Notes under the pieces: generated by a model
What the model was told of the DNA's origin: nothing
The model's database searches: none
The model's input: the letters and a program-made list of their open reading frames with translations, nothing else
Part shown: one piece after another, positions 1 through 64,000 of the stretch
How the letters are laid out: each line of letters starts with the position of its first letter
Numbering within the stretch: the stretch's first letter is position 1
Source of the DNA: Escherichia virus TH54
Strand: one strand, 5' to 3'
Sequence record: MT446420.1
Length of the DNA stretch: 64,000 bases
Made by a program: the position numbers and the translations under genes

Positions 1-31
1 ACAATTCTTTACGACGGATAGTTTTACCCAT
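1..31 (-). CDS. 5' end of an unknown gene (MGKTIRRKEL...), continues beyond window
   Basis: ATG at 29-31 on minus strand preceded by GAGGTAAC RBS, directly after stop of upstream ORF. Confidence 0.3.
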   Translation of the reverse strand, partial: MGKTIRRKEL

Positions 32-33
32 AG

Positions 34-288
34 TTACCTCAACAGTTTGTATCCAATAAGATTTTTAATGTACTGGATATCTTTGACATCCAAATCCAAC
101 TTAAGGTCTTTCAGGCGTTCACCCAGGGTCAAAAAGGTTACATGTTTCCAATTCTTCACTGGGCAGCAATAAGTCTTAGGACCATTTGCAATTTCAATAT
201 TCTTATCAGTGACGGTGAGAAAAATCAGGCGCTCATCATCAAGATTAAGGGTGATGATATTTTTGGTTGAATGCAATTTAAGGCTCAT
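34..288 (-). CDS. hypothetical protein, 84 aa
   Basis: ORF track; packed in minus-strand operon. Confidence 0.55.
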   Translation of the reverse strand: MSLKLHSTKNIITLNLDDERLIFLTVTDKNIEIANGPKTYCCPVKNWKHVTFLTLGERLKDLKLDLDVKDIQYIKNLIGYKLLR

Positions 289-467
289 AATTTAGGTCCT
301 TTTGCAACTGTATTGAACAAGCTACGGTCGCACACCATCAACGGAGCGTCTGGCCATTTCAAAGGACGATACCATACATCTTGGTCAGTCACTTTGGTTA
401 CTTGTACAGGATAACCATTTACAGAATAATAATGGTCAACTTTAATTTCTTTATCTTCAATAACCAT
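285..467 (-). CDS. hypothetical small protein (about 61 aa, start trimmed to ATG with GAGG RBS)
   Basis: ORF track 285..545; upstream extension overlaps promoter cassette. Confidence 0.5.
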   Translation of the reverse strand: MVIEDKEIKVDHYYSVNGYPVQVTKVTDQDVWYRPLKWPDAPLMVCDRSLFNTVAKGPKL

Positions 468-469
468 TT

Positions 470-530
470 TGTTTTCCTCATCAGTAGTTGATGGGATAAT
501 GATACACCGTTCAAAGGGGCTTGTACACCC
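470..530 (-). promoter_or_regulatory. early promoter-like cassette (TGTACA -35-like, -10, conserved leader CAACTACTGAGGA)
   Basis: member of repeated cassette family found upstream of many minus-strand genes. Confidence 0.45.
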
Positions 531-534
531 CTTT

Positions 535-852
535 TTAATCTTCAATTAAGTCCTGGTCATACCCCAGGGATATCAGTTTTGTTTTAAAGGCAGGAATATT
601 TGTCATTTTTTCATCATTGACAAAAATCACTGGGTAACGAATGTTAAGGGTAGGATATCCAGCACGCTTAGCCAAAGACACGATTAATGGCCTGTCATAA
701 GCGATTTCAGAGCCTTGTTTGTTAAGGACTGAATAGAATGTATAAGGAAGGTTTAAGGAGCCCAGAAGGCTCCTGACGTGCATACAACCAGGGCATCGAC
801 CGACTTCTTCGGGGATACCATAGATTTCAATCTTAGTCGAGTTTTGGCCCAC
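535..852 (-). CDS. nrdH: glutaredoxin-like protein NrdH (CPGC redox motif)
   Basis: CPGC active-site motif; T4 position downstream of nrdG. Confidence 0.75.
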   Translation of the reverse strand: MGQNSTKIEIYGIPEEVGRCPGCMHVRSLLGSLNLPYTFYSVLNKQGSEIAYDRPLIVSLAKRAGYPTLNIRYPVIFVNDEKMTNIPAFKTKLISLGYDQDLIED

Positions 853-1132
853 AGGAAATCACTCCTTGGTAGTTCCAGGTTTTAATAACTTCTTCATCGC
901 TGGCGGTTGCATACGGGACATAAACCTGAATAAGGAAACCTGTGTCATCGAAAGAGAAATAAACCGTCGGTTTGATTCCATGAATCTCAGATAGAGCATA
1001 GATATCTTTAAGGTCTTCTTCTTTATCAGCAAAGAATTTCGGGTCCAAGTCACAGTCGTGGAAGTACCATTCATCACCGAACTTGTCCCATGCGGTCCAA
1101 TTAGTAGCTACATATTCTTCAAAACGTTTCAT
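833..1132 (-). CDS. hypothetical protein, 99 aa
   Basis: ORF track. Confidence 0.5.
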   Translation of the reverse strand: MKRFEEYVATNWTAWDKFGDEWYFHDCDLDPKFFADKEEDLKDIYALSEIHGIKPTVYFSFDDTGFLIQVYVPYATASDEEVIKTWNYQGVISCGPKLD

Positions 1133-1368
1133 TCTTTCACCTTCAGCATTTTTGCAATGGTACTATGAATAGTCTGGATTCTTTTGTTGAATTCAGAGCT
1201 TTCGAGGCCAGGATTGGTGCTTAACCAACCGATGATAACAAACAGCAAACCAAACGGGATAGCCAGAATAAGCAGACAAACGATGAACAACACAAGCGTT
1301 ATGTTTGCCAGAATATCTGCTGTAGCATTACGAAATTTATTCATATTTACCCTTAATTGATTAACCAA
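1129..1368 (-). CDS. small membrane protein, 79 aa
   Basis: hydrophobic helix IANITLVLFIVCLLILAIPFGLLFVIIGWL. Confidence 0.55.
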   Translation of the reverse strand: MVNQLRVNMNKFRNATADILANITLVLFIVCLLILAIPFGLLFVIIGWLSTNPGLESSEFNKRIQTIHSTIAKMLKVKE

Positions 1369-1458
1369 GCATTGATAAACACTAAACTATACTGCGAATA
1401 AAATTCTGGACCAAAATGAAAAATCATATCATTTATAGTATCCATAATATAATTCAAT

Positions 1459-1929
1459 TTAATCATGTTTCCACACCCCATCGGTATTTGACCAAAGTCG
1501 CTGATTATCTGACCCTCGCCACAGTTTTTTGGTCGGAAGATTTTTCTCATACTTCCCATCAATAATAACATCAACATATTTAAGCATTTCTAGTTGTTTA
1601 ATATCTTCAAACTTATATCCCGTCCACATCCAAATGCTTTTATTGGGATAAAGATTTTTAATAGTTTGAACCACAGAGTGAATAACATCTCGGTTATCAG
1701 GATAGAGAGGGTCTCCTCCGGTTATAGTTAATCCTTCTATATAATCATTATTCAAACATTCAATTAATTGTTCTAGTGTTTCACCAGTAAATGGAACACC
1801 ATTTCTAGCATTCCATGTTGATTTATTATAACACCCTTCGCATTTATGCAAACAACCTGTAACGAAAAGAACGACCCTGCATCCAGGGCCATTTACAAAA
1901 TCGCAAGGATAAATTCTATCATAATTCAT
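1459..1929 (-). CDS. nrdG: anaerobic ribonucleotide reductase activating protein (radical SAM)
   Basis: CxxxCxxC-type Cys cluster; size and position as T4 NrdG. Confidence 0.93.
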   Translation of the reverse strand: MNYDRIYPCDFVNGPGCRVVLFVTGCLHKCEGCYNKSTWNARNGVPFTGETLEQLIECLNNDYIEGLTITGGDPLYPDNRDVIHSVVQTIKNLYPNKSIWMWTGYKFEDIKQLEMLKYVDVIIDGKYEKNLPTKKLWRGSDNQRLWSNTDGVWKHD

Positions 1930-3743
1930 TGGTGTTTAACCCTATGCATGATTTCTTTATTTTTGCCGAGATTAAATCCGCGTTCGTTCGGATTTCCCAA
2001 ATAACCACAAGTTCTTCTTATTGTGTTCATCTTTTTAGGGTCAGTTTCTCCACAAATAGAACAAACAAATCCGTTTTCAGTAGGAGTCATTTCATGGGTA
2101 CTTCCACATGTAAAACATTTATCTACTGGCATATTAACACCAAAATAATCTAAATGTTGTGCAGCATAATCCCACACAGCCTCAAGACCTTTTAGATTAT
2201 TTTTCATATCAGGAAGTTCAACATAAGAAATATGTCCGCCTGTCGCAATGAAATGATATGGTGCTTCGCGAGAAATCTTTTCAAACGGGGTGATATTTTC
2301 TTCTACTGAAACATGGAAACTATTAGTGTACCAGCCTTTATCAGTAACATCTTTTACACTTCCATATTTTTCAGTATCAAGTTTACAGAAGCGATAGCAC
2401 AGGTTTTCAGCAGGAGTAGAATACAAGCTAAAAGCAAAACCGGTTCTTTCGGTCCACTGCTTAAGACGAGCATTCATTTTAGTTAAAATTTCTTGCCCAA
2501 TATCACGACCGACAAGAATATTCAATTCGTGAATACCAATGTATCCCAAAGACACTGAACTTCTACCGTTTTTAAATAACTCAATTATATCATCATCGGG
2601 TTTAAGACGAACCCCGAATGCACCTTCTTGGTAAAGAATAGGAGCAACAGTCGCTTTAACTCCTTTTAAGGAATTAATTCTACACATCAAAGCTTCAAAA
2701 CACAAATCCATTCGCTCATTGAACAATTCAGTAAATTTCTGTTCATTGAACTGTGTTCCAATATAAGAATCTAACGCAATACGAGGAAGATTCAGTGTTA
2801 CAACGCCAAGATTATTACGCCCATCAAGAATTTCATTACCAGTCGAATCTTTCCATACGCCCAAGAAACTACGGCAACCCATTGGAGAAACAGGAATAGA
2901 TGAACCGGTGATAGCTTTGTTATTCTTAGCCGAAATGATGTCAGGATACATTCTTTTGCTTGCACACTCTAAAGCAAGCTGCTTAATATCATAGTTCGGG
3001 TCGTCTTTATAAAGATTAACACCTTCTTCAACGAACATAACAAGTTTAGGGAAAATAGGAGTTATCCCATCACGACCAAGACCTTTAATACGATTTTTCA
3101 GAATTGCTTTCTGAATCATTCGTTCAGTCCAATCAGTTCCCGTACCAAATGTAATGGTTACAAAAGGCGTTTGTCCATTTGAACTAAAGAGAGTATTTAC
3201 TTCATATTCATAAGCTTGGAATGCATCGTATACGTCTTTTTCTGTTTTAGATTGGGCATAATTCAATGCATCAGTGATTTGCCATTTTTCTGCGTCTTCA
3301 ATATGTTTTGCGTATGTACGTTTAACATAAGGAGAAAATACTTTGTCTACATTAGCAAAAGTCGTTCCGCCATATTGGTGAGAAGCAACCTGTGCAGTAA
3401 TTTGTGCCATAATTGCAGTAGCAACACCAATTGATTTAGGAGTTTCAATCTGTGCATTACCGAGTTTAAATCCGTTCTCAAGCATTCCTTTTAAATCTAC
3501 TAAACAGCAATTAGTAAATGGAAGAGCAGGGGAATAATCAATATCATGGAAATGAATAATTCCACTTTCATGTGCTTTCATAATAAAAGACGCAACCATA
3601 TTTTTGGCAATGTGTTTAGATACAATACCAGCCATAAGGTCACGTTGAGTTGGAAAAACACGAGAATCTTTATTAGCATTCTCGTTTAAAAGGTCTTTAT
3701 TAGTTTTATGAATCAATCCTTCAATTTCGTTTTCAATTGTCAT
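1926..3743 (-). CDS. nrdD: anaerobic ribonucleoside-triphosphate reductase, 605 aa, uninterrupted
   Basis: 605 aa as T4 NrdD; C-terminal glycyl-radical motif RRTCGYLG; C-terminal Cys cluster. Confidence 0.95.
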   Translation of the reverse strand: MTIENEIEGLIHKTNKDLLNENANKDSRVFPTQRDLMAGIVSKHIAKNMVASFIMKAHESGIIHFHDIDYSPALPFTNCCLVDLKGMLENGFKLGNAQIETPKSIGVATAIMAQITAQVASHQYGGTTFANVDKVFSPYVKRTYAKHIEDAEKWQITDALNYAQSKTEKDVYDAFQAYEYEVNTLFSSNGQTPFVTITFGTGTDWTERMIQKAILKNRIKGLGRDGITPIFPKLVMFVEEGVNLYKDDPNYDIKQLALECASKRMYPDIISAKNNKAITGSSIPVSPMGCRSFLGVWKDSTGNEILDGRNNLGVVTLNLPRIALDSYIGTQFNEQKFTELFNERMDLCFEALMCRINSLKGVKATVAPILYQEGAFGVRLKPDDDIIELFKNGRSSVSLGYIGIHELNILVGRDIGQEILTKMNARLKQWTERTGFAFSLYSTPAENLCYRFCKLDTEKYGSVKDVTDKGWYTNSFHVSVEENITPFEKISREAPYHFIATGGHISYVELPDMKNNLKGLEAVWDYAAQHLDYFGVNMPVDKCFTCGSTHEMTPTENGFVCSICGETDPKKMNTIRRTCGYLGNPNERGFNLGKNKEIMHRVKHQ

Positions 3744-4213
3744 TTTAAACTCTTTCTAAGCTGCTTCTTAAATGAAGCCATTAATTGTGTTTTGGTGTCA
3801 GATTCATTATAAGTCATACCATTCAAAAGCATTTCCCGAATCATTTCTTCTTTCCCCAGACGACCGAACTCTTTGGCTTTGTCTGTTACAAAATTGGGGT
3901 GAATATTGTTTTCGGTATAATCAGATTTCAGATAGACAAGCAAACTCTCTAACCATTCCAGGTAGTCAACATCGCGACTTTTTAGACCCGAACGGCTGAA
4001 CTTATGCTTCATTTGTCCTTCTGTTCCATTGCACAGATTGCATAGTAACCCGCGAACCTTACCGGCTTTTGGTCCGTTCAATTCGTGGTCATGGTCAAGA
4101 TGGTTGGCCTGAACATCGGAGTCCAAATCACGGTGACAAATTGGACACTTACCAGCTTGTGCATCATAAAGTTTTTGTTTTTCTTCTTTGTATAATTTGC
4201 CAGTCAACAACAT
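3740..4213 (-). CDS. 49: endonuclease VII (Holliday junction resolvase)
   Basis: 157 aa, near-identical to remembered T4 gp49 (MLLTGKLYKEEKQKLYDAQ...). Confidence 0.95.
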   Translation of the reverse strand: MLLTGKLYKEEKQKLYDAQAGKCPICHRDLDSDVQANHLDHDHELNGPKAGKVRGLLCNLCNGTEGQMKHKFSRSGLKSRDVDYLEWLESLLVYLKSDYTENNIHPNFVTDKAKEFGRLGKEEMIREMLLNGMTYNESDTKTQLMASFKKQLRKSLK

Positions 4214-4518
4214 AATAAACCCTTACCATTATTAGATAAGGGTATTTATTAATATCCTAATAGTTTAGCAGTGCAACTTAGCACTAACAACAATCCGAAT
4301 AAAGCAACTCCGGCCCAAAATACCGTAATAAGAGCATCCATATCAGACCCCGTAGAACGAGCGATGTAACCGTTTAAATTGACGAATCATCTTTTTGGTA
4401 GGACGGGTATACAATCCCACACAGGTGGCCATAAACTGGTCAGTAGGGCTTCCTTTGATAAGAAGTTTCCAGACCTTGTCACCGTTTAACTTTTCGGTAT
4501 AGACTAATGCAGTTTTCA

Positions 4519-4791
4519 TTAAACAATCCTAAAACAAGGATAATGACATTCAACGTTACCATTATCAATTATCATATACTCAGTGATACAGGTCCATGAC
4601 CCTTCAATTTCTATGGTATCAAAAAGGTATTCATCTGTTTCAACAACGTCCCAAACATTACATTCAACATCAGGGTCAAAACGTTGTCTTAACGCATGGA
4701 TAACATCACCATTTTTAAATCCTGCGTCTTGAAGCTCTTTCATAAAACCTGATTGATCAGCAGCATGAATATTAACAATTTCTAAAAACAT
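4519..4791 (-). CDS. hypothetical protein, 90 aa
   Basis: ORF track. Confidence 0.55.
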   Translation of the reverse strand: MFLEIVNIHAADQSGFMKELQDAGFKNGDVIHALRQRFDPDVECNVWDVVETDEYLFDTIEIEGSWTCITEYMIIDNGNVECHYPCFRIV

Positions 4792-5081
4792 TAAAAGACC
4801 TCATCAGAAAAGCGGAGTTGAGCTTCAAGCCAATGAATGTAGTCAGCTGCAGCAAAAATCAAAGCAGATTCTTCATCAGGTAACTTACGGGAATCCGACA
4901 ATTCATAAAGTGAATGTTCAATCAGACGGCCTTTATGACGGCCAACTTCAATTTTGGTACTCATATCCAAACTCCATATCGATTAAATCATTGTTTGAAG
5001 GTTCATTATAATCTATTTCGGAATCGTTGTAAACCGGTTCCTCTGGCTCGACGGTTTCCCATCGAGCGGTATACCATGGTT

Positions 5082-5402
5082 TTATAGCGTAATCCATTCT
5101 CGGATAGTTTGGGTTACGACACGTTCTTGGAGCTTAACCAGTTCAACAGTCGGGACCATATGGTCCCAGTCAGTATGATAAGAGCCGGTACGAGTTTCGT
5201 TTACAGACACATGCACATTATGTTTTTTGCTGAAATAAATTGCCTGGCGATATTGGTATTTGCCGGTTTGTGTCCATTCACCTAATTCAACCGGAACCAG
5301 GTAGTCCGAAAATTCAAACTCGTATGATTCAGTAAACGCATCATGGTCTTCAATGATTTCGCTTAAAACAGCATCAACATCTAATTCATTTTCAATAGTC
5401 AT
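5082..5402 (-). CDS. hypothetical acidic protein, 106 aa
   Basis: ORF track. Confidence 0.55.
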   Translation of the reverse strand: MTIENELDVDAVLSEIIEDHDAFTESYEFEFSDYLVPVELGEWTQTGKYQYRQAIYFSKKHNVHVSVNETRTGSYHTDWDHMVPTVELVKLQERVVTQTIREWITL

Positions 5403-5707
5403 TGGTCACTCCAATAGCTTGATACTTCAAAATCAGGCTCACCGTCGTCCCAGTACCAAGGACCAACCGGATGCCAATCGCCATGCTTATCTTCTTCATA
5501 TTCTTCAGATTCAAGCCCAACGTATTGCCATTGGACTTCATAAGCAGTGCCGCCGATTACAACAGTGTTCTCACCATACGGGTGAGCCACAGCAAAGTCA
5601 ATACCTTCTGCTTTAGCCAACCAAACCATATACTCGTATAGTTTATATTCCAGGTCATCTTCAGTACCATCACCTAGAAAAATAGTCTGTTCATTTAATT
5701 CAATCAT
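5399..5707 (-). CDS. hypothetical acidic protein, 102 aa
   Basis: ORF track; ATGA-type coupling with neighbours. Confidence 0.55.
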   Translation of the reverse strand: MIELNEQTIFLGDGTEDDLEYKLYEYMVWLAKAEGIDFAVAHPYGENTVVIGGTAYEVQWQYVGLESEEYEEDKHGDWHPVGPWYWDDGEPDFEVSSYWSDQ

Positions 5708-5949
5708 AATTCTGCCATAAATTCAAATAACTGGTCGCGTACACAAGTATCAGTCCAACCCCATTCGTTGGCTTCTTCTTTTAACCAATCCGGGAGATTT
5801 GCCAATACGGTTTCTTTACTAGGCGCGGGAGTATCAAACTCTCTCGCGCAGGTTTCATATGCCATATCAAATTCGGTCATTTGAAGTTCCAGAATGAAGC
5901 ACCAACCAGAAATAAAGGCCAACAAATCATAGACGTCAGCCACCAGCAA
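5704..5949 (-). CDS. hypothetical protein, 81 aa
   Basis: ORF track. Confidence 0.5.
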   Translation of the reverse strand: MLVADVYDLLAFISGWCFILELQMTEFDMAYETCAREFDTPAPSKETVLANLPDWLKEEANEWGWTDTCVRDQLFEFMAEL

Positions 5950-6040
5950 AAGTCACCTGCACCGAAATCATCTAATTTAGCTAGGGTCTTAGCATAACCA
6001 ATACCGATGATAAGATACAAAACACCCAACGATAATTCAA

Positions 6041-6304
6041 TCATTTAAAATATTCTCGCAGTTGGTCGAAGCCACCAATATGACTTCCGTCAGGGGCAAA
6101 TACTTGCGGCATGGTCAAACCAATTTGGGATTCGCGACCAAGCGCAACCAGGAGTTGAGCAATCTTCTCATCATCAAACACACCTTTTTCTGGCATAACG
6201 TTGATGAACTCGTAAGGTTGTTTTTTAACATCCAAAAAACGTTTTGCATTATCGCAGAATACACAGCGATGAATAGATGAATCATAACCATATACTTTAA
6301 ACAT
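6041..6304 (-). CDS. nrdC: thioredoxin/glutaredoxin
   Basis: 87 aa, near-identical to remembered T4 NrdC (MFKVYGYDS...CVYCDNAK...). Confidence 0.95.
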   Translation of the reverse strand: MFKVYGYDSSIHRCVFCDNAKRFLDVKKQPYEFINVMPEKGVFDDEKIAQLLVALGRESQIGLTMPQVFAPDGSHIGGFDQLREYFK

Positions 6305-6305
6305 A

Positions 6306-6563
6306 TTATTCCTTAATTCCTAATACTTGTTTGAAGGTCTCAGTATAATCGGGGTATTGACCGGTTTGTTCTTTATGTTTGACCATAATACCATAAACTT
6401 CTGAACGCATATTATTATATGAACGAGTTAAAGCAGATTTCAATACTGAATAACTATCCGGAAGTTTACCGTGTTCTTTATAATAGGCCAGAGTTAATTC
6501 ACGGACCGCCTTATCAGCAGTCTCAAGATATTCTTTACGCTTTGCCATTTTCGTCTCGCTCAA
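6306..6563 (-). CDS. hypothetical protein, 85 aa
   Basis: ORF track. Confidence 0.55.
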
Positions 6564-6828
6564 ATTTGTGTTTACAATGTCTGCATTTGTAACGAAGAGT
6601 ACTAGTCTGCCAATGGACTAACTGTACCTGTTCAGTTCCACATTCTGGACAGTTAGGAACACGCTTAGAAGCACGTTCACGACGACGAACCATAGCCATT
6701 ACTGTATCCCAATCAGGAACCTGACTATAATCATCAGTCCAGTTTATAAGACCTTTATCAAACCCCGCTGCGGGGGTCCATTCTGGAAATGCAGTTTCTG
6801 CAATATCTTCAGCTAAACGTTGTTTCAT
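6535..6828 (-). CDS. hypothetical Cys4 zinc-ribbon protein
   Basis: CPEC...CRHC motif. Confidence 0.55.
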
Positions 6829-7817
6829 TTCAGCAGCTCCAGAGCTTGTTCCAGTTTATCCAGACGATTGGTTGATTCTTCCCAAAGTCGTTTGGCTTTT
6901 GTATAATCTTCAGTTGCCTTTTTATTAATAGCAAGAGCTTCATTATACGCCGTTTCCAGGGCAACAATTTCAGGCGCTTTTTGTTTCACTGGCTCATTAT
7001 TCAGATTATCAATCAGGTCTTCAAGGGTAGTAACTTCATGCGGAGCGTTCATAATTTCCTCACTTTTCTTTTTATAAATTTCTGCATCAGTTGGTTGTTT
7101 TGCACATTTAACTTCACGCAATGTCACCACAATTTTCCAACCTTTCCAACCATGAGCACTGGTGATAGGGTCTACTTTAATTTTTTCAACAGTGCGCATA
7201 TAATTAAGGGCACACTGTACCTGATGAGTAAGCGTACAGGCAACATCAAGATACTTTTTGACATTTTCTGGAGTAGCCACCGGCGTAAAGAACTCATGCT
7301 TAACTGTAATAATTACTTGGTTTTCACCAGACTCTTTAACCTTTATCATATGCTCAGCCAAATGGGAGATAGTGCGAAAATCACCACCCATCAATTTTGT
7401 CGCTGATTTTATGATAGACATTTTGTTATCTCTGAATTCACGAGCCCAGCAATTTGCGAATTCAGAAACAGTATAGCCTTGCTTATCAAGGTAGTATTTT
7501 TCAACATCACCAAACCAATGATATCCAATTGTACCTTTACCACGTCTGGATTCAACACCAAACTTATTAAGAAGGTCTTTATTAACCAGGTATGCCAGAA
7601 CTCGGGAACCTTTAAAAGTTTTCTTGATATCATCATTACCAGCACGACTCGCAATAGTCGCAATGTCTTTCTTGAAGCGACCAGATGCAACAATCGTCGA
7701 ATCAATCTGATTTAACCAGAAATTGATAATTGAAAGGATAGCCGATTCACCTATTAATGGTTTTACTTTTGCATCGATAGTGGTGTTAAAGGCCTGGATA
7801 TATTCGTTACGCGTCAT
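6825..7817 (-). CDS. hypothetical protein, 330 aa, C-terminal coiled coil
   Basis: ORF track; shares C-terminal tail with 7876..8781 and 9000..9845. Confidence 0.7.
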   Translation of the reverse strand: MTRNEYIQAFNTTIDAKVKPLIGESAILSIINFWLNQIDSTIVASGRFKKDIATIASRAGNDDIKKTFKGSRVLAYLVNKDLLNKFGVESRRGKGTIGYHWFGDVEKYYLDKQGYTVSEFANCWAREFRDNKMSIIKSATKLMGGDFRTISHLAEHMIKVKESGENQVIITVKHEFFTPVATPENVKKYLDVACTLTHQVQCALNYMRTVEKIKVDPITSAHGWKGWKIVVTLREVKCAKQPTDAEIYKKKSEEIMNAPHEVTTLEDLIDNLNNEPVKQKAPEIVALETAYNEALAINKKATEDYTKAKRLWEESTNRLDKLEQALELLK

Positions 7818-7875
7818 AGTGTTCTCCTCATAAAGTAGGAATTCATTATACTCCCTCCATCCTTGGAAGTAAACA

Positions 7876-8781
7876 TTATTTTAATGCTTTGATTGCCGCT
7901 TGCAATTTATCGCGTTGCGTTTCCATATTCTTGATGCGATTCAGAACATCCTGAATACCCTTTTTCTCATCTTCAATCAGACCGTTTAAGCGGTTGACTG
8001 ATTCCTGGATAGCATCAGCATGATAGCTCTCAATAGGCTTCATGGTTGGGTTAAAGATTTCAAGAGAGCTGGATGGCTGGATTTTCCATTTGTACATATT
8101 TTTAACGTCCGGTGGTGAAATTTTGGCCTGGTCGTAAGATTTAAACTGGCCTGCAAATGCTGGGCCATATGAGACAGATGATGCGGTAGGGATACGTTCC
8201 ATTTCTGGTTCCTTTTTTTCTTCTGGTTCATTTTTCTCCTGATAAGGAGCATAAGATAAAAGATATTCTTTAGTTAATTTAATATCAATGGCTATAGTTT
8301 TGAGGAATTTTTCAGTCTGATGAATATAATTGGTATCTTCATCAAATGTATATCCTTCAACGGCATGCCGCATATAAAACAGTGCAATACCCATAACCTC
8401 TTTAAAGGTATCACAAAGAGCAACATCACCCTTGGTGGTTGGCTTGAACTTAATCTGCACACCATCGTTCTTGATATTAATAATCAAGTTACTGGAGTTA
8501 AAATTATAGTTCTTGATGTTAACAGGAGCCTTGCGAATACGAAGCCCGGCAGCCAGGATTTCCTTAATGCTCTTACGAACTGTGGCACCAAACAAAAACG
8601 CAGGGCGGCGGCAGTAATCATTCAGAGAGTTAATTCTTACAATACGTTGCCCATACCCCTGGGTGGCAGAACCAGATTTGATTTTGCCAAAGTTAACCAG
8701 AGAATTCATCGCAATAAGACGGGTTGCACGTCCTTCACGCTGTTCAAATCGAGAATATTCTTTACGTGTTTTAATTTTCAT
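7876..8781 (-). CDS. hypothetical protein, about 301 aa, C-terminal coiled coil (start uncertain, alternatives at 8805/8817)
   Basis: ORF track 7876..8817. Confidence 0.65.
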   Translation of the reverse strand: MKIKTRKEYSRFEQREGRATRLIAMNSLVNFGKIKSGSATQGYGQRIVRINSLNDYCRRPAFLFGATVRKSIKEILAAGLRIRKAPVNIKNYNFNSSNLIINIKNDGVQIKFKPTTKGDVALCDTFKEVMGIALFYMRHAVEGYTFDEDTNYIHQTEKFLKTIAIDIKLTKEYLLSYAPYQEKNEPEEKKEPEMERIPTASSVSYGPAFAGQFKSYDQAKISPPDVKNMYKWKIQPSSSLEIFNPTMKPIESYHADAIQESVNRLNGLIEDEKKGIQDVLNRIKNMETQRDKLQAAIKALK

Positions 8782-8782
8782 A

Positions 8783-8998
8783 TCATAACCCAAATAATTT
8801 TTCATAGAGTTTAGCAAAAGGCCAGGTCACACACATTATAACAGCGACTACCCAGAATATAGGCCAGCAAAATGTTGTAAACACCGCATCATACTCGTCC
8901 CCACTTTCGTAGGGACTATCAAACTTGTGAAGCAACAGGGTAGTAACAAATCCCGTTGCAAGATAACCAAAAATAATACTGATAATCAAAATGGTCAT
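8783..8998 (-). CDS. small membrane protein, 71 aa
   Basis: two hydrophobic helices. Confidence 0.55.
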   Translation of the reverse strand: MTILIISIIFGYLATGFVTTLLLHKFDSPYESGDEYDAVFTTFCWPIFWVVAVIMCVTWPFAKLYEKLFGL

Positions 8999-8999
8999 A

Positions 9000-9845
9000 T
9001 TAAGCCTTAAGCAATTTAATAACGTCCATCAGTTTCTGACGTTCAGCTTTCGCTGCACTGTTCAAGCCTGTCAGGCGGAAAATTTCATCATCTTGCTGCT
9101 GGATGGTGATGTTAAGCTCTTCAATCTGTTTAGTGAAAAGCTCAATTTGCTCTGAATATTTTTCATTGCTTCGCACTGGAACAGGTTCCATTTTAGGAGC
9201 TTGTTCTGAAGAGTCTTCAGTCAAGTCTTTAATTTTATAAAGTTTAATACGCTGACCTGCTCCAGTTTCAGCATCACCAAAACTAAGAACGCCGTGTTGT
9301 TCTAATTCAGACAGGGCCAAGCGCAAATGGAACTTCCAGTTGTCATATTGACAACCACTAAAAGTTGAAATGGTATACTCATTTTCATTTCCGGGGTGGT
9401 TAACAATATTAAAGATAATCCAATCACCTGAACCGTTAGTCTTAAATGTCATTTGTTTATCAAGACCTTTTGCAAGACGAGCACCAAGGGCCAGTAGACG
9501 ACGTTGATTAGTATTAAGGTCTTTAACAACTTCGCCAAATGACATCGCCGGGATTAAACGACCATAAAGGTCGTAGCCTTTGTTATAATTTTTAAGAATA
9601 ATTTTGGCATTAGCACGAGACAACATACCTGTTTTACGAAGAGTTTTCATGACTCGGTCTTCTAAGGTAAACGAACCTTTAGTCTTGTCAAAGATTTTAG
9701 TGAAGTCATCTTTAACAGTACAAACATTGAACTTGTCCCACATCATATATAGGACCTTTTCAACCACTTCTTTAGTGCTCGGAATACGCCCGAATTTAAC
9801 AACTTTTTTAACTTCAGAACGAATTTCATTAATTGCTTGCGACAT
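9000..9845 (-). CDS. hypothetical protein, 281 aa, C-terminal coiled coil
   Basis: ORF track. Confidence 0.7.
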   Translation of the reverse strand: MSQAINEIRSEVKKVVKFGRIPSTKEVVEKVLYMMWDKFNVCTVKDDFTKIFDKTKGSFTLEDRVMKTLRKTGMLSRANAKIILKNYNKGYDLYGRLIPAMSFGEVVKDLNTNQRRLLALGARLAKGLDKQMTFKTNGSGDWIIFNIVNHPGNENEYTISTFSGCQYDNWKFHLRLALSELEQHGVLSFGDAETGAGQRIKLYKIKDLTEDSSEQAPKMEPVPVRSNEKYSEQIELFTKQIEELNITIQQQDDEIFRLTGLNSAAKAERQKLMDVIKLLKA

Positions 9846-9908
9846 AATAATTTCCTCAATAGATTAATCAAAGGTCAGAACCATTATACCATCCTTGGTA
9901 TAAAGCGT

Positions 9909-10433
9909 TTATGCGAGAACCGTCTTTAAACGCTCTTCAAACTTCTGAAGGAGTGCCTGGCGCTCTGCTCTTTGTTTGGTATAGGTTTCAATACGCTCTG
10001 AAGTGAGATTGTATTGTTCATTAACTGATTCCCGCATGAATTCAGGAATCTCTTTACATGCTTTGATTTCATTGAACTTATCAAGCACCGCTTGTTGTTC
10101 AGCAATCAGACCATCATAATATTGGATATCTGATTTGATGTTTTGTACATCAGATTCAGTAGGCATATTTTTCTTTGCTCTTGATGCCTGATACTCAGCA
10201 TTAGTCTCTCTTGACCAGAACAAAGAGCGGTTTTTATTGGTGTTTTTATACACATCAACAATACCAACTGAATCAACAGTCACAATCCAGTTCCAGGCGT
10301 TTTTATAAGTTTGACCACCTGATACTGTAATCTCACCAGCACAAGCAACATCATTAAAGAACTTGCTTTGTGCTTCTGATTTAAAATTACCATTATTGTA
10401 ATTAATCAGATTAAAGATTGATTTGGCTTCCAT
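9909..10433 (-). CDS. hypothetical protein, 174 aa
   Basis: ORF track; preceded by conserved leader cassette. Confidence 0.65.
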   Translation of the reverse strand: MEAKSIFNLINYNNGNFKSEAQSKFFNDVACAGEITVSGGQTYKNAWNWIVTVDSVGIVDVYKNTNKNRSLFWSRETNAEYQASRAKKNMPTESDVQNIKSDIQYYDGLIAEQQAVLDKFNEIKACKEIPEFMRESVNEQYNLTSERIETYTKQRAERQALLQKFEERLKTVLA

Positions 10434-10435
10434 TT

Positions 10436-10500
10436 TATTCTCCAGTATTTGGTAACTCAGTATGGGAACATTATACGTCTATCCCCATACTATGTACACA
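10436..10500 (-). promoter_or_regulatory. early promoter/leader cassette (conserved CCATACTGAGTTACCAAATA ... GGAGAATAAAATG)
   Basis: repeated about 50-nt element. Confidence 0.5.
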
Positions 10501-10501
10501 T

Positions 10502-10804
10502 TTAATTAAAAGTTCTTTCAGTATTTTCACCGCTGAACCAGACGCTCTTAACGGCTTGCTGGGCGCGATGGAGCTGCTCTGCCATATAAACACCAAGGGC
10601 CTCAGCTTTACGTGTCCTGTGAGCTTCTGCGGCGACCATTTGCAGCTTATCCATCATGATAAGAGCTTTGCATTTCTCCTTCAGAGCATATCGCTTCTTC
10701 TCTTCTGGAGTTTTGACCATTCCTCTTAACTTGTGCATTTTCAACTTAAAATGGTCAGCAGATTTCAGACATGCATCAATCATGTCAATTTCATACTTTT
10801 TCAT
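10502..10804 (-). CDS. hypothetical protein, 100 aa
   Basis: ORF track. Confidence 0.55.
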   Translation of the reverse strand: MKKYEIDMIDACLKSADHFKLKMHKLRGMVKTPEEKKRYALKEKCKALIMMDKLQMVAAEAHRTRKAEALGVYMAEQLHRAQQAVKSVWFSGENTERTFN

Positions 10805-10810
10805 AATTCC

Positions 10811-11017
10811 TCACTTGCGACGACGTTTTGGTAATGGTTTAGGGAAGAACATTGCTTTACCTGCAGGGGTCAAAGTCACACGTAAAGCATTACCAATACC
10901 AAGGGATGCTTTAACCAGACCTTTGGCTTTTAACTCACCAAATGCTTGACGTTGTTCAGGGTCACGAGTGTTAACCATCAGACCTTTTTCACCAGCAGCT
11001 TTGATTAATTCTAACAT
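10811..11017 (-). CDS. hypothetical basic protein, 68 aa
   Basis: ORF track; conserved leader upstream. Confidence 0.55.
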   Translation of the reverse strand: MLELIKAAGEKGLMVNTRDPEQRQAFGELKAKGLVKASLGIGNALRVTLTPAGKAMFFPKPLPKRRRK

Positions 11018-11019
11018 TT

Positions 11020-11095
11020 TATTCTCCGTTTGTTTATTTGGTAACTCAGTATGGAATCATTATGCATCATGACCATCTGGTTGTACACATATACT
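11020..11095 (-). promoter_or_regulatory. early promoter/leader cassette
   Basis: same conserved element as 10436..10500. Confidence 0.5.
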
Positions 11096-11134
11096 AAATA
11101 AAAATACTTAATAAAACCATAAAGGAGAAAGTTT

Positions 11135-11881
11135 ATGATTTTATCCGGAAGAACTGTTGATGAACTCAATGAAAAAGTCCAGGCTGCCTTGGCTAATAAT
11201 TGGTATTTGTTTGGTTCGACTATGGTGTTGCCGAATACCCCTACGGATAGCAAAGAGCGTTTTTTCCAAACTATGTCCAGCTCGGAAACTCAGATACCGG
11301 GTCCACCTGGTCCCAAAGGAGAACCGGGTGTACCAGGACCAAAAGGAGACCCAGGTGGGGATGGAAAATCTTCTTATCAGATATGGCTTGACTTGGGAAA
11401 TACAGGAACTGTTGATGATTTTTTAACTGATACAGCAGGAAAGAGGGAAAAATCCGAGGTGTTTTGGAGTGGTATAAACGTTCTATTAACCAATGGTGTG
11501 ACTTCAAACATAATTAGTGTTTTAAAGGGGATTCCACCGACTGCAGGGACTCTATCTCCGTTTTTTAGAACCACTGATGATAAGTTGTGGCCATATAACC
11601 AAGACAGAAGCCTAATGTTTAAACTCAACCTTATTGGTAATTTTGCAGGAGCCTCGCAAGCTCGAAGTATAACATTAAATTTCGTTGGAACCAACGGAAA
11701 CACTTATATACAGAATCGTCCGGAAAATGCTACAGATATTTTGTCTTTTACAACGTTCTTTAGCATTGATAAAGATGGGGCAATGGCAACCAATGGTACA
11801 GCTATAACTGTTATGCCAAATGGCGGCAACTTTACAATAACCTCTGCATTGTTAGTAGCCGAACAAACAGTGACTTCATAA
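11135..11881 (+). CDS. collagen-like repeat protein (Gly-X-Y x8) with beta-rich C-terminal domain; opposite strand to flanking genes
   Basis: GPPGPKGEPGVPGPKGDPGGDG repeat; AGGAG RBS; terminator hairpin downstream. Confidence 0.7.
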   Translation: MILSGRTVDELNEKVQAALANNWYLFGSTMVLPNTPTDSKERFFQTMSSSETQIPGPPGPKGEPGVPGPKGDPGGDGKSSYQIWLDLGNTGTVDDFLTDTAGKREKSEVFWSGINVLLTNGVTSNIISVLKGIPPTAGTLSPFFRTTDDKLWPYNQDRSLMFKLNLIGNFAGASQARSITLNFVGTNGNTYIQNRPENATDILSFTTFFSIDKDGAMATNGTAITVMPNGGNFTITSALLVAEQTVTS

Positions 11882-11883
11882 AC

Positions 11884-11905
11884 AAAAAAGGGCCGTATGG
11901 CCCTT
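11884..11905 (-). terminator. bidirectional rho-independent terminator (GGGCC-GTAT-GGCCC flanked by A6/T-run)
   Basis: GC hairpin plus T-run on minus strand. Confidence 0.65.
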
Positions 11906-12146
11906 AGATTGCACTCCAAAAATTATGGAATCTTATAGTATTGATAGCCCAGTTAACAAACCTGCGAGTTTGCTTGGGAGTTGGTTTGCATATGTACTTG
12001 ATATTGACCCGACGACCAGTTTCACGACAGACTGCTTCGAGATACCAGCGGCGACCTTTATGAGGTCTTCCATACGATAAGAAGACCTTGATTTCCTGGT
12101 TATCGATAATAGGAATTGTGGTTGTCAAGATATACCTCCTCAACAA
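11904..12146 (-). CDS. hypothetical basic protein, 80 aa (may be spurious)
   Basis: ORF track. Confidence 0.3.
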   Translation of the reverse strand: MLRRYILTTTIPIIDNQEIKVFLSYGRPHKGRRWYLEAVCRETGRRVNIKYICKPTPKQTRRFVNWAINTIRFHNFWSAI

Positions 12147-13110
12147 ACTTGTCCCAGAACTTCATGTCCACCTTCGCAGGCATACCATTCTTAGCAGCCC
12201 AGATGGCATTAGTTTCGACTTCATCAACGATAGCTTCAAGTTCAGCCTGTACATCTTTAAAAGCATGTAACCCTTGTTTGATTTCAAGGATAAACGGTGC
12301 TGTTCGTAAAGGATATTGAAGGTCACCGGTCATATAAATTTCCTTCAGCTGATATCCAGCTCGATAAGCATGACTCAATGCTTTCCAGTCAATACCTTCA
12401 TTCGCTTCGGCCTTACGAGCACGTTCACCATATTCGGCATCAAGTTTATTCAGAGATTGCTTGAGCTCGATTAAAGACAGAGTAGTTTGGTATTTACGAC
12501 CGAGGACAGTATAGAACGTTTGAGGACCTGTTTTCTCATGGTTATGAAATACCCATTCACAGAACTCGTTTTCAGGGAGCCGGTGCTTAATATCTTCTAC
12601 CTTAGTACGTCGTTGCTTAGTAGAACCATCTTCTTGATAATCGACCCATTGTTCAGGAATCTGGTTAACGATTTCCAATACACCACGCAGTGCAGCCAAT
12701 CGAGAACCTTTAACACCATATTTGGAAGCTTGCTTGCGGACATACCCCAAATAGGCTTTCATGTTGGTTGTATAGAACCGCGAACGGTTATCCTGAATAA
12801 ACTTCCATACATCTGGTAAATCGGATTTGACAACCAGGTCAGCCGGCGTGTGAATCATGTCCAGAGCAACGGTTTCGCCTTCGGCCGCCAGTTTAAAGAA
12901 ATATTTCAGACTATAAAGTTCATGGTCAACATCATCTTTTGTATTTTTGGTAGCCGTGTTATTCGTGTTCAGGTTGGTATGGTTCATCGCCGTCCCAAGT
13001 AGAATATCACGAGGATGTGGAACAAAGATTTCTTTAAAATCGACATCAGATTCTGGGGTACTTGTTCCATAAAGGTGGCTACCGAAGTAGCCTTTCATAA
13101 TAGTTTTCAT
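12100..13110 (-). CDS. Pol-beta superfamily nucleotidyltransferase-like protein, about 336 aa
   Basis: GSHLYGTSTPESDVDF (GS-x10-DxD) motif near N-terminus. Confidence 0.7.
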   Translation of the reverse strand: MKTIMKGYFGSHLYGTSTPESDVDFKEIFVPHPRDILLGTAMNHTNLNTNNTATKNTKDDVDHELYSLKYFFKLAAEGETVALDMIHTPADLVVKSDLPDVWKFIQDNRSRFYTTNMKAYLGYVRKQASKYGVKGSRLAALRGVLEIVNQIPEQWVDYQEDGSTKQRRTKVEDIKHRLPENEFCEWVFHNHEKTGPQTFYTVLGRKYQTTLSLIELKQSLNKLDAEYGERARKAEANEGIDWKALSHAYRAGYQLKEIYMTGDLQYPLRTAPFILEIKQGLHAFKDVQAELEAIVDEVETNAIWAAKNGMPAKVDMKFWDKFVEEVYLDNHNSYYR

Positions 13111-13559
13111 TCTTTGTCCTCGAAGTGGATTACTGGGCACATCTTAAATTTACGAGCTTTAATATATTGAATGAAAACATTTTCTTTAATTTCCTTTCCT
13201 TCACGTTTAGCTTTAATGCGTTCCCATTCTTTTTCTTCTTTACGTAAATCGTACCAGGCCCATAAATTCATTATACAATATACAATACCGACGGCTACCG
13301 CTAGAATAAGAGCCAGTGTAACCAGTCCTAAAATAAAACCTAAACTTAAGCCAACAGGAGTACTCAATACAAAGAACTGCTCCAATATACCAGCACCTGC
13401 AACAGTTAAGCCGAAAATAGTACTACCTGCAAGCACAGAACACATAAAGCACACCCAAACCATTTTCCAGAAGTATGCGCATAATGAGCGTGGACGTGAA
13501 TAACTGGCATAAAAACGGTCGTGTAATTTAACGTGCCAAGAGTTTGAATTGATAATCAT
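13107..13559 (-). CDS. membrane protein, 150 aa
   Basis: multiple hydrophobic helices. Confidence 0.6.
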   Translation of the reverse strand: MIINSNSWHVKLHDRFYASYSRPRSLCAYFWKMVWVCFMCSVLAGSTIFGLTVAGAGILEQFFVLSTPVGLSLGFILGLVTLALILAVAVGIVYCIMNLWAWYDLRKEEKEWERIKAKREGKEIKENVFIQYIKARKFKMCPVIHFEDKE

Positions 13560-13569
13560 AATATTTTCC

Positions 13570-14130
13570 TTAAGAGTTCATAGTTGGGATAACAGAGTTC
13601 AGATAAGAGACTAAAACTTTTAGCTCGTCTTTAGTAAATACCACTTCACTTTCGCCGTCATGTCTTTGGACAATGGACAACAAGTCACGGCCGTTATGTT
13701 GATGCACAGTCAGTTCAGTATTATAATCTAATTCCTCTTCATCGCCTTCAAACGTTTCGCTAGAGCGAATCAGTGCGTCTTGTCCTGGGACTTTCCATTC
13801 AACTTCTGGTTTACATTCTTCCTGGAACAGTTTGAAAATACAATCAAAGAATTTATCAGAATCGCTGATGCTCAGACATTCAATACCATTTTCTAAATTA
13901 AACCCGTTTTCGTTTTTATAGATATAGGCATACATATCATCATTGATATCAACAGGAGCACTAGCACGACCATTAAGATAATCGTGTCTATCCAAAACCA
14001 TTAAATCATAAAGCGGTTTAATATCAGCGATAGTCAGTACGATTTTATCGTCTTCTTGACAAAGCTCAATTGCGTTATTAACTACTTCAGCGGTCAGTTC
14101 GCCAAACAATTCAGTTGTTTCAATAATCAT
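13570..14130 (-). CDS. hypothetical acidic protein, 186 aa
   Basis: ORF track. Confidence 0.6.
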   Translation of the reverse strand: MIIETTELFGELTAEVVNNAIELCQEDDKIVLTIADIKPLYDLMVLDRHDYLNGRASAPVDINDDMYAYIYKNENGFNLENGIECLSISDSDKFFDCIFKLFQEECKPEVEWKVPGQDALIRSSETFEGDEEELDYNTELTVHQHNGRDLLSIVQRHDGESEVVFTKDELKVLVSYLNSVIPTMNS

Positions 14131-14140
14131 TTTCTGTTCC

Positions 14141-14431
14141 TCAACGGTTATGTTTTAAAATACTATAAAGTGCTTCTACTTGGCTTGCATCCAGGTAAAT
14201 AACATCATCATCTTGCTCAATGGAAATCCCACCAGTATTACCTTTAACAAAATTACATTCGCACACTTCAACCGGGCGGTATACGTCACCAACTGGATGC
14301 TCAGGCTCCAGAACAATCACACCATTTTCAGAATTACCACTTGGGTCATATAACATTACAGTTTCCTCGCTAACCATGAAAAGAATAAACCAATTAAAAC
14401 AGGCCCTATAGCCATTGTTAACCAAGCCCAA
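14141..14431 (-). CDS. hypothetical protein, 96 aa
   Basis: ORF track. Confidence 0.5.
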   Translation of the reverse strand: MGLVNNGYRACFNWFILFMVSEETVMLYDPSGNSENGVIVLEPEHPVGDVYRPVEVCECNFVKGNTGGISIEQDDDVIYLDASQVEALYSILKHNR

Positions 14432-14447
14432 GGTTCAAGATAGTAAA

Positions 14448-14705
14448 TCATCTCATGCTCCTGTGCCAACAATTTCTTGGTTCACGTTTAAAAATTTCAT
14501 CATGCATTGATTGACAACCAACACAATATATCACACCCCTAATCGCTTGTCTCCGCGCTTCAGGAATTTTTTCATCGCAGTCAAAACAGAATTCAGCAGA
14601 CTCCCTTTCAACTGCAACCTGTGCTCTCGCATGGGTGATAGCGGCTTGTACAACCGCTTCCATCTCTAACTGTTCAGCACCATCTTTTGCAAATCCAACA
14701 GCCAT
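14448..14705 (-). CDS. TraR/DksA-type C4 zinc-finger protein
   Basis: CFDC-x17-CVGC motif. Confidence 0.7.
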   Translation of the reverse strand: MAVGFAKDGAEQLEMEAVVQAAITHARAQVAVERESAEFCFDCDEKIPEARRQAIRGVIYCVGCQSMHDEIFKREPRNCWHRSMR

Positions 14706-14887
14706 TATTCTTTCAACCCATTCAGATAAGCAATTAATTCTTCTTTAGAACTATTCAAATCACGCTTGCACTGTTCTATTCCAGAATATGAATAACCTTC
14801 ACATAATTCAACAGCCAGGTCATTGGATGCGTTTTCAATGTGCCAAGCAAGTTTGATAATTTTTTCAATCTGTTCAGTAGTTAACAT
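14705..14887 (-). CDS. small protein, paralog 1 of MITLEQ family
   Basis: MLTTEQIEKIIKL start; tandem with two paralogs. Confidence 0.55.
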   Translation of the reverse strand: MLTTEQIEKIIKLAWHIENASNDLAVELCEGYSYSGIEQCKRDLNSSKEELIAYLNGLKE

Positions 14888-15081
14888 TATGCAGTCCTGT
14901 AATCAATAATTTCGTCAAGGAACATATCCAATGCTTCCAGAGCATTGTCAACCTTTGCTTCTAATTCTTCACCACCACCAAGCGATGGGGACCAATACGC
15001 AAAGTCATTTAGTGTTTCATCTGCTTCGCGAATCGCTTTTACCAATGCTTTAATTCTATCAGCTTGTTCTAAAGTAATCAT
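14887..15081 (-). CDS. small protein, paralog 2 of MITLEQ family
   Basis: MITLEQADRIKAL. Confidence 0.55.
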   Translation of the reverse strand: MITLEQADRIKALVKAIREADETLNDFAYWSPSLGGGEELEAKVDNALEALDMFLDEIIDYRTA

Positions 15082-15266
15082 TATTCCACCAATGATTCAA
15101 TGAAGGTATCAAGAGCTGCTTTAGCTTCATCCATTTGTTCTTCACACCGATTTCTGGTGTAATAATCAGATAAATCAGATTCAGATACTACAGTAAAGAA
15201 TCGGACTTCTTTCTTGTAGTTGGCGATAAGTTCTTTAAGTTTTTGAGCTTGTTCTAAAGTAATCAT
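15081..15266 (-). CDS. small protein, paralog 3 of MITLEQ family (start trimmed)
   Basis: MITLEQAQKLKEL; 33-bp DNA repeat at gene junction. Confidence 0.55.
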   Translation of the reverse strand: MITLEQAQKLKELIANYKKEVRFFTVVSESDLSDYYTRNRCEEQMDEAKAALDTFIESLVE

Positions 15267-15469
15267 TATTCCACCACATATGATAATGAGAAAATTGCTG
15301 ATGAAAGATGAGTAGCATCTTCTTCGCACAGTTCAAATGGAGCTTTCTGTAAGAGTTCAACAACTTCTTCATCAGTGGCACTGTCCATAAAGATTGCATA
15401 ATCATTAAGATAGATAACAACCTCATCACCAGTATTAACTGCATCAATCTTGATATTTTTAATTCTCAT
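15266..15469 (-). CDS. hypothetical acidic protein, 67 aa
   Basis: ORF track; promoter cassette upstream. Confidence 0.5.
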   Translation of the reverse strand: MRIKNIKIDAVNTGDEVVIYLNDYAIFMDSATDEEVVELLQKAPFELCEEDATHLSSAIFSLSYVVE

Positions 15470-15530
15470 TGTATTCTCCTCAGTAGTTGATGGGATAATA
15501 GTACACCCTTTTTATGAGGATGTAAACCCC
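15470..15530 (-). promoter_or_regulatory. early promoter-like cassette
   Basis: GTTTACAT -35-like plus conserved leader. Confidence 0.45.
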
Positions 15531-15537
15531 TAAATGA

Positions 15538-15566
15538 AAAAAGGTCCACCCGAAGGCAGACCTTTT
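15538..15566 (-). terminator. terminator-like hairpin flanked by A/T runs
   Basis: AAAAAGGTC...GACCTTTT. Confidence 0.45.
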
Positions 15567-15569
15567 GAA

Positions 15570-15953
15570 TTACTCTAGTGTTAACAGATACTTAGTCTGA
15601 AAGAAAACTCCAACGATATCGTCCAGAGTCGATTGAATAGCCTTAGGTACAACTTTATAGACTCTTTCCGAGCTTTTAATCATTTCATCTAAAAACAAAA
15701 TTGTATCTTTCGGCAAGTCCGAGGCGGACGGTAATGCAGCTTTGTATTGTTTCCCGCTGTAACCTAACCATTGCTCACTGAACTGGTCGAGTGGACCTTG
15801 GATTTCTGTGAAGTAGAAATCATAAGCTTTATGGCGGGCGTAACTTTTGGTTTCAAGATGGGCGGACTTAAAATAAGCCAAAGAGACTAACAACCACCCA
15901 ATATATGAATCCACCTCAGACCCACGACCCGTTACGAAATCATCAAATTTCAT
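15570..15953 (-). CDS. hypothetical protein, 127 aa
   Basis: ORF track. Confidence 0.55.
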   Translation of the reverse strand: MKFDDFVTGRGSEVDSYIGWLLVSLAYFKSAHLETKSYARHKAYDFYFTEIQGPLDQFSEQWLGYSGKQYKAALPSASDLPKDTILFLDEMIKSSERVYKVVPKAIQSTLDDIVGVFFQTKYLLTLE

Positions 15954-16236
15954 CTTCCAATTTTACCTTCATTAATTTAGCGTATTCGACTGCAGCAGCA
16001 CGGCCATCAATTTGACATGTGATTTCATTTACACATTGGCTCTTATTGTTCCATTCAGTTTTAATAAAAGCCCAAAATTGTTCGGACTGCTCGACGCTGG
16101 GTTCTTTGAATTGCGAATAGATTTGCATCGCACTATCTGCATACTGGGTAAATTTACCATCTGTAGCAGAGGACATATTTGGGCCTAAACAGCCCATTAG
16201 TAATAGACTTAGAGAAAGTCCTCGAATAAGGTCCAT
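15943..16236 (-). CDS. rI: lysis inhibition antiholin RI, 97 aa
   Basis: 97 aa as T4 RI; signal-anchor N-terminus; conserved SVEQSEQFW...C...C...KLE.E pattern. Confidence 0.75.
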   Translation of the reverse strand: MDLIRGLSLSLLLMGCLGPNMSSATDGKFTQYADSAMQIYSQFKEPSVEQSEQFWAFIKTEWNNKSQCVNEITCQIDGRAAAVEYAKLMKVKLEDEI

Positions 16237-16310
16237 AAAGGACTCCTTATTGTTGGTCATGATTACGCTTTGCAGCCTTAACATAGCGGAATACTAGTTA
16301 GTAACTGTAT

Positions 16311-16586
16311 TTATAATCTTTTAAACTTGAAACAATATATTGCAAATAAATCAGAAAAATGGCTATCAACCCATATTCTTTGCACTGGACTAGTAACAGT
16401 CAGCATATAATGTGCTTTTTGTAAATTTATTCCATTTTTATTCGGACATTCTTTATTAACAGAATGGTACGTGCTTGCTACTATTTCAATTTCCCTTTCA
16501 TATCTCTCGCTATCTGTTTGTGTGGGGATAAATGCAATTCCAGCAATAACAAAAATAGAGATATACGTCCAAATCTTATATATCAT
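16311..16586 (-). CDS. membrane-anchored hypothetical protein, 91 aa
   Basis: N-terminal TM helix. Confidence 0.5.
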   Translation of the reverse strand: MIYKIWTYISIFVIAGIAFIPTQTDSERYEREIEIVASTYHSVNKECPNKNGINLQKAHYMLTVTSPVQRIWVDSHFSDLFAIYCFKFKRL

Positions 16587-16593
16587 AAGGACC

Positions 16594-17166
16594 TCAGCTT
16601 GTCAATTCGAGCCAATGTTTCCTGCATAAAGATACGTACGATTCATTCCCACCGACCAATACTTGCTCGCCGTCCTTTACAGCAGCACCGTCGATTACTC
16701 GAGCGGTCATGGTTGCTTTCCGGCCGCAATGGCAGACGCCCTTTAATTCAACCAGTTTATCCGAAATAGCCAGAAGTCTGGCTGAACCGGGAAATAACTG
16801 ACCCCGAAAATCTGTTCTTAGCCCGTAACACATAACGGGGATATTGTAATTATCAACCACTCGTGCTAACTGGTCAATTTGCTCTGGCAACAAAAATTGA
16901 GCTTCATCGACCAGGACACAATGGATGTCCTTTTGAGACTCGGCCCATTTATAGAATTCAAACAGGTTCATGTCGGCCGTTACCAGGTTTGCTTCCTGGC
17001 TAATACCAATACGTGATTTAATTTCAGATTCCGAGTCCCGATTATCAATAACAGGCTTTAGCAAAAGCACACTCATTCCACGCTCTTTATAGGAATAAGC
17101 GGCAGTCAGCAATGAAGCTGTTTTGCCTGCATTCATTGCTGCGTAATGATAAATTAAACTCGCCAT
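16594..17166 (-). CDS. tk: thymidine kinase
   Basis: Walker A NAGKTASLL; Cys cluster; size as T4 Tk. Confidence 0.95.
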   Translation of the reverse strand: MASLIYHYAAMNAGKTASLLTAAYSYKERGMSVLLLKPVIDNRDSESEIKSRIGISQEANLVTADMNLFEFYKWAESQKDIHCVLVDEAQFLLPEQIDQLARVVDNYNIPVMCYGLRTDFRGQLFPGSARLLAISDKLVELKGVCHCGRKATMTARVIDGAAVKDGEQVLVGGNESYVSLCRKHWLELTS

Positions 17167-17175
17167 ATCACCTTC

Positions 17176-17361
17176 TTAAAGCGTATTCACATAAGCTATT
17201 AATTCGTTTTCTTTCTCATCAAATCGATTAGCAAATTCTTCCAGATGGTCGGCATCTATCGGGCCATATTCATCATAAAAGGCGTTTGCTTCCGTATGCT
17301 CGTCCAAAAGCTCATGGATAAGCTCAAACAATCTACTTTTCTGACTAATACTTAAACTCAT
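17176..17361 (-). CDS. hypothetical acidic protein, 61 aa
   Basis: ORF track. Confidence 0.5.
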   Translation of the reverse strand: MSLSISQKSRLFELIHELLDEHTEANAFYDEYGPIDADHLEEFANRFDEKENELIAYVNTL

Positions 17362-17564
17362 TTCAGTTCACCATATCGTACAAATTCAGGGTGTTCACAA
17401 TCACCAGAATGGAGACCTTCACCTTCATGGTTAGGACATCCTTTATTAGAACAGTACCACCAGTAATCAAATCCACATTCCATTTCATCGTTGCATAAAA
17501 CTGCGATTACTGGCCATTCGCATTTTTCACATTTGGCCGTTTTAAGAATTCGGGCTTGGCTCAT
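17358..17564 (-). CDS. Cys-rich small protein, 68 aa
   Basis: CEKC...CNDEMEC...CSNKGC...CEHP. Confidence 0.55.
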   Translation of the reverse strand: MSQARILKTAKCEKCEWPVIAVLCNDEMECGFDYWWYCSNKGCPNHEGEGLHSGDCEHPEFVRYGELK

Positions 17565-18015
17565 AATCCACCACTATTAAATCAATATCAGGAGTAAACA
17601 TGTCGATTAATTTAGAAACCTTATCCCAATCGCCGCCAGCAATACCACAACCAATACGAGGAATATAAATTACCGGTTTAAACAAAAGGGTTTCTGCCTG
17701 TAGATTTAATTCTATCATACAATTTACTAAAGCGCCATAATCAAGATTAGGGCCCGGTTCATATTGGGTGTACAAATTATAACACATACCAAACCCAGTA
17801 GGCTTATGTTTAAAAACAATAGACATATCACCGAGTTTTTCTCTGGAACCATATTCAGTAGTGGTTTTATCTATTTCTAAAACTTTTGGATAAGCCTTCG
17901 CCAACTGTCCAGCTACGCCAGAACCCATTGTGTGAAAGCAGTTGCAACCATGTGCAATAATATTGCCTTGAAGAAAGAGGGCGACAATATCGCCCTTAAT
18001 ATACTGGGTAATCAT
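17542..18015 (-). CDS. macro-domain (ADP-ribose binding/processing) protein
   Basis: HGCNC...MGSGVAGQL and IPRIGCGIAGGDW motifs. Confidence 0.75.
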   Translation of the reverse strand: MITQYIKGDIVALFLQGNIIAHGCNCFHTMGSGVAGQLAKAYPKVLEIDKTTTEYGSREKLGDMSIVFKHKPTGFGMCYNLYTQYEPGPNLDYGALVNCMIELNLQAETLLFKPVIYIPRIGCGIAGGDWDKVSKLIDMFTPDIDLIVVDYEPSPNS

Positions 18016-18371
18016 TTAGAGTTCAATCCTCTATTATATGAATCCACTAACCTGTCAACCATACTGGTGCAGGCCGCCTTATATTTTGCACTTGAAAGAA
18101 TGCAATCCATTTCAAATAATTTCTTTTCATATTTGTTGGATAATACATTCTTTTTCAAAAGTGTATGTTCAACATCATTTTGACCATCTTTATATGCCGC
18201 GGTGAGCTTGGCGCTGAACTGGATTACACAATCCACATTGCTTGCTGCGCAATAATCTTTAGCCGTCCTCGTTGCATATTCTATGATGCTGTTGTTGTCA
18301 TCGCTCTGTACTGAAGCTATTCCTCCCATGCTGAATACTAACCCTATGGCTAAAGTGATAACTCTTACCAT
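18012..18371 (-). CDS. secreted/periplasmic hypothetical protein, 119 aa
   Basis: N-terminal signal peptide. Confidence 0.6.
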   Translation of the reverse strand: MVRVITLAIGLVFSMGGIASVQSDDNNSIIEYATRTAKDYCAASNVDCVIQFSAKLTAAYKDGQNDVEHTLLKKNVLSNKYEKKLFEMDCILSSAKYKAACTSMVDRLVDSYNRGLNSK

Positions 18372-18373
18372 TT

Positions 18374-18916
18374 TTAATCCACCGTTTTTAATAGGCCTCG
18401 TGATTTTAAGTAGTTAGCTTTTTCTAGGACTTGTGAAGCATACTTATTACCAGCTTTCACATTCCACCCTGCGTTATATGATGATAGTGTTTTCCTTATA
18501 TCCCCCTTATGAATATCCAACCAGTATGAAAGCTCAATGTAAGCCCAGCGTGCACTGTTCTCTCTCTTGCTTATCATCTTGATTATTTCTTTATCTGTCA
18601 TTGTCCACCCAACCTGTTTCACGCGTTCGCGCACGGTTGGAAGATAATTTTGGAATATACCATATGCATGGTGCTTATCTTTATTTAATCCAGTATTAAT
18701 CCCAGCAGAACTCTCCTGCCAGGTTAAACCAGCCATGATATATCCCAAACCATTATGTTGGTGCGGATTTTCTTTGTACTTACCATTTTTCTGGAACTGT
18801 TCTCCAAACGCATAAGCATATTGAAGGTTTTCCATTTGTTCATTACTGAAAGTAGGCTCTACGCTATGGGCAGACATACTAACTGTCAATAGTAAGGTGG
18901 CGATTACTTTTTTCAT
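18374..18916 (-). CDS. secreted protein with weak lytic-transglycosylase-like motifs
   Basis: signal peptide MKKVIATLLLTVSMSAHS; QES...GIFQ...YNAG. Confidence 0.55.
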   Translation of the reverse strand: MKKVIATLLLTVSMSAHSVEPTFSNEQMENLQYAYAFGEQFQKNGKYKENPHQHNGLGYIMAGLTWQESSAGINTGLNKDKHHAYGIFQNYLPTVRERVKQVGWTMTDKEIIKMISKRENSARWAYIELSYWLDIHKGDIRKTLSSYNAGWNVKAGNKYASQVLEKANYLKSRGLLKTVD

Positions 18917-18926
18917 GAATTCCCCA

Positions 18927-19385
18927 TTAGATATAAATCACTTTTGTGCTAATTTTTCCTTCCAGACGATTAGAGTTAACAAACGCCATACGGCAACACA
19001 TGGTTGGAGACTTCCCAGGAATAGCGGGGTTAACTGTCATTCCTAACCATAGGTTCTTGTCCGTGATTTCCAGACGAAGTGGACGGTAGTTCACATTCGG
19101 GTCAATTTGTGCTTCAACTTCCGGGAGTGGTTTCATCTCCAAGAATTCAACGATTTCTTTTACATGTGGTGTGATTTTTCCAAACAAGTCAAAAACATAT
19201 TGTTCATCAATTTCACGCTGGATTGCACGGTCCAATAGGTGTGGACTGTACTTAATGAAGAATGCTTCAAGGCCTGCTTCTTTACAAGCCTTGTTGATAG
19301 CATTATTAATTTTGAGGAACTCCGTTTCAAAAATGCGACGAAGTTTATTGCGGCGAATGTAAACACTTGAATCGATAGTAGTCAT
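18927..19385 (-). CDS. regB: sequence-specific endoribonuclease RegB
   Basis: 152 aa; VYIRRNKLRR...HLLDRAIQREIDE matches remembered T4 RegB. Confidence 0.9.
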   Translation of the reverse strand: MTTIDSSVYIRRNKLRRIFETEFLKINNAINKACKEAGLEAFFIKYSPHLLDRAIQREIDEQYVFDLFGKITPHVKEIVEFLEMKPLPEVEAQIDPNVNYRPLRLEITDKNLWLGMTVNPAIPGKSPTMCCRMAFVNSNRLEGKISTKVIYI

Positions 19386-19441
19386 GATTATCTCCTTTTG
19401 TTTGATGGGATAATCATAACTCATTTCAATCTGCTTGTACA
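19386..19441 (-). promoter_or_regulatory. early promoter-like cassette upstream of regB
   Basis: GTGTACA...conserved leader. Confidence 0.45.
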
Positions 19442-20021
<580 letters not shown>

Positions 20022-20025
<4 letters not shown>

Positions 20026-20255
20026 TTCACTTCCTCGCCAGTTGCGATATCATATTCCACCAAACGAATGCCGTCAGTCCAACCTTGCACGGAGATATAA
20101 GTAGTTGGATAAATCATTTCTTTACCATTCCACTGACCACCGTCCCAGCATTCCAGAAAGTCTTGTTCACCTGGTCCATTAAACCATTCAACAAATCTCT
20201 TCAAAGCTGCATCAGAACCTTCAATTGTCAATTTAGACATATTTTTTCCAGTCAC
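20022..20255 (-). CDS. hypothetical protein, 77 aa
   Basis: ORF track. Confidence 0.5.
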
Positions 20256-20532
20256 TAATTAATCGCACATCCTGGTCATACGTCAGGAGGCTACGAGTTA
20301 TAATACCCTTACATGGTCCAGAAATAAATTCCAGGGTAAAGTAAGGAACCAACTTCATCAAGCGAATACTCGGAGCAGTGCAACGAAATCTGGACCCAAT
20401 AAAAGGTCCAGACAAAAACACATACTCAAAGAAATTTGCTTTATTAAAGATTTCAAAATTCTTTACGAAATCTTCTGACCTAACCTTTGGAATAAAATAG
20501 ATTTGGTCAAAAAGCTCTTCATGGGTCATCAT
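20233..20532 (-). CDS. hypothetical protein, 99 aa
   Basis: ORF track. Confidence 0.5.
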   Translation of the reverse strand: MMTHEELFDQIYFIPKVRSEDFVKNFEIFNKANFFEYVFLSGPFIGSRFRCTAPSIRLMKLVPYFTLEFISGPCKGIITRSLLTYDQDVRLISDWKKYV

Positions 20533-21074
20533 TGCATTCCTATCACAAAGAACAGTGGACGTGTGGTTTGATTGGTTTCTTCACATGATGCACGACAGCA
20601 ATGTTGCACCACCTTTATATGGGCATCGTAAATTTTATCCATATCCGGTGTTTTAATAGGTTCATCAATTATATACAGAATACGTGAAAGTGATAATCCA
20701 CGGAATTTGCATGCAGTATTACCAATAAAACTACGAACAGAATCAGTGTACAAACGATACTTAATACTTTCTGTATGGTTATTAAAATATTCCTTTCTGA
20801 TTGCAGTAGCCGAAACATTAGCATATGCCGTGTTATTAGACAAAATAACAATAGAACCGCCATCAGCTAACCATTCCGTAGCAAAAATGGATACCGCTTT
20901 AGTTTTACCGGATTGGCGCCCGCCATCAAGTTTTAAGGTGCAGCATTCTTTAAACAGGGTTTGTGAATCGGGTACATAAAACCCACTATTACAAATGTGT
21001 TCTACTCTAGCATCAGAATGGTTTGCAAAAGCATTCATCAGGGATAGATAACTACCGGTTAAAAACGTTTTCAT
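20529..21074 (-). CDS. P-loop NTPase-like protein
   Basis: Walker A GGRQSGKT. Confidence 0.6.
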   Translation of the reverse strand: MKTFLTGSYLSLMNAFANHSDARVEHICNSGFYVPDSQTLFKECCTLKLDGGRQSGKTKAVSIFATEWLADGGSIVILSNNTAYANVSATAIRKEYFNNHTESIKYRLYTDSVRSFIGNTACKFRGLSLSRILYIIDEPIKTPDMDKIYDAHIKVVQHCCRASCEETNQTTRPLFFVIGMQ

Positions 21075-21238
21075 AATTGTCTCTTTTTAAGTTGTGGGCC
21101 GTTCCTTGGCACATTAATTCATCCATGTATCCGAATGTAAACCCCTTACCGCACTCGGGCTCGACCTTATTACAGGTAGGGAAAGGTCCATCACTCAGAG
21201 GACGCGACGTTCATGAGGAGAGGGTCGGTTTGCCTTTA

Positions 21239-21538
21239 TTAAAAAGAACCAGAGCCTTTAATTGTGTTCTGGCGACCTTTATTTTCTAATTCAGAATGGT
21301 CGATTTCGTATGCTTGTGCTACACCAAAGGCCTTTTTAACTTTAGCTAAAGAACCTTTAGATGTAACAATATTAAAAGTATTACCTTTAGTAAAATCAAC
21401 CAAATCCACTTGTACACCCTGTTTACCGAGGCTTGCTACAATAGCATCAACATATTGTTGGTCTAAATTACCCTGAACCCCAATTTGAAATGCTTTAGGA
21501 GCTTTGACTTCAGTAATAAATTCTTGATAAGTTTTCAT
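21239..21538 (-). CDS. internal-protein-like, capsid targeting sequence MKTYQEFITE
   Basis: T4 IP-type CTS at N-terminus. Confidence 0.8.
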   Translation of the reverse strand: MKTYQEFITEVKAPKAFQIGVQGNLDQQYVDAIVASLGKQGVQVDLVDFTKGNTFNIVTSKGSLAKVKKAFGVAQAYEIDHSELENKGRQNTIKGSGSF

Positions 21539-21594
21539 TTATTCGCTCCAAGTTGATAGGATAATTATACACTATCCCATCATAAAGTAAACAG
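21539..21594 (-). promoter_or_regulatory. early promoter-like cassette (GTTTAC, TATAAT inside palindrome)
   Basis: GTTTAC...GGGATAGTG-TATAAT-TATCCC. Confidence 0.5.
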
Positions 21595-21858
21595 TTATGC
21601 TTTACCGCCAGAAACAATACCAAAGGTCTCAAAGTCCCATTCAATATCGTCAACATCAACTTTCTTACCAGCAACCACGAATGCGATTTCGCGACGTTTT
21701 GCATAGGTGACAATTTCTTTACCATCACCACCAAAGAAAGAATAACCATTGCGCTTCATGGTGCCAAAGTCTTCAGCATCACCGGCGAAGGCGCGGACTT
21801 TAAAAGCACCGGTAGGAGCTTTAGCAGATTCAGTAATAAATTCTTGATAAGTTTTCAT
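21595..21858 (-). CDS. internal-protein-like, CTS MKTYQEFITE
   Basis: CTS; paralog of 34932..35231. Confidence 0.8.
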   Translation of the reverse strand: MKTYQEFITESAKAPTGAFKVRAFAGDAEDFGTMKRNGYSFFGGDGKEIVTYAKRREIAFVVAGKKVDVDDIEWDFETFGIVSGGKA

Positions 21859-21871
21859 AATGTCTCTTTAA

Positions 21872-22186
21872 TTACTCTTTAGGGAAATCACGCAAAAATG
21901 CATCATAAAGTTTATTACCAATGCGACGGAATGCTTTTGCCGCATGAACGTTATCCGGATTTGCAATTTTAATCTGCATTACATGACTACCAGCCCATGA
22001 TTTGGCTTCATCATAATAGCCTTTAATTTCTTTAATAGTCTTACGTTTTCCACCAGGGCCATCAACAGTAATTTTCCACGAACCCGTGCTCGTTTCACTT
22101 GGTGGGGTTAATTGTTCAATCCAGACATAACCACCTTCAACACGTTTTTGGGTAGATTCAGTAATAAATTCTTGATAAGTTTTCAT
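21872..22186 (-). CDS. internal-protein-like, CTS MKTYQEFITE (start trimmed)
   Basis: CTS. Confidence 0.75.
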   Translation of the reverse strand: MKTYQEFITESTQKRVEGGYVWIEQLTPPSETSTGSWKITVDGPGGKRKTIKEIKGYYDEAKSWAGSHVMQIKIANPDNVHAAKAFRRIGNKLYDAFLRDFPKE

Positions 22187-22234
22187 TTTATATTCCATTG
22201 TTTGGTTGATAAAATCATTATACAACCTTTTTAG

Positions 22235-22651
22235 TTAAGCGTACACAGCTTTCCCATAGTATTTGTACCAGGTAGGCTTTTGAGAAATTTTCTCATTCAG
22301 TCTGGCTTGACTGATTTCAATTGACCAGATTGATGGTTGATAATCATTTTTCCATTCATCAGGAATATCACTTAAATCTTGGGTAGAAATATCTTTTATG
22401 TTAAACCCTCGCTTTAAACATTCTGCAATAAGTTCTTGATGACGGTTTTTAAGGAACAAAAGTTTATCATAAAAGAAGGTAACATGACCAGTCCCTAAAA
22501 GAAAAGATGATGGGATTTTAAAGTCAGAAACCTTTTTACCATTTTGCACATGCTTACGAACAGCACCAAACACGCGAGGAAGTTCACGATATTCAGCCAT
22601 AAGATGTTGGTCAGCGAGTTCAGATACCAGGGTTAAATTAATGCGAGTCAT
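22235..22651 (-). CDS. denV: endonuclease V (pyrimidine dimer DNA glycosylase)
   Basis: 138 aa, near-identical to remembered T4 DenV. Confidence 0.95.
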
Positions 22652-22706
22652 GTTTGTTCTCCGTAGTTGATAGGGTCATTATAACCCTATCATTTGGAGA
22701 TGTACA
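22652..22706 (-). promoter_or_regulatory. early promoter-like cassette
   Basis: GTGTACA...ATAGGGT-TATAAT-GACCCTAT. Confidence 0.5.
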
Positions 22707-23195
22707 CTAATATGCGTCAAAAGTTCCGGTACGGAACGTTTCTATAACTCGTTTGGCTCGGTTCGGAGTCTGGACTTTATACCATCTCGAGTCGGCCAGT
22801 TCCTTAGCGGCGGCTTCCCACGATTTGGCCTTCAACAATCGCATACCCTTAGGAAAACCAGCTACCCCTGCAACACCCATCTGGAATACCATATTAATGA
22901 GTGCACAACGACGAACTTCATCCAGTACATCATAAACAGGTTTTAAGACAGGATGCCTCAAGATTCCGGCTTTAGCTTTTTCGACCGAACGGTTAAACAA
23001 TGTTTCAGCTTCGTGCTGGGTTATGCGACCATTGCAAACGCGACCCATGAGCTTATCGAGTTCGGCACGAGCAACATCTTTTGATGGGTTCTTAGTTATC
23101 AGTTGCCCGATACCAATGGTCCAATAGCCTTCAGTATCTTTATACAAATCCAACTTACAACCTTCATCTATGCGTAACATTTCGAATATATTCAT
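22707..23195 (-). CDS. e: endolysin (T4 lysozyme)
   Basis: [12 protein letters not shown]...[11 protein letters not shown] matches remembered T4 lysozyme. Confidence 0.96.
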
Positions 23196-23222
23196 AATAC
23201 CCCCTTTATATAGGGGTATTTA

Positions 23223-23681
23223 TTATCCGAAAATTTGAGTCATTACCTTGTACATCGATTTACCCATCACATACTGCCATTGACTCGGTTTAATCAAAGC
23301 AAATGCATCGAACTCTGGGACTGTACTACCATCCGGGAAGGTATGATAGGCAGAGCATTTACTATGTCTGAACTGCTCATGCTCGACCGGAACCGTGTAC
23401 AGAAACAGGTGAAGATTTTTGTTATCTGAATAGCGGAATTCACCCAGGTCCTTTAAGAATGCTGGGTCATATTGGGTAAACCCGGTTTCTTCTTCGGTTT
23501 CACGGATAGCAGCTTCAATCGGGGATTCATCAGCTTCAACATGACCCTTAGGGATGTCCCATTTGTGTGCAGGCATACCTGGTTTACGAGAACCGGTCAC
23601 ACGACCCATGAATAACTCTTTATCTTCAGTCATGAAAATAATGCCAGCAGATAATTCTTTCACCTTGTTTTTCTTACTCAT
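23223..23681 (-). CDS. nudE: Nudix hydrolase
   Basis: Nudix box GHVEADESPIEAAIRETEEETG. Confidence 0.85.
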   Translation of the reverse strand: MSKKNKVKELSAGIIFMTEDKELFMGRVTGSRKPGMPAHKWDIPKGHVEADESPIEAAIRETEEETGFTQYDPAFLKDLGEFRYSDNKNLHLFLYTVPVEHEQFRHSKCSAYHTFPDGSTVPEFDAFALIKPSQWQYVMGKSMYKVMTQIFG

Positions 23682-23910
23682 CGTCACGTTCCCAGGATTG
23701 GTTAAAAATATCACTCATTAAAAATTCAAGTCTATTTTCCAATGAAGGGGATTCACTATCAGAAATTTGAATTCTGTATTCAGAAATAGGGCGGAACATA
23801 TCCAAGTCAGTTTCTAAATCATCTTTGATTTTCTCTTCTGATGTACCTGTATCATAGGAATACAGATAAGAATCACACGACTCAGATTTAATATAAATTG
23901 CAATACTCAT
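23674..23910 (-). CDS. hypothetical acidic protein, 78 aa
   Basis: ORF track. Confidence 0.5.
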   Translation of the reverse strand: MSIAIYIKSESCDSYLYSYDTGTSEEKIKDDLETDLDMFRPISEYRIQISDSESPSLENRLEFLMSDIFNQSWERDDE

Positions 23911-24494
23911 TTACGGCATTCCTCAATAAAAGAGTTCAATGTATTTTTCTTGGCGATATCGTCGTATACCTTTTTAACTTTAGAAATACGAAAAGGTACT
24001 TCAATAACCATAGTCCATAAAAGTGATGCAATAAGTCCAACAGCAGCAGAAGAAATGCACGCGCCCATTACAGCTACAGGTGCTTCATTTTTACCTGTCA
24101 GGAAAAACCACAGGATTGGTAAAAATAAGATTCCAGCCCATGCATAAAACCTGGAACAAATTAACTTATCAAATTCATCTTTCCAGGTACGAAATCCATA
24201 TTTCTTGCTATAAGAAATTAATGGGTCTGGTGTCTGTTCTTTGAGTGGTTCTGGTTGATGCCCATTAATGATGTATCCCATTTTATATTCCTTAATTAAA
24301 AGCTCTTTCATATGACGATTGCATCGCGACCAATCAACATTTTCAACCTTGATTCCTTCATCACCATCATCAAGGTTCGCCCAATATTTTTTGGCAATCA
24401 TAAATTCGTCTCTTGATACAATTATACCTGTATTTTCTGGGCGACGGATGAAGTTTACATCAACACCCATACACCCAGGTTCATAAAGGGCCAT
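23907..24494 (-). CDS. membrane protein with C-terminal FIEECRK tail
   Basis: TM helices; tail shared with 27832..29060 proteins. Confidence 0.6.
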   Translation of the reverse strand: MALYEPGCMGVDVNFIRRPENTGIIVSRDEFMIAKKYWANLDDGDEGIKVENVDWSRCNRHMKELLIKEYKMGYIINGHQPEPLKEQTPDPLISYSKKYGFRTWKDEFDKLICSRFYAWAGILFLPILWFFLTGKNEAPVAVMGACISSAAVGLIASLLWTMVIEVPFRISKVKKVYDDIAKKNTLNSFIEECRK

Positions 24495-25183
24495 TACCAG
24501 CCCTCCATGGGGAATTCCAGATATACTTGAGCATTAACGCGGATTTCATTGGTAACTTTATTAACACGGTCAGTTTTACGAGATACGCGACCAAACCAGC
24601 GCCAACCGTTACTAACTGTTTTTGTTCCAGTATGCCAGGTCTGCCAGTTGAATTCACATAATGTGCGGTCAGGAGCTTCTTGAACTAAAAGTTCACCCGC
24701 CTTGATTTTTTCCAGAACTTCCTGGTGCCACTGGCGATAGATAAGTTCGCCATCAGGAATCTGACTGAATTCTGCAGTTCCAAGAGCAAAATTAGTAGGG
24801 CAAACAGAAGCGTTAACCAGACCCAGGATGTGTTCAGAATGGTAACGAGGGTTATCATAATCAGGTTGTCCTGCTGTAATAAAATGTTGTCCTGCTGGAA
24901 TATCTGGTCGCGGTACGTCATCATGGTGATATCCAGGGATAGCAGGATACCAACCAGGCATTAACATGTGTACACGGGAATCAAATACAATATCAGGGCC
25001 ACATTGCCAATCTTCAGGCAGGTTTTCAATAAAGCTACGAGTAATAGGACCGCCATGCTTATGCGCAAATTCTGGATAGCAGTTAAAGAACATGGGCTCA
25101 TTTTTAATCATATCATTACTGATATCTTGAGCAAATTGACCAACTTCACGCATTTGACTATTAAAAGTTTTTGGACTGTTCAT
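24494..25183 (-). CDS. hypothetical protein, 229 aa
   Basis: ORF track. Confidence 0.65.
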   Translation of the reverse strand: MNSPKTFNSQMREVGQFAQDISNDMIKNEPMFFNCYPEFAHKHGGPITRSFIENLPEDWQCGPDIVFDSRVHMLMPGWYPAIPGYHHDDVPRPDIPAGQHFITAGQPDYDNPRYHSEHILGLVNASVCPTNFALGTAEFSQIPDGELIYRQWHQEVLEKIKAGELLVQEAPDRTLCEFNWQTWHTGTKTVSNGWRWFGRVSRKTDRVNKVTNEIRVNAQVYLEFPMEGW

Positions 25184-25242
25184 AATATTTTCCTCATTGA
25201 TTGTGGGACCATTGTGTCATGGTCCCACTTGGATGTACACAA

Positions 25243-26202
25243 TTATTTTTCGAAAGGACGAATTAAATGTTGGTTAGCCTTAAAGCGTTTAACATAGTCT
25301 TCATGACCCAGTGTGTTATACATATTAACCACGTCCTGATAATGTTCCCAGGCATACTCACGGAACCATCCAGAAGTAATGGAGGTGCAGACTTTTTCCA
25401 GCGCAATATGGAAGCTCATGGATGGAGAGATATTGAACTCATTAGGAACCTGCGAACGTTCCAGAGCGAGCACACATGCTTCTTCATAAACCCCTGCCAG
25501 TTTAATAACATCAGGCAGTGCTTCAAATTTTTCACGTGAGGTCATGACTTCTGAATCATCCTTCATATAGAACTTATATGCAGGCTTATCAGCAAGCGCC
25601 ACAGCCTCGTGGATGGAGTCATGGTCAAGGGTATAGATTGTATCATTAAAGAAAGTTTTCTTGCCCACATCTAGTTTAGGGTGACTGTATGACAGTGTTT
25701 CTGCCTGACGCTGCAGCATGATTTTCTGCAGTTCATCATTAAGAACAACACCCTTATTGCGAAGATAATTAATATGACTCATGGTCTTCAGGAAGAATGG
25801 GTTGTTCTTCAGGTAACGATGAGACAATTTAATCGCCAGACAAATATCAGGAGTCGCCCAATAGAAACCTGTAAGACGGTCTTTCTTAATATGATTTTCA
25901 GCGTATTTCAAGAGACGATAACTTGAGGTGAAATCTTCGTCTTGAAGCTCACCAGTAATTTCTCGTACGTTAGTCAGGGCACGGACAATATAAGCTTCAA
26001 AATAGGTTTCTTTGCCATTGTACATACATTTAAAAGCTTGGACATCAGGGTTATCCACAGGAACATGAGCACCGAACATACGTGCTTTAAAGTGGTTCCA
26101 AGAACCCTGGTCAGCGATAAAGTCCCAATCAGAGTTTTCAATTTTCTGACTTTCAATCAGACCAGCGTTATGTAATGCACGAGAACCAATAACTAACATC
26201 AT
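25243..26202 (-). CDS. hypothetical protein, about 320 aa (start trimmed, GAGG RBS)
   Basis: ORF track 25243..26265. Confidence 0.65.
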   Translation of the reverse strand: MMLVIGSRALHNAGLIESQKIENSDWDFIADQGSWNHFKARMFGAHVPVDNPDVQAFKCMYNGKETYFEAYIVRALTNVREITGELQDEDFTSSYRLLKYAENHIKKDRLTGFYWATPDICLAIKLSHRYLKNNPFFLKTMSHINYLRNKGVVLNDELQKIMLQRQAETLSYSHPKLDVGKKTFFNDTIYTLDHDSIHEAVALADKPAYKFYMKDDSEVMTSREKFEALPDVIKLAGVYEEACVLALERSQVPNEFNISPSMSFHIALEKVCTSITSGWFREYAWEHYQDVVNMYNTLGHEDYVKRFKANQHLIRPFEK

Positions 26203-26221
26203 AATATTTTCCTCAGTAAAC

Positions 26222-26461
26222 TTAAATTTCAGCAACGTAATCGTTATGCAATTCCCACATATCATCAGAATTATTCTTAATGATAGGAATTATCTCATTA
26301 GAGATTTCTTCTGCATAAGGGTCATTGATACAGTGAGCATCTTCAAAACGAACACCATAATCAGACTTCTTATAAGAGAAGCCATAAATCTTTTTAAACT
26401 TGGCACGAGTAATGCGTACCGGTTCATTAGACTTATCGGACATCGGAGCGTAATACCACAT
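26222..26461 (-). CDS. hypothetical protein, 79 aa
   Basis: ORF track. Confidence 0.5.
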   Translation of the reverse strand: MWYYAPMSDKSNEPVRITRAKFKKIYGFSYKKSDYGVRFEDAHCINDPYAEEISNEIIPIIKNNSDDMWELHNDYVAEI

Positions 26462-26573
26462 ATATTCTCCTCATATTGTGTAAAGTAATAGTATCGCAGT
26501 TTTTTGGAGTTGTATACTGCTTCTGCAATATTCTAAAAATAATTTATCCTCCTATCACATCCTTGTGATAATT

Positions 26574-26808
26574 TTAGCAGCTACTCGGATACCAGATTTT
26601 ACCATCGGCACGAGCAACGAAGGTACGACCAGCTTCTTCACCATAACAAGAGCTGTTCAACCAGTCTTCAAGACGGACTTCGCCGTCATAATCATCAAGC
26701 TCAACACCAAAATCTTGAGCAGAAGCCATATCTTTTACTTTCTTATACAGTGCAGCCAGTTCAAGGGCAGCTTTTTCTAATTCAGCATGTTCAACAGCAG
26801 TAGTCATT
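26574..26808 (-). CDS. small protein, W-x-SS-C tail family member A (ends KIWYPSSC)
   Basis: tandem paralog; start trimmed. Confidence 0.55.
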
Positions 26809-26817
26809 TTTATTTCC

Positions 26818-27045
26818 TTAGCAAGACATAGAGGAGTTAAACCAGAAACCTTTACCATCTGGGATACCATAATCACCGCGAATCCAGTCATACTCTTCGT
26901 ATTCTGGACAACCCGCAGGAATATATCGTTGAAGACTGTCAGCATACACATGAAAGTATTCACCAGTTTTATCGGCCAGTTGTTCACCTTCACAGATTAG
27001 TGCACGGATTTGGTCTTCAATTTCTTTAACAGTTTTAGCAGTCAT
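26818..27045 (-). CDS. small protein, family member B (ends FWFNSSMSC)
   Basis: tandem paralog. Confidence 0.6.
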   Translation of the reverse strand: MTAKTVKEIEDQIRALICEGEQLADKTGEYFHVYADSLQRYIPAGCPEYEEYDWIRGDYGIPDGKGFWFNSSMSC

Positions 27046-27054
27046 TTTATTTCC

Positions 27055-27252
27055 TTAGCATTCGTAAGAGGAGGACACCCAGGAGCCACCCGTAATTGTA
27101 ATACAGCCATTGTAAATCGTGATATGACGGTCCAGATGGTTTTCACCTTCGATATAGATGTCGGCTTCTTCACGTTCTTCTTTACAAATCTGGATAACGT
27201 TTTCAATAGCTGCCGCGGCAGTACGGATTGCACAATCTAATTCACGAGACAT
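27055..27252 (-). CDS. small protein, family member C (ends GSWVSSSYEC)
   Basis: tandem paralog. Confidence 0.6.
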   Translation of the reverse strand: MSRELDCAIRTAAAAIENVIQICKEEREEADIYIEGENHLDRHITIYNGCITITGGSWVSSSYEC

Positions 27253-27261
27253 AATAATTCC

Positions 27262-27543
27262 TTAACATTCAACAGAAGAGGACACCCAACCACCATTTTC
27301 CAGGTCAGTTGTATAGTCATGAGTATTAACAATAGCCCATTCAGGATGACCATGTTCTTCCCAATGAGCAAGGTCGGCTTTCAAGGCGCCAGGAGAATAA
27401 TAGTCACCGCCCATACCGCGAGCAGGGTATATATTAAAATGAGTCTCATATTTGTCTGCAATTTCCTCGGCACGACGAATAGCTTTATGGATATCATTTA
27501 CTGCGGCCAGAAGCTCTGGTTGGTTATGGTTATCATTCATCAT
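27262..27543 (-). CDS. small protein, family member D (ends GGWVSSSVEC)
   Basis: tandem paralog; start trimmed. Confidence 0.6.
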   Translation of the reverse strand: MMNDNHNQPELLAAVNDIHKAIRRAEEIADKYETHFNIYPARGMGGDYYSPGALKADLAHWEEHGHPEWAIVNTHDYTTDLENGGWVSSSVEC

Positions 27544-27544
27544 A

Positions 27545-27835
27545 TTAGCACACCTCAGAAGAGGAAACCCAGGCACCAACAGTAACAATGCCGTTTTCAA
27601 CTTGCCCGCCGTTGTTTTCAATATGGTGGGCGAACCATTCGGAACATTCATAACCGACTGGGTGATATGTACGGCCGGTGCCGTAATCGCCAGTGCTGAA
27701 TTCGATACCATATTCATCTGCGATTTCTTCACAGTGTTTTTCAATTTCAGAGGTCTTATTTAGAAGAGAATAGATAGCTTTTTCTGCAGATTTCTCATCA
27801 TAATACTTGGGGATAGCAATTTCAATTTTATTCAT
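27545..27835 (-). CDS. small protein, family member E (ends GAWVSSSEVC)
   Basis: tandem paralog. Confidence 0.6.
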   Translation of the reverse strand: MNKIEIAIPKYYDEKSAEKAIYSLLNKTSEIEKHCEEIADEYGIEFSTGDYGTGRTYHPVGYECSEWFAHHIENNGGQVENGIVTVGAWVSSSEVC

Positions 27836-28185
27836 GATTTACATTCCTTAATAAAGGTTTCAAGGTCATTACGTTTTGTTTTGTCTAGAAACTTATTATA
27901 CTCAGCCATTGCCGAAGCATATCTCTTACGACTAGGAGCATTCACGGCGTTTGTGTGACAAATATCATACACAACCGGGATAAAATAAGCCACAATAGCC
28001 GGAGCGATTATCATAAAGAAACCCATCTCAATAGGCATGACTCCCTCGATTGCAGCCATAACCGTGGTCATTACCAGACCAACCAAACCACCAAGCATGG
28101 CGGTGACAATCCCTAATAATAAATTGCCACCAATATCATATTCAGCCAATTGATAAACATGTGAGGCAAGACTAGGCCGTTCCAT
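27832..28185 (-). CDS. membrane protein with C-terminal FIKECKS tail
   Basis: TM helices; start trimmed. Confidence 0.55.
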   Translation of the reverse strand: MERPSLASHVYQLAEYDIGGNLLLGIVTAMLGGLVGLVMTTVMAAIEGVMPIEMGFFMIIAPAIVAYFIPVVYDICHTNAVNAPSRKRYASAMAEYNKFLDKTKRNDLETFIKECKS

Positions 28186-28531
28186 TACGAACCTCCTTAA
28201 TAAATTCTTCGGCACATTTAATTTTGTGCTCTTCTTGTAGGGAAACACATTTTTGTTCCCACGCTTTAACTCGCCCGCGATAACCTTTATTCATATGATT
28301 TTGATGCCACACGTTTATCAATAACATGCTCAGGACTGTAATAAAAGGTGCTGCAATTACTAGCGTCCAGGCGACTCCAACACTAATGATATTCATATCT
28401 CCACAAAGCACCATCATTATAACCCCAACGATGCACATGGACAGAGCTCCAAATGGAGGCATAAGGTCTTTATCAATCTTGTCTGCGTATACAAATTTTT
28501 CTGGTTTACTTGGCAGATATAACGTTCGCAT
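28172..28531 (-). CDS. membrane protein with C-terminal FIKEVRNG tail
   Basis: TM helices; start trimmed. Confidence 0.55.
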   Translation of the reverse strand: MRTLYLPSKPEKFVYADKIDKDLMPPFGALSMCIVGVIMMVLCGDMNIISVGVAWTLVIAAPFITVLSMLLINVWHQNHMNKGYRGRVKAWEQKCVSLQEEHKIKCAEEFIKEVRNGTA

Positions 28532-29060
28532 TTTGAACCTCTTTAGCATATTCACGACATTCAGCAATAAAACGATTAAGCTTACGTTTCCGTTTACGAC
28601 ATTCTAATGTGTACTCAGCCGCCAAATCAAAAAGCTCATCTTTATCATAATTTTTAATATCAGTATAAGTTGGGCGGCGGTCAACCATTCCAAAGTGGTC
28701 ACCATTTTCCAACATCAAATAACACACCAAATGGTCATCATCGTCCGCATTAATAAGCTGCTTATAATCACTTGGTTCATTTAACGCATACACAGAATAA
28801 CTCAGTCCAGCGAATTCCACTCGTTGAATACCCAGATTTACATCAATAATTTCCAAGGCATCTGCGAAAGAAAGGTCTTCAGCTAAAGCAAAAATAAAAG
28901 GCAATTTGGTAGTATCACCGCGACTTGTTGTTCTTCTTAAGAAATCATTGGAATAGCCCAGGTCACCACGGATTCTATAAAGAACTGTATTAGTTTCAGT
29001 GGCAAGACCGCTACCACCAAACCAGTCTACATTTGATATAAGGTCAGTGTATAAGCTCAT
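28506..29060 (-). CDS. hypothetical protein with C-terminal FIAECRE motif
   Basis: ORF track, start trimmed. Confidence 0.55.
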   Translation of the reverse strand: MSLYTDLISNVDWFGGSGLATETNTVLYRIRGDLGYSNDFLRRTTSRGDTTKLPFIFALAEDLSFADALEIIDVNLGIQRVEFAGLSYSVYALNEPSDYKQLINADDDDHLVCYLMLENGDHFGMVDRRPTYTDIKNYDKDELFDLAAEYTLECRKRKRKLNRFIAECREYAKEVQNANVISAK

Positions 29061-29104
29061 AATTTTCTCCTCTCCCAATTAGGGGGCAAAGCCCCCATTT
29101 TATC

Positions 29105-29698
29105 TTACTTAAGCGAATTGATATATTCTTCAATGTCAGCGGATGTGGTATCCACACCAACCTGTGGGCCTTTGAAGGTTTCAACACGCATCAGAGTGTC
29201 TTCAATATCAATCTTAGTCAATGCAGCGATTTCAACAACATCATCTGCAGTCGCAATACCTAGGGCAGATACTTTACGGGTTTCGCGGATGTATTCCAGT
29301 TTAACAGCTAGTTCCTGACGAGAGTCATCTAGCTCTTTAACTTTCAATTTAATTTCATTACGCATTTCAACATAATCATCTGCCTTCTTACGAAGTTGTT
29401 TAGCAGTGCGACGATACAGGAGACCCAGTTTAGCATGGACCTGGACATCTGCACCATCAGCAATCAGTTTGCGGATTTCACGCTCTTTTGAAGCGGCGAG
29501 TTGGTCTTTTTCATTCGCTAACTCGCGGATGCGTTTTTCTTCATTAACAGACTTAACGTGGGCAGTCTGGAGCTCAGTAATCTTGTCAATCAGGGTAGAA
29601 GCCGCTTGAGTATATTGGTCTTCAATAGACAGGTTTTTTGCCATTGCAGTACCCAGTTTGGAGCGGATGAATTCAACAAGTTTCTTTAAAGTATTCAT
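29105..29698 (-). CDS. coiled-coil protein, 197 aa
   Basis: long heptad-rich helices. Confidence 0.6.
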
Positions 29699-29773
29699 GG
29701 TATTTCCTTCAGTTGGTTAATGTTTTATTATCCAGGGAACATACTATCATGTTCCCAGAGGTTTGTAAACATT

Positions 29774-30172
29774 TTATTTCATTTTTGCGAGGCAGATTTC
29801 ATTGGCTTCCCATTGAGCTTGCTTAATAATAGCTTTGGATACAGGAACCTTTTGACCATAAGTTTTTGACGTTGAGAGAACAATATATTTGTTTGCCTCA
29901 TTATGCCAACCCCATGATTTTTCGCCATGAGTACCTTTAACAACAGCTGACACCTCAACAGAACAACCATCAGCGCCAATCTTGGTATCAACAATCCATT
30001 CATTTCGCTTAATTGCTGCTTCCAATGTTGCTGCTTCCGCCATCCAGTGCGTTTCAGGGTCTATTTGTTCAATCTCACGAGTTAACGCAACTCCCAGGTC
30101 TTTTGCATATTTTTGTTGTTCAGGAGTTAATGAATCATATAACTTCTTCATTTCTTTATCTTCAATATTCAT
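29774..30172 (-). CDS. hypothetical protein, about 132 aa
   Basis: ORF track trimmed; GGA RBS. Confidence 0.55.
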   Translation of the reverse strand: MNIEDKEMKKLYDSLTPEQQKYAKDLGVALTREIEQIDPETHWMAEAATLEAAIKRNEWIVDTKIGADGCSVEVSAVVKGTHGEKSWGWHNEANKYIVLSTSKTYGQKVPVSKAIIKQAQWEANEICLAKMK

Positions 30173-30206
30173 AATATTTTCCTCAAGGGGCTTTCGCCCC
30201 AATCAT

Positions 30207-30512
30207 TTAGATTTTGTTTTCCTGTACACCATAATAAAGCTCATCAGACACAATATCCAGGATGCGGCGAACATATTCATCATGGTATTGACAGTCAAAA
30301 TCAAATGCAACAGTAGTTTCCGCTTCACGAGTGAATTTAACTTGCACATTCAGGTGATTAACAACGTTAGTTAATTTATCAGTAAAGAACTCTTTTGCTA
30401 CCGCCTGTTGGACTTGCACTTTGAACTTGGTGTTACGAATCATATTTTCAGCAGATGCGAAATTACCAGTTTTATCAAAGTCAACAAGCGCCAGGTTGAT
30501 GATGAATTTCAT
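30207..30512 (-). CDS. hypothetical protein, 101 aa
   Basis: conserved leader upstream. Confidence 0.6.
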   Translation of the reverse strand: MKFIINLALVDFDKTGNFASAENMIRNTKFKVQVQQAVAKEFFTDKLTNVVNHLNVQVKFTREAETTVAFDFDCQYHDEYVRRILDIVSDELYYGVQENKI

Positions 30513-30570
30513 TTTATTCTCCAGTGTTTTATTTGGTAACTCAGTATGGAATCATTATGCCTTAAAGCAG
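30513..30570 (-). promoter_or_regulatory. early promoter/leader cassette
   Basis: conserved element. Confidence 0.5.
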
Positions 30571-30594
30571 GGGGCTTGTATACCCCCTTTTTAA

Positions 30595-31026
30595 TTAAAT
30601 TTCAAATTCTTTGCGGAAGTTGGAAGCATAAGACTGAACTGATGCTTTGTTGAATCCAAACTCACGCACAATCATATCAATAACAGCTCTACGAGCAGCA
30701 CCATTAGACATATTGACAGTTTTGAACATATCATAGCATAAATCTTTGTTGCTCATGCCGGAGCGTTTAGGTGCCTTACGTTCAGCTTTAGGAGTAGGTT
30801 TAACTTCTGGTTTAACCTGTCCATCATTCAGACCTTTAAAAATTTTACCTGCCAGCGTTGCCAGTTTAGCAGCTTCGCCACGAGTGATACCAAATACTGC
30901 CGGGTTAAATGAAATACCTTCAGCTGTCAGACGTTTGAAGAACATACGTGCTGCGGATTGTGCTTCAGCTTCAGAAGAGTTGTTTAATGCCAGTTTAATG
31001 TACTTAACCAGTTTTGAAGTTTTCAT
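30595..31026 (-). CDS. hypothetical protein, 143 aa, C-terminal domain shared with 31479..31904
   Basis: shared ...AARRA.ID..V......QSYASNFRK. Confidence 0.65.
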   Translation of the reverse strand: MKTSKLVKYIKLALNNSSEAEAQSAARMFFKRLTAEGISFNPAVFGITRGEAAKLATLAGKIFKGLNDGQVKPEVKPTPKAERKAPKRSGMSNKDLCYDMFKTVNMSNGAARRAVIDMIVREFGFNKASVQSYASNFRKEFEI

Positions 31027-31099
31027 TTTATTATCCCGTTTGTTTATTTGTTAACTCAGTATGGAATCATTATGTCTTAGTTAAATTCCAAAGTACACA
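31027..31099 (-). promoter_or_regulatory. early promoter/leader cassette
   Basis: conserved element. Confidence 0.5.
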
Positions 31100-31396
31100 T
31101 TAATTTTCAGAAGTTGGGAAATAAACTTCAAAGTCATACATGTTTACTACCGCAGACGCGATTGCCTGGTACTGCATACCTAAGAAAGTTTTCTTATTCT
31201 TGCGCCACAAGTTAACCATTTCTGTTTTGATGCATGCCAGGGAATAGTTGGATGCAGGATACTGTTTGATGATTGCAACAACTTCTTCAGAAGCAGTTTC
31301 ACACAATTCATTCAGTTGAGCTTCAATTTTAGCAGAAATGATTGCTTTGTTTTCTTCTTGAGCTTGGGTAGCGTGCCATGCAGGTGCGTTAAACAT
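31100..31396 (-). CDS. hypothetical protein, 98 aa
   Basis: conserved leader upstream. Confidence 0.6.
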   Translation of the reverse strand: MFNAPAWHATQAQEENKAIISAKIEAQLNELCETASEEVVAIIKQYPASNYSLACIKTEMVNLWRKNKKTFLGMQYQAIASAVVNMYDFEVYFPTSEN

Positions 31397-31478
31397 TTTA
31401 TTCTCCAGTGTTTTATTTGTTAACTCAGTATGGGATAATTATACAATATCCCACCTGGAAGTAAAACACTTTTCTCAA
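31397..31478 (-). promoter_or_regulatory. early promoter/leader cassette (TATAAT in GGGATA/TATCCC palindrome)
   Basis: conserved element. Confidence 0.5.
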
Positions 31479-31904
31479 TTATTTTTGAGCTTTGCGGAAG
31501 TTGGAAGCATAAGACTGAACAACAGTCTTTTTGATATCATGGGTGGTAACCAGAACATCAATCAGAGCGCGTCGAGCTGCATTATCATTCATATCAATTT
31601 CTGCAAATGCCTGGAAGCAAATGTCACGGGCGTTACCCGATTTGGACCGGATTTTTTCTTCTTTAACTTCTTCAATTGGGAATTCAATCATTTCAGCTTG
31701 GATTAATTCAATGATAGATTCTTTTGACTGTTTGGTGTTTACCTTCAGTTCAGAATTAAGGGACTTGGCGATGGCAACAATCTGGGTTGAAGTCAGATGA
31801 ATAAGTGCATCTTCACGAATGCAGATTTCACATACTTCGTCAGCAACCATTTTGTTGGTGATGCGGGTAACAGAGAATGCAGAGGTCAGGGTCAGAAAGT
31901 TCAT
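31479..31904 (-). CDS. hypothetical protein, about 141 aa, paralog of 30595..31026
   Basis: start trimmed to ATG after conserved leader. Confidence 0.65.
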   Translation of the reverse strand: MNFLTLTSAFSVTRITNKMVADEVCEICIREDALIHLTSTQIVAIAKSLNSELKVNTKQSKESIIELIQAEMIEFPIEEVKEEKIRSKSGNARDICFQAFAEIDMNDNAARRALIDVLVTTHDIKKTVVQSYASNFRKAQK

Positions 31905-31985
31905 TTTATTTCTCCAAAGTTTTGTTTGATTCAGTGTGTAACTCAGTATGGAATCATTATGCACCCGGTCAATTCGGATGTACAC
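31905..31985 (-). promoter_or_regulatory. early promoter/leader cassette
   Basis: conserved element. Confidence 0.5.
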
Positions 31986-32032
31986 TACTTTTTGAAGAAA
32001 ATTTCAAATTTATTCGGGGTATAAAAAAGCCC

Positions 32033-32060
32033 CAACCTTTCGGGAGGGGCTATACCTTGT
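32033..32060 (-). terminator. rho-independent terminator (GC hairpin plus T6 on minus strand)
   Basis: GCCCC...GGGGC followed by TTTTTT. Confidence 0.65.
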
Positions 32061-32088
32061 CGGGGTTCCACCTGCAAGGCAAGTGTTC

Positions 32089-32472
32089 TTATCCGCGAGC
32101 GAATGCCATTGCAGCGCGTTCGTTGGCACGGTCGGTGATGTTCAAGAATTTATCACGAGCGATTTCGATTGGAGCGCCAACCCAGTCAGCAGCACCATTA
32201 CCCGGAGACTGTTTAGGACGGACCATATAAGTCGAAACTTTGGAACCGGCTAGTTTGGCACCTGGTGCCGCGGCATTTTTAACGTCTTTGGCTTTGATGC
32301 CAAATCCAGTTACGATACCCCAAGAAACGCCATTAACTGGTTTCTTGAACATAACACGGTCACCAATTGAAACACCAGCTTTTTCTGGAGCCACTAAAGA
32401 AAATTTACCAGCTTCAGTCAGTACGGATTCGGTGATGGTATTGCGATTTAAAAATTCTGCATATGTAAGCAT
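32089..32472 (-). CDS. hypothetical protein, 127 aa, possibly late-expressed
   Basis: TATAAATA 31 nt upstream. Confidence 0.65.
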   Translation of the reverse strand: MLTYAEFLNRNTITESVLTEAGKFSLVAPEKAGVSIGDRVMFKKPVNGVSWGIVTGFGIKAKDVKNAAAPGAKLAGSKVSTYMVRPKQSPGNGAADWVGAPIEIARDKFLNITDRANERAAMAFARG

Positions 32473-32503
32473 TTTGTTTTTCCATTATTAGGGTTGTTGT
32501 TAA

Positions 32504-32511
32504 TATTTATA
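32504..32511 (-). promoter_or_regulatory. late promoter TATAAATA
   Basis: exact T4 late -10 consensus, appropriate spacing. Confidence 0.5.
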
Positions 32512-32520
32512 TTCCATAGT

Positions 32521-32580
32521 ACCGGATGCACCATCCGCTCGGATTTCTCATACTACCGGACGCACCGTCCGCTCTGGAAA
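32521..32580 (-). repeat. two tandem hairpin-forming repeats (CGGAYG-GTG-CRTCCG)
   Basis: two perfect 6-bp-stem hairpins in about 29-nt direct repeats. Confidence 0.6.
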
Positions 32581-32711
32581 AAACTCCGTTAAAAGGATGC
32601 GCCGTTTCAGCTGTGATATAAGGGGACATCAACAAATCGTAAAGATTTATTAATGCCAGTCCTTAAACAGGGAACATCAGTCCGACGACTTACCGGTAGC
32701 GACCCGGTTTC

Positions 32712-32951
32712 TCATTCAATTGTAATAGCTAATTTGACTTTAACAACCTTATAATTGGAATCAAGGTCATTGAATTCCATAAAATTTGTTGCTAATCTGC
32801 GAGTCGGGAAACTTAGATATTTATTATGCTCAGGTGGAGCAGTTAATGCAAACCATGGGACTTGTTTATCATTTTCATCAAACTCATCAAAGCTATAAAC
32901 CAGCTCGTTGTTGGTTATATCCATAACTGCATATGATTCACTAATAACCAT
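32712..32951 (-). CDS. hypothetical acidic protein, about 79 aa
   Basis: start trimmed to avoid tRNA; GAGG RBS. Confidence 0.5.
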   Translation of the reverse strand: MVISESYAVMDITNNELVYSFDEFDENDKQVPWFALTAPPEHNKYLSFPTRRLATNFMEFNDLDSNYKVVKVKLAITIE

Positions 32952-32966
32952 AATATCCTCAGTAAT

Positions 32967-33043
32967 TGGTCGGGGTGGTGGGATTCTAACCCACAACCTA
33001 CGGTTTAGAAGACCGTTGCTCTATACAATTGAGCTACACCCCG
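32967..33043 (-). tRNA. tRNA-Arg (anticodon TCT), CCA encoded
   Basis: hand-folded cloverleaf: acceptor CGGGGTG/CACCCCG, D-stem GCTC/GAGC, anticodon loop CTTCTAA, T-stem GTGGG/CCCAC. Confidence 0.8.
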
Positions 33044-33045
33044 GG

Positions 33046-33119
33046 TGGCCCCATCCGGACTTGAACCGGAAACCTGCCAGTTATGAGCCGGATGCTCTAA
33101 CCAATTGAGCTACAGGGCC
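33046..33119 (-). tRNA. tRNA with anticodon CAT (Met or Ile2)
   Basis: hand-folded cloverleaf: acceptor GGCCCTG, D-stem GCTC/GAGC, anticodon loop CTCATAA, T-arm TCCGG-TTCAAGT-CCGGA. Confidence 0.75.
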
Positions 33120-33124
33120 TAAAA

Positions 33125-33394
33125 TTAAATTACAAATCCAGCGGGAGCATTATCATCTTTAACCATATGCTGAATTGTATGATAAGTCATTTCTTCTGGT
33201 GCAACCAGATAAGCCGCCGTATTAACCAACGGGATTAATTTGACTTTATTGAATGTTGAACAACCAATTGACATAAAGGTTTCGCCTGTTGGATGCTGAA
33301 TTTCGCCAAATTGACACTCATACGAAATAGAGCAACGTTTGGTAGTGGTTGTCTTTGTTTTAGGGTCGTAAAAAGCTAATTTTAATACTAACAT
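33125..33394 (-). CDS. hypothetical protein, 89 aa
   Basis: ORF track. Confidence 0.5.
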   Translation of the reverse strand: MLVLKLAFYDPKTKTTTTKRCSISYECQFGEIQHPTGETFMSIGCSTFNKVKLIPLVNTAAYLVAPEEMTYHTIQHMVKDDNAPAGFVI

Positions 33395-33514
33395 AATACC
33401 TCAAGTAAAATTAAGTAAAGTAAGTTTGATTAATAGCACATGCTATTATGAAAGGTTCTTTGAGGGAAGAACCTTTGGTAATAGAGGGTACTTATTAATA
33501 ATAACGCGTTTTTA

Positions 33515-33991
33515 TTAAAGCATATCAAGTGCTTTAACGGATGGGATTTGGATTTCTTCTTCAATGATGTATAGCTTAACATAAGAAATTACACGCATGA
33601 AATCACCATCATATTCACAAGCCATACCTAAAAGTTCGGTCAGGGCTTCATTTAGGTAGTATTCTTCATCATCGCCATTTAGCAATGCATCTAAATCTTC
33701 TACACCCAGAACCTTACTTAAAAATTCATGGGTTAACTGACCAGATTTTACACCAGATGCAATGTGGGCGATAACCAAGTGTTTAACCACATCCCATTCT
33801 GAATTACCACATTTATTGTGGTTGTTGCAATGCGAACCATGGAAAAGTTCCAGGATATATTTGTACTGTTGAATTTCTTGTTCTTCTACACCAAATACAG
33901 TCTGGGTTTTATAATTATCACCATCATTTTCCCAGGTTTCAATTTCAATCACATAACCTTTAGGGATGGTCTGACCAAATTTGATATTCAT
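33515..33991 (-). CDS. hypothetical protein, 158 aa
   Basis: ORF track. Confidence 0.6.
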   Translation of the reverse strand: MNIKFGQTIPKGYVIEIETWENDGDNYKTQTVFGVEEQEIQQYKYILELFHGSHCNNHNKCGNSEWDVVKHLVIAHIASGVKSGQLTHEFLSKVLGVEDLDALLNGDDEEYYLNEALTELLGMACEYDGDFMRVISYVKLYIIEEEIQIPSVKALDML

Positions 33992-34377
33992 TCACATGTT
34001 CCTTCATCAACAATAGTATGTGTATTGGCATTGACAATCTGCCACCAGTCAAAACGGTTGGAACCATAACAAGGTTTATTCTCGTTTTCTTTAATGATAA
34101 CGCGCAGTTCATCTTCAGTCGCAGCCTTTGCGATTAAGTCAGCATAACCGCCACGAGGATAATAGCTATCACCAGCAAAGAGCAAAAAGTTTGTTTTGAT
34201 ATTCTTGAATTCTTCAAGAGTGATAACTGTTCCACCAGGTTGAACAATATCTACATAACTATATCCTAATTTCTGTGCTTCGTTTACCGCTTCAAGCAGG
34301 GTGTCATGTGCCCATCCAATTTGACAATCTGGTTTTTCAGATGGATTTGCCTGATAATCCGCGTACACTTTATACAT
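33988..34377 (-). CDS. hypothetical protein, about 129 aa
   Basis: ORF track, start trimmed. Confidence 0.55.
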   Translation of the reverse strand: MYKVYADYQANPSEKPDCQIGWAHDTLLEAVNEAQKLGYSYVDIVQPGGTVITLEEFKNIKTNFLLFAGDSYYPRGGYADLIAKAATEDELRVIIKENENKPCYGSNRFDWWQIVNANTHTIVDEGTCE

Positions 34378-34378
34378 T

Positions 34379-34564
34379 TTACTCACCTTTGGAGATTTTA
34401 TCCATAACAAAAGAGATTGAACCAATTAAAAATGCAACTACTAAAGAGATTATATTCTCAGAAGTTGAAAGCATATTCAACATAAAGCCAGCAAACATGC
34501 TAAAACCAAAAGCGGTAACAGCAACAAGGGCAGTAACATTTCTAATTAATTCGCAACGTTTCAT
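34379..34564 (-). CDS. small membrane protein, 61 aa
   Basis: two TM helices; promoter cassette upstream. Confidence 0.5.
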   Translation of the reverse strand: MKRCELIRNVTALVAVTAFGFSMFAGFMLNMLSTSENIISLVVAFLIGSISFVMDKISKGE

Positions 34565-34621
34565 TTTATTCTCCTCAGTAGTTGATGGGATAATTATACG
34601 CTATCCCATTCAAATGTACAC
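34565..34621 (-). promoter_or_regulatory. early promoter-like cassette (ATGGGATAGCG-TATAAT-TATCCCAT)
   Basis: conserved element. Confidence 0.5.
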
Positions 34622-34876
34622 TTATTTTTTAGGGATACGATAGTAACGCATCTCAACATCTTTCTGCTTGTGCCACTTTTTGATAAGGTCTTCAGAACCT
34701 TTAATGGTAACGATGTCATAGCGACCATCATGCGATACTTCAGCACTTAACTGCATGAAGTTGTCTAATGAACGGCGGAATTCTTCATTAGAAAAACTGC
34801 CACGCGGGGAACCAACATAAGCAAACTCAACTTTTGCATCTGCGGCTTCGTTAATAAATTCTTGATAAGTTTTCAT
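34622..34876 (-). CDS. internal-protein-like, CTS MKTYQEFINE
   Basis: CTS. Confidence 0.8.
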   Translation of the reverse strand: MKTYQEFINEAADAKVEFAYVGSPRGSFSNEEFRRSLDNFMQLSAEVSHDGRYDIVTIKGSEDLIKKWHKQKDVEMRYYRIPKK

Positions 34877-34931
34877 TAGTAGCTCCAGTAGTTGATGGGA
34901 TAATTATACTGCAACTATCCCATCGCGTACA
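34877..34931 (-). promoter_or_regulatory. early promoter-like cassette
   Basis: conserved element. Confidence 0.45.
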
Positions 34932-35231
34932 TTACATTTTTGAACCACGAATTACACCATAAGCGGCGAAGTCGTCAGAAATATCTTTAGGAGAGTTCTT
35001 ACCAGTTTCAATGAAGGCAATGCTTGACTTCTGACTAAAAGAGGTAATTTTGTTATAGTTGGAGTCAAGGAAGGTATAACCATTTTTACGCAGCTGGTCA
35101 AAGTCTTCAGCGTCGCCTTTACCTTTGAAGTCAACCCATTTGTAGGTGTTTTTCTTCTGAAGGCCCAGAGGCCAGGTTTTTGCTTCTGCCAGGTAATTGT
35201 TTTCTACCAAAAATTCATGAAAAGTTTGCAT
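34932..35231 (-). CDS. internal-protein-like, CTS MQTFHEFLVE; paralog of 21595..21858
   Basis: CTS; shared GDAEDF...NGY.F motif. Confidence 0.75.
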   Translation of the reverse strand: MQTFHEFLVENNYLAEAKTWPLGLQKKNTYKWVDFKGKGDAEDFDQLRKNGYTFLDSNYNKITSFSQKSSIAFIETGKNSPKDISDDFAAYGVIRGSKM

Positions 35232-35239
35232 TTGAAATC

Positions 35240-35512
35240 CTATTTTAGATAAATTGCATATTTTTTATAACCAGCCGTCTCATGACGGAGACCCTTGTCA
35301 TTGGCAAAACGCTCAATGTTATTAATTTGGTTCTGGTCAAGTTCTGAAATGTCAAACGCGAAAAAGTTGCGTTTGTTGCCAATTGTTATATGGTCAGTTA
35401 AGTCAATGCTATACAGGTGATTGATATTGTCAATCATAGCTTTGACTGCTTTACTAATTTTTACTTCTTCATTCAGTTGGGACTCGTTGAAAAATTCATT
35501 GAAAGTTTTCAT
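35240..35512 (-). CDS. internal-protein-like, CTS MKTFNEFFNE
   Basis: CTS. Confidence 0.75.
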   Translation of the reverse strand: MKTFNEFFNESQLNEEVKISKAVKAMIDNINHLYSIDLTDHITIGNKRNFFAFDISELDQNQINNIERFANDKGLRHETAGYKKYAIYLK

Positions 35513-35520
35513 AAGAAACC

Positions 35521-35853
35521 TTATTTATAAAGTTTTGCCAGTTCTTTACGTCCGCGAGCAGACATAATAAATTGTTCATCGCCAATTTTAAAATAAGCCA
35601 TACCGCCGTCAACAGCGATACCAATTTCTTTAGTACCTTCTTTGCCTTTCCACTTGCCACCAGATTTCAGGACAGCTTCAACTGCAGCTTTGGAATATTT
35701 GGACGTTTGAAAACGTTCATTACCAATCTGAAAGAAAACACCATCTGCATTTTTGGTTAAACCAAATTTCAGAGAGCCTTCACTATCATCAATTGATTTG
35801 GTCTCATTGATGGCGGATTCGGCTAAAAACTCGTTGTAAGTCTTGATGTTCAT
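35521..35853 (-). CDS. internal-protein-like, CTS MNIKTYNEFLAE
   Basis: CTS; start trimmed. Confidence 0.75.
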   Translation of the reverse strand: MNIKTYNEFLAESAINETKSIDDSEGSLKFGLTKNADGVFFQIGNERFQTSKYSKAAVEAVLKSGGKWKGKEGTKEIGIAVDGGMAYFKIGDEQFIMSARGRKELAKLYK

Positions 35854-35913
35854 TTTAACTCCGTTTGTTCGTTGGTGTAGGAACATAATACTGCACCTAC
35901 ACTCATTTGTACA

Positions 35914-36601
<688 letters not shown>

Positions 36602-36602
<1 letters not shown>

Positions 36603-37279
36603 TATATTACCTTATTAATTTTATCAAAAAGTTCTTCGAGTGTGCCATTGTTTTTAATAACAATGTCACTAGCTAGTGGTGGAAGTCCAGCTTCCGTAAT
36701 GTGTGTATCAGTAGAATGATTTGCTTCATCGCGTTCTACAAAAATTATTGTAGCACCCATCGCCCGAAGCGAATCAAGTTCGTTCTTTTGGCGAACATCA
36801 GGGACAACGTAATATTTATATCCAGAATAAAGGTTGTCAAGATAGTCGCATGCAAAAGTTTTAATCCAAAACATGCTGTCGAACTCTGTACAAACGATGT
36901 CAGTTCCAAGGGTCTGCATGAAACGTCTAACCGTCCAGGGCTCAACATTATTTAGTGTGTGAAATTCAATGATTTTACGAACCATATCTGGATTCGGAAG
37001 GTCAAGATTGTATTGTTGTTTCAACCATTCAAGAGCATCAACCAGAAGAATATAAGCTTCGGTGTTGTTCATTATCAAGGTTTTTTCACGGTCATAACCT
37101 TGTCCATCAAAATTTTCCAGGGTCAAATTGTGTGGTAGGTCTTGACGAATCCACGCTTTATAAAGCGCTTCTTTAATCGGACCCGCAAGCTGCCACTTTG
37201 TTCCGTTTTGACTAATAACATAATCAGCAGTCGTATCTTTACCACTGCGTTTTTTACCCACAATCGCAATTAATTTCAT
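36602..37279 (-). CDS. 1: deoxynucleoside monophosphate kinase
   Basis: Walker A GKKRSGKDT; synteny. Confidence 0.92.
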
Positions 37280-37875
37280 ACGTTTCTCATAGATGGATGC
37301 ATTGACTTAGACCTGATTTCCTGTTGCATTGCTGCATTACTATCAATCTGTGGTCTACCTTCTATTATTATACCATCAATTTCTACAGCAAAAGACTTGA
37401 AGTTGAAAGTTGCTGTTGCGTTGATAGCCGGGTCAGAATCTTCTTTATATGAATACTGAATCTCTGACAGGTCGGACGGCCATGCTCCATAGTAATGGAT
37501 TGACATGACAATTTTGTCCTTGTTGTTATCTAAGATATGAAGCGTGACCGCTTCGGGACGACCCTTCGGATGCCATGCTTTTGATTCGTGTGTGATGTAG
37601 TTGTTGAGCGAGAGCATCCATTTATAGATGTCAAGCCACGCTCTTAAGTCTTTGTCACACAGAAAGTTAACAATCAGTGGGTCGAATTCTATTGTACTAC
37701 CAGGAAGACTGGAGCGATTTATACCTTGTGTTCCCCCAGGGACATCCGTCACAGGAATGTGAACTCCAGGGAGGGTAACGTCTTGAACGTTGAGTTTAAA
37801 GGTCTGTGTGAGGTTTGAATCGCTTACCTCTAATATAAAGTTAGTCGTGTTAGTTTGATTATATAAACCTGACAT
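37276..37875 (-). CDS. 3: tail completion / sheath stabilizer gp3
   Basis: synteny between 1 and 2; start trimmed from 38037. Confidence 0.8.
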   Translation of the reverse strand: MSGLYNQTNTTNFILEVSDSNLTQTFKLNVQDVTLPGVHIPVTDVPGGTQGINRSSLPGSTIEFDPLIVNFLCDKDLRAWLDIYKWMLSLNNYITHESKAWHPKGRPEAVTLHILDNNKDKIVMSIHYYGAWPSDLSEIQYSYKEDSDPAINATATFNFKSFAVEIDGIIIEGRPQIDSNAAMQQEIRSKSMHPSMRNV

Positions 37876-37960
37876 AGTGCACCTTGTTTGCTTTAAAACA
37901 ATCAGTGTTATAATGGTTCTAGACCTTTTGTCCTTACCAATAACACTGACCGATAATAGA

Positions 37961-38794
37961 TTATGAATTTCTCCATACTTTCTGGGAAGAGAATCTTTTG
38001 CCTTTCGACATAAATTGTTGCAACGGAAGCATAACAACGTTTGCCCAGTCGCTGGGCTTGATTTCAGTGATAGTACCTTTTATATTGCCAGGTATATATG
38101 CTTTAATCATCTGGTCAGCCCCTTTAAATCCCTTCACCTTTGACCAATCAATCTTTAGATGAGTCTTGTTTGTAATCGTAGGGGTATTAGCATATTGCTT
38201 AAGAAGTTCCTCAAGGAACTCTTGGCGTGCCTTCGGTGGAATATAGTGCAAGTTCAAACCATACATCAAATTATGCTTACCTAGACCAAGATAAATGATT
38301 AACGGATATTTGTCCCAGTATGGAAGAGTATCCTTATGCTTTGCATCATAGATATAAGCATAAAGTTTACCTGGTTGAGGTTTAGCCGTTACGTGGCCGC
38401 GAACTGATTTCTTAATTGTCTCTGCGAACCATCTGGCAGATTTGGTGTTGCTTGCAGCGCCTTCGTTGGCAATCTTATCTCTTATGCTCTTTCTAAAGCT
38501 ATTCACCATTATCAGCTGGCGTTCTGCCTTCGTAAGTTTACCAGCAGGTTTCTTTTTGAGTTTGGATACTTTATAAGCAGTCTGAATTCTCGAATTGTAT
38601 CTTGACATGCTTTTGGTAAAGGTCGAATAGTTGATTCCTTTCTCTTCAGCAAACTTCTTCGAGGTCATTCCCTTTTCTTTTGCTGTATAAAATTCAACCC
38701 CTATCTCAACCCATTGTTGTTCGGATTTACTGGGTTTCGGACCTGGTTTATCTACAGATTCATTGATAAATGTAAAAATACTCATCCTTTCCAT
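37961..38794 (-). CDS. 2: DNA end protector gp2
   Basis: 277 aa; synteny. Confidence 0.85.
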
Positions 38795-39231
38795 CCTAAT
38801 TTTTTCAGTGAGTTTTCAGTGATTATCCTGAACGTTATACCCATTTTATCTGCGGTAGCTTGCGCAGCTTTCCATTTGTCAGAGTTAACGCTCCAAGTGT
38901 ACATCTCGTTAATAAATCTCTTTTTACTCGCGGCTGTATTATTGACCGGTTTGGTTGGAGGTCTTGTTTCTTTTAATGGCTTAACTTCAAAAAAGAACTG
39001 TTGTCCTGTATCAAACTTAACCCAGAAATCCATATAATATCTGCGCTTTTTACCTTCAGCATTGCAGAAGTATGGAATAATCACAGTCTCAGAGCCCCAT
39101 TGAACAACGTTCGGATGGTTGTCTAGCCATCTCATCAGCCACGCCTCCCAGCTTGACCGGTATTGTATTTTCTTCCAGTCGCCCTTATATTTTTCTATAT
39201 TAGTGGGCTTAAATTTCCCGGAGTATGCCAT
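38782..39231 (-). CDS. 4: head completion protein gp4
   Basis: 149 aa; synteny; late promoter upstream. Confidence 0.88.
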
Positions 39232-39259
39232 ATAGCCTCCTAATAAATATTGATATACT

Positions 39260-39267
39260 TATTTATA
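39260..39267 (-). promoter_or_regulatory. late promoter TATAAATA for gene 4
   Basis: exact consensus 28 nt upstream of ATG, GGAGG RBS between. Confidence 0.65.
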
Positions 39268-39279
39268 AATGGAGGCTTT

Positions 39280-39882
39280 ATGCTTTTTTCATTTTTTAAC
39301 CCAATTGATTATGATGCAAAAACAATCAGAAAAAATTCAGCATCATTGACGAAAGAAGACGTCTTAAGCATTCCAATGACTGACATCTTCAGAAACTACC
39401 GTGCTTATTTCGATAAGGTCGCTGCTAATTATACGCCAAAAACCTATTACATCGCAGGAGCTCCGAGGCCTGAAGAATTAGCATATCAGCTCTATGGGAA
39501 TACGCAGCTATATTGGGTTCTCCTTATGCTCAATGATATCTATGACCCTTATTATGGTTGGCTCGGCTCTCAGGAATCATCTTACCAGGCATCTATTCAG
39601 AAATATTCGAATGTTGGTGGTAACCAGGTCCTTTATCATGTGAATGAAAACGGCGAGAAGTTCTGGAACCTTGTTTCTTATCCTGATAATCCATACACAT
39701 GGTACGATAAAGGTGATAAGAACAAATTATACCCGCAGTATGAAGGTCCATTAGCTGCGGTGGATATCTATGAAGATGCTATCCGTAAAAATGAATACAA
39801 ACGCGAAATAAAAATAATTGACCCGGAAGACATTGAGTCATTTATTTCCGCGCTTATCCGTGAAATGGAGAAGGCATTATGA
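39280..39882 (+). CDS. 53: baseplate wedge protein gp53
   Basis: MLFSFFNPIDYDAK...; GGAGG RBS. Confidence 0.9.
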   Translation: MLFSFFNPIDYDAKTIRKNSASLTKEDVLSIPMTDIFRNYRAYFDKVAANYTPKTYYIAGAPRPEELAYQLYGNTQLYWVLLMLNDIYDPYYGWLGSQESSYQASIQKYSNVGGNQVLYHVNENGEKFWNLVSYPDNPYTWYDKGDKNKLYPQYEGPLAAVDIYEDAIRKNEYKREIKIIDPEDIESFISALIREMEKAL

Positions 39883-41621
39883 TTAATATGTCAGATAATG
39901 TAAGTTGGTTCGTCGGGGTTGTTGAAGACCGAATGGACCCACTTCAGCAAGGTCGTGTACGTGTTCGCGTATGGGGTATGCATCCATATGAGAAAGCACA
40001 AGGGCCAGTAAAAGGTATCAGAACTGAAGACCTTCCTTGGATGTCAGTATTGATGCCAACATCATCTGCATCGGTTTCTGGAATTCAAACTGCCATGACT
40101 GGTATGGTCCCGGGAACCCAAGTGTATGGTCACTTTTTAGACAAGTGGAAGCTCAACGGTCTTGTCATTGGCACATATGGTTCAGCCTCAAGACAAAAAG
40201 CAAATCCTAACGAAGGTTTCTCTGACCCCACCGGGCAATATCCGCTTTATATAGGTAATGATGCTGCTGCGCTTAACCGTGGAGGCGAAGTCGGTTATGG
40301 TGCCACTTCGAACGTAATACAAGATGCAAACCTTGATTTGGGTATTAACCCGGATGGTCTTGATTTGAGTCAGGTTAAACCAGATGATAATCCTAATTTC
40401 ACAATTGAAAATATGCTTCATCGTGATGAAGGTCTTCGTTTGAAAGTATATTGGGACACCGAGGGTTATCCTACTATAGGTATAGGGCACTTAATTGCAC
40501 CACAACCTATTAGAGATATGAATCAGATAAACAAAATATTATCTAATCAAATAGGCCGTGAAGTTAAAGGTAACCCTGGTGCAATATCAATGGACGAGGC
40601 TTCTAAGTTATTCCAGGAAGACCTTAAAAAAGTCCAAAATGATATAGGCAAGCATAGTGTTGTAGGTCCGGTTTACAATAAAGAAAACCGTTCGAGACAA
40701 ATGGCTCTTGAAAACATGGCTTTCCAAATGGGATTAGGTGGATTGGCTAAATTCCGTGGAATGCTTAGTGCAATGTTAATAGGTGATTATAAGAAGGCAT
40801 TTGAGGAAGCTCGCAATTCAGTATGGTTTAACCAAACTAAAGGGCGTGCATCAAGAGTATCAATGATTATCCTTACCGGTAATATGGAATCATATGGTAT
40901 TATGGCCCCTAAAGAAAGAGAATTTAATGGCCGTTCTTATAGGATGATTCAAACCTTTGCAGCCCCTACAAATTCTGACCCGGCCGACCCGTGGACTCCA
41001 GAAGATACGAGGATTCTGTTTAAAGAACCAGAATCAAGTTACAAGGGTGAATATCCTTACGTGCAGACAATGCAAACTGAAGGCGGTCATATTCAGGAAT
41101 TCGATAATACACCCGGGCAAGAACGTTATCGACTGATTCACCCGACCGGGTCCTATGAGGAAGTTGCACCAGATGGCCGTAAAACTTCGAAGACTGTTGC
41201 CGATGGTTATTATATGACCCAGGGTGATTCGAGTACTTATGTTGGTGGTAATAATAAAGTCAACGTTGGCGGTGATGAAACCTATTACAATATGGCTAAT
41301 GTTCGACGTCAGACTGATGGAAACGAAAGTATTCATATCAGAGGGAATGAAACCAAAACTATCGAAGGTGATGGTACAATTATCGTCAAAGGTAATGTAA
41401 GTATTCTTGTCGAAGGTAATGCTGAAATAACTGTTAAAGGTGATGCAAAAACTCTTGTCGAAGGTAACCATGATTATACGGTAAATGGTAATGTCAAATG
41501 GTCTGTTAATGGAAACGTTGATATGACCGTGGCTGGCAATTGGTCCGAAACAATGTCAACAATGAGTTCAATTGCATCTGGTCAATATACTATTGATGGT
41601 TCGAGGATTGACATTGGCTAA
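39879..41621 (+). CDS. 5: baseplate hub / tail lysozyme and cell-puncturing spike gp5
   Basis: 580 aa; lysozyme core DEGLRLKVYWDTEGYPTIGIGH; C-terminal VxGxxxxx beta-helix repeats. Confidence 0.95.
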   Translation: MINMSDNVSWFVGVVEDRMDPLQQGRVRVRVWGMHPYEKAQGPVKGIRTEDLPWMSVLMPTSSASVSGIQTAMTGMVPGTQVYGHFLDKWKLNGLVIGTYGSASRQKANPNEGFSDPTGQYPLYIGNDAAALNRGGEVGYGATSNVIQDANLDLGINPDGLDLSQVKPDDNPNFTIENMLHRDEGLRLKVYWDTEGYPTIGIGHLIAPQPIRDMNQINKILSNQIGREVKGNPGAISMDEASKLFQEDLKKVQNDIGKHSVVGPVYNKENRSRQMALENMAFQMGLGGLAKFRGMLSAMLIGDYKKAFEEARNSVWFNQTKGRASRVSMIILTGNMESYGIMAPKEREFNGRSYRMIQTFAAPTNSDPADPWTPEDTRILFKEPESSYKGEYPYVQTMQTEGGHIQEFDNTPGQERYRLIHPTGSYEEVAPDGRKTSKTVADGYYMTQGDSSTYVGGNNKVNVGGDETYYNMANVRRQTDGNESIHIRGNETKTIEGDGTIIVKGNVSILVEGNAEITVKGDAKTLVEGNHDYTVNGNVKWSVNGNVDMTVAGNWSETMSTMSSIASGQYTIDGSRIDIG

Positions 41622-41631
41622 TATACTTCCA

Positions 41632-42153
41632 ATGAGCACTGACCTAGGAGACTCCATGGAAGGAGCTTCAATCGATGTTACGTTTACAGCTCAATTAGAA
41701 ACAAACGAAACATTAGTCGAAATAAATATAACTGAATATGAGGCCACCCTTGGCGTTAATGTTGAGGGTAATCATCTTTATGGTGTTTATGAATCCGTGT
41801 TCGGATTTGCAGATGATGCGCTTAAATATCGGCTTAATGATGAATTCAAAACTGCTGGTTCATGGGAAGACCTTCCTACAGATAAGAGTACTCAATTGTA
41901 TCTCTGGAGGGCCCCAGCGAGCCTCCAGAAGGTCTTTTCATACACGGTAACCCTAACCTATGACTTTCAAGAAGAGAGCTCTGGTGGAGACACAGGGACC
42001 TCTGGTGGCAGTAATAGCCGTACAGGTAATGAGACCGACCCACCTCCTGCTCCAGTAAGAAAGACAATGACAAAAGTTTACACAAAAACTATCGTCGGCA
42101 ACTGGTCAAGATGGGCAGATAAATTGCGTTCATACGTATACGCGAGGGATTAA
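41632..42153 (+). CDS. 5.1: gp5.1-like protein
   Basis: synteny between 5 and 5.4; start inferred. Confidence 0.65.
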
Positions 42154-42446
42154 TGGCTGGATTAAGTTTCAATCAATGTGTTACAGCAGGTCATGAAGCC
42201 TGGCCACCGACTGTAATCAATGCAACTCAAGGTAAAGTATTCACCGGGGGAATTCCGGTATTAGTTGCCGGAGACCCTATTACCGAGCATACCGAAATTA
42301 AAAAACCATATGAAACCCACGGCGGAGTAACACAACCAAGAACTCCGAAGGTATTCGTTACCGGCAAGAAAGCTGTTCAAATGGCAGACCCGATTTCATG
42401 TGGTGATACTGTGGCTCAAGCCTCATCAAAAGTCTTTATAAAATAG
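42153..42446 (+). CDS. 5.4: PAAR-repeat spike tip protein gp5.4
   Basis: 97 aa; synteny. Confidence 0.85.
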
Positions 42447-42454
42447 GAAATAAA

Positions 42455-44413
42455 ATGGCTACTCCTACGAATTACCAATTAACAAGAACCGTTAACGCTA
42501 TCCCAAAAGTATTTGTGGGAGCTACGTTTGAAGAAATTAAAAAGAACATCATCGACTGGCTATCAAGCCAGGATGAATTTAAGGATTATGATTTCGTAGG
42601 TTCGCGAATGAATATCCTGATTGATATGCTTGCATATAATACATTGTATATGCAACAGTTTGCTAATACAGCAGTTTATGAATCATTTATCGGAACTGCA
42701 AACCTAAGGTCTTCGGTTGTTCAGGCTGCACAGGATAATGGTTATCTTCCATCTTCGCGTTCGGCCGCAAAGACTTCGGTTATGCTAACATGTTCTCATG
42801 CTCTCCAACCATCGAATATTGAAATTCCGCGCGGGACCAAGTTCCTGGCTTATGCTCGTGATACATCAGCTGACCCTTATATGTTTGTCACAACGGATAA
42901 TGTAATCGCGGTAAAAGACATTAATAACCAATATCTGCCGATTGTATCCCTTGCACAAGGCCGCATTATTCGTACCGAACTTTTGTATGACCCGAAACAG
43001 CCTATTCTTATTCGTGACCCGGATATTGACCGAAAAGAAGTTAAGCTTTTTGTGAACGGCATCGAGTGGACTGACTGGACAAACAAATCAATGGTTCATG
43101 CTGGTTCAACGTCCACCATTTTCTATATGCGTGAAACTGTTGATGGTAATACCGAATTCTTCTTCGGTGAAGGTGAATCGACCAAATCTGTTGCCGGTGG
43201 CGTATTGGAAGCAAACTATATTGGTGGACTGAAACCCGTACAGGATTCAACAATTGTTATCGAATATCTTCGTACATCAGGGGCTGATGCAAATGGTGCA
43301 GTTGACTTCAGCTATGCTGACTCCTTGTCTTATATCACTGTTGACAAGATTACCGAAAACTATAATAATGATAAAGATTACGTTGGAGCTGATGGCGGCG
43401 GTGACCCGGAAGATATTGAACGAATCCGCGAACTGGCTGTAGTTAAACGTGAAGCGCAGATGCGTGCTGTCACCGGGACTGATTATGATACCTTCGTATC
43501 AGAAAGATTTGGCTCAATCGTACAAGCCGTACAGACGTTTACGGACGCAAATAAACCTGGGTATGCGTTTATATCAGTTAAGCCTAAATCGGGCTTGTAT
43601 CTCACCGCAGTGCAGCGTGAGGACATCAAAAACTACCTTAGTGAGTTCAACGTATCGACAATTACACCATCAGTTATTTCTCCTGATTATTTGTTCCTTA
43701 AACATAATATCAAAGTGTCTTATGCACTGAATAAATTACAGGAATCTGAACAGTGGCTGCAAGCACAAATCATTAACCAGATTGACCGCTATTATATCGA
43801 TGAAGTTGAATTGTTTAACCACAGTTTTGCTAAATCGAAAATGCTCACTTATGTGGATAATACTGACCATAGTATTTTGGGTTCGTCTGCAACGGTGACA
43901 ATGGTTCGTGAAGTCTTGAACTTCTTTAAGACTCCAGAATCAGGCATTAAATATTATAATCAATATACTAATAGGTCTGTGGAATCAAGCGAATTCGAAT
44001 TTATTCCAACTAACCAAAGCGATACTGTTACCTCATATAACGTCCGTATTGTAGCGACTGACCGCAACTCATCAGGCGATGGTAAAATGGTCATTGGTCC
44101 GTTCCGTCCAGGTGATGTTCAGCTTAATACGAATATTCAACCTTATACAGGTAATGACTTTAATAAGATGACTGCACCAGCTGACCAGACTCAATACTTT
44201 GTAATCGGTGAAATTGATTATTGGTCTGATTATATCTTCTGGGACATCGCTGCGATTGGTTTGACTTCGGACCGTTTTGAAGTGCAATCAATCGAATTGT
44301 ATGCAGGTCCAGTCCAGGACAATATCTATACAAAAGACGGTTCGCTTATCGTATTCGAAAATGACCTTCGTCCACAGTATACGACTATTAATTTAGAACC
44401 AATTACATTATAA
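42455..44413 (+). CDS. 6: baseplate wedge protein gp6
   Basis: 652 aa; synteny. Confidence 0.93.
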   Translation: MATPTNYQLTRTVNAIPKVFVGATFEEIKKNIIDWLSSQDEFKDYDFVGSRMNILIDMLAYNTLYMQQFANTAVYESFIGTANLRSSVVQAAQDNGYLPSSRSAAKTSVMLTCSHALQPSNIEIPRGTKFLAYARDTSADPYMFVTTDNVIAVKDINNQYLPIVSLAQGRIIRTELLYDPKQPILIRDPDIDRKEVKLFVNGIEWTDWTNKSMVHAGSTSTIFYMRETVDGNTEFFFGEGESTKSVAGGVLEANYIGGLKPVQDSTIVIEYLRTSGADANGAVDFSYADSLSYITVDKITENYNNDKDYVGADGGGDPEDIERIRELAVVKREAQMRAVTGTDYDTFVSERFGSIVQAVQTFTDANKPGYAFISVKPKSGLYLTAVQREDIKNYLSEFNVSTITPSVISPDYLFLKHNIKVSYALNKLQESEQWLQAQIINQIDRYYIDEVELFNHSFAKSKMLTYVDNTDHSILGSSATVTMVREVLNFFKTPESGIKYYNQYTNRSVESSEFEFIPTNQSDTVTSYNVRIVATDRNSSGDGKMVIGPFRPGDVQLNTNIQPYTGNDFNKMTAPADQTQYFVIGEIDYWSDYIFWDIAAIGLTSDRFEVQSIELYAGPVQDNIYTKDGSLIVFENDLRPQYTTINLEPITL

Positions 44414-44430
44414 GCCTCTTCGGAGGCTTT
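44414..44430 (+). terminator. UUCG-loop hairpin, weak terminator
   Basis: GCCTC-TTCG-GAGGC-TTT. Confidence 0.45.
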
Positions 44431-44441
44431 AAGGAATCTTA

Positions 44442-47400
44442 ATGACTGTTAAAGCCCCTTCTGTTACTAGCTTGCGGATTGATAAACTATCTGCCAACCA
44501 AGTTAGTATTAAATGGGATGATGTAGGCTCCAACTTTTACTATTTTGTGGAGATTGCACAAATCACAGAAAATGGAGTACGCATCCCAACCAGAGATTTA
44601 ATTTGGCGTGACCTTGGTTATACCGCAGACAATGAATGGTTCGAGCAGGAATATATTCGTCCGTTAACAAGTTATCAGATGCGTGTGTCTGTTGCGGCAA
44701 TGGGCTTCGAACGGTCTGATTGGGAATATACCGAAGAATTTGAAACTTTTGCAACAAACGCATATACTTTTGAACATATGCGTGAATTTAGTTTGGCTAA
44801 TAAGTTCATTGAAGAAAAATTCACTAATAACAATCAGAGTTATATCAACTTTAACAATGATGCTATTATGGCCTCATTGATGTCCGAAGACTTTACATGG
44901 ACCTCCGCATATTCTCATTTGTCTTCAATCTCGAACTATGTTTTACAAGAAGACCAATATCACGAAATCCAGGGACCGATTCAAGCCGTCTGTGTTGACC
45001 AAAACCGCACGATGCTTGCTGAACTTGGTGGAGTTCTTTATCTGTTTGAACGTTTTCAGCCAATGGTTAAAGTCTCCAATGACAAAGGCCAGAACTGGTA
45101 TTACATAAGACTCTTTAACGAGCGGGTCGGTAACCCTGTATCAAGAACTGTATATTACCAGACTGATACCACAACTTACGTTCTTGGATATGACCGCATA
45201 TTCTATGGCCGTCAATCAAGCGATATAAGATGGTCTGCAGATGATGTTCGATTCAGTTCTGAAGATATTACATTTGCTAAAGTCGGTTCGGATATTAATC
45301 TTGGATTTGATATTGAAATCTTCGGTAACTATGCAAGACTTCCGGCTTATATTTCGCAAATAGCAGAAGCTATTACGGTTTCGGATGAGTTCATTTATGT
45401 TGCGGCTCGTGGTCGTGTATATAAAGCAAAAACCTCTGATGCGCCGATTGATACAACCCCAGGGTCTCCGACCTTTGGTGAAAAACTATTTGAAACTGGT
45501 TACAGTACAATTACGGCGAACCCTAAAGCGGTTTGCTATAAAATGGATTCAGTTCAAGGTCATACGTTTGCATTAATTACTGGTGAAGTTAAAGAAGAAA
45601 GACAAGACCCAACTAAACCTGAAAACGTTGTTGACTCTCTGGATAAAGGCGTTTATAAATTAGACCCTGTTACTGATACATGGACGAGAGTTTTTGGTAA
45701 TACAGAAGAAGAACGACGCCGAATCGAACATGGTTATGCGAGCATGTCAACTGATGGCATCGAGGTGTTCTTTAGCTCCAGTAACTTCAAATATTCGGTT
45801 GAGCCTGATACTGAACTCCCTCTTAAATATCCTGATGAAGTTAACGAAGCAGTCAAATATGTTTACGACGAACAATGGATACATGATAAGCATTACCTGA
45901 TGATGAGCTTCAGGGCTGGTGAAGATTCTGGCTTCGAAGAGTTCAAACCAGGTCGTATGACTTACTATGCAGAGCCGTTCTTTAACTGGTCAAGACGTGA
46001 CGATACTCGTTGTTGGATTACGACTTCAGACCGAGCAATGGTCGTCTATAATGATGTTCTTTATCAGTATATCATCGATACATTTAGTGGAACTTCCCCG
46101 GAACGTATCGTGCATGAATATTGGAACAAAGGTCAAGTAACGATTACTGCACCTAACATCGAATTCAATGGCTTTAAAAAATATGCCTCCGGGATTATGC
46201 TTCATAAAAATACCGGGGAATTAATTGGCTATTTTGAGTTTGACTATCGCGTGCGCGATGAAGTGCGTATCATCTGGAAGCCAAAAGAAATTATGCTTAT
46301 GGCCGAACTGCAAAACCAGGAACATGATATTCCATGGACTCCAGAAAATGAGAACAAAGAAAAAGACCCTGACCTGCAGCCATTATTAACGAAGATGGTT
46401 CCGGATAGTTATCTTTTGCAGGATAGTAAATTTGAAAAATTCTGTGAATATTATTTGCAGTTCATCAGTGATGGTTCCGGTACATATTATAACAACCTGC
46501 TGAATCTTATTCGTAACCAATATCCACGCGAGGAAGATGCATGGGAATACCTCTGGAGTGAAATGTACAAACGCAACATTTACCTCTCCAAGGAAAAACG
46601 TGACGAAGTTGTTCGATTCTTCCAGGCCCGACAGTCTGATTTTTGGGCAACAAAAGGCACAGAAGCATCTTATAAATTCCTGTTCAAATTACTGTATAAT
46701 GAAGATGTTGAAATTGACATCGAATCCAAGAACGGAACCGAGTATGATATCGTAGTTGAATCTGATAATATCAGTGAAGACATCGTAGGCCAAACCATTT
46801 ATACCGCAACTGGTCGCAGTAATGTGACTTATATGGAGCGCGATTATAAAGATGGTAAATTAAGATGGCGCATTACGATTCATAACCTCCTGGGGCGTTT
46901 TATTGTTGGTCAAGAAATTAAATCAGAAAGAACCTCATTCGAGGGGATGATTGTGCAAGGTGTTCGTGGTAAAGAGTTGTTGAGCAACAACATCGATTAT
47001 ATTAATCGTAACCGCTCTTATTACGTAATGACAATTAAGTCAAACCTTCCAACCTCTCGTTATCGTAATGATGTTTTGAGATTTGTTCACCCGGTTGGAT
47101 TTGGATTCATCGGTATTACGTTGCTGACAATGTTTGTTAACGTTGGTTTGACTCTTAAACACACCGAGACAATCATTAATAAATTAAGTAACTATAGATG
47201 GTCTTCTGGTATTCCGTCTGAATGGAATGACCGAGTTGCGGTGATTGGTGTTGATGGTACTATTGAGAAAAACCCTACCACAGGCGAAGCAATATATAAC
47301 ATCGCTCCTAATGCTGGTCAGCCTTTCCCATTACCAGCGGATTATGATGCCGAGAATGATTTCTCCATGTTCTATGGGTTGTTACCGTCACAACGTCGTG

Positions 47401-47537
47401 GAAAATATAGTCCACTGTTTGACCAGTCGGCTGTTACATTCTCAAATTGGAGAGCATTAGTTGACCAACGTCTTAAAGATGATATTGGTAATCCAAGAGA
47501 CCCGGTTAATCCTACACAGGTAAATGTAAATGAATAA
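44442..47537 (+). CDS. 7: baseplate wedge protein gp7
   Basis: 1031 aa; synteny. Confidence 0.93.
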   Translation: MTVKAPSVTSLRIDKLSANQVSIKWDDVGSNFYYFVEIAQITENGVRIPTRDLIWRDLGYTADNEWFEQEYIRPLTSYQMRVSVAAMGFERSDWEYTEEFETFATNAYTFEHMREFSLANKFIEEKFTNNNQSYINFNNDAIMASLMSEDFTWTSAYSHLSSISNYVLQEDQYHEIQGPIQAVCVDQNRTMLAELGGVLYLFERFQPMVKVSNDKGQNWYYIRLFNERVGNPVSRTVYYQTDTTTYVLGYDRIFYGRQSSDIRWSADDVRFSSEDITFAKVGSDINLGFDIEIFGNYARLPAYISQIAEAITVSDEFIYVAARGRVYKAKTSDAPIDTTPGSPTFGEKLFETGYSTITANPKAVCYKMDSVQGHTFALITGEVKEERQDPTKPENVVDSLDKGVYKLDPVTDTWTRVFGNTEEERRRIEHGYASMSTDGIEVFFSSSNFKYSVEPDTELPLKYPDEVNEAVKYVYDEQWIHDKHYLMMSFRAGEDSGFEEFKPGRMTYYAEPFFNWSRRDDTRCWITTSDRAMVVYNDVLYQYIIDTFSGTSPERIVHEYWNKGQVTITAPNIEFNGFKKYASGIMLHKNTGELIGYFEFDYRVRDEVRIIWKPKEIMLMAELQNQEHDIPWTPENENKEKDPDLQPLLTKMVPDSYLLQDSKFEKFCEYYLQFISDGSGTYYNNLLNLIRNQYPREEDAWEYLWSEMYKRNIYLSKEKRDEVVRFFQARQSDFWATKGTEASYKFLFKLLYNEDVEIDIESKNGTEYDIVVESDNISEDIVGQTIYTATGRSNVTYMERDYKDGKLRWRITIHNLLGRFIVGQEIKSERTSFEGMIVQGVRGKELLSNNIDYINRNRSYYVMTIKSNLPTSRYRNDVLRFVHPVGFGFIGITLLTMFVNVGLTLKHTETIINKLSNYRWSSGIPSEWNDRVAVIGVDGTIEKNPTTGEAIYNIAPNAGQPFPLPADYDAENDFSMFYGLLPSQRRGKYSPLFDQSAVTFSNWRALVDQRLKDDIGNPRDPVNPTQVNVNE

Positions 47538-48534
47538 CTCTACCGTAGTTTACCGTTCAATTGTTACATCAAAATTCAGAACGGAAAAAATGTATAACTT
47601 CTACAGCGCTATCGGAGATGGCGCAACTGAAAATACAATGTATGTCACGTTTGGCCGTGCAGAACCATGGGCCGCAAACGAAAACGACCCGGGCTTTGCT
47701 CCACCTTATCCGGTTGATGATGCTCAAGGTGTTGAAGATGTTTGGACCAATATGATGGGCGCAGTCAAGGTTTATAAATCCATGCTTGACTGCGTGGTTC
47801 CTCGTAAAGATTGGGGTGATGTTCGTTATCCTAACCCGCTGAACTTTCAGATTGGTGAAATTGTCGTAAGTAATACAGCGCCATATAACCGAACTGATGT
47901 TGGTAAAGGTTGGATGGTTTATCGTTGCGTGGATATTCCTGAATCTGGCACATGTTCGATTTATTCCATCACCAATAAGCAAGAATGTCTTAAGCTTGGT
48001 GGCAAATGGACGTCAGACTATGCTTCCAGTCGTGCTCCATCTGGGACTGGTGACACCGAAGGACGTGTTGATATGGGTGATGGTTATCTCTGGGAATATC
48101 TCTATGAGATTCCGCCTGATGTATCCATTAACCGTTGTACAAACGAATATATCGTTGTTCCATGGCCAGAAGAAATTGCAGAAGACCCGGAACGTTGGGG
48201 ATACAAAGATAACCTGACATGGCAGCAAAATGATTATGGTTTAATCTATCGTATCAAGGGCAATACAATTCGTTTCAAGGCTTTCATGGATTCGATTTAT
48301 TTCCCTCAATTCAGCCTTCCAGGTAACAAAGGTTTTCGACAAATTTCAATTGTTGCTAACCCTCTGGAAATCAAAGCTGCACCTAATGACCCGAACATCA
48401 AAGCAACAAAAGAATATTACGATGCTATTGATTTGAGTCGTCATTCTGGTGAAATGATTTACATGGAAAACAGACCACCTGTTTATCGTGCAATGGACCA
48501 AACTGAAGAAGTAAATATTATTTTTGAATTCTAA
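47530..48534 (+). CDS. 8: baseplate wedge protein gp8
   Basis: 334 aa; synteny. Confidence 0.93.
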   Translation: MNNSTVVYRSIVTSKFRTEKMYNFYSAIGDGATENTMYVTFGRAEPWAANENDPGFAPPYPVDDAQGVEDVWTNMMGAVKVYKSMLDCVVPRKDWGDVRYPNPLNFQIGEIVVSNTAPYNRTDVGKGWMVYRCVDIPESGTCSIYSITNKQECLKLGGKWTSDYASSRAPSGTGDTEGRVDMGDGYLWEYLYEIPPDVSINRCTNEYIVVPWPEEIAEDPERWGYKDNLTWQQNDYGLIYRIKGNTIRFKAFMDSIYFPQFSLPGNKGFRQISIVANPLEIKAAPNDPNIKATKEYYDAIDLSRHSGEMIYMENRPPVYRAMDQTEEVNIIFEF

Positions 48535-48537
48535 CTA

Positions 48538-48559
48538 GGGACCTTCGGGTCCCTTTTTT
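48538..48559 (+). terminator. rho-independent terminator
   Basis: GGGACC-TTCG-GGTCCC plus T6. Confidence 0.8.
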
Positions 48560-48563
48560 ATTT

Positions 48564-48571
48564 TATAAATA
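48564..48571 (+). promoter_or_regulatory. late promoter TATAAATA for gene 9
   Basis: exact consensus 27 nt upstream of ATG. Confidence 0.65.
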
Positions 48572-48598
48572 TAACTATATCAATAATGAGGCTTACCT

Positions 48599-49468
48599 AT
48601 GATTAATCAAACTCCAAAACTTTTAATAGATGTCGGCGAAATTGGTAACGCCAGCACCGGCGATATCTTATATGATGGTGGTCGTAAAATTAACGAAGAT
48701 TTTGATAACATCTATAATACCTTCGGTGACCAACGTCTTTATGCAGTCGATAATGGTCAGAACTCCCAAGTCTTGCATGCTACTGGTTATTATCAAAAAG
48801 CAACAAACATAATCGAATGGAACACTCCTGTTGCGCTTGGTTCTCTCCGTGATGTTGATACCTCCAAGGGTGTTGTTACTGCCAGGATTGCCCGCGGTAA
48901 AATGGGTGAAGGTATTATCTTCATTAATTCTAATGGGACTTTATCGCCAACTCAATCTTTAGAAATCGAACTACAAGGCACAGATACTTTCGTTTCGGCT
49001 CCGACCAACAAAATTCGCTTCACCAGCCCTTATACAAAGATTACTCTTTGGTGTATCGATGATGCAAACGGTGTCGGTACCTGGGATTATTCAATCGAAA
49101 ATATGTTTGGTGTAAAACACATTCCTTTGGACCGAACTTATAATATTGGCCTGAACGCAAGAGATATTCCCATTGCATTGCGCGGTGATTTCAAAACAAT
49201 GAAACTTTTGTTAACCGCTATATCTACCGATGAAACTAAATACAAAGCATCAGAGGTCATGCTCTTTGTAGACACTCAAGCTAACCAAGTGTATAGCACA
49301 GAATACGGTGTATTGCGTCGTGGTCACGTGGATGACGATGACGAGTTATATACCATTAACTTTAAAATAGGCGCTGACAACTTCGTTACGGCGACCGTAA
49401 GCGCACCAGTCTCCATGAAGCTCGCCATTAAGGTAGCCGAGACACAAACCATTGGGGTAGCAATCTAA
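48599..49468 (+). CDS. 9: baseplate wedge / long-tail-fiber socket gp9
   Basis: 289 aa; synteny. Confidence 0.92.
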   Translation: MINQTPKLLIDVGEIGNASTGDILYDGGRKINEDFDNIYNTFGDQRLYAVDNGQNSQVLHATGYYQKATNIIEWNTPVALGSLRDVDTSKGVVTARIARGKMGEGIIFINSNGTLSPTQSLEIELQGTDTFVSAPTNKIRFTSPYTKITLWCIDDANGVGTWDYSIENMFGVKHIPLDRTYNIGLNARDIPIALRGDFKTMKLLLTAISTDETKYKASEVMLFVDTQANQVYSTEYGVLRRGHVDDDDELYTINFKIGADNFVTATVSAPVSMKLAIKVAETQTIGVAI

Positions 49469-51279
49469 TGAAACAAAATTTAAAAATAGGCGTGATGGTC
49501 GATGATGGCACCGGCGATTATCTTCGTCTCGGCGGTCAAAAAATTAATAATAACTTTGATGACCTTTACTACCAGCTCGGTGATGGGGAAAATCCTCATG
49601 CTGCTGGTGCATGGAAAACATGGTCAGTAGCCGACGGCACAACCCTGGAAGCTGTTATGGGTCGTAGTTATGCAGTGAATACCTCAAATGGTATGATTAC
49701 TGTTAAACTCCCTAAAGGAACACCAGCCGAATATAATTACGTTATTCGTTTGCGTGATGTATTTGCAACATGGCAAGTCTCCCCGGTGACGATTGTTCCG
49801 GCTGTCGGCGACACAATGAAAGGTTCTCCTGACCCTGTGGTTATTCGTCGTAACCTAGCGGATATCGAACTGGTTTATTGTTCTCCTGGTCGTTGGGAAT
49901 ATATTGACAACAAACAGATTGACAAGATTTCAAATAACGATGTAGCAACCGTTGAGACTCAGCAATTCATTGCAACAGAAGGCCAAACGGACTTCCTGGA
50001 CGTGTTTAATGGTCGTCCTTATAACATTGCTAGCCTCGAAGTTAAACACCGTGGTAACGACCTGTTTTATGGTAAAGATGATATTTTTGACCCTGATAAT
50101 GCTGAATTTGGTTCGCCTGGCGCAGCAGCTGGTGAAATTGTATCCCTTGACGGTCGCAATATTCGTTTACGTATGCCTTGTGCTGCTGGTGATACAGTCA
50201 TTGTCAGAACATTCAACGATGGTATTGCTCAGTATCGTAGTTCTTATAACCGTCGAGATGTTCAAATTCGTGATTCGAAATTTACTCTTGAAACCCCGGT
50301 TGAAGGTTCTTTGATTGTAGCTGATTTGTCTACTAAGCACACATTTATGGTTACTGAACTGGCGGTATCTCCGAGCAGTCCGATTAACCCGAACGCATGT
50401 GAAGTTTATATCAACAGCATATTACAACACGAAGCAGGAACTGCAAACTATCCAGCTTATACCTGCGAAGGTGCTAATGGTGAAACTGCAGAAGAGTGTA
50501 CAGATAATGGTGGCCAATGGGCCAAATCGAAAGAAGATTATATAACAACCTTTGATGAAAATAACCGCATCGAATCTTTTGAGTTTGCTCGTACATTTGA
50601 AGATGGTGATATTCTGTCCATAGTTTGGTACAATAACGATATCGGTACCACAATGACTCTTGACGAAATTACAGATGAAACAAATAACATTTATGTTTCT
50701 CAAGGTCCAGAAGTTTCAATCACCGGCGATATAAGAATTACGGATTATGATAATCCATTTGCTCCTAACCTGGAACCGGTTGACCCAAGCGAAATTAAAC
50801 CATCTGCTGTTTCGATTCTCTTTAATATGTTCCATCCAATTGGCACAATTTACGAGAACACGACTAACCCAAATAACCCCGCAACATATATGGGTATGGG
50901 GACATGGAAGCGCCTTGAAGAGCGTGTTTTGATTGGTTGGTCTGCTGACCCAGCCTCGAACTTCCATACGAACAATAACGACCTGGATTCTTCTGGTGTT
51001 CCACAGGCAACTGCTGGGGGTACTGGGGGTAATGTACAAATTCACATTAAACCAACCAATATTCCTAAAATTCAGACCGATGAAAAAGTATTAGTAGCTG
51101 ATGCAACTGGCCCAATTATTGTTGGTGGTTGTCAGATTGACCCAGATGCACAAGGTCCGGCTTATACGAACTATCGCGAAGATTATGCGACTATTAATGA
51201 AGCTCTTGACCCACTGGCACAGCCAATAGATATACTTCCTCCATATTTGATTGTTTACCGTTGGGTAAGGATTGCATAA
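49468..51279 (+). CDS. 10: baseplate wedge protein gp10
   Basis: 603 aa; synteny. Confidence 0.92.
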   Translation: MKQNLKIGVMVDDGTGDYLRLGGQKINNNFDDLYYQLGDGENPHAAGAWKTWSVADGTTLEAVMGRSYAVNTSNGMITVKLPKGTPAEYNYVIRLRDVFATWQVSPVTIVPAVGDTMKGSPDPVVIRRNLADIELVYCSPGRWEYIDNKQIDKISNNDVATVETQQFIATEGQTDFLDVFNGRPYNIASLEVKHRGNDLFYGKDDIFDPDNAEFGSPGAAAGEIVSLDGRNIRLRMPCAAGDTVIVRTFNDGIAQYRSSYNRRDVQIRDSKFTLETPVEGSLIVADLSTKHTFMVTELAVSPSSPINPNACEVYINSILQHEAGTANYPAYTCEGANGETAEECTDNGGQWAKSKEDYITTFDENNRIESFEFARTFEDGDILSIVWYNNDIGTTMTLDEITDETNNIYVSQGPEVSITGDIRITDYDNPFAPNLEPVDPSEIKPSAVSILFNMFHPIGTIYENTTNPNNPATYMGMGTWKRLEERVLIGWSADPASNFHTNNNDLDSSGVPQATAGGTGGNVQIHIKPTNIPKIQTDEKVLVADATGPIIVGGCQIDPDAQGPAYTNYREDYATINEALDPLAQPIDILPPYLIVYRWVRIA

Positions 51280-51944
51280 TGACTACGTTGACAAATAAAA
51301 AGGCGAGTGTAATATCTCGCCATGCTGGTTACCTCCAGTTTGATTATACAACTACTGATTCCACTGCTGTAGCGGGTAACCGCTATATCGGTGGTCCGTC
51401 TGCTAACCAGACAAATGATGGTGTATTCTATCCAACAGTCCAAAGTGCAATTGATGATATTGCATTTCGTGCTGAACTTCCTGTTGGTTCGATAATTACC
51501 CGTCATGAGAATACCGCCCCTGGATTTATTAGTCAGTCTGATAAAATTAAGTTCACTGGGTCTATTTCTGGTGAAACTCTTGGCGCAACCGTGCTTATTA
51601 AAGTATTCGGTTTCCCGGTAGAAGTTATTGTTGGTGACTCAAGCGTGCTGGTTGCATCGAAGGTCAATGATGTTCTTTTGACTGCGATTTCACAAGGTCT
51701 TATTCTTGCGGAAACATCAATTGATGCACTGGACCAGTCTATATTAAATATTACATATAACGACTATCAGAATCATATATTTGAAACCAAATCCCAATAT
51801 GGTTGCGTTATGGAACAAACTATTGTTCAACAACCACGTGCCGGGTATGGACAATGGGAATATCTTGGTTTACAAGATGTAACATTGCAAGGTGGTTCGG
51901 TTAATGGTCCAACATCTCTTTACTACTATAAGCGAGTCTACTAA
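51279..51944 (+). CDS. 11: baseplate wedge / short-tail-fiber attachment gp11
   Basis: start at ATG overlapping gene 10 stop. Confidence 0.9.
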   Translation: MTTLTNKKASVISRHAGYLQFDYTTTDSTAVAGNRYIGGPSANQTNDGVFYPTVQSAIDDIAFRAELPVGSIITRHENTAPGFISQSDKIKFTGSISGETLGATVLIKVFGFPVEVIVGDSSVLVASKVNDVLLTAISQGLILAETSIDALDQSILNITYNDYQNHIFETKSQYGCVMEQTIVQQPRAGYGQWEYLGLQDVTLQGGSVNGPTSLYYYKRVY

Positions 51945-53479
51945 TGACAACGACTAACACGCTAAAACATATTAGCGATAAATCCGAATATAAAACATTT
52001 GACCCGGCAGGAACTTCATTTCCTCCGTCGGTAACAAATGTTCAGGAAGCATTGGGAGCTTTGGCTCCTATTGCTATTGATGGATTTATCCCAGAATCTA
52101 CGGTTGCAGTACCAGGTATTATTCGCCTGGCGACCGAACAAGAAGTTATTGATGGCATAGGCAATAACACTGCGGTAACTCCCGAAACTCTTAAAGCTCG
52201 TTTGAATATTCCAACCCAGGCCACAGAGACTGTTGTCGGAATTACCCGTTACGCAACCGATGCAGAAGCTATTGATGGAACAGTAACCGATGCGGCTATT
52301 GTTCCGTCAAGTCTTAAAGCTTCTATTGATAATACATTTAATACCCGCACTTCTACAGAAGACCGTAATGGTGTAATTAAGATTTCGACTCAAGCCGCTG
52401 CTCTGGCAGGAACAGATGATACAACGGCCATGACTCCTTTGAAGGTTTCATTGGCCATTGGTGCAGCAACTGCAGCTCTTCCAACTTATAGCGCAGCAAC
52501 AACCACTGTACAGGGGATTGTTAAAATTGCAACCCCGGCCGAGGTTCAAGCTGGTGCAATGAATAACGGTGTGGCAGTTTCTCCACTTGGACTTATTTCA
52601 TTGACTGCAAATGCCTCCCGCCGAGGGTTGGTCCAATTGGCTTCCAGTGCTGAAGCAATTACAGGTACGGATGCAACAAAAGCAATTACTCCACAAGCTC
52701 TTCAGGCAAAAACTGGTAATACCGGACGACTTGGCATTGTCAAACTGACAACTACCGTTGGTTCAGGGGATGGTAACACTGCTCTTGCATATAATGCAAA
52801 CGTAATTTCAACCACTGGTGGTACAATTACTGGAACTCTTAACGTCAATGGAACTTTACGTAGAAATGGCCAGGACGTTGTAACCCGCAATGAAATTAAA
52901 GATGATGTTCCAATCGGAACTATTATTATGTGGGGTGGGCAGACAGGAAATATTCCTTCTGGTTGGGAAATTTGTGACGGTGGTAATGTCGGTGATGCTG
53001 GTTTCCGAAATGTCGTTGGTAGTAAATGGGGCGCAACTGGTAATAAGCCAGATTTTCGTGGATTGTTTCCTCGTGGTTCAAACAGCTCTAACGATGGTGC
53101 TATGAAGGAATGGGAAACAAACATTAATATAAGAAACGCCAAGGGAAATGATTCCAAACAAAAACCTAAATTGGGCCAAGGTGTTGGTTCATATGGTCAC
53201 GGTACAGTACAGGCACAACAACTCCGTTTCCACAAGCATGCCGGTGGTTTTGGTGAACATGATAATGCCGGTGCATTTGGTAACACAGTTCGTTCAAACT
53301 ATGCAGGCACTCGTAAAGGTTTGGACTGGGATAACCGTTCTTATTTTACGAACGAAGGTTATGAAATCGATGGCGCTGGTAGCCGTGATTCTCGAACTAC
53401 ATTAAACAGCGAAGGTCTGATAGGTAATGAAAGCCGTCCATGGTCTATGTCCATTCTTTTTATTATTAAGGTCAGATAA
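51944..53479 (+). CDS. 12: short tail fiber gp12
   Basis: 511 aa; repeated ...IT.EAI.GT.. segments; synteny. Confidence 0.92.
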   Translation: MTTTNTLKHISDKSEYKTFDPAGTSFPPSVTNVQEALGALAPIAIDGFIPESTVAVPGIIRLATEQEVIDGIGNNTAVTPETLKARLNIPTQATETVVGITRYATDAEAIDGTVTDAAIVPSSLKASIDNTFNTRTSTEDRNGVIKISTQAAALAGTDDTTAMTPLKVSLAIGAATAALPTYSAATTTVQGIVKIATPAEVQAGAMNNGVAVSPLGLISLTANASRRGLVQLASSAEAITGTDATKAITPQALQAKTGNTGRLGIVKLTTTVGSGDGNTALAYNANVISTTGGTITGTLNVNGTLRRNGQDVVTRNEIKDDVPIGTIIMWGGQTGNIPSGWEICDGGNVGDAGFRNVVGSKWGATGNKPDFRGLFPRGSNSSNDGAMKEWETNINIRNAKGNDSKQKPKLGQGVGSYGHGTVQAQQLRFHKHAGGFGEHDNAGAFGNTVRSNYAGTRKGLDWDNRSYFTNEGYEIDGAGSRDSRTTLNSEGLIGNESRPWSMSILFIIKVR

Positions 53480-53488
53480 GGAATAAAA

Positions 53489-55066
53489 ATGATTAACAAA
53501 TTAGAATTAGCGAATCTTCCGTTTGTCGATGGTGTACCAGAAGCTGACCAGAAACGAATTGAATGGATTCGAGATGGTGATTGCTTAACTGCAGCCACTA
53601 CCAAATACGGGCACGATGGTGCCCTTAATGCCGCCGCTTTGGGTGTACAGACCAACGTTGAAACTTTGGAAAAGAATGACACGACCACTAAGGACAAAGT
53701 AAACGAAATAGTCGATAGTGTTAACCAGATTAAAGAAGCTCTGGATATTTCTACCGATACAAGTGTTATTCAACAGATTGAAACCAACCGTAAAAATATT
53801 GTTGACCTCCAAACTGGTTTAGCCGAAACTGATATTGCTTTACTTGATACCGGCACAAATCTCGGTGAATTACAGGAAGATGTTGGTTATTATAACCCGC
53901 TGGAAGATGGACCATATTTGACCGTTCGTGCCAATATTAACCGTATTAAGCGTGAAATGGGTCATTATGCAAACCAAGATATCAATGGCGACCCGTTGCC
54001 TGAAGGCGAAACCAATGATGCCACCGGGATGAAACGTATTATCATCGATAACAGTACAGCAATTGCAACCACGCAACGCCGTCTTACTATTCTCGAGGAA
54101 AATTACAATGATTCTGATGTGGGTGGTCTCACGATTAAATTAAATGAGATACGCGAAGAATTAGGTCCGCGTACAGAAGGTATTGGCAAATCTCCTGTTT
54201 ATACTCGTTTAACTGCGGTTGAAGCTAAAGCCGGAACCAATGAAACTGACATAGGGAATATCAAAACTGCAATTGGTTTTGGTCAAGGTCAAAGTATCGC
54301 AAACCGTGTCGGGACTCTGGAAACCAAGGCAACAAATTTAGAAAATACCACATCTGGTATGAATACAAGATTGTCAAAGGTTGAAACTGATATTGGTACC
54401 GATGCCGAACCTACTTCAATTAATGGACGTCTGAAAACGTTGCGTGACGATATGACAGGTGTTCGTGTTGTTATCGGGGAAAATACAAGCAGCGGTTTGC
54501 AGGGACAAGTTGTTGCCCTTAACGTTGCAGTAGGTATTAGCGATAGCCCTGCACCAACTTCCTTGATTCCGCGTATGCGTGAAGTCGAAACTTCTAGTCG
54601 CGCAAATGCCGCGGCCATTCAGGATATTCAGGCTGAAATCGGTAACAATCAGTCAGGTATCAAAGGTTCTATCCTAACGATTAAATCACAAATCGACGGA
54701 ACTAACCCAAACGGTTCGACTGTTGCTGAAAAAGGTATTCTCCCGACTGTCGAAGGTCTGGCCAATGAAATGCCGACTAAGCTTAGTGACGCTCCATCTG
54801 ATACGAAGATATATGGTCGCCGTGACGGTGCTTGGGCCGAAATCGTAGGTGGTGATGTATCTGCTCTGACATTGCGTATGGATGGTATCGAAACGCGCAC
54901 CGATGAAGCCGAGACGAAGATAACTGAACTTGAAGGTAAAGTATTAGCCTTAGAAACAGAACTCGCCAAAAGGCCTCCTGTTGCTCCTACGGCTGACGGA
55001 CTCCCTTATGTGCTCGTTGATAATGCATGGGTTCTTTTGTCGACATTCGTGACTGTTGGACCATAA
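53489..55066 (+). CDS. wac: fibritin (whisker) Wac
   Basis: long coiled coil; C-terminal foldon-like YVLVDNAWVLLSTF. Confidence 0.92.
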   Translation: MINKLELANLPFVDGVPEADQKRIEWIRDGDCLTAATTKYGHDGALNAAALGVQTNVETLEKNDTTTKDKVNEIVDSVNQIKEALDISTDTSVIQQIETNRKNIVDLQTGLAETDIALLDTGTNLGELQEDVGYYNPLEDGPYLTVRANINRIKREMGHYANQDINGDPLPEGETNDATGMKRIIIDNSTAIATTQRRLTILEENYNDSDVGGLTIKLNEIREELGPRTEGIGKSPVYTRLTAVEAKAGTNETDIGNIKTAIGFGQGQSIANRVGTLETKATNLENTTSGMNTRLSKVETDIGTDAEPTSINGRLKTLRDDMTGVRVVIGENTSSGLQGQVVALNVAVGISDSPAPTSLIPRMREVETSSRANAAAIQDIQAEIGNNQSGIKGSILTIKSQIDGTNPNGSTVAEKGILPTVEGLANEMPTKLSDAPSDTKIYGRRDGAWAEIVGGDVSALTLRMDGIETRTDEAETKITELEGKVLALETELAKRPPVAPTADGLPYVLVDNAWVLLSTFVTVGP

Positions 55067-55071
55067 CAAAA

Positions 55072-55089
55072 GGGCTTCGGCCCTTTTTT
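55072..55089 (+). terminator. rho-independent terminator
   Basis: GGGC-TTCG-GCCC plus T6. Confidence 0.8.
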
Positions 55090-55091
55090 CG

Positions 55092-55099
55092 TATAAATA
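55092..55099 (+). promoter_or_regulatory. late promoter TATAAATA for gene 13
   Basis: exact consensus. Confidence 0.65.
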
Positions 55100-55117
55100 C
55101 AGTAAAGAGGAAAACAT

Positions 55118-56056
55118 ATGGCAACTGAATCATACAACCCAAAACAATTAAAAGATGCAATCCTTCGTCGTCTTGGCGCTCCAATCACGAATATCGAAGT
55201 CACGACCGAACAGGTTTATGATTGCATCCAGCGTGCATTAGAATTATATGGCGAATATCATTATAATGGTTATAACAAAGGATATCAGGCTTTTTATATC
55301 GGTCATGATGAAGTTTCTCAACAGAAATTCCGTGATGGTGTTTTCGATTTAAAAGGACGTAATATTTTTGCAGTAACGCAGATTATTCGTACTAACGTCG
55401 GTTCATTAACTTCGATGGACGGTCAAGCAACATATCCATGGTTTACGGATTTTGTTCTGGGACTTGCCGGAATTAATGGTGGGATGGGAAGTTCGTGTAA
55501 TAGCTTTGGCCCAAATGCTTTTGGTGCAGACCTTGGTTATTTTACACAGCTTATGCAATATCGTTCGATGATGCAAGACCTGATGGTTCCGCTTCCTGAT
55601 TACTGGTATAACGACGATACTGAACAACTTAAAATTATGGGCAACTTCCGTCAGGGAGATGTGATTGTAATTGAAGTTTACACCAAATCCTTTAATGGTG
55701 TTGATGCAATGGCCAGCAATACTGCAGGTTATGGTTATGCTTCCGGTGATTGTTCAAATCCATGGAATGCTGGTGCGCAGTGGGATAACCCGGCTCGCAG
55801 AATAAGTGGCATGAGAGCCGGTGAGGACCTTGGACTTCAAGATGGTGCATACAACAACCGTTGGGTTAAAGACTATGCCACAGCGCTCGTTAAGGAAGTT
55901 AACGGCAACGTATTGGCTAAACACCAGGGGATGATGATGCCAGGTGGTACCACGGTTGATGGTGTTCGTTTAATTGAAGAAGCTCGTATGGAAAAAGAAC
56001 GTCTCCGCGAAGAACTTGACCTGCTGGATGCACCGACTCCTATATTGGTGGGCTAA
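55118..56056 (+). CDS. 13: neck protein gp13
   Basis: 312 aa; synteny. Confidence 0.92.
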
Positions 56057-56841
56057 TGGCTACTTATGACGCAAGATTATTCGCCCGGCTCGAAGACGGG
56101 ACCGGGTATGACAATACCAATGCTACAGAGATATTGAACCCTTATGTAAACTTTATGCATCATGAAAATACCCAGACTTTAGCCGATGCTATTGTTGCTG
56201 AAAGTATTCAGATGCGCGGAATGTCTCTCTATTATATCCCAAGACAATTCGTTAAACCGGATTTGTTATTTGGTGAAGACCTCCAGAGTAAATTTGATAA
56301 AGCATGGAAATTTGCTGGATATCTGGATACGTTCGATGCATATCAGGGTGATGGTTCTATCTTTAGTAAATTCGGTATGACTGTAAACGATGAAATTACA
56401 ATATCGATTAACCCTAACCTGTTTAAACACCAATGCAATGGAACCGAACCTATTGCCGGGGATTTGATTTATTTCCCTCTTGATAACAGCCTGTTCGAAA
56501 TTACATGGGTGCAACCTTATGACCCGTTCTATCAGGTAGGTCAAAACGCCATTCGTAAAATCACCGCGAGCAAATACATTTACTCCGGAGAAGAGCTTAA
56601 ACCCGAATTGCAACGAAATGAAGGTATTAATATTCCAGAATTCAGTGAGCTCGATTTGCAACCAATCCACAATATCGATGGTCTTACAGATATCAGCGAT
56701 ATCCCTTATGCTGAATCCAATGAGATTAACGCAGAAGCAGCTGAATATGTTAAACCGTATTTTGTGCAGAATGGTCGTGGTCTTGAGGCTCCACCTAAGG
56801 CAAAACAGGACAGCTTTGACGATAGTTTCTTTGATGAATAA
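56056..56841 (+). CDS. 14: neck protein gp14
   Basis: 261 aa; synteny. Confidence 0.92.
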
Positions 56842-56884
56842 ATACATTTATTAATGCGCCCGAACTGGGCGCCTGGAGGTTACT

Positions 56885-57756
56885 TTGTTTGGGCATTTTT
56901 ATAATTCGTCTCTGCGTCGCTATATCGTTTTAATGGGCGATTTATTTTCCCATGTACAAGTGGCCAGAACCAGAGAAGACACTGGACTTAAATATATTAA
57001 GGTCCCTATTTCTTATGCTTCAAAAGAAAAATTCATGATGCAGCTTGGAAAATGGACCGCTATTCAGAATACACCGACTCCTGACATGTCACCACAAGAA
57101 CGTGCTGCTCAGAAGGCTAAAATCGAGACCGTATTGCCCCGTATGAACCTGCATATGGTTGACTTGATGTATAACGGGCAATATAAAACGGCTCTCCAGA
57201 ATCACACACAGGCGCGATTTGCTAATAACGACCCTCGCAAGCAGATATCTCAATATTCTCCTGTACCGGTCAAAATGATTTTCGAGCTTGGAATATATAC
57301 AAGGCATCAAGATGATATGTTCCAGATTATCGAACAAATCATGCCTTACTTCCAGCCGCATTTTAATACAACCATCACCGAACTTTATACGAATGAAATT
57401 ACGTTCGAACGTGATATAAGAATCGTATTGCAGTCCATAGCAATGGATGAGCAAATTGAAGGTGATGCAATGACTCGTCGTAGACTCGAATGGTCCATTA
57501 TGTTCGAAGTTAACGGTTGGTTATATCCACCGGTCAAGGAAGTAGCCGGGGAAATCCGTACTATCTATCTTGACTTCTTTGCAAATTCCAGAGAGCTTGC
57601 ACCGGAAGGTAATTTCGAATCTGTTGACTCGGAAGCCGTTCCACGAGACGTCGACCAAGAAGACTGGCAAGGCGAATCTGTTCAAACCTATTCGCAGGAT
57701 ATTCCTGTACCGGTTGACCCAGCACCTCCAGCTCCAAGAAAAAATAGGGTACCATT

Positions 57757-57760
<4 letters not shown>
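56885..57760 (+). CDS. 15: tail sheath stabilizer / tail terminator gp15 (apparent TTG start)
   Basis: N-terminus [13 protein letters not shown] matches remembered gp15; GGAGG RBS. Confidence 0.9.
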
Positions 57761-60067
<2,307 letters not shown>

Positions 60068-60096
60068 AAGTAAAGCAAACTATTAGAGGACTCAAA

Positions 60097-62076
60097 ATGG
60101 CTTTATTATCCCCGGGCATTGAGCTCAAAGAAACAACGGTCCAAAGCACTGTTGTTCGTAACGCGACGGGTCGTGCGGCGCTGGTTGGTAAATTCCAGTG
60201 GGGCCCAGCTTTCCAGGTAACTCAAATTACAAACGAAGTGGAACTTGTCGATTTGTTTGGTGGTCCGAACAATATTACGGCTGACTACTTTATGAGTGGA
60301 ATGAACTTCCTTCAATATGGTAATGACCTGCGCACAGTTCGTGTTGTTAACCGTGAATTTGCTAAAAACGCATCCCCAGTAGCAGGGAACATCGAAAGCA
60401 CAATCGCTACTGCAGGTTCTAACTATGCAGTCGGTGACGTTATCCAGGTTAAACACAACCAGACTGTTGTTGAAACCGCTGGCCGTATCACCAAGGTTGA
60501 CGTTGACGGGAAAATCCTTGCGGTCTTCATTCCGTCTGACAAAATTATTGCCTTTGCAAAATCTGTAAATCAGTATCCTGCTTTAGGCCCGGCTTGGACT
60601 GCTGAAATCCTGACCACTTCTTCAGGTGTGTCTGGTACGATTACCCTTGGAAAAATTGTTACCGATTCTGGTATCCTGTTGACCGAAGCGGAAAATAGTG
60701 AAGAAGCTATTACCTCTCTGGAATTTCAGGCTTCCCTACAGAAATATGCAATGCCAGGTGTTGTTGCTCTTTATCCTGGTGAAATCGGCTCGACTCTCGA
60801 AGTTGAAATCGTTTCCAAAGCTGCTTATGATGCTGGTGCTTCGAAGATGTTGGATATTTATCCAGGCGGCGGTTCCCGTGCTTCTGTAGCTCGTGCGGTG
60901 TTTAACTACGGACCACAGTCTGACGACCAGTATGCAATCATCGTTCGTCGTGATGGTGCTATCGTTGAAAACGTTGTTCTGTCAACTAAAGAAGGCGATA
61001 AAGACGTTTACGGCAACAACATTTATCTGGACGACTACTTTGCAAAAGGTACTTCCAATTACATCTATGCAACTTCTCTGAACTGGCCAAAAGGCTTTGC
61101 AGGCATCATCAATCTGATGGGCGGTATTTCTGCAAACGACCAGGTTACTGCTGGTGATTTGATGCAAGGTTGGGACCTGTTTGCTGACCGTGAAGCACTG
61201 CATATTAACCTGCTTATCGCTGGTGCTTGTGCTGGTGAAGGTGATGCGACTGCTTCCACTGTTCAGAAGCACGTAGTTTCTATCGCTGACGAACGTCAGG
61301 ATTGCCTGGCATTTATCTCTCCACCGAAAGGTCTGTTGGTTAACGTTCCCCTGACCCGCGCAGTGGATAACCTGATTGACTGGCGTACGGGTGCTGGTGC
61401 ATTTGATACTGATAACATGAATATCAGCACGACTTATGCAGCGATTGATGGTAACTATAAATATCAGTATGATAAATATAACGACGTTAACCGTTGGGTT
61501 CCTCTGGCAGCTGATATGGCTGGTCTGTGTGCTCGTACTGATGATATTTCTCAGCCTTGGATGTCTCCAGCCGGTTATAACCGTGGTCAGATTCTGAACG
61601 TTCTGAAATTGGCAATCGAACCTCGCCAGACCCAACGTGACCGCATGTATCAAGAAGCTATCAACCCAGTTGTTGGTTTCGCAGGTGGTGATGGTTTTGT
61701 TCTGTATGGTGATAAGACTGCAACTAAAGTTCCATCTCCGATGGACCATATTAACGTTCGTCGTCTTACGAATATGCTGAAGAAAAATATCGGTGACGCA
61801 TCCAAATATAAACTGTTTGAGCTTAACGATAACTTCACTCGTGCATCATTCCGTATGGAAACTTCTCAATACTTGGATGGTATTCGTGCGCTTGGTGGCA
61901 TTTATGAAGGTCGTGTGGTTTGTGATACTACTAACAACACCCCGTCGGTCATTGACCGAAATGAGTTTGTTGCTAGCATTTATTTTAAACCCGCGCGCAG
62001 CATCAACTACATCACTCTTAACTTCGTGGCAACAAGCACGGGTGCGGATTTTGATGAGCTGATTGGGCCACAATAA
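60097..62076 (+). CDS. 18: tail sheath protein gp18
   Basis: 659 aa as T4 gp18. Confidence 0.95.
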   Translation: MALLSPGIELKETTVQSTVVRNATGRAALVGKFQWGPAFQVTQITNEVELVDLFGGPNNITADYFMSGMNFLQYGNDLRTVRVVNREFAKNASPVAGNIESTIATAGSNYAVGDVIQVKHNQTVVETAGRITKVDVDGKILAVFIPSDKIIAFAKSVNQYPALGPAWTAEILTTSSGVSGTITLGKIVTDSGILLTEAENSEEAITSLEFQASLQKYAMPGVVALYPGEIGSTLEVEIVSKAAYDAGASKMLDIYPGGGSRASVARAVFNYGPQSDDQYAIIVRRDGAIVENVVLSTKEGDKDVYGNNIYLDDYFAKGTSNYIYATSLNWPKGFAGIINLMGGISANDQVTAGDLMQGWDLFADREALHINLLIAGACAGEGDATASTVQKHVVSIADERQDCLAFISPPKGLLVNVPLTRAVDNLIDWRTGAGAFDTDNMNISTTYAAIDGNYKYQYDKYNDVNRWVPLAADMAGLCARTDDISQPWMSPAGYNRGQILNVLKLAIEPRQTQRDRMYQEAINPVVGFAGGDGFVLYGDKTATKVPSPMDHINVRRLTNMLKKNIGDASKYKLFELNDNFTRASFRMETSQYLDGIRALGGIYEGRVVCDTTNNTPSVIDRNEFVASIYFKPARSINYITLNFVATSTGADFDELIGPQ

Positions 62077-62134
62077 TTATCATCGCTTAGAATGAATTAA
62101 CTAGCAGCAAAACCGTAGAACCATTATACAGTGC

Positions 62135-62142
62135 TATAAATA
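62135..62142 (+). promoter_or_regulatory. late promoter TATAAATA (distal, inside inverted repeat)
   Basis: exact consensus. Confidence 0.5.
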
Positions 62143-62221
62143 AAAGCATAATCGGTTCTACGGGCTCCTGTGGTTGATTCTGGGAAGCCATTATCTTGAG
62201 ATGATGAATCATATTACCTAG

Positions 62222-62229
62222 TATAAATA
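62222..62229 (+). promoter_or_regulatory. late promoter TATAAATA for gene 19
   Basis: exact consensus. Confidence 0.6.
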
Positions 62230-62281
62230 CATGCATCAGGGGCGCGTACGCGCGACCTGTGTCTATAAAGAGGATTCCTTA

Positions 62282-62773
62282 ATGGAGTTGACCGATATCA
62301 CACGCGCTTTCGAATCCGGTGACTTTGCTCGCCCTAACCTGTTCGAAGTCGAAATCCCGTTCCTGGGTAAAAACTTTGCTTTCCATTGTAAAGCAGCCCC
62401 GATGCCAGCAGGCATTGTAGAAAAAGTTCCTGTCGGTTACATGAACCGTAAAATCAACGTTGCGGGCGACCGTACATTTGATGACTGGACTATTACGATT
62501 TATAACGACGATGCTCATAAAGTTCGTCAAGCAATTGTTGATTGGCAAAACCTGTGTCACGGTATGACTAACGAAATCACCGGTGCAGCTCCTGCTGATT
62601 ATAAGAAAACCGCTACTGTTCGTCAGTTCCATCGTGATGGTAAGACCGTTACGAAAGAAGTTGTTATTACCGGCATGTGGCCAACCAACGTTGGGGAAGT
62701 CCAGATGGATTGGGACAGTAACAACGAAATTGAAACGTTCGAAGCAACGTTCGCAATTGACTGGTGGGAATAA
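62282..62773 (+). CDS. 19: tail tube protein gp19
   Basis: 163 aa from ATG after AAGAGGA; ITRAFESGDFARPNLFEVEI matches gp19. Confidence 0.93.
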   Translation: MELTDITRAFESGDFARPNLFEVEIPFLGKNFAFHCKAAPMPAGIVEKVPVGYMNRKINVAGDRTFDDWTITIYNDDAHKVRQAIVDWQNLCHGMTNEITGAAPADYKKTATVRQFHRDGKTVTKEVVITGMWPTNVGEVQMDWDSNNEIETFEATFAIDWWE

Positions 62774-62774
62774 G

Positions 62775-62782
62775 TATAAATA
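62775..62782 (+). promoter_or_regulatory. late promoter TATAAATA for gene 20
   Basis: exact consensus. Confidence 0.6.
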
Positions 62783-62790
62783 AAGTTATT

Positions 62791-62808
62791 ATGAGGCTTC
62801 GGCCTCAT
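62791..62808 (+). other. UUCG-loop hairpin (leader structure or attenuating terminator)
   Basis: ATGAGGC-TTCG-GCCTCAT. Confidence 0.45.
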
Positions 62809-62830
62809 TTCCCAAACTTCGGAGACTCTA

Positions 62831-64000
62831 ATGGCAGGTTTTAACACAATACTAAATTTTCTTAAGCCTTGGGCTAAAGAAGATGAACAAGAATATAAGC
62901 AACAAGAAAAAAATAATTTAGAGTCAATGACCGGGCCGAAGTTTGACGATGGGGCTCGCGAAATTGAGTCACAAGAACAAAACGTCCCGTATAATGCATT
63001 GATGCAACAGATGTTCGGGAGTAATGAACCTGAAGTAAAAAATACCAGGGAATTAATTGACACCTACCGCAACTTACTAAATAATTATGAAGTTGATAAC
63101 GCGGTGCAAGAAATTGTGTCTGATGCTATCGTTTTTGAAGACGGTAAAGATGTTGTAGCTCTTAATCTTGATGCTACCGAATTTAGTCAGAAAATTAAAG
63201 ACCGAATCCTTGAAGAATTCGCGGAAGTTAATAACCTCCTTAATTTCGAGCGTAAAGGTTCTGACCACTTTAAACGTTGGTATGTGGATTCTCGAATTTT
63301 CTTCCACAAAATTATCAACCCAGCAAAACTTAAAGATGGAGTTCAAGAACTTCGTCGTCTTGACCCAAGACAAATCCAGTTCATCCGTGAAATCGTTACA
63401 CGCATGGAAAATGGTACAAAAATTGTTGACGGTTACAGAGAATATTTTGTATACGATACTGGTCATGAAAGTTATTGTGCCGATGGTCGTATATATGAAG
63501 CAGGTACTAAAATAAAAATTCCTCGTGCGGCGATTGTATATGCGCATTCTGGATTACTCGATTGTTGTGGCAAGAATATCATCGGATACTTGCAACGAGC
63601 AATTAAACCTGCAAACCAATTAAAACTATTAGAAGATGCTTTAGTCATTTATCGTATAACTCGTGCTCCAGACCGCCGAGTCTTTTATATTGATACTGGG
63701 AATATGCCGTCTCGTAAAGCAGCAGCGCATATGCAACATATTATGAACACGATGAAAAACCGTGTCGTATATGATGCAACCACGGGTAAAATCAAAAACC
63801 AACAGCACAACATGTCTATGACAGAAGACTATTGGTTGCAACGTCGTGATGGTAAAGCTGTCACTGAAGTTGATACTCTTCCGGGCGCGCAAGGCATGTC
63901 GGATATGGATGATGTTCGCTGGTTTAAGAACAACCTATATCAGGCTCTCCGAATTCCATTATCTCGTATCCCTAATGACCAAAACAGCGGCGTTATGTTT
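62831..64000 (+). CDS. 20: portal protein gp20, N-terminal part (continues beyond window)
   Basis: hand translation [20 protein letters not shown]... matches remembered T4 gp20 throughout. Confidence 0.9.

Follow-up and report, generated by a model that had tools for sequence, protein, structure and literature searches.

A stretch of 64,000 nucleotides of Escherichia virus TH54, hereafter the window, contains five tandem genes for small paralogous proteins (P1 to P5) with a near-invariant C-terminal tail and, just downstream, a gene for an enzyme-like protein with the domains DUF7277 and DUF7275. Judged from sequence comparison, the small family and this gene appear to make up a two-part phage module not described before, of which the partner is the new finding here. 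In the reading that we favor, at a probability of about 40%, the small proteins would be alternative substrates or adaptors of the DUF7277-DUF7275 enzyme, and the tail would be their shared handle. We infer from the same comparisons that the two parts may interact physically and that the large protein may be catalytically active; any modification of the small proteins and any biological target are proposed on the same footing.

In large lytic phages, those of the T-even type and many others, early blocks of small genes are a recurrent source of host-takeover and anti-defense activities. Five anonymous ORFs of such a block have now become a defined unit with a near-invariant C-terminal signature, a confidently predicted fold that has no solved relative and a near-obligate, enzyme-like partner. 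Should the tail prove to be a substrate of the enzyme, phages would have a new kind of chemistry for modifying proteins, and the module would offer a tag together with its enzyme; otherwise, the small proteins would still be widespread effectors with a clear mutational handle, the terminal cysteine.

Five tandem paralogs and their common tail

The preliminary description of this DNA reported five consecutive minus-strand paralogs of about 65-96 aa, and the ORFs and the sequence confirm them at positions 26574-27835, where the genes for proteins of 96, 93, 65, 75 and 77 aa lie 1-10 nt apart. P1 (27545-27835, minus strand; 96 aa) ends in GAWVSSSEVC, and its start overlaps the stop codon of the upstream e.3 homolog (ATGA). 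P2 (27262-27543, minus strand; 93 aa; C-terminus GGWVSSSVEC) is the canonical family member, in which a helix is followed by EEIADKYE, YPARGMGGDYYSP and the tail. P3 (27055-27252, minus strand; 65 aa; GSWVSSSYEC) is shortened and devoid of the YGMGG hairpin, and P4 (26818-27045, minus strand; 75 aa) ends in GFWFNSSMSC. P5 (26574-26807, minus strand; 77 aa; KIWYPSSC) belongs to a double-motif subtype, having the tail motif both internally (WLNSSC, within DWLNSSCYGEE) and at the terminus (WYPSSC), and the double motif is kept in Aeromonas, Yersinia and Phapecoctavirus phages. The cysteine, first described as lying at or next to the C-terminus, directly precedes the stop codon in each of P1-P5. 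The array was also placed correctly between nudE (23223-23714; NUDIX) and the tRNAs (32967-33119).

Two features proposed for all five genes hold for some of them. A stop codon plus a ribosome-binding site, of the form TAA-GGAAATAAA-ATG, is found at three internal junctions, namely P2/P3 (9 nt, GGAATTATT), P3/P4 (9 nt, GGAAATAAA) and P4/P5 (10 nt, GGAAATAAAA), but not at the fourth, P1/P2, where a single nucleotide separates the genes. The central EEIADxYG segment is clear in P1 and P2 and reads EQLADKTG in P4, but is degenerate in P3 and P5; the consensus of this region across the whole family is EAExIADExG. A scan of the locus for promoters and terminators gave results at chance level, and the hairpin 3' of P5 is not significant (z = -1.6).

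All five proteins match one profile, PHROG 899, with E-values of 1.3e-21 (P1), 1e-18 (P2), 3.5e-15 (P4), 8.6e-10 (P5) and, for the weakest match, 0.055 (P3); P3 matches PHROG 4882 at E = 3.3e-36 and our own family HMM at 5.5e-6. Since pairwise BLAST among the paralogs is weak (best 7e-5), the paralogy rests on the family profile, by which P1-P5 are assigned as real, ancient and individually retained paralogs in a phage-only family, PHROG 899/4882, whose function is unannotated. A tblastn search with P1 returned 466 phage records, and a HMMER scan of 1.84 billion representatives yielded about 60 small-protein clusters. In longer relatives of 140-170 aa, which occupy the same genomic position, the helix-plus-tail core is preserved and is preceded by unrelated N-terminal extensions. 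Long proteins of 800-2500 aa that also matched were rejected as coiled-coil false positives because only the helical profile positions 5-50 align. It had been suggested that the five proteins be checked for membership of an already characterized family; scans of all five against Pfam, NCBIfam and PADLOC gave nothing significant, and the family profile, run against PDB sequences, retrieved designed coiled coils only (E > 0.2).

The tail shared by P1-P5 can be written W-x-x-S-S-(x-x)-C-stop. The six frames of the window contain 855 ORFs of 35 aa or more, of which the expression W.{1,3}S[SA].{0,3}C$ matches five, exactly P1-P5. In a set of 153 distinct members defined by HMM and drawn from 80 viral loci, the cysteine is the exact C-terminus in 150; serine stands at W+3 in 151 and at W+4 in 130, and W and C are 7 positions apart in 109 members but 5 in 35. 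No residue separates the serine pair from the cysteine in members of the P5 type (35 of 151). In the family alignment, the tail is the conserved part and the body the variable one.

A trivial origin of the tail has to be considered at this point, namely that the similarity is due to chance or to non-coding ORFs, with the tail an artefact of a repeated junction, TGC TAA GGAAATAAA ATG, kept for translational coupling. The very similar sequences at three of the four gene boundaries speak for such an origin, but it is refuted by codon use, substitution rates, homologs and ORF counts. The conserved serine positions use both TCN and AGY codons, all six of them, and the cysteine uses TGT and TGC (149 members); serine codons from both families point to selection on the protein rather than on a nucleotide motif. 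The dN/dS ratio against relatives is about 0.1-0.5 for all five genes (0.10-0.14 for P1, 0.17-0.52 for P4). The tail persists in P5, where the array ends and a 110-nt spacer follows, hundreds of homologs occur in distant phages, and against the five matches in the window there are none among the 6519 opposite-strand ORFs of related loci.

The DUF7277-DUF7275 gene downstream of the array

The partner gene (25243-26202, minus strand) is single-copy, co-oriented with the array and located about 0.4 kb downstream of it. It encodes a protein of 319 aa that falls into PHROG 2141 and matches the Pfam families DUF7277 (4.8e-26) and DUF7275 (1.9e-75). Between the array and the partner lie the 110-nt spacer and a gene for a 79-aa protein (26222-26461, minus strand; PHROG 3723), known as ORF135c in RB69-like phages; this separation is a point against the favored reading. 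The 79-aa gene is lineage-restricted, being absent or unrecognizable in VR20-like and Slopekvirus relatives and in most other loci, and its membership of the module is uncertain. Pfam and PHROG scans of ten flanking genes returned only NUDIX, DUF7275/7277 and unknowns.

When the 80 viral loci were picked by the large protein, small genes were found just upstream of the partner and co-oriented with it in 74, in 1-6 copies (a single copy in 12 of the 80). These loci hold 211 tail-bearing ORFs within 3.6 kb upstream of the partner on its strand, as against six elsewhere on that strand and, as given above, none on the opposite one. The converse search, in which loci were fetched by a degenerate DNA pattern for YGMGGxYY in the small family, found that all 23 informative loci have the large gene on the same strand, downstream of the small genes, while seven further loci end before the position of the partner; two further independent contigs show the same order of small family and partner. 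Taking the module as small genes at most 3.6 kb upstream of a DUF7277/DUF7275 gene on its strand, the array of the window lies within that distance and in that orientation. Clusters of the small family are present in 63, 33 and 19 loci and every other neighboring family in at most 31; these other families reflect the synteny of the T-even lineage, leaving the small family as the partner's only conserved neighbor.

The pairing has been found in Gaprivervirus, Dhakavirus, Mosigvirus, Tegunavirus, Slopekvirus, Karamvirus, Biquartavirus and Acajnonavirus, and also in Phapecoctavirus, Otagovirus and an unclassified Pseudomonas phage. Straboviridae, Stephanstirmvirinae, Otagovirus and metagenomic phages are all represented among the loci, and the conserved unit extends from T4-like phages of Escherichia, Klebsiella, Aeromonas and Acinetobacter to Phapecoctavirus and Pseudomonas phages. 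Counts of tblastn matches for the small protein versus the partner are nearly equal in each host genus, with 252 vs 259 in Escherichia, 57 vs 59 in Aeromonas, 34 vs 36 in Enterobacter, 34 vs 35 in Klebsiella and 18 vs 18 in Shigella phages. Orthologs of the P1, P2, P3, P4 and P5 types can be recognized across genera (those of P3 in Mosigvirus, Slopekvirus and Karamvirus), and the gene order varies.

Six of the 80 loci contain the large gene and no recognizable small gene; they comprise CC31, a clade of phages of about 141 kb and one locus with little upstream sequence. Partner homologs of actinophages and actinobacteria also stand without the small family, and a scan of bacterial genomes returned 12 partner homologs only, mostly on phage-like MAG contigs or as actinobacterial copies, the latter again lacking the small family. 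The occurrence of the large gene without small ones in some phages implies that the enzyme can exist alone. By these counts, the synteny of the small family with the enzyme-like gene is near-obligate, practically all phages that have the family also having the partner, although synteny in the early regions of phages can reflect co-regulation rather than interaction.

The architecture of the array had been said to match no T4 gene family, and T4 does lack both the small family and the partner: searches of T4 positions 64000-76000 with the family HMM and the partner HMM gave nothing (best E 1.5 and 0.93, respectively), and e.2 directly abuts e.3 in T4. The conserved tail had further been taken to suggest a shared partner, with the adjacent e.3/e.4 membrane proteins with an FIxEC tail put forward for co-folding. 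The idea of a shared partner has strong comparative support; the partner to which the comparison points is the co-oriented DUF7277-DUF7275 gene and not the one proposed. The e.3/e.4 proteins were rejected since T4 has them although it lacks the family, and since outside Tevenvirinae they are no conserved neighbors.

Predicted fold of the small proteins and the role of the tail

The AlphaFold2 model of P2 (pLDDT 91.4, pTM 0.79) comprises the elements H9-32, E35-41, E44-49, H51-63, H71-74 and E84-88, with the long N-terminal amphipathic helix packed on a three-stranded sheet. The W-V-S-S-S segment belongs to the confidently modeled part (pLDDT about 92); low confidence is confined to the three C-terminal residues (pLDDT 54). 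The last strand carries the invariant tryptophan, the Ser-Ser pair forms a conserved turn right after it, and the terminal Cys-COOH sits on a flexible stub of 0 or 2 residues, a predicted arrangement that fits an exposed tail handle. A Foldseek search of the PDB with the model found no significant structural relative (best E 1.8), the best structural neighbors being the N-terminal domains of Phd/YefM-type antitoxins, whose similarity is not significant; in BFVD, only uncharacterized family members were found. With a pI of 4.4-4.9 and a net charge of -7 to -10, all five proteins are strongly acidic, and their sequences, with polar N-terminal helices, contain no hydrophobic stretch and no transmembrane segment. 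The membrane anchor that had been listed among the possible roles of the tail is consequently unlikely for proteins that are acidic, devoid of hydrophobic segments and predicted to form a soluble alpha/beta domain. They also differ from bacterial lipoproteins, in which an N-terminal signal peptide precedes a lipobox cysteine; here both are absent and the cysteine is C-terminal.

Several of these properties would suit five independent small early effectors, for instance acidic inhibitors or mimics directed at different host proteins, with the tail as a structural cap and the DUF7277-DUF7275 gene linked to them by regulation or by descent in a mobile cassette only. Many phage inhibitor proteins are acidic, the tryptophan is located in a confidently modeled strand and could be purely structural, and some phages, as well as actinophages, have the large gene but no small genes. 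The paralogs, moreover, evolve at very unequal rates: P4, the fastest-evolving, is 54-65% identical to its Dhakavirus orthologs and P5, the most conserved, 97-100%, which suggests separate selective pressures. A structural role, however, leaves the last-residue cysteine in 150 of 153 members unexplained, given the variable stub that bears it, and the pairing and its orientation survive in phage groups with no other shared synteny. We regard a set of unconnected effectors as a real possibility, if a doubtful one.

The cysteine itself might serve as a metal, Fe-S or redox ligand, with helix-driven oligomers, of one paralog or of several, gathering thiols for a metal, a cluster or disulfides; in a variant, the thiol and the carboxylate together would make a zinc-binding warhead against a host metalloenzyme. 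The single invariant cysteine per chain at a free C-terminus, the coiled-coil-like N-terminal helix (positions 5-50 of the profile are those that draw long coiled-coil proteins) and the co-occurrence of several paralogs per genome are in line with a ligand. Other conserved metal ligands are absent, though, many phages have only a single copy, a few members have the cysteine in the penultimate position, and neither the invariant Ser-Ser nor the linkage to the enzyme is explained; a ligand role, the warhead included, is quite unlikely.

The tail also bears a superficial likeness to lanthipeptide and AviCys cores, of which the C-terminus of epidermin is an example, in that a serine-rich stretch is followed by a C-terminal cysteine and that several tandem precursor-like genes adjoin one enzyme gene. 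The small proteins would then be RiPP-like precursors, and their Ser-Ser...Cys tail would either acquire a crosslink of the lanthionine or AviCys type or be released by cleavage as a peptide product. A conserved tail behind a variable body is the reverse of leader and core logic, however, and W-x-S-S is embedded in a confidently folded domain; the zero gap between serine pair and cysteine in the P5 type is too short for lanthionine or AviCys rings. The ten neighboring genes contain no Pfam family of the LanB, LanC, LanM, LanD or radical-SAM kind, nor is any other Lan-type enzyme, LanKC included, encoded nearby. Precursors of this kind are very improbable here.

The predicted enzyme and possible mechanisms

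In the favored reading, P1-P5 would act together with the single-copy protein encoded just downstream, a predicted enzyme that combines a Pol-beta-type signature (GS...DxD...E) with an HD-like C-terminal domain of His and Asp residues. The alignment of the partner contains 29 invariant residues, mostly polar, including GS.A...D.D and HD..H. The Pol-beta signature was taken as hG[GS]-x(9-17)-D-h-[DE]-h with a third acidic residue on the following strand, and the corresponding region has invariant G6, S7, A9, D25 and D27 and a conserved Glu near position 76. The invariants of the C-terminal domain are K..SH, HD..H, EE, ALER and TS..G; the HD-like constellation within it, for which the metal-binding pattern H...HD...D of HD phosphohydrolases served as reference, would be formed by the invariant H128, H194-D195, H198 and E240/E241, with no HD Pfam match found in the protein. 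Some GenBank records label orthologs of the partner "nucleotidyltransferase". PDB sequence and profile searches with the partner were empty, Pfam and PHROG scans extended to weak hits gave no known family beyond the DUFs, and the single-sequence AlphaFold model (pLDDT 37) was unusable. As neither profile nor structure provided a match, the nucleotidyltransferase and HD labels rest on short motifs and on the annotation of others, and the partner is best described as enzyme-like, with a GS...DxD motif resembling that of Pol-beta nucleotidyltransferases. A possible relation to ANT(6) was dropped at an hhalign probability of 0.3, obtained with an approximate ANT(6) sequence.

The most likely layout would be one enzyme with several alternative small partners. 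The invariant tail would be the common handle that docks into the predicted enzyme and might receive a covalent modification in the process, such as nucleotidylylation at the serine pair or a reaction at the terminal cysteine, while the diversified helical bodies would give each paralog a different target or role during infection, be it in host takeover or in counter-defense. A more elaborate version envisages a new system of post-translational modification or carriers, in which a single bifunctional nucleotidyltransferase/HD-like enzyme charges, and perhaps discharges, the exposed Ser-Ser...Cys-COOH tails, and the small proteins are modified effectors or carriers that bring the attached group to host targets early in infection. 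By analogy, this would be a phage-specific counterpart of GlnD-PII or MntA-HepT in which fold and acceptor motif are new and one enzyme has many substrates; we consider it unlikely.

GlnD is a uridylyltransferase/uridylyl-removing enzyme with an N-terminal nucleotidyltransferase and an HD domain that acts on the small PII proteins, and GlnE-glutamine synthetase is a related pair. The likeness is one of functional analogy only, consisting of an N-terminal GS...DxD motif, an H...HD domain and paired small alpha/beta proteins that might undergo reversible nucleotidylylation. Neither sequence nor profile comparison related the module to GlnD, PII or the NTP_transf_2 and HD Pfam families, it lacks ACT domains and it is phage-only; the acceptor in PII is a tyrosine in the T-loop, whereas the candidate here is the C-terminal Ser-Ser/Cys tail. 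The small proteins also show neither a P-II Pfam match nor the ferredoxin-like beta-alpha-beta-beta-alpha-beta fold by which PII proteins (GlnB/GlnK) are recognized. In MntA-HepT (MNT-HEPN), a type VII toxin-antitoxin system, a minimal nucleotidyltransferase AMPylates a small partner, and the module resembles it in having a nucleotidyltransferase-like gene adjoining, and co-oriented with, a small partner that its product may modify. It differs in that the small proteins have no conserved HEPN Rx4-6H motif, no HEPN Pfam match and no PADLOC match, that the large protein has 319 aa with a second domain and up to six paralogous partners per enzyme, and that the module resides in the early regions of lytic phages and is almost absent from bacterial genomes.

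PHROG 899/4882, DUF7277 and DUF7275 are matched here at the profile level, and their catalog entries carry no function. The tail motif, the tandem paralogy and the link between both families are absent from the PHROG and Pfam catalog entries, and a full-text search within a library of papers gave nothing relevant on phrog_899, DUF7275, DUF7277 or RB69ORF134c. In the source records, P1-P5 and the partner are all named "hypothetical", apart from evident mislabels. The public mis-annotations of family members include "tail completion protein" and "major capsid protein", labels that can now be corrected.

Tandem array of small acidic genes

The window belongs to a T4-type phage (Gaprivervirus/Dhakavirus group); over positions 26400-28300 it shares 97.5% identity with Escherichia virus TH57 and 90-94% with VR20, SP18 and VR7. 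The five Cys-tailed minus-strand small genes reported in the preliminary description are all present, consecutive and almost without spacing: P1 (27545-27835; 96 aa, ending GAWVSSSEVC), P2 (27262-27543; 93 aa, GGWVSSSVEC), P3 (27055-27252; 65 aa, GSWVSSSYEC), P4 (26818-27045; 75 aa, GFWFNSSMSC) and P5 (26574-26807; 77 aa, KIWYPSSC). The last residue is Cys in all five proteins, which are uniformly acidic (pI 4.4-4.9, net charge -7 to -10). At an ATGA, the start codon of P1 overlaps the stop codon of the e.3 homologue that precedes it; a single nucleotide separates P1 from P2, and the three remaining junctions consist of TAA, then GGAATTATT, GGAAATAAA or GGAAATAAAA, then ATG. The 110-nt spacer after P5 (26462-26573) carries a 7-bp hairpin, UAUCACA-AGGA-UGUGAUA, right past the stop codon; its folding energy does not differ significantly from that of shuffled sequences (z = -1.64) and it was not flagged in a terminator scan.

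A regular expression describing the tail matches 5 of the 855 six-frame ORFs of the window, exactly P1-P5. In pairwise BLAST the five resemble one another only weakly (best 7e-5); one profile of unknown function, PHROG 899, matches them all, P3 marginally, and P3 also matches PHROG 4882 (3e-36). Compared with three relatives, every gene has a dN/dS of 0.1-0.5, and in a set of 149 family members all six Ser codons, TCN as well as AGY, occur at the two conserved Ser positions, and both Cys codons at the conserved Cys. Given the varied codons, the dN/dS values and the profile matches, conservation of the tail acts on the protein and is no by-product of the repeated ribosome-binding junction; the possibility that the shared tail is an artefact is thereby refuted.

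Orthologues of the P1 to P5 types are recognisable in other genera in varying order (p1 p2 p5 p4 p3 in Slopekvirus and Karamvirus, p1 p2 p3 in Mosigvirus); the five genes are not recent duplicates. Their rates of change are unequal, identity to Dhakavirus orthologues being 54-65% for P4 and 97-100% for P5. The dS values against phage JS98 (P2 0.09, P5 0.49, P3 0.57, P4 0.96, P1 1.26, and 1.3 for the partner gene described below) form a mosaic that indicates recombination breakpoints between adjacent paralogues.

The small family and its predicted fold

A tblastn search with P1 retrieved 466 phage records, including Mosigvirus, Karamvirus, Slopekvirus, T4-like phages of Aeromonas and Yersinia, Phapecoctavirus and one Pseudomonas phage, and a HMMER scan of 1.84 billion representatives yielded about 60 clusters of family proteins of 70-120 aa. 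Longer proteins matching only through profile positions 5-50 were rejected as coiled-coil false positives; genuine longer relatives, of 140-170 aa, retain the helix-plus-tail core behind additional N-terminal domains. The common plan comprises a long helix ending in EAExIADExG, xxF and a YGMGGTYYP hairpin, followed by a variable acidic insert with a Trp and the terminal GxWxSSSxxC. Of 153 distinct members defined by HMM in 80 viral loci, 150 have Cys as the exact C-terminus; the residue at W+3 is Ser in 151 and that at W+4 in 130, and the Trp-to-Cys distance is 7 in 109 and 5 in 35. The P5 subtype, an old one, carries the motif twice (DW[LQ]SS.CYGE ... W..SSC) and is kept from Aeromonas to Escherichia phages.

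Departures from this plan were also observed. Arrays in four viral metagenome loci (L048, L049, L052 and L081) encode some members as long as 139-154 aa, whose N-terminal extensions are unrelated, and one of their subtypes ends in ...GWISSSICW, a rare exception to the terminal Cys in which Cys is penultimate and Trp last. Phages of about 168 kb (loci L077, L080 and L089) have six members, one of which lies ~1 kb downstream of the partner and the other five upstream of it; their tails are degenerate, one Ser being replaced by Ala (GWMASASSC, GWQPSAGIC).

An AlphaFold2 model of P2, built from a 77-sequence alignment (pLDDT 91.4, pTM 0.79), consists of a helix (9-32), a hairpin (35-41/44-49, with the YGMGG turn), two further helices (51-63, 71-74) and, as the final strand, residues 84-88 (GGWVS). 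The pLDDT is about 92 over the W-V-S-S-S block and low confidence is confined to the last three residues, V-E-C (54). In the predicted fold the tail Trp therefore anchors the C-terminal strand, and the Cys is carried by a short, flexible stub. Foldseek comparison of the model with the PDB gave no significant solved relative (best E 1.8), and with BFVD only uncharacterised members of the same family; searches of the small proteins against Pfam, NCBIfam, PADLOC and PDB sequences returned zero matches.

Genomic association with a DUF7277-DUF7275 gene

Annotated relatives pointed to a protein of ~310-340 aa always encoded after the small genes. In the window this partner is a 319-aa minus-strand gene product (25243-26202; Pfam DUF7277 and DUF7275, PHROG 2141), separated from P5 by a 79-aa ORF (26222-26461) and the 110-nt spacer. 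In 80 viral loci fetched with the partner alignment, 211 tail-bearing ORFs lie on the same strand within 3.6 kb upstream of the partner and six elsewhere on that strand. The tail is absent from all 6519 ORFs on the opposite strand. Of the 80 loci, 74 carry 1-6 copies of the small family. Conversely, a degenerate DNA pattern for YGMGGxYY recovered 30 loci containing family members, and the partner follows downstream on the same strand in 23/23 of those extending far enough; an exact protein look-up added two contigs with the identical arrangement. When same-strand ORFs across the 80 loci were clustered, no neighbour other than the small family proved to be conserved outside the synteny of the T-even lineage, and per-host-genus tblastn counts are nearly equal for the two families. 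In CC31 and in a clade of phages of roughly 141 kb the partner occurs without small genes, and so do the shorter actinophage and actinobacterial homologues. Bacterial species genomes gave 12 matches among 185,579, mostly phage-like MAG contigs, and the module is essentially phage-only. The two families are probably linked functionally.

The suggestion in the preliminary description of a shared partner is supported, but this role falls to the downstream gene rather than to the membrane proteins e.3/e.4 encoded upstream, both of which are present in T4 and are therefore not module-specific; a membrane-anchor role of the small proteins found no support. The e.3/e.4 homologues (27832-28567) overlap each other and are both predicted to be membrane proteins (PHROG 2330 and 2604), ending in ...FIKECKS and ...FIKEVRNGTA, with a FIKE[CV] segment near both C-termini.

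Both genes are missing from T4, where e.2 directly abuts e.3, and the whole block is therefore inserted relative to T4. In the comparison with T4 67652-68319, the block spans about 24494-27835 of the window, between e.2 (23907-24494) and e.3 (27832-28185), with a 229-aa RB69ORF132c-like gene, the partner, the 79-aa ORF and P5-P1. Only two tRNA genes, adjacent on the minus strand, are present at 32967-33119 (Arg(TCT) and Met(CAT)); the T4 counterpart region has eight. Anecdotally, genes of NAD or RNA metabolism neighbour the partner in Acj9, 44RR2.8t, locus L149, BillNye and Culver (NAMPT with ribose-phosphate pyrophosphokinase; a GatB_Yqey-domain protein with ART-PolyVal and RNA ligase; polynucleotide kinase; a tRNA cluster), and they gave no signal in the systematic neighbour clustering.

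Candidate roles of the partner and the tail

An alignment of 11 partner homologues (27-94% identity) contains 29 invariant residues, among them G6-S7-x-A9 ... D25-x-D27 near the N-terminus and, further on, K125, H128, H194-D195, H198, E240-E241, E248-R249 and T273-S274. The G6-S7/D25-x-D27 group fits the hG[GS]...DxD signature of Pol-beta-type nucleotidyltransferases and is followed by a conserved Glu on a likely strand; in the second domain, the H...HD...acidic spacing is reminiscent of HD phosphohydrolases. Orthologues are named "nucleotidyltransferase" by some GenBank annotators. The partner matched nothing in the PDB or Pfam besides DUF7277/DUF7275, its single-sequence model had a pLDDT of 37, and hhalign against an ANT(6) sequence was negative. 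On these motifs, the partner looks enzyme-like and possibly combines nucleotidyltransferase and HD domains.

The best-supported reading, to which we assign a probability of about 0.4, is a two-component module in which a single enzyme would act with a set of diversified small partners through their common invariant C-terminal handle. In the model the fold holds the tail Trp and Ser-Ser in place, and the terminal Cys-COOH is presented on a stub of two possible lengths only; such a tail resembles a site of recognition or reaction more than something needed for packing. Alternatively, the small proteins may be independent acidic effectors with a purely structural tail, which we consider rather unlikely. 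That the terminal Cys instead serves a metal, redox or oligomer function seems distinctly improbable. Within the enzyme-and-handle reading, the small proteins could be substrates, for example nucleotidylylated on Ser or reacting at Cys, by analogy with GlnD-PII, GlnE-GS and MntA-HepT, or adaptors bringing various targets to the enzyme; actual covalent modification is judged unlikely. RiPP-like processing is very improbable, since the domain is folded, the conservation pattern is reversed, the Ser-to-Cys spacing is zero in one subtype and Lan-type enzymes are absent.

Because the module could be placed in none of the known systems considered and both families are catalogued solely as of unknown function, it is rated categorically new as a system, its putative function being read from genomic context and sequence only. 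A literature search turned up nothing on the motif, on arrays of paralogues or on their pairing with the partner, and source names are "hypothetical protein" throughout, mislabels excepted. Several public records (UPEC01, UPEC07, vB_EcoM_005, 04086 and vB_YenM_P8) label P2 orthologues "tail completion protein" and P4/P5 orthologues "major capsid protein"; such labels are evidently wrong for acidic proteins only 65-96 aa long, and the errors may propagate.

Follow-up and report, generated by a model that had tools for sequence, protein, structure and literature searches.

Why do four genes of a T4-like phage, three of them for predicted membrane proteins and one for a soluble protein, end in much the same few residues? 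The question arises on the minus strand of a 64,000-nt stretch of phage DNA (the window), in which four ORFs, here termed C, B, A and D, close with the tails ...NRFIAECREYAKEVQNANVISAK, ...EEFIKEVRNGTA, ...LETFIKECKS and ...LNSFIEECRK, respectively. The four tails quoted in the original prediction were all recovered exactly from minus-strand genes. The T4 genes to which these ORFs correspond, e.2 to e.5, belong to the many conserved T-even genes without an assigned function, and a common Cys-Arg tail on both membrane and soluble proteins suggests that they act jointly or on one target.

The tail-bearing genes and their T4 counterparts

Gaprivervirus genomes matched the window at 90–94% identity, and its source is a T4-like coliphage of that genus. 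Gene starts were fixed from Shine-Dalgarno sites and orthologues. The order found in the window (e.6, C, B, A ... D, a 78-aa gene, nudE, e and denV) agrees from e.6 to nudE, in both arrangement and strand, with that of SP18, RZ, T4, RB7, WG01 and Mosigvirus. All four genes gave strong matches in a PHROG profile search, and GenBank names in close relatives of A, B and D are e.3, e.4 and e.2. B, A and D are this phage's forms of T4 e.4, e.3 and e.2, and C, by its position, is that of e.5. They are orthologues of known, uncharacterised T4 genes that have been catalogued already, and the finding has no bearing on a long-standing open question; a search of the literature under the gene names e.2–e.6 found no functional data. 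The window differs from T4 in the ~3.3 kb that here separate e.3 from e.2 and hold the WVSSS-C array, a DUF7275/DUF7277 gene and a 229-aa gene. No late-promoter consensus (TATAAATA) was found on the gene strand between positions 16308 and 32504, so the cluster is presumably transcribed before replication.

Gene A (27832..28185, minus strand; 117 aa) is of the T4 e.3 type and encodes a two-TM hairpin (predicted segments 22-42 and 54-74) followed by a 43-aa C-terminal region with nine K/R. It matched PHROG 2330 (E = 1.2e-45) and cross-matched PHROG 2203 (E = 7e-4); its homologues number 306 phage records, and the VR7 and RZ counterparts are annotated e.3. A single-sequence homologue search with A returned nothing beyond close relatives. 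Gene B (28172..28531, minus strand; 119 aa), of the e.4 type, encodes a second two-TM hairpin (26-45 and 53-74) that matched PHROG 2604 (E = 4.7e-44) with a cross-match to PHROG 2330, and its SP18 counterpart is annotated e.4. Within B lies a W-x-x-x-C stretch, RVKAWEQKCVS, which MAFFT aligned with the tails of e.2 and e.3.

Gene D (23907..24494, minus strand; 195 aa) is of the e.2 type (PHROG 2203, E = 9.8e-67; annotated e.2 in SP18), has homologues in 673 phage records and carries 31 extra N-terminal residues relative to T4 e.2. Two apparent frameshifts interrupt T4 e.2 in NC_000866. A conserved N-terminal cytoplasmic domain (W38, D42, G47, W55, C58) precedes its two-TM hairpin and tail; the invariant residues of the e.2 family, in D numbering, are W38, D42, G47, W55, I190, C193 and R194. 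The AF2 model of D (pLDDT 68) comprises a helix at 105-132 and a single helix at 140-194 that includes both TM2 and the tail (pLDDT ~80), with no partner for the tail in the model. A PDB fold search with this model gave no match at E <= 0.001 (best E = 0.25), and a BFVD fold search returned e.2 relatives only.

Each of A, B and D has two hydrophobic segments of ~20 residues by hydropathy, joined by a short loop nearly free of K/R and followed by a C-terminal region with 8-9 K/R. From this charge distribution the hairpin is predicted to be N-in/C-in and its tail cytoplasmic, with TM2 running on into a basic cytoplasmic helix of ~30-45 residues. The PHROG cross-matches among the hairpin subfamilies span TM2 and the tail (E = 7e-4 and 4e-3), hhalign comparisons mostly align the tails (36 columns for e.3 versus e.4), and one protein that carries both PF26873 and PF26896 is an e.4–e.2 chimera; the hairpin bodies may be paralogous. 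The T4 proteins e.2, e.3 and e.4 (PHROG 2203, 2330 and 2604) share with D, A and B the strong PHROG matches, the site between e.6 and nudE, and the succession of two-TM hairpin, basic helix and C-terminal motif, although their identity to A and B is only ~15–25%. T4 e.2 and e.4 correspond to the precomputed Pfam families PF26896 and PF26873; window proteins matched none of a set of Pfam models that did not include these two. The original prediction of two to three polytopic membrane proteins with a cytoplasmic tail agrees with the three predicted here and with their topology, C being soluble. Its description of these proteins as otherwise different does not hold, given their common hairpin, basic helix and motif, their PHROG cross-matches and their counterparts in T4 e.2, e.3 and e.4.

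Gene C (28506..29060, minus strand; 184 aa), delimited from the ORF and its sequence, lies between e.6 and e.4 and has no predicted TM segment, which points to a soluble protein. It matched PHROG 8788 (E = 1.5e-112), and its homologues are confined to 82 phage records, all Gapriver- and Dhakavirus; tblastn with C as query gave no Tequatrovirus match. T4 e.5 (PF26876) resembles C in following e.6 directly, in overlapping the start of e.4 and in its extended tail F[IV]xECREY[AV]K. BLAST similarity between the two is nevertheless confined to the tail, the precomputed PF26876 match is absent from C-type proteins, and hhalign (P = 69%) produced a collinear but weak alignment of the bodies. The AF2 model of C (37 sequences; pLDDT 41) was unusable. 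C would be either a strongly diverged e.5 orthologue or a replacement that retained the tail.

The C-terminal motif and its possible role

Read from the DNA, the motif is encoded on the minus strand at 27838..27855 in A (F111-I-K-E-C-K116), 28187..28204 in B (F110-I-K-E-V-R115), 28554..28571 in C (F164-I-A-E-C-R169) and 23913..23930 in D (F189-I-E-E-C-R194). The tail consensus is hydrophobic(-7)-[E/N](-6)-x-[F/W](-4)-[I/V](-3)-x-x-C(0)-[R/K](+1), a short amphipathic helix motif in which, through the spacing i, i+3, i+4 and i+7, the Cys shares one helix face with the hydrophobic positions. Among 61 unique tails in the profile, 59 have a hydrophobic residue at -7 and 57 have E, N or D at -6. Of the hairpins, A and D have the C-terminal motif [F/W]-[I/V]-x-x-C-[R/K], and B has V where A, C and D have Cys; the e.4 orthologues replace this residue by V, S or I, so the Cys cannot be essential in every member. 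The shared FIxEC(K/R) tail of the original prediction is thus present in all four genes, but with V for Cys in B and with a fourth-position E that varies between genera, and it is longer than claimed by the hydrophobic residue at -7 and the E/N at -6.

The pattern F[IV].[ED][CV][KR] occurs within the last 30 residues of four of the 112 gene-like ORFs of the window, compared with a mean of 0.02 carriers (maximum 1) when the residues of these ORFs were shuffled (n=2000). This pattern was set post hoc and is borne out by independent genomes. We surveyed 13 annotated loci and 17 IMG/VR loci with the relaxed pattern [FW][IV]..C[RK], which was found at the C-termini of 1-5 gene-strand ORFs per locus (excluding one spurious 51-aa ORF) and never at those of opposite-strand ORFs; the locus of Serratia phage 4S, which has e.6 and the array, contained no tail-bearing ORF. 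A chance origin of the tails is rejected on the shuffles and the strand control.

The motif, confined to C-termini and to the gene strand, recurs in Tequatro-, Mosig-, Dhaka-, Gapriver-, Karam- and Kanagawavirus and in one Aeromonas phage. Examples are the T4 tails EFVIDCRK (e.3), KFVKESRC (e.4) and KFVKECREY (e.5) and the RB7 e.2 tail NFITECRK. Mosigvirus has five tail carriers, one of them a 101-aa hairpin, Karamvirus five Cys-type carriers and one Cys-less e.4-type tail, Kanagawavirus four Cys-type carriers and one e.4-type tail, and Aeromonas phage 31 a single carrier; in a varied set of metagenomic e.2 relatives the ending is FIKGCRK or WIKGCRK. A profile search of 1.84 billion representatives retrieved 24 proteins, all T4-type e.2, e.3 or e.4, with no distant relative that bore an annotation. 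The tail motif is the only clear similarity that soluble carriers share with membrane ones.

The motif codons vary synonymously: Phe is encoded by TTT 26 times and TTC 8 times, Cys by TGT 20 and TGC 14 times, and Arg by all six of its codons (CGT 11, AGA 10, AGG 5, CGA 4, CGC 2, CGG 1). Retention of the invariant residues despite these changes indicates that selection acts on the protein. The motif is kept by protein-level selection in several genera, and the protein bodies that bear it are of three kinds or more.

The reading that we prefer, and for which we consider the case evenly balanced, is that the tail is a helix used by all its carriers for docking or assembly on the cytoplasmic side of the inner membrane. 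It would serve there as a common module for protein-protein interaction, in one of two ways. The tails may join the soluble e.5-type protein to the membrane hairpins in one assembly, or every tail protein may dock on one common phage or host partner. A bolder version, possible but considerably more doubtful, takes the tail as a phage-encoded address tag that sends diversifying early proteins to one inner-membrane hub, whether a machine of the host or a protein of the phage, which would make e.2–e.5 a modular effector system. Its cargo would include membrane hairpins, e.5-type soluble proteins and small soluble proteins, and members would be exchanged by recombination at junctions that combine the tag with a ribosome-binding site.

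Gene junctions within the tail-coding DNA

The junctions C/B, B/A, A/array and D/78-aa gene all overlap, with zero spacer, and the run of overlapping genes e.5/e.4/e.3/e.2 is probably translationally coupled. The tail-coding DNA has a second, separate role, since it also contains the ribosome-binding site and the start codon from which the following gene is translated. AAGGAA in the A tail is the Shine-Dalgarno site of the first WVSSS-C gene, which begins with an ATG that overlaps the A stop codon (ATGA); the B tail contains the signals of gene A on the minus strand, as read from the DNA (Shine-Dalgarno site AAGGAGGT; start ATG at 28185-28183); and GAGGAA in the D tail is the Shine-Dalgarno site of the 78-aa gene, which starts at an ATGA overlap (23910). 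In C the motif does not coincide with the Shine-Dalgarno site of the next gene, B, but precedes it by ~20 nt, and in the WG01 and IME540 orthologues of C the start of B follows the Cys codon by 28 nt.

This arrangement raises the alternative that the tail is a by-product of dual coding, that is, the initiation region of the next gene read in frame, with the junctions spread by recombination. The K/E-E codons of A, B and D read AAGGAA, AAGGAGG and GAGGAA and stand 5-9 nt before the next ATG, nearly all tail genes in the surveyed loci overlap or abut the next gene, and conservation of the x-E pair could partly reflect overlap with the Shine-Dalgarno site (AAGGAA/AAGGAG). The last 15 codons of A are, in addition, nucleotide-identical to those of WG01 despite 47% identity of the whole proteins. 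We nevertheless consider this explanation unlikely, since the invariant residues use many synonymous codons, Arg being drawn from both CGN and AGR, and the codons that hold the Shine-Dalgarno site are not the same from gene to gene (K-E in A, C-R-K in T4 e.3 and RB7 e.2, R-G in the 101-aa gene). The motif is also retained ahead of varied downstream genes (e.2, a WVSSS gene, nudE, the 78-aa gene and a 228-aa gene) and where 28-71 nt separate it from the following start codon (C, a KaAlpha 113-aa protein and an Aeromonas 263-aa protein), while overlapping pairs of WVSSS genes in the same operon do without it.

The spread of junctions by recombination that the dual-coding explanation invokes is in line with the e.4 indel. 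A 13-nt repeat at the B/A junction (GAGGTTCGTAATG) matches one at the C/B junction (GAGGTTCAAAATG), and this repeat, GAGGTTC(A/G)(A/T)AATG, exactly bounds the e.4 indel that distinguishes this phage from Dhakavirus; the JS98 junction consists of the left half of the C/B junction and the right half of the B/A junction. The junction repeats are sites of whole-gene gain or loss, and the repeat at the e.4 indel illustrates how a plastic region can acquire or shed overlapping, translationally coupled genes with their neighbours undisturbed. PeSL cassettes are reported to mediate modular shuffling in T4-type phages (PMC2839356, PMC4122927) and are described as composite promoter-terminator motifs (PMC4122927). 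They resemble the present case in being short repeated regulatory sequences at gene boundaries that form indel end-points, the counterpart here being the 13-nt repeat of Shine-Dalgarno site and ATG, and differ from it in that the genes here overlap, leaving no intergenic space, and the repeat is itself part of the coding sequence. A PeSL-type intergenic early promoter with stem-loop was not found in the region, where a scan for promoters and terminators gave site counts no higher than in shuffled sequence.

The WVSSS-C array and other proposed functions

The tail genes do constitute, as had been proposed, a second diversified family adjoining the WVSSS-C array. The further proposal that the tail membrane proteins are of the superinfection-exclusion or immunity type and functionally paired with the array appears distinctly unlikely. 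In Gapriver-, Dhaka-, Mosig-, Karam- and Kanagawavirus the array begins right after the e.3 or e.4-type gene with an ATGA overlap, and in Kanagawa- and Karamvirus small soluble tail-bearing genes are interspersed among the WVSSS genes. Against such pairing, T4, RB7 and three IMG/VR Tequatrovirus loci (~8-20 kb per locus) carry e.5-e.4-e.3-e.2 without any WVSSS-like ORF. The WVSSS-C family is much the more widespread of the two: its 466 phage records, compared with 306 for A and 673 for D, extend to Phapecoctavirus and to phages of Aeromonas, Klebsiella and Pseudomonas. It occurs in many phages in which the tail family was not detected, and the locus of Serratia phage 4S has the array but no tail. 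There is no obligate link between tail and array, and the predicted pairing fails on co-occurrence.

As to exclusion itself, T4 Imm is a small early inner-membrane protein with N-in/C-in topology, and the tail hairpins resemble Imm and P22 SieB in size, early expression and membrane location. The match of A (TM2 and tail) to Pfam SieB, however, fell far short of significance (E = 0.2; 11.7 bits, with the cut-off at 26), a PADLOC search gave no match to any of its models, and no motif is known to be common to these exclusion proteins and the tail hairpins.

Could the invariant Cys-Arg pair instead be a chemical centre, either a metal-bridging thiol between tails or a redox or persulfide site? 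In the e.2 family the only fully invariant tail residues are Cys and Arg, several GenBank records name e.3 or e.4 'sulfurtransferase', and the Kanagawavirus tails CRNGRRS and CRNGRN resemble a rhodanese active-site loop. Searches of Pfam and NCBIfam showed, on the other hand, no rhodanese domain in A, B, T4 e.3 or T4-type e.4 and no other enzyme domain, and NCBIfam gave no match of any kind. The motif ends a long predicted helix and not an alpha/beta fold, the e.4 type has V, S or I in place of the Cys, and the position of the Cys on the hydrophobic helix face fits a packing role. A chemical centre is for these reasons decidedly improbable.

Least probable of all, and in our view very unlikely indeed, is that the hairpins form pores in the manner of holins or viroporins, with a regulatory charged tail and a role in lysis: they do share the class II holin topology (two TM segments, N-in/C-in), have a strongly basic C-terminal region, lie 0.7-6 kb upstream of the lysozyme gene e and include in their region one gene labelled 'holin' in one GenBank record, but the gene strand lacks the late-promoter consensus, Pfam and PHROGs gave no holin match, three to six paralogues per genome and soluble carriers of the same tail would be unexpected, and T-even phages already carry the t holin.

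Two further likenesses were considered and set aside. The protein e.6 resembled PspA/Vipp1 by eye and was considered as a partner, which was unsupported: Pfam and PDB sequence searches were empty, a seven-protein e.6 profile reached only E = 2.6-5 against Vipp1, and hhalign against E. coli PspA gave a probability of 0.2. The resemblance of the tail F-I-x-E to the N-terminal capsid-targeting sequence MKTYQEFIxE of internal proteins, seen as a pattern match at residue 7 of the ORF at 21239-21538, was judged coincidental, the E being unconserved in other genera.

The shared C-terminal tail and the genes that carry it

All genes discussed here are encoded on the minus strand of the window, where denV, e (lysozyme) and nudE of T4 type are also found, in a region sharing 90-94% DNA identity with the Gaprivervirus genomes TH57, SP18, VR25 and P896. 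Four of them, with a surrounding GC content of ~0.39-0.41, encode proteins with a common C-terminal tail: gene A (27832-28185, 117 aa, ending ...LETFIKECKS), gene B (28172-28531, 119 aa, ...EEFIKEVRNGTA), gene C (28506-29060, 184 aa, ...NRFIAECREYAKEVQNANVISAK) and gene D (23907-24494, 195 aa, ...LNSFIEECRK), with gene starts chosen from Shine-Dalgarno sites and orthologues. The four tails quoted in the original prediction were all confirmed in the sequence, and its pattern, searched within the last 30 residues, was present in four of the 112 gene-like ORFs of the window, compared with a mean of 0.02 ORFs (maximum 1 in 2000 shuffles) after residue shuffling. A relaxed pattern, [FW][IV]..C[RK], matched only A, C, D and one 46-codon non-gene ORF in the whole 64 kb. 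The shared-tail observation is correct and non-trivial and, as far as we could find, has not been described before; functional data on these genes were not found in the literature searched.

The tail-bearing genes are orthologues of known, uncharacterised T4 genes. Strong PHROG profile matches were obtained for A (2330), B (2604), C (8788) and D (2203), with two cross-hits, from A to the family of D (E = 7e-4) and from B to that of A (E = 4e-3). In the records of close relatives the A-, B- and D-type genes are named e.3, e.4 and e.2, and a 197-aa gene at 29105-29698 is named e.6. The gene order in T4 and RB7 is e.6, e.5, e.4, e.3, e.2, nudE with no intervening genes, whereas in the window e.3 and e.2 are separated by ~3.3 kb comprising the WVSSS-C array of small paralogous genes, a DUF7275/DUF7277 gene and a 229-aa gene. 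Genes A-D had no match in NCBIfam, PADLOC or a Pfam set lacking PF26873, PF26896 and PF26876, which are precomputed families for the e.4, e.2 and e.5 types, respectively, in a large protein collection. The public labels 'sulfurtransferase', 'holin', 'VirB3' and 'ubiquitinyl hydrolase' on such ORFs are unsupported by Pfam, NCBIfam and PHROGs; they occur in GenBank records under hits H17, H27, H64, H71 and H147 and proteins P0029 and P0031.

Topology, relationships and distribution of the carriers

Two hydrophobic segments are present in each of A, B and D, joined by loops of 5-11 residues with 0-1 K/R and followed by C-terminal regions of 32-45 residues with 8-9 K/R. Based on these K/R counts, the positive-inside rule predicts N-in/C-in hairpins with cytoplasmic tails; a hydrophobic segment was also looked for in the gene C protein, and none was seen. 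The AF2 model of D (mean pLDDT 68) comprises a small domain at the N-terminus (residues 33-75), one helix at 105-132 and a single unbroken helix containing both the second transmembrane segment and the tail (140-194, pLDDT ~80), a geometry that would place the motif ~30 residues (~45 Å) below the membrane. This model had no fold match in the PDB and matched only e.2 relatives in BFVD, and the model of C (pLDDT 41) was too poor for use.

The hairpins have a common architecture and were aligned end to end by MAFFT, revealing an extra semi-conserved Y/H ~16 residues before the motif Phe. Profile-profile comparison of the carriers recovered mostly the tails (11-17 columns, E = 1e-4 to 8e-7), extending to 36 columns for e.3 versus e.4, and the hairpin bodies are probably homologous. 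The e.4 proteins also have an internal W-x-x-x-C stretch, which MAFFT set against the e.2/e.3 tails with weak resemblance. Gene C shares the tail alone with T4 e.5 according to BLAST, and hhalign produced a weak collinear alignment (P = 69%). A 217-aa protein of Karamvirus KaAlpha was read by eye as a bridge between the two (GGKFIFSFICDS versus GKKYFFTLIVDS). Strong divergence from an e.5 gene is the probable origin of C.

The tail motif is real and conserved. Among 61 unique tails, a hydrophobic residue occupies position -7 relative to the Cys in 59 and E, N or D position -6 in 57, with F/W at -4, I/V at -3, C at 0 and R/K at +1; the spacing of conserved positions (i, i+3, i+4, i+7) corresponds to one helix face. 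The T4 proteins end in EFVIDCRKIK (e.3), KFVKESRCKSQS (e.4) and KFVKECREYVKAITIPSK (e.5), and RB7 e.2 in NFITECRKLK. Mosigvirus has five carriers, the fifth being a minimal two-TM hairpin of 101 aa with the C-terminus NLENFIKECRGK (L004 6508-6813; L007 5089-5394; L009 5008-5313), which is encoded immediately upstream of a 228-aa gene and e.2 and is not present in the window. KaAlpha has five Cys-type carriers (the 217-aa protein in the e.5 position, a 113-aa soluble protein and three hairpins) and one Cys-less e.4-type tail, NFIQGIRG, and Kanagawavirus has four Cys-type carriers and one e.4-type tail, LFIKNVRRK. Small soluble carriers of 92-113 aa in Karam- and Kanagawavirus (L010 6581-6922; L013 7104-7382; L028-L030 near 7020-7110) have tails NFIRMCRK and SFIQMCRG and weak mutual similarity between genera (E = 7e-4), those of Kanagawavirus being placed between WVSSS-C genes. 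Aeromonas phage 31 encodes a 263-aa protein after e.6 that ends in LFVDYCRR, and no tail carrier was found in the locus examined of Serratia phage 4S. A profile search of 1.84 billion representatives returned only 24 proteins, among which diverse e.2-type members had the ends FIKGCRK, WIKGCRK, FIKDCRK or FIKMCRN. Four residues of the N-terminal domain (W38, D42, G47, W55) and three of the tail (I190, C193, R194) are invariant in the e.2 family. Cys-type tails numbered 2-3 in each of 17 IMG/VR loci found with the e.2 profile, all of them on the gene strand and none on the opposite one.

Selection on the motif and gene turnover at the junctions

In A, B and D the K/E-E codons double as the Shine-Dalgarno site for the following gene, whose start lies 5-9 nt further on, and a dual-coding origin of the motif therefore had to be weighed. 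Four results argue against dual coding as the sole cause. Synonymous codons vary at invariant residues (Phe, TTT 26, TTC 8; Cys, TGT 20, TGC 14; Arg, CGT 11, AGA 10, AGG 5, CGA 4, CGC 2, CGG 1), the Shine-Dalgarno site falls on differing motif codons from gene to gene, and the motif is retained both at a distance of 28-71 nt from the following start codon and regardless of which gene lies downstream. Dual coding alone is therefore an unlikely explanation, and the tail motif is under selection at the protein level, whereas the residues beyond the motif Arg reflect the gene overlap.

The motif overlaps the start signals of the next gene, and repeats at the junctions bound an indel. Compared with Dhakavirus WG01 (L005), gene B (28172-28531) is a clean extra segment of ~345 nt. 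The C/B junction of the window is GCTAAA-GAGGTTCAAAATG-CGAACG and the B/A junction ATTAAG-GAGGTTCGTAATG-GAACGGCCTAGT, and a JS98-type locus (L016) joins the left half of the former to the right half of the latter, GCTAAA-GAGGTTCAAAATG-GAACGGCCTAGT. The presence or absence of e.4 in Gaprivervirus versus Dhakavirus is therefore an indel bounded by a 13-nt direct repeat, GAGGTTC(A/G)(A/T)AATG, which combines the Shine-Dalgarno site and the ATG of the following gene with the spacer between them. Recombinant forms include P0069 (106 aa), in which an e.4 N-terminus is joined to an e.2 C-terminus, P0170 (69 aa), an e.4 with the hairpin deleted, and the mosaic e.2 of IME540 (L008 6501-7094), with a Dhakavirus-like N-half and a Tequatrovirus-like C-half. 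A further trace of recombination is a jump in nucleotide identity between the window and WG01, from ~50% to ~85%, inside the 3' part of e.3.

Relative to RB7, the T4 reference e.2 (L003, NC_000866, 3492-3961, minus strand) lacks 1 nt of an A-run and has 1 extra nt ~85 nt past it, because of which the annotated gene stops at 102 aa. The DNA encoding its tail (NFITECRKLK), which overlaps the start of nudE, is undamaged when read in the original frame, and the frameshifts represent either a lab-strain pseudogene or old sequencing errors.

Interpretation and genomic neighbourhood

The motif carriers are predicted membrane hairpins, probably paralogous, and soluble proteins of one gene cluster. Their tail may be an interaction helix common to all of them and located on the cytoplasmic side of the membrane, which could serve in co-assembly or in docking on one partner, and it provides a testable handle on orthologues of uncharacterised T4 genes. 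The original prediction had further linked the tail family to the WVSSS-C array, for example in superinfection exclusion. In five genera the array does follow immediately on e.3 or an e.4-type gene; the tail cluster occurs without a WVSSS-like ORF in T4, RB7 and three IMG/VR Tequatrovirus loci (~8-20 kb examined each), and Serratia phage 4S has the array and no tails in the locus. The WVSSS-C family (window 26818-27835 and related loci) is far more widespread than the tail family, with 466 phage records that include phages of Aeromonas, Klebsiella, Enterobacter, Serratia and Pseudomonas as well as Phapecoctavirus. Co-occurrence thus lends the link no support, an exclusion role in partnership with the array seems quite improbable, and the two families occupy a common plastic region without being an obligate pair. 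A chemical centre formed by Cys-Arg is similarly doubtful, and a holin-like pore is somewhat less likely still.

A DUF7277/DUF7275 protein of 320-340 aa (window 25243-26205; Pfam E = 4e-26 and 2e-75) is encoded between the array and e.2, and is conserved at the equivalent position in Mosig-, Dhaka-, Karam- and Kanagawavirus, Serratia 4S and Aeromonas phage 31. The e.6 gene (29105-29698) is always at the head of the cluster, with a GC-rich hairpin behind it (29082-29096), and encodes a highly conserved, mostly helical protein with 34-75% identity across seven aligned phages, Aeromonas phage 31 and Serratia phage 4S among them; its by-eye resemblance to PspA/Vipp1 was unsupported in sequence and profile comparison. 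The T4 counterpart region is transcribed early/middle, which fits the absence of a late-promoter consensus on the gene strand across 16308-32504.

The ORF at 21239-21538 has an N-terminal MKTYQEFI(T/A)E, typical of the capsid-targeting sequences of T4 internal proteins, and the same sequence begins at residue 14 of the listed ORF 21872-22225, suggesting a later start for the latter. The pattern of the original prediction matched one of these ORFs at residue 7, a likeness to the tail motif that is probably coincidental.

Follow-up and report, generated by a model that had tools for sequence, protein, structure and literature searches.

The early region of Escherichia virus TH54 carries a family of short, repeated regulatory cassettes that run up to the start codons of genes and appear to unite an early promoter, often a stem-loop, and a ribosome-binding site that coincides with a target of the phage's RegB nuclease. 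We put the probability that these are T4-type early-gene expression cassettes of the promoter-early stem-loop (PeSL) kind, acting as autonomous units, at about 85%. The window (the whole 64,000-nt stretch of MT446420.1 that was analysed) is DNA of a T4-like coliphage, genus Gaprivervirus, and is 97.6% identical to phage P896.

Cassette inventory and anatomy

A profile made from 13 copies was run against the window with nhmmer, and returned 17 strong copies (E <= 1e-5) and one weak one, all on the minus strand at 1-36 kb and each running to a start codon. Every copy lay in the early minus-strand region; the late-gene half held none. All 13 copies recognized in an earlier, sequence-only reading proved to be real, but five had escaped it, those before the genes starting at 7817, 22186, 25183, 29698 and 35853. 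The leader is either ATACTGAGTTACCAAATAAA (six copies, here called family A) or ATCAACTAC; family B refers to copies with a TATCCCATCAAC-type leader. The features are, by position:

465-528, minus strand: cassette before the 55.2 homologue; family B; -35 within an AAAGGGG/CCCCTTT stem
7815-7874, minus strand: cassette before the nrdC.5 homologue; no clear stem; newly found
10431-10499, minus strand: cassette before the nrdC.8 homologue; family A; AGTATGGG/CCCATACT stem around TATAAT; GGAGAATAAAATG
11015-11088, minus strand: cassette before ORF 10811-11017; family A; GGAGAATAAAATG; an indel breakpoint of relatives falls on the first base of the -35
15467-15562, minus strand: cassette before the gene starting at 15469; family B; canonical terminator (15537-15562) directly upstream of the -35
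18927-19385, minus strand: regB endoribonuclease gene (Pfam PF10715, E = 2e-72)
19383-19442, minus strand: cassette before regB; family B; orthologous to the T4 regB early promoter; no stem
21536-21592, minus strand: cassette before an internal-protein-type gene; family B; GGGATA/TATCCT stem including a G-U pair
22184-22246, minus strand: cassette before an internal-protein-type gene starting at 22186; newly found
22649-22707, minus strand: cassette before denV; family B; 9-bp stem TGATAGGGT/ACCCTATCA around TATAAT
25181-25240, minus strand: cassette before the gene starting at 25183; 10-bp stem GTGGGACCAT/ATGGTCCCAC around the -10; newly found
29696-29770, minus strand: cassette before e.6, with a weak score; GTTTACA, 17 nt, TAGTAT; 8-bp stem GGGAACAT/ATGTTCCC; newly found
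30510-30583, minus strand: cassette before ORF 30207-30512; -35 GTATACA within a GGGGG/CCCCC stem; CATAAT; family A leader; GGAGAATAAAATG
31024-31098, minus strand: cassette before ORF 30595-31026; GTGTACT; TGGAAT/ATTCCA stem around CATAAT; family A leader; GGGATAATAAAATG; partner in a chimeric junction
Leader of gene 31026, minus strand: GGGAUAAUAAA, where five leaders have GGAGAAUAAAA
31394-31466, minus strand: cassette before ORF 31100-31396; TGGGATA/TATCCCA stem around TATAAT; family A leader; GGAGAATAAAATG; partner in a chimeric junction
31902-31985, minus strand: cassette before ORF 31479-31904; GTGTACA, 17 nt, CATAAT; longer family A leader; GGAGAAATAAAATG
32023-32050, minus strand: intrinsic terminator GCCCC...GGGGC-TTTTTT, ~35 nt upstream of the 31985 promoter
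34562-34621, minus strand: cassette before trna.4; family B; ATGGGATA/TATCCCAT stem; leader ATCAACTACTGAGGAGAATAAAATG, the same as that of T4
34874-34932, minus strand: cassette before an internal-protein-type gene; family B; 9-bp stem GATGGGATA/TATCCCATC
35851-35914, minus strand: cassette before an internal-protein-type gene starting at 35853; GTGTAGG/CCTACAC stem; newly found

Each cassette is made up of an AT-rich upstream stretch, GTGTACA or GTTTACA, 16-17 nt, TATAAT or CATAAT, a leader, a Shine-Dalgarno and ATG. Judged by its letters, a promoter pattern with a GT[GT]TAC-like -35, a 16-17 nt gap and a TATAAT-like -10 is present in 18/18 copies, and a Shine-Dalgarno plus start codon likewise terminates all 18. 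The -35 had been given as roughly GTGTACA, which is right for part of the copies, but GTATACA, GTGTACT and TTTTACT are found as well. The stretch of 20 nt that precedes the -35 is 73% AT, compared with 61% in the region (0/20,000 resamples as high), and from the predicted +1 onward the leaders are unstructured, with minimum free energies (MFE) of 0 to -3.8 kcal/mol.

The family A core, CCATACTGAGTTA, occurs exactly six times, on the minus strand only, upstream of the starts at 10433, 11017, 30512, 31026, 31396 and 31904, the same six genes to which the sequence-only reading had assigned it; the leader is nevertheless not uniform, being longer at gene 31904. Allowing up to two mismatches gave nine matches against 1.4 expected, a number reached in 0/100 shuffles. 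The second variant was likewise found where it had been placed, with a TATCCCATCAAC-type leader at all seven genes (467, 15469, 19385, 21538, 22651, 34564 and 34876). Among family A copies, similarity is limited to the -35 heptamer and the segment from the -10 to the ATG, where mean identity is 84%, against a baseline of ~55% for the flanking DNA and for the opening 60 nt of the coding sequence. The proteins downstream of these copies belong to different PHROG families. Nine downstream proteins were scanned, RegB aside, and none had a Pfam match or an annotated PHROG function. Some cassettes stand before conserved genes (regB, denV). An Rfam scan of the whole window matched only two tRNAs; none of the cassettes corresponded to a known RNA family.

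Could the repeats be remnants of tandem gene duplication, in which paralogues were copied with their upstream regions? Four cassettes do stand in tandem, and ORFs 30595-31026 and 31479-31904 have a common C-terminal domain of ~70 aa. However, the similarity extends no further than the -35 on one side and the ATG on the other, the remaining downstream proteins are in different PHROG families, and copies lie 20 kb apart, before the conserved T4 genes nrdC.8, regB, denV and trna.4. With homology confined to the cassette and different families downstream, this origin was rejected as highly improbable.

The Shine-Dalgarno sequence links the cassettes to RegB. GGAGAATAAAA occurs five times in the window, against 0.27 expected, and always as a cassette Shine-Dalgarno; together with the spacer it forms GGAGAAUAAAA, whose five exact copies are found in cassette leaders only. 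GGAGAAUAAAA is the published efficient or optimal T4 RegB/S1 site (Durand et al. 2006, PMC1702504), and the RegB/S1 target is described as an 11-nt single-stranded GGAGRAYARAA in the early translation initiation region (PMC1702504). The suggestion that the conserved GGAG of the Shine-Dalgarno is also the RegB motif agrees with these five exact sites; gene 31026 has GGGATAATAAAATG in place of GGAG. The regB gene itself is in the window, as had been proposed.

Matches to the cassette profile in T4 precede regB, trna.4, ipI, denV, e.8, nrdC.5, nrdC.8 and nrdC.10. The regB, trna.4, denV, nrdC.5 and nrdC.8 copies of the window align with the matches at the same T4 genes, an orthology in which early status is confirmed by a paper for the regB promoter only. 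The T4 GenBank and RefSeq records hold no promoter features for comparison with the cassettes, and a literature search found no usable T4 transcription-start-site datasets and no descriptions of VR7/JS98-group promoters.

We propose the following model. Each cassette would contain an AT-rich UP-like stretch, usually holding the stop codon of the upstream gene; a putative strong sigma70-type early promoter; a stem-loop at a varying place, enclosing either the -10 or the -35 or forming a terminator directly upstream; and a short, unstructured A/U-rich leader, predicted to start at an A 7 nt past the -10. The Shine-Dalgarno and spacer would double as ribosome site and optimal target of the phage's RegB/S1 nuclease. 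Host RNA polymerase would start at every cassette right after infection, with its own short leader serving the translation of each small gene, and minutes later RegB would cut GG^AG in the leaders and shut down those messages. The homologous recombination system of the phage may also cross over at the cassettes, because they are the only 30-50 bp repeats in the region; a gene could therefore be deleted or inserted with one cassette, leaving its neighbours undisturbed.

Stem-loops around the -10

A perfect stem of at least 6 bp surrounds the -10 in 10 of the 18 copies, with seven different arm pairs. Stems of at least 7 bp are present in 8/18 copies, compared with 4% of random 44-nt windows. 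The mean MFE around the -10 is -10.8 kcal/mol, whereas random windows average -5.75 and shuffles -4.7, and 0/20,000 resamples reach -10.8; complementarity of the palindromes is therefore above chance. The stems lie in differing registers across copies, so a column-wise covariation test was replaced by a partner-swap permutation and a same-geometry subset. A spacer combined with its own downstream arm gave a mean stem of 6.0 bp, whereas swapped partners gave 4.48 +/- 0.29 bp (0/20,000 permutations), which bears out the earlier claim that arms differ between copies in a compensatory manner. Orthologous promoters in other phages also show compensatory changes, with double changes in 3/8 pairs and pairing in 72/72 cells, although the same-geometry subset was picked for showing the stem, so that this 100% is in part a product of the selection. 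Among the trna.4 orthologues, the five most distant lack a stem.

The position of the stem varies: it encloses the -10 in ten copies and, as a G/C stem, the -35 in two, and canonical terminators lie directly upstream in another two, while a convincing stem is absent from four copies (7874, 11088, 19442 and 22246). No U-tract follows the stems around the -10, and these are therefore not canonical terminators.

Dyad symmetry centred on a -10 is the classic form of a repressor site, and might serve as the operator at which a dimeric repressor, from phage or host, acts on early promoters. But the arms come in at least seven unrelated sequences within the window, and in five at a single orthologous promoter, so that complementarity is conserved and sequence is not. 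No sequence-specific protein could read all these variants, and we rejected the operator, to which we give almost no credence.

Does the inverted repeat act as RNA or as DNA? Nearly all of the hairpin precedes the predicted +1; apart from DNA, it would therefore be found only in transcripts that read through from the preceding gene. As DNA it might form a cruciform, cut by endonuclease VII or bound by a recombination protein and turning the cassette into a recombination hot spot, or it might alter promoter melting or the shut-off of early promoters. Consistent with this, the arms would be missing from the cassette's own transcript; the PeSL authors speculated on a DNA-binding protein (PMC2839356); an indel breakpoint in the e.6 cassette sits at the stem's 5' edge, between it and the -35; and the shut-off of T4 early promoters still awaits a mechanism. 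However, stem mismatches are G-T on the sense strand (A-C on the opposite strand), and the sense strand folds better than the antisense in 11/12 window hairpins, compared with a background of 58% (p = 0.014), although the mean energy difference between the strands is marginal (p = 0.09). Furthermore, short (6-10 bp), AT-rich stems are poor substrates for cruciform extrusion, and crossovers fall mostly in the leader. We consider a DNA-level role unlikely. Our reading is that the hairpin is most likely an attenuator, or a 3'-end barrier insulating neighbouring modules.

Recombination at the cassettes

In relatives that lack ORF 31100-31396, the 31073|31394 junction is occupied by a chimeric cassette. 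Two crossover points are seen there, one in TH55, 212 and SP18 and another in ECML-359, and they lie mostly in the leader, not in the stem. This is base-level evidence that one gene has been gained or lost by recombination within a shared leader, twice independently. Further junctions with overlapping repeats occur at cassettes 21538, 34564 and 34876, and relatives have insertions of 285-366 nt within the denV cassette. Overall, ~22/70 breakpoint ends fall in cassette junctions, which make up ~4% of the DNA; this count includes the events at 11063 and 11087, first labelled 'inside CDS' through a spurious ORF call (11011-11253).

A breakpoint is present at 9/18 cassette boundaries (10-11 when hand-corrected) and at 27/76 other gene boundaries, which is no significant enrichment (Fisher p ~0.3, six comparisons). 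Other short repeats are also used by several indels, namely one of 13 nt that sits at the ends of terminators and one of 25 nt at 26823|27036. The 3' end of the terminator at 32023-32050 (GGGCTTTTTTATA) is the direct repeat that marks the insertion of a 555-bp ORF module in MN01, VR20, TH55 and ECML-359. The sequence-only reading had likened the cassettes to elements proposed to drive modular gene shuffling. The chimeric cassettes at relatives' junctions agree with shuffling, but 'drive' is stronger than the data allow, because the excess of indels at cassette boundaries over those at other gene boundaries is not significant.

These results bear on a further possibility, namely that the cassettes are pure expression signals, alike through selection for strong early transcription and translation, with recombination incidental and no dedicated shuffling element. 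Besides the lack of a significant breakpoint excess and the use of unrelated repeats by other indels, no recombinase was found associated with the cassettes, and the family B leaders are kept at orthologous T4 positions, which fits vertical inheritance. On the other hand, at least five junctions have their overlap homology exactly in cassettes, one of them hit twice independently, and family A stands before unrelated genes, at 9-13 sites per Gaprivervirus genome and in this one genus only, so this leader has spread or been homogenised. We regard the pure-signal explanation as possible, if tentative; its difference from that of autonomous early-gene cassettes is one of emphasis only.

A more far-reaching proposal, which we think quite unlikely, is that the -10 hairpin is no generic terminator but an RNA structure favoured by selection, found in read-through transcripts alone and marking a module boundary (it might, for instance, act as a 3'-exonuclease barrier immediately before the RegB cut), and that the family A leader is a 5' UTR spreading between unrelated genes by gene conversion. 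If so, RegB cleavage of one cistron's leader would leave the upstream message capped by a hairpin, and the cassette would be a self-propagating unit, beyond signals conserved in place.

Our literature search found no PeSL-type description in the genus Gaprivervirus, for which the cassettes of this window are a clean and well-populated example. A unit of ~50 nt would join three functions, those of early promoter, ribosome site and optimal RegB switch-off site. The set marks 18 probable early transcription units for annotation, and could offer phage engineers natural 'landing pads' for gene swaps. It leaves current understanding of T4-type phages unchanged.

Comparison with known systems

PeSL-type elements have already been described for T4-type phages, in RB49/phi1 (Arbiol et al. 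2010, PMC2839356) and in PST/T4 and nt-1/KVP40 (Comeau et al. 2014, PMC4122927), and the Gaprivervirus set adds to this known kind. The published anatomy comprises an AT-rich stretch, a sigma70-type early promoter, a stem-loop of variable position (one overlapping the -10), a Shine-Dalgarno and an ATG, before ORFans in hyperplastic regions (PMC2839356, PMC4122927). The cassettes described here have the same composite of parts, including stem-loops that may overlap the -10 or -35, and also precede ORFans in hyperplastic regions, so that their identification as PeSL-like fits both descriptions. A chimeric cassette remains where a close relative is without the gene, in the topology drawn for RB49 ORF192 (PMC2839356). 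There are also differences. RB49 has a near-perfect TTGACA, whereas the promoter here is of T4 type with a lineage-specific GTGTACA -35; the stems are mostly AT-rich rather than GGGG/CCCC; conservation takes in the entire 5' UTR, which comes as two leader families, with homology mainly from the -10 to the ATG; and crossovers are in the leader, rather than in the AT-rich upstream part proposed for RB49. Promoter and terminator or attenuator activity in reporters and excised mini-circles served as criteria for PeSLs, with outward-facing PCR used to look for circles of RB49 ORF192, while the present cassettes are known from their sequence.

T4 early promoters are UP/-35/TGn/-10 promoters with extra consensus regions (Hinton 2010, PMC2988021). 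With these and the RegB/S1 sites of T4 (PMC2988021, PMC1702504; Uzan and Miller 2010, PMC3014915) the cassettes share orthologous positions and, for several copies, near-identical sequence, and in both phages regB is preceded by a cassette of its own. In contrast, the T4 -35 is GTTTACA where GTGTACA stands here, and the family A leader is absent from the T4 stretch examined, being multi-copy in Gaprivervirus only. As summarized in PMC2839356, the conserved 5' regions of T-even internal-protein loci hold T4-type early promoters, weaker AT-rich stem-loops of variable size and shuffled internal-protein genes (Repoila et al. 1994). The internal-protein-type genes of the window (21538, 22186, 34876 and 35853) similarly have cassettes and repeat-mediated indels; unlike the loci in that summary, however, cassettes here also precede nrdC.8, regB, denV, trna.4, e.6 and a run of ORFans.

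Finally, the PeSL authors drew an analogy with integrons and morons (PMC2839356). As in integron cassettes and lambdoid 'morons', a single gene moves with its own expression signals. Unlike in those systems, neither an integrase nor an attC-type site is present here, the genes run in sense orientation, and exchange would proceed by general homologous recombination between repeated stretches of regulatory DNA.

Promoter-leader cassettes of the early region

Four near-identical elements lie on the minus strand of 30300-32200, each running into the ATG of a small ORF. They belong to a set of promoter-early stem-loop (PeSL)-type cassettes, named here by the start of the downstream gene or by their own 5' end. 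The sequence-only reading had placed a core, CCATACTGAGTTA, at six sites and a promoter plus leader before 13 genes. The core indeed occurs exactly six times, on the minus strand only and at those positions (before gene starts 10433, 11017, 30512, 31026, 31396 and 31904; family A), and all 13 genes are preceded by a GT[GT]TACA-like -35, 16-17 nt, a TATAAT or CATAAT -10, and one of two leaders. A profile built from 13 copies gave 17 matches in the window with E <= 1e-5 and one weak match, all minus-strand and located from 1 to 36 kb; five were new (gene starts 7817, 22186, 25183, 29698 and 35853). The same search found no cassette in the late-gene half of the window, and an Rfam scan matched no family at the cassettes.

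The surrounding 29500-33500 is 97.6% identical to Escherichia phage P896 and is also matched by VR20, SP18, MN01 and other Gaprivervirus members (Straboviridae, Tevenvirinae). Judged by how VR20 and SP18 are annotated and by comparison to T4, positions 1-37 kb represent the counter-clockwise early region, in the order gene 55.2, nrdC, tk, regB, denV, e, tRNAs and ipI/57B; every gene in it is minus-strand, and late baseplate genes come next on the plus strand. The originally flagged 30513-31985 sits between e.6 and the tRNA genes, a known hyperplastic region. Only two tRNA genes are present in the window (32970-33119; Arg and Met per relatives' annotation), and SP18 has a third (Asn) at the matching site. 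T4 has eight tRNAs and two small RNAs.

Family A copies resemble one another only in the -35 heptamer and from the -10 to the ATG. The latter segment has a mean identity of 84%, versus a baseline of about 55% in flanking DNA and the first 60 coding nt. The downstream proteins, of unknown function, fall into different PHROG families, except for two ORFs with a C-terminal domain in common. Because likeness is confined to the cassette and the downstream proteins differ in family, we rejected the idea that the repeats are relics of gene duplication. The two exceptions, 30595-31026 and 31479-31904 (minus), are ORFans with unrelated N-terminal halves and a common domain of about 70 aa (..AARRAxID...SVQSYASNFRK); phrog_18416 and phrog_9997 cross-hit, and in one related genome a Rho_N-type domain is annotated at this place.

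The 20 nt 5' of the -35 are 73% AT, versus 61% for the region, and the stop codon of the preceding gene often falls within them. With the start placed 7 nt after the -10, as is usual, the first transcribed base would be an A. Transcripts of family A would then begin 5' AUACUGAGUUACCAAAUAAA...GGAGAAUAAAAUG, with a leader of 30-45 nt, and family B transcripts, those of the other leader type, 5' AUCAACUACUGAGGAG...AUG, with a leader of about 20 nt. The leaders are predicted to be nearly structure-free (MFE 0 to -3.8 kcal/mol, z mostly positive).

Stems around the -10

Of the 18 copies, eight have a perfect stem of at least 7 bp within the 44 nt centred on the -10, compared with 4% of random windows. 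The mean MFE of these 44-nt stretches is -10.8 kcal/mol; random windows average -5.75 and shuffled sequences -4.7. The arm sequences vary between copies.

Arm pairs around the -10 in cassettes of the window
TGGGATA / TATCCCA
TGATAGGGT / ACCCTATCA
GTGGGACCAT / ATGGTCCCAC
GGGAACAT / ATGTTCCC
GTGTAGG / CCTACAC
AGTATGGG / CCCATACT
TGGAAT / ATTCCA

The proposal that arms differ by copy while staying complementary beyond chance was borne out: stems average 6.0 bp when a spacer is paired with the downstream arm of its own copy, versus 4.48 +/- 0.29 bp with partners swapped, and none of 20000 permutations was as high. Copies lacking a -10 stem often have one elsewhere, and four have none at any of these positions. 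The PeSLs of RB49 and phi1 are divided into subclasses by stem position (Arbiol et al., PMC2839356), and the window cassettes show the same spread.

Stems at other positions
Cassettes starting 528 and 30583: G/C stem around the -35 (two copies)
15537-15562 and 32023-32050: canonical terminator just upstream (two copies)

The GGGGG/CCCCC stem of cassette 30583 (30569-30588) reads on the plus strand as a canonical intrinsic terminator, followed by TTTTAATTAA, and could stop antisense transcription.

Orthologous sites gave a second view of the arms. The trna.4 promoter, taken from 21 viral contigs and set against T4, carries five different arm pairs at one place; the five most distant loci among these contigs have no stem.

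Arm pairs at trna.4 orthologues
ATGGGATA / TATCCCAT
ATAGGGTA / TACCCTAT
GGGCT / AGCCC
AGGGTTAT / ATAACCCT
CCACA / TGTGG, located in the spacer

Across nine copies of the same geometry, 72 of 72 cells pair, versus 29-56% in slid controls, and both sides have changed in three of eight pairs; as this subset was selected for showing a stem, the weight lies with the compensatory change seen from one orthologue to another and not with the 100% pairing. Complementarity is conserved and arm sequence is not, which excludes a sequence-specific operator. At this same promoter the -35 is GTGTACA in Gapriverviruses and GTTTACA in T4 and other relatives, a one-base shift of the -35 consensus across the whole Gaprivervirus lineage.

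Because the 3' arm reaches no further than about +2 of the predicted start, the hairpin should be missing from the cassette's own transcript; DNA, or RNA that reads through from the preceding gene, would be the only places where it could form. Mismatches in the stems are G-U on the sense strand, and the sense fold is better than the antisense in 11 of 12 window hairpins, compared with 58% of random windows that have structure (p = 0.014); in mean energy the two strands differ only marginally (p = 0.09). These data lean towards a role at the RNA level, as an attenuator or 3' barrier between modules, without settling it. Lacking a U-tract, the -10 stems are not canonical terminators.

Crossovers in relatives

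Six relatives aligned to 1-37.5 kb yielded 35 distinct indel or replacement events. ORF 31100-31396 is missing in TH55, phage 212, SP18 and ECML-359, and the junction is a single chimeric cassette that joins the promoter half of 31396 to the SD half of 31026, the topology drawn for the PeSL at RB49 ORF192. The crossover lies within CCATACTGAGTTA..AAATAAA in TH55, 212 and SP18 and more 3', at AATAAAATG, in ECML-359, so two independent events took place.

A 555-bp ORF in MN01, VR20, TH55 and ECML-359, flanked by the direct repeat GGGCTTTTTTATA, is inserted between terminator 32023-32050 and the 31985 promoter. Repeat-overlap junctions occur at cassettes 21538, 34564 and 34876; cassettes 22651 and 25183 contain insertions, and the -35 of cassette 11088 is the exact end point of a 1-kb insertion. 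ORF 29774-30172 is missing in four relatives, with the breakpoint between the -35 and stem of the e.6 promoter; there, a MotA-box-like GTGCTTTAA replaces GTTTACA (compared over window positions 29740-29775). The former is of middle-promoter type and the latter an early-type -35, so the predicted class of the e.6 promoter shifts with the indel.

Use of the cassettes as crossover sites is thus demonstrated, but this small sample does not establish a preference over other gene boundaries (9 of the 18 boundaries with a cassette hold a breakpoint, a count that rises to 10-11 once a spurious ORF call is corrected, versus 27 of 76 others; Fisher p ~0.3). Some indels use unrelated short repeats. In 26574-27543, a run of four small genes with gaps of only 9-10 nt, the ECML-359 deletion 26823|27036 has a 25-nt overlap, implying that a different short repeat, not the cassette, mediates indels there. 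At 21538-22186 and 34847-34942, indels of internal-protein-type genes cross over both in the cassette and in the shared 5' coding sequence ATGAAAACTTATCAAGAATTTATT, the capsid-targeting leader, which lengthens the repeat into the coding region (overlaps 32-96 nt).

The insertion at cassette 11088 (11089-12099), which stops at the first base of its -35 and has a hairpin GGGCC-ATAC-GGCCC and then a T-run at its other edge, contains ORF 11135-11881 (+), antisense to the early genes. Its 248-aa product combines a collagen-like run of Gly-X-Y with a tail needle knob domain of Sf6 type (PF16532, E 3e-32; phrog_1030). Missing in P896 and VR20 and full length in just eight records of phages, it resembles a 'moron' in reverse orientation within the early region.

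Predicted RegB sites and relation to known cassettes

The optimal RegB/S1 site occurs in five exact copies in the window, versus 0.27 expected, each forming the SD and spacer of a cassette gene (10433, 11017, 30512, 31396 and 34564). With regB itself at 18927-19385, this upholds the suggestion that the GGAG of the SD is a RegB motif; by its sequence, the conserved 3' end of the cassette would be an optimal RegB/S1 site, more than a bare GGAG. Such a target must be single-stranded (PMC1702504).

Family A leaders number 9-13 per Gaprivervirus genome, with one to three weak matches per genome elsewhere; those in Morganella phage MP1 carry putative-promoter annotation. A profile search found no family A copy in a 35-kb stretch of T4. 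We found no earlier description in the literature for the genus Gaprivervirus. The window profile does match T4 before regB, trna.4, ipI, denV, e.8, nrdC.5, nrdC.8 and nrdC.10; the trna.4 leader, ATCAACTACTGAGGAGAATAAAATG, is identical in T4 and the window, and inverted repeats enclose the -10 in the T4 copies too. The early promoters of T4 are very strong and of UP/-35/TGn/-10 type with additional consensus regions (PMC2988021). Overall, the cassettes are real and statistically solid, and the sequence-only reading interpreted them correctly: they belong to an already described class, the early promoter cassettes of PeSL or IP-locus type, here joined to the known RegB/S1 target.

Follow-up and report, generated by a model that had tools for sequence, protein, structure and literature searches.

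Bacteriophage T4 packs about 1000 internal protein (IP) molecules into its head, where they are embedded in the DNA (PMC3012670), and since 2025 all three of its IPs, Ip1, Ip2 and Ip3, have been known to disable type IV restriction enzymes, a distinct GmrSD in each case (PMC12373910). Experiments on the N-terminal capsid-targeting (CTS) tag of IPIII have established that positions 4 and 7 matter for targeting and positions 8 and 10 for processing (PMC9026906); IPIII is active in the cytoplasm without its CTS, and the leader of IPI is 19 residues long. That the ip locus is variable, or hyperplastic, has been known since Repoila 1994 (cited in PMC3012670 and in PMC12373910), and recombination at promoter-early stem-loop (PeSL) elements has been documented in T4-like phages (PMC2839356, PMC4122927).

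The window, the 64-kb stretch of DNA analysed here, belongs to a Gaprivervirus, a T4-like coliphage and myovirus of the VR7/EAWsc9 type. It carries four minus-strand open reading frames, ipA to ipD, between the genes for gp57B/Acb1 and a trna.4 homologue (Table 1); these are the four internal-protein cassettes of its 57B-trna.4 'ip' hyperplastic locus.

Four internal-protein genes between 57B and trna.4

The order of the genes (dNMP kinase, 57A, 57B, ip cassettes, trna.4 and tRNAs) is exactly that of the T4 ipI region, and synteny with both T4 and VR7 places all four genes in the ip locus, of which gp57B/Acb1 is the conserved upstream border and the trna.4 homologue the conserved downstream border. 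The first three genes are tightly packed, with gaps of only 8 nt between ipA and ipB and again between ipB and ipC. The ORF coordinates and N-terminal motifs thus bear out the initial annotation, which had described four tandem CTS-tagged genes, and the synteny upholds its placement of them where T4 has ipI. In relatives these genes are annotated as ip6, ip9 or internal head protein.

Table 1. Genes and promoter/stem-loop elements of the 57B-trna.4 locus and of locus 1 in the window
Feature	Coordinates	Strand	Evidence and remarks
gp57B/Acb1, anti-CBASS phosphodiesterase	35914..36369	-	Pfam PF23474 Acb1, E 1.5e-59; phrog_755; position as T4 57B
PeSL-like element before ipA, TGTACA-N17-TATTAT, stem GTGTAGG..CCTACAC over -10	35854..35913	-	sigma-70-like match 9/12; -14.8 kcal/mol, z -2.2
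ipA, 110 aa, MNIKTYNEFLAE, CTS protein MN-IKTYNEFLAE	35521..35853	-	VR7ORF156c-like, mostly annotated 'hypothetical'
ipB, Ip9 orthologue, 90 aa, MKTFNEFFNE	35240..35512	-	phrog_7673, E 1.7e-56, full length
ipC, 99 aa, MQTFHEFLVE-NNYLAE, two consecutive LxE sites	34932..35231	-	paralogue of locus-1 gene 21595-21858
PeSL-like element before ipD, ATGTAC-N18-TATAAT, stem ATGGGATA..TATCCCAT	34877..34931	-	-17.3 kcal/mol, z -3.3
ipD, 84 aa, MKTYQEFINE (canonical), divergent Ip6-family allele	34622..34876	-	phrog_8111, E 7e-15
PeSL-like element before trna.4, GTGTAC-N17-TATAAT and stem-loop	34565..34621	-	sigma-70-like match 10/12
trna.4 homologue, 61-aa membrane protein without CTS	34379..34564	-	phrog_1692, E 7e-34; named trna.4 in VR7 and T4
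Locus-1 CTS gene, 104 aa, directly downstream of denV	21872..22186	-	family F4
Locus-1 paralogue of ipC, 87 aa, MKTYQEFITE	21595..21858	-	family F6: 3 copies at 57B loci, 4 at denV loci
PeSL-like element before locus-1 gene 21239-21538	21539-21594	-	-19.2 kcal/mol, z -5.2
Locus-1 CTS gene, 99 aa, PeSL-like element in front	21239..21538	-	family F0

Capsid-targeting tags and candidate cleavage sites

Translation of the window in all six frames yields exactly seven matches to [KQR]T[YF]xEF, in every case at most 3 residues from an initiator methionine, whereas the chance expectation over 200 first-order Markov simulations was a mean of 0.16 matches with a maximum of 2. In all four proteins of the locus position 4 is aromatic (Y or F) and position 7 is F, the count in ipA being offset by a 2-residue N-terminal extension ahead of the tag, and ipA, ipC and ipD have Y/F, F, I/L and E at the four positions (4, 7, 8 and 10) that are experimentally important in T4 IPIII. 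The start of ipA is the ATG at 35853, which has GGAG 5 nt upstream and is the sole start in the relative L005; a longer ORF beginning at 35886 was rejected, as it lacks a Shine-Dalgarno sequence and would begin within the upstream stem-loop.

Judged by sequence, each of the four also contains the L/I-x-E motif of the gp21 protease. The candidate sites end at residues 12 (LAE) and 17 (INE) in ipA, at 10 (LVE) and 16 (LAE) in ipC and at 10 (INE) in ipD, while ipB has a non-canonical FNE ending at residue 10, with F at P3, and a canonical LNE ending at residue 15. The predicted mature forms are small and basic (8.7-10.2 kDa, pI 8.3-9.5).

The departures from MKTYQEFIAE at the processing position of ipB and at the N-terminus of ipA, together with the mutation of the old ipA ATG to ATC, could mean that only part of the set is still packaged, the tags of ipB and/or ipA having decayed to leave cytoplasmic or uncleaved proteins; altering positions 8 and 10 does influence processing in T4 (PMC9026906). 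We nevertheless hold such decay to be quite unlikely: each of the two variants is shared by many phages, neither has lost the targeting residues (the aromatic at 4 and F at 7), a second canonical L/I-x-E lies 5 residues downstream in ipA and ipB alike, and T4 IPI too has a long leader.

It is less probable still, to the point of being hardly credible, that the common 5' ends owe their conservation to a signal in the DNA or RNA (a recombination site or a translation-initiation region) and not to the peptide tag that they encode. Over 30 nt the tags of the three locus-1 genes do not differ from one another and that of ipD is 2 nt different, which makes them plausible recombination substrates, but ipA, ipB and ipC retain T3, the aromatic residue at 4, E6, F7 and E10 despite synonymous codon changes, and in T4 the function of the tag is established by experiment (PMC9026906). 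The two roles are in any case not exclusive.

Cargo families

Behind the tags, the four cargoes are distinct from the T4 proteins. The possibility that the internal proteins of the window are homologues of Ip1, Ip2 or Ip3 was rejected, as they fall into phrog_3966, phrog_7673, phrog_2667 and phrog_8111, as against phrog_4363 (Ip1), phrog_7857 (Ip2) and phrog_5341 (Ip3) in T4, and the alignment with T4 IPII covers the tag alone. No solved structure was found by sequence for ipA, ipB, ipC or ipD.

The ipA protein is an internal tandem duplication of a unit of ~45 aa, and its AF2 model, built on a 12-sequence alignment, has a predicted Whirly/PUR-like fold made of two beta-beta-beta-beta-alpha repeats; the other four AF2 models are less confident. 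Membership of the Whirly, PUR or SsgA families did not emerge from sequence comparison (no Pfam match at E <= 0.1 and no PDB sequence match at E <= 1), and a BFVD fold search with ipA recovered its own family alone.

The ipB gene is 80% identical to the Ip9 gene of RB32 by tblastn, its mature part matches the entry named RB15 Ip9 at 84% identity, and homologues are present in 172 phage records. In Kagunavirus-type siphoviruses the Ip9 cargo occurs tag-less, as the leading gene of an operon of small genes that is transcribed divergently, a position that fits an immediate post-entry role; Bas70_0057 of Bas70 is one such tag-less homologue. The ipD protein shares its N-terminal third with VR7 Ip6 and is 45% identical to it overall; sequences at least 90% identical to ipD were found in 14 phage records and Ip6-type sequences (41-56%) in 231.

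Cellular or tag-less relatives of ipC were sought with a profile among 1.84 billion representatives, and the search gave CTS-bearing phage proteins and spurious long repeat proteins only. A homologue of the ipC family, gp136 of Morganella phage MP1, has been detected by MS/MS of virions (6 peptides, 59% coverage), which hints only faintly at packaging since the non-structural 57B and dNMP kinase were detected too.

Exchange of cargoes between the two ip loci

A paralogue of ipC lies at locus 1, in the gene at 21595-21858. The two proteins are 33% identical over their full length (E 1e-16), and with both tags removed the identity is 38% over 61 aa (E 4e-15), so that the paralogy proposed in the initial annotation does not depend on the tag; pairwise alignment also reproduced the core that had been described, with its GDAEDF, NGY(S/T)F, IAF and G..V blocks. 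Two further pairings were rejected. Between ipC and 21239-21538, both members of phrog_2667, the likeness is confined to the tag. Although ipA and 21872-22186 each match phrog_3966 over their full length, BLASTP aligns the tag alone, and hhalign of the tag-stripped family alignments gave a probability of 0.2%. Both phrogs lump unrelated families because of the common tag.

Sampling of 28 57B-anchored and ~37 denV-anchored loci yielded ~24 CTS cargo families, 8 of which are present at both ip loci, in agreement with the earlier proposal that cargo modules have been exchanged between them. The number of cassettes at the 57B locus ranges from 0 to 5 among the 28 related loci. The seven Ips of the window, previously called a large repertoire, do lie above the 23-genome median of 4, but they are normal for the genus, in which 6-9 are found.

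Promoter/stem-loop elements and a missing cassette

Intergenic regions of the two ip loci hold a repeated element that combines a sigma-70-like promoter, GTGTAC/TGTACA-N16-18-TATAAT/TATTAT, with a stem-loop of -12 to -19 kcal/mol. A 22-nt motif of these PeSL-like elements is present in 5 copies against 0.01 expected, and the element in front of ipD forms a perfect 24-nt repeat with 34576-34599. T4 has the same promoter/stem-loop architecture ahead of trna.4.

Comparison with the closest relatives reveals that the window is one 291-nt cassette short and that this cassette is bounded by PeSL-like repeats. The blastn breakpoint against EAWsc9 (34929/34931) coincides with the start of the element that precedes ipD, and in VR7 the VR7ORF153c cassette is flanked by near-identical 57-nt PeSL-like elements. 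We propose that both the missing cassette and the paralogue held in common with the e/denV ip locus result from recombination at the two kinds of repeat, namely these elements and the CTS codons.

No canonical late promoter was found before the operon; the single TATAAATA, at 35522-35529, sits in the last codons and stop of ipA and was discounted because it is too near the ipB ATG. T4 ipI likewise has no canonical late promoter.

Discussion

Taken as a whole, the observations are best explained by four CTS-bearing cassettes whose products are injected, are likely to serve anti-defence and are reshuffled at repeats, a reading that we consider probable. By analogy with T4, the N-terminal CTS of ~10 residues would dock each small protein onto the scaffolding core while the prohead assembles, and the gp21 prohead protease would then cut off the tag after L/I-x-E. 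The mature protein would stay with the DNA in the head, be ejected together with it into the host and act there ahead of any phage gene expression, most likely by blocking a first-line host nuclease or another defence, as T4 Ip1-3 do against GmrSD. Homologous recombination at the promoter/stem-loop elements and CTS codons may meanwhile reshuffle the set of genes. Packaging, cleavage and injection of the four are suggested by what is known of T4. A literature search for the virion proteins of VR7 returned nothing useful. The window itself stops inside the portal gene; in UPEC07, which shares 98.5% identity with it across the matched stretch, the genes for gp67, gp68, the gp21 protease and gp22 come directly past the window's right end.

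Packaged proteins could instead have a physical role, in charge neutralisation, in organising the DNA or in coating and escorting it at ejection. The basic mature forms, the abundance of DNA-embedded IP molecules in the T4 head (PMC3012670) and the predicted Whirly/PUR-type fold of ipA, typical of single-stranded nucleic-acid binders, would suit such a role, which would however leave unexplained the extreme turnover of cargo families among close relatives, the strict target specificity of Ip1-3 and the tag-less Ip9 of siphoviruses, which cannot package by the CTS route. We therefore judge it unlikely and favour injected proteins with a probable anti-defence function.

Because none of the seven Ips belongs to the Ip1, Ip2 or Ip3 families, this anti-defence function is suggested only by analogy with T4, and the targets of the T4 proteins are not transferable to them. 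Gapriverviruses have been reported to be without known enzymes of hmC synthesis, hmC modification and glycosylation (PMC8056088), so a glc-hmC-specific GmrSD may not be the relevant enemy, and the seven Ips could target other defences. A broader scheme, which we offer tentatively and regard as possible but doubtful, is that the injected arsenal arises when the CTS is added to free-standing 'first-in' early genes that pass between unrelated phages, with ipA as an injected nucleic-acid binder and the seven Ips directed at non-GmrSD defences. If so, ipA, with its predicted Whirly/PUR fold, would be no nuclease inhibitor but would shield the entering DNA or titrate a nucleic-acid-sensing defence. 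To our knowledge, Ips are the sole phage counter-defences present as protein at DNA entry. More than 20 cargo families beyond T4 Ip1-3, these four included, have no assigned target, and the locus thus supplies candidates for host-range and anti-defence screens.

Several features set the locus beside, and apart from, systems described before. The PeSL-like elements resemble published PeSLs (Arbiol 2010; Comeau 2014) in their sigma-70-like -35/-10 boxes, their stem-loop over the -10 and their position between small accessory genes, but the stem ATGGGATA/TATCCCAT differs from the consensus stems of RB49, PST and nt-1, and the elements are known here as sequence features. The predicted fold of ipA recalls the Whirly/PUR-repeat proteins (MRP1/MRP2, plant Whirly p24, Pur-alpha and SsgB), although ipA has no sequence match to a Pfam family or PDB chain. 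Among cargoes, ipB belongs to the same family as the Ip9 of RB15 and RB32, and ipD is a rarer, 84-aa allele of the Ip6 of T6, with both Ip6 and Ip9 annotated in VR7, VR20, VR25 and many Tevenvirinae.

The nearest counterparts are IPI, IPII and IPIII of T4 and the ip loci of the T-even phages (Repoila et al. 1994; Mullaney & Black 1996; Silas et al. 2025), with which the window has in common two genomic positions, an N-terminal CTS with an L/I-x-E motif, small basic cargoes and a promoter/stem-loop between cassettes. T4 differs in having one cassette at 57B-trna.4 as against four in the window, and in the other ip locus, which in T4 lies between e and denV and in the window downstream of denV. 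As the concept, the locus and most of the genes have been described and annotated before, the present analysis adds detail and no new principle: the locus represents a known system in a new but ordinary combination of alleles.

Results

Four tagged genes occupy the site of T4 ipI

The window belongs to a T4-like myovirus of the genus Gaprivervirus, and the interval 34400-36000 is 95-98% identical to EAWsc9, ECML-359, TH41, UPEC01, VR7, VR20, VR25 and SP18. The initial annotation had described four tandem genes carrying a T4-type capsid-targeting sequence (CTS, the N-terminal tag of about ten residues) at the ipI position. This observation is confirmed by coordinates, N-termini and synteny: T4 has a single ipI exactly between 57B and trna.4, whereas the window has four open reading frames there, ipA to ipD. 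The spacing is 8 nt both between ipA and ipB and between ipB and ipC, and these three genes form one operon. The ipA ATG at 35853 has GGAG 5 nt upstream and is the sole start possible in one relative; a longer start at 35886 was rejected, as it lies inside a stem-loop and lacks a ribosome-binding site. Since gp57B is Acb1, the anti-CBASS phosphodiesterase, by Pfam match, a proven anti-defence gene abuts the array. Further along, 32967-33119 contains only two tRNA genes (Arg-TCT and Met/Ile2-CAT), compared with eight tRNAs plus segB in T4.

Genes of the 57B locus, with the distribution of each ip family (tblastn against GenBank phages)
Feature	Coordinates	Strand	Length	Remarks	Family
dNMP kinase	36602-37279	-		first in gene order of region
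57A	36369-36602	-		next after dNMP kinase
57B	35914-36369	-		directly upstream of ip cassettes; Pfam Acb1, E 1.5e-59
ipA	35853-35521	-	110 aa	N-terminus MNIKTYNEFLAE	55 records, nearly always annotated 'hypothetical'
ipB	35512-35240	-	90 aa	N-terminus MKTFNEFFNE	172 records, annotated Ip9 or internal head protein
ipC	35231-34932	-	99 aa	N-terminus MQTFHEFLVE	192 records, often two copies per genome
ipD	34876-34622	-	84 aa	N-terminus MKTYQEFINE	245 records, 84-aa allele in only 14; others T6-type Ip6, 41-56% identity
trna.4 homologue	34379-34564	-		after ipD; then more small ORFs and two tRNA genes

The tag is conserved as a peptide

Six-frame translation of all 64 kb yields exactly seven matches to the pattern [KQR]T[YF]xEF, always within three residues of an initiator methionine (four at the 57B locus, three just downstream of denV), against a chance expectation with a mean of 0.16 and a maximum of 2 in first-order Markov simulations. 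All seven genes keep T3, an aromatic residue at position 4, E6, F7 and E10. Because the tag residues survive synonymous codon changes in ipA, ipB and ipC (AAG/AAA, TAC/TAT, TTC/TTT, GAG/GAA), the tag is under selection as a peptide. In T4 IPIII, targeting is set by positions 4 and 7 and processing by positions 8 and 10, and the prohead protease gp21 cuts after L/I-x-E (PMC9026906). By sequence comparison, ipD has a canonical tag and site, while ipC offers two consecutive candidate sites (LVE to residue 10, LAE to 16). The ipA product, whose ancestral ATG has become ATC, carries a two-residue N-terminal extension before the tag and candidate sites at 12 (LAE) and 17 (INE); ipB has F at P3 of its first candidate site and a canonical LNE ending at 15.

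Cargo families are shared between two loci

The proposed paralogy of ipC with the denV-side (locus 1) gene at 21595-21858 holds: the two are 33% identical over their full length (E 1e-16) and, with the tags stripped, 38% identical over 61 residues (E 4e-15), and pairwise alignment recovers every shared block originally named. A second inter-locus pair, ipA and 21872-22186, was considered and discarded. Each matches phrog_3966 from end to end, but BLASTP aligns the tag alone and the profile-profile probability between tag-stripped family alignments is 0.2%; the pair is not real, because the tag glues PHROG families of internal proteins (Ips) together. Indeed, phrog_3966 and phrog_2667 mix unrelated cargo domains whose common feature is the 10-residue tag (hhalign probability <1% without it), and membership is therefore no proof of homology between mature proteins.

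We compared 28 57B-anchored loci and about 37 T4-like denV-anchored loci from IMG/VR. The 28 57B loci hold 0 to 5 CTS cassettes each. When the mature parts were clustered, over 20 cargo families emerged; eight, including those of ipA, ipB and ipC, occur at both loci; movement of cargo between the loci is thus common, in agreement with the earlier suggestion that modules had moved or been duplicated. After two false positives of a loose tag pattern were dropped, the 23 genomes with both loci carried 1 to 9 Ips (median 4). Seven had been called a large repertoire, which stands against T4's three; it is nevertheless ordinary for the genus, since the three Gaprivervirus genomes in this set carry 6, 7 and 9. 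The layout of locus 1 also differs from that of T4 (22235-22707 compared): e is immediately followed by denV, and the three ip genes are placed downstream of the latter. In VR20 and VR25, one more CTS cassette, of family F7, sits just upstream of denV, starting at locus position 3660; the window lacks it.

Stem-loop elements and repeated tags at the cassettes

In front of ipD, trna.4 and the locus-1 gene at 21538 lies a conserved element of about 57 nt, a variant of which is also present in front of ipA. The element comprises the stop codon of the upstream gene, GTGTAC, a spacer of 16-18 nt, TATAAT and then a stem, ATGGGATA..TATCCCAT, overlapping the -10 hexamer, with fold energies of -12 to -19 kcal/mol. 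T4 shares this design (GTTTAC, stem, TACTAT) before ipI, trna.4, ipII, ipIII and denV. Judged from their layout, the elements of the window have the architecture of promoter-early stem-loops (PeSLs), by which cassettes have been shown to be excised and inserted in T4-like phages (PMC2839356, PMC4122927). In a comparison with EAWsc9, 291 nt are absent from the window, corresponding to one 80-aa phrog_3499 Ip cassette and its upstream spacer, with the junction at 34929/34931, right behind the ipC stop codon. As the equivalent VR7 cassette sits between two almost identical element copies, a single repeat-by-repeat exchange would yield the arrangement of the window. The exact four-cassette order does not appear as an uninterrupted alignment in any of the 30 best database matches.

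Over 30 nt, the tags of the three locus-1 genes do not differ at all, and that of ipD is two nt away; such near-identical tag DNA is a recombination substrate of a second class, in line with a proposal by Repoila et al., as cited in later work.

The 22-nt stem-loop/TATAAT core is present in five copies (0.01 expected) and the promoter-like GTGTAC-N-TATAAT pattern in four (0.08 expected); other copies of one or the other lie at 484-505, 15483-15504, 10470-10499, 22678-22707 and 22217-22246. These counts suggest a genome-wide family of PeSL-like elements.

Predicted cargo structures and tag-less relatives

Structure prediction of the cargo domains, foreseen in the initial annotation, gave a Whirly/PUR-like fold for ipA but no informative fold match for ipC. 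The two halves of ipA align with 95% probability (E 3.9e-8), indicating an internal duplication, and its AlphaFold model (from a 12-sequence alignment; pLDDT 76.7 overall, 82-89 in the core) contains two beta-beta-beta-beta-alpha units; the other four models were less confident. A literature search linking 'Whirly' with 'internal protein' and 'bacteriophage' found nothing. For ipC, the predicted structure (pLDDT 72) is a small alpha/beta sandwich, and an ipC profile run against 1.84 billion proteins found only tagged phage relatives.

The ipB gene is 80% identical to the RB32 Ip9 gene, and its mature part 84% identical to a protein named Ip9 in RB15. Tag-less relatives of this cargo occur in twelve records of siphoviruses of about 43-45 kb, among them Kagunavirus BCH953P1, Bas70 and EC3-1 (two are named Kagunavirus). 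The Bas70 homologue (PQ850619.1, locus position 3501-3719, 72 aa) aligns end to end and without gaps to ipB residues 19-90 (51% identity, E 1e-29), and hence starts three residues past the predicted LNE15 site. Because the Ip9 cargo exists tag-less in siphoviruses, the tag appears to be an add-on to a free-standing gene. The Bas70 gene comes first in an operon made up of small hypothetical genes; this operon and the replication (helicase-primase) module are divergently transcribed, and the position fits a role right after DNA entry.

Discussion

In T4, CTS proteins join the scaffolding core, are trimmed by gp21, stay alongside the DNA and are then ejected into the host (PMC3012670, PMC9026906). 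The window stops within the portal gene and does not contain the core and protease genes; these follow directly in a relative with 98.5% identity over the matched stretch. The sole direct data on any of these families come from Morganella phage MP1, whose gp136 (adjoining 57B, predicted mass 11,213 Da, 41% identical to ipC) was detected in virions with six peptides and 59% coverage, weak evidence because non-structural proteins were detected in the same experiment. Going by what is established for T4, the ip proteins are quite probably packaged and injected.

An anti-defence role is only slightly favoured. The T4 proteins Ip1, Ip2 and Ip3 are inhibitors of GmrSD type IV restriction enzymes, a different one in each case (PMC12373910), and IPIII is active also when expressed tag-less. 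As none of the seven Ips of the window belongs to the Ip1, Ip2 or Ip3 families, and sequence searches against Pfam and solved structures give no match, this reading is one of analogy. The analogy is weakened further because Gapriverviruses reportedly lack the known enzymes of hmC synthesis and glycosylation, keeping homologues of denA, denB, alc and dCTPase (PMC8056088); the host nucleases they face may differ from those that attack T4.

The structural parts of the original interpretation are thus supported. The feature is a fresh allele combination of a long-known hyperplastic internal-protein locus, and most of the genes in it here are already labelled internal head proteins in relatives; only two points go beyond prior knowledge, the Whirly/PUR fold predicted for ipA and the existence of Ip9 homologues that have no tag.
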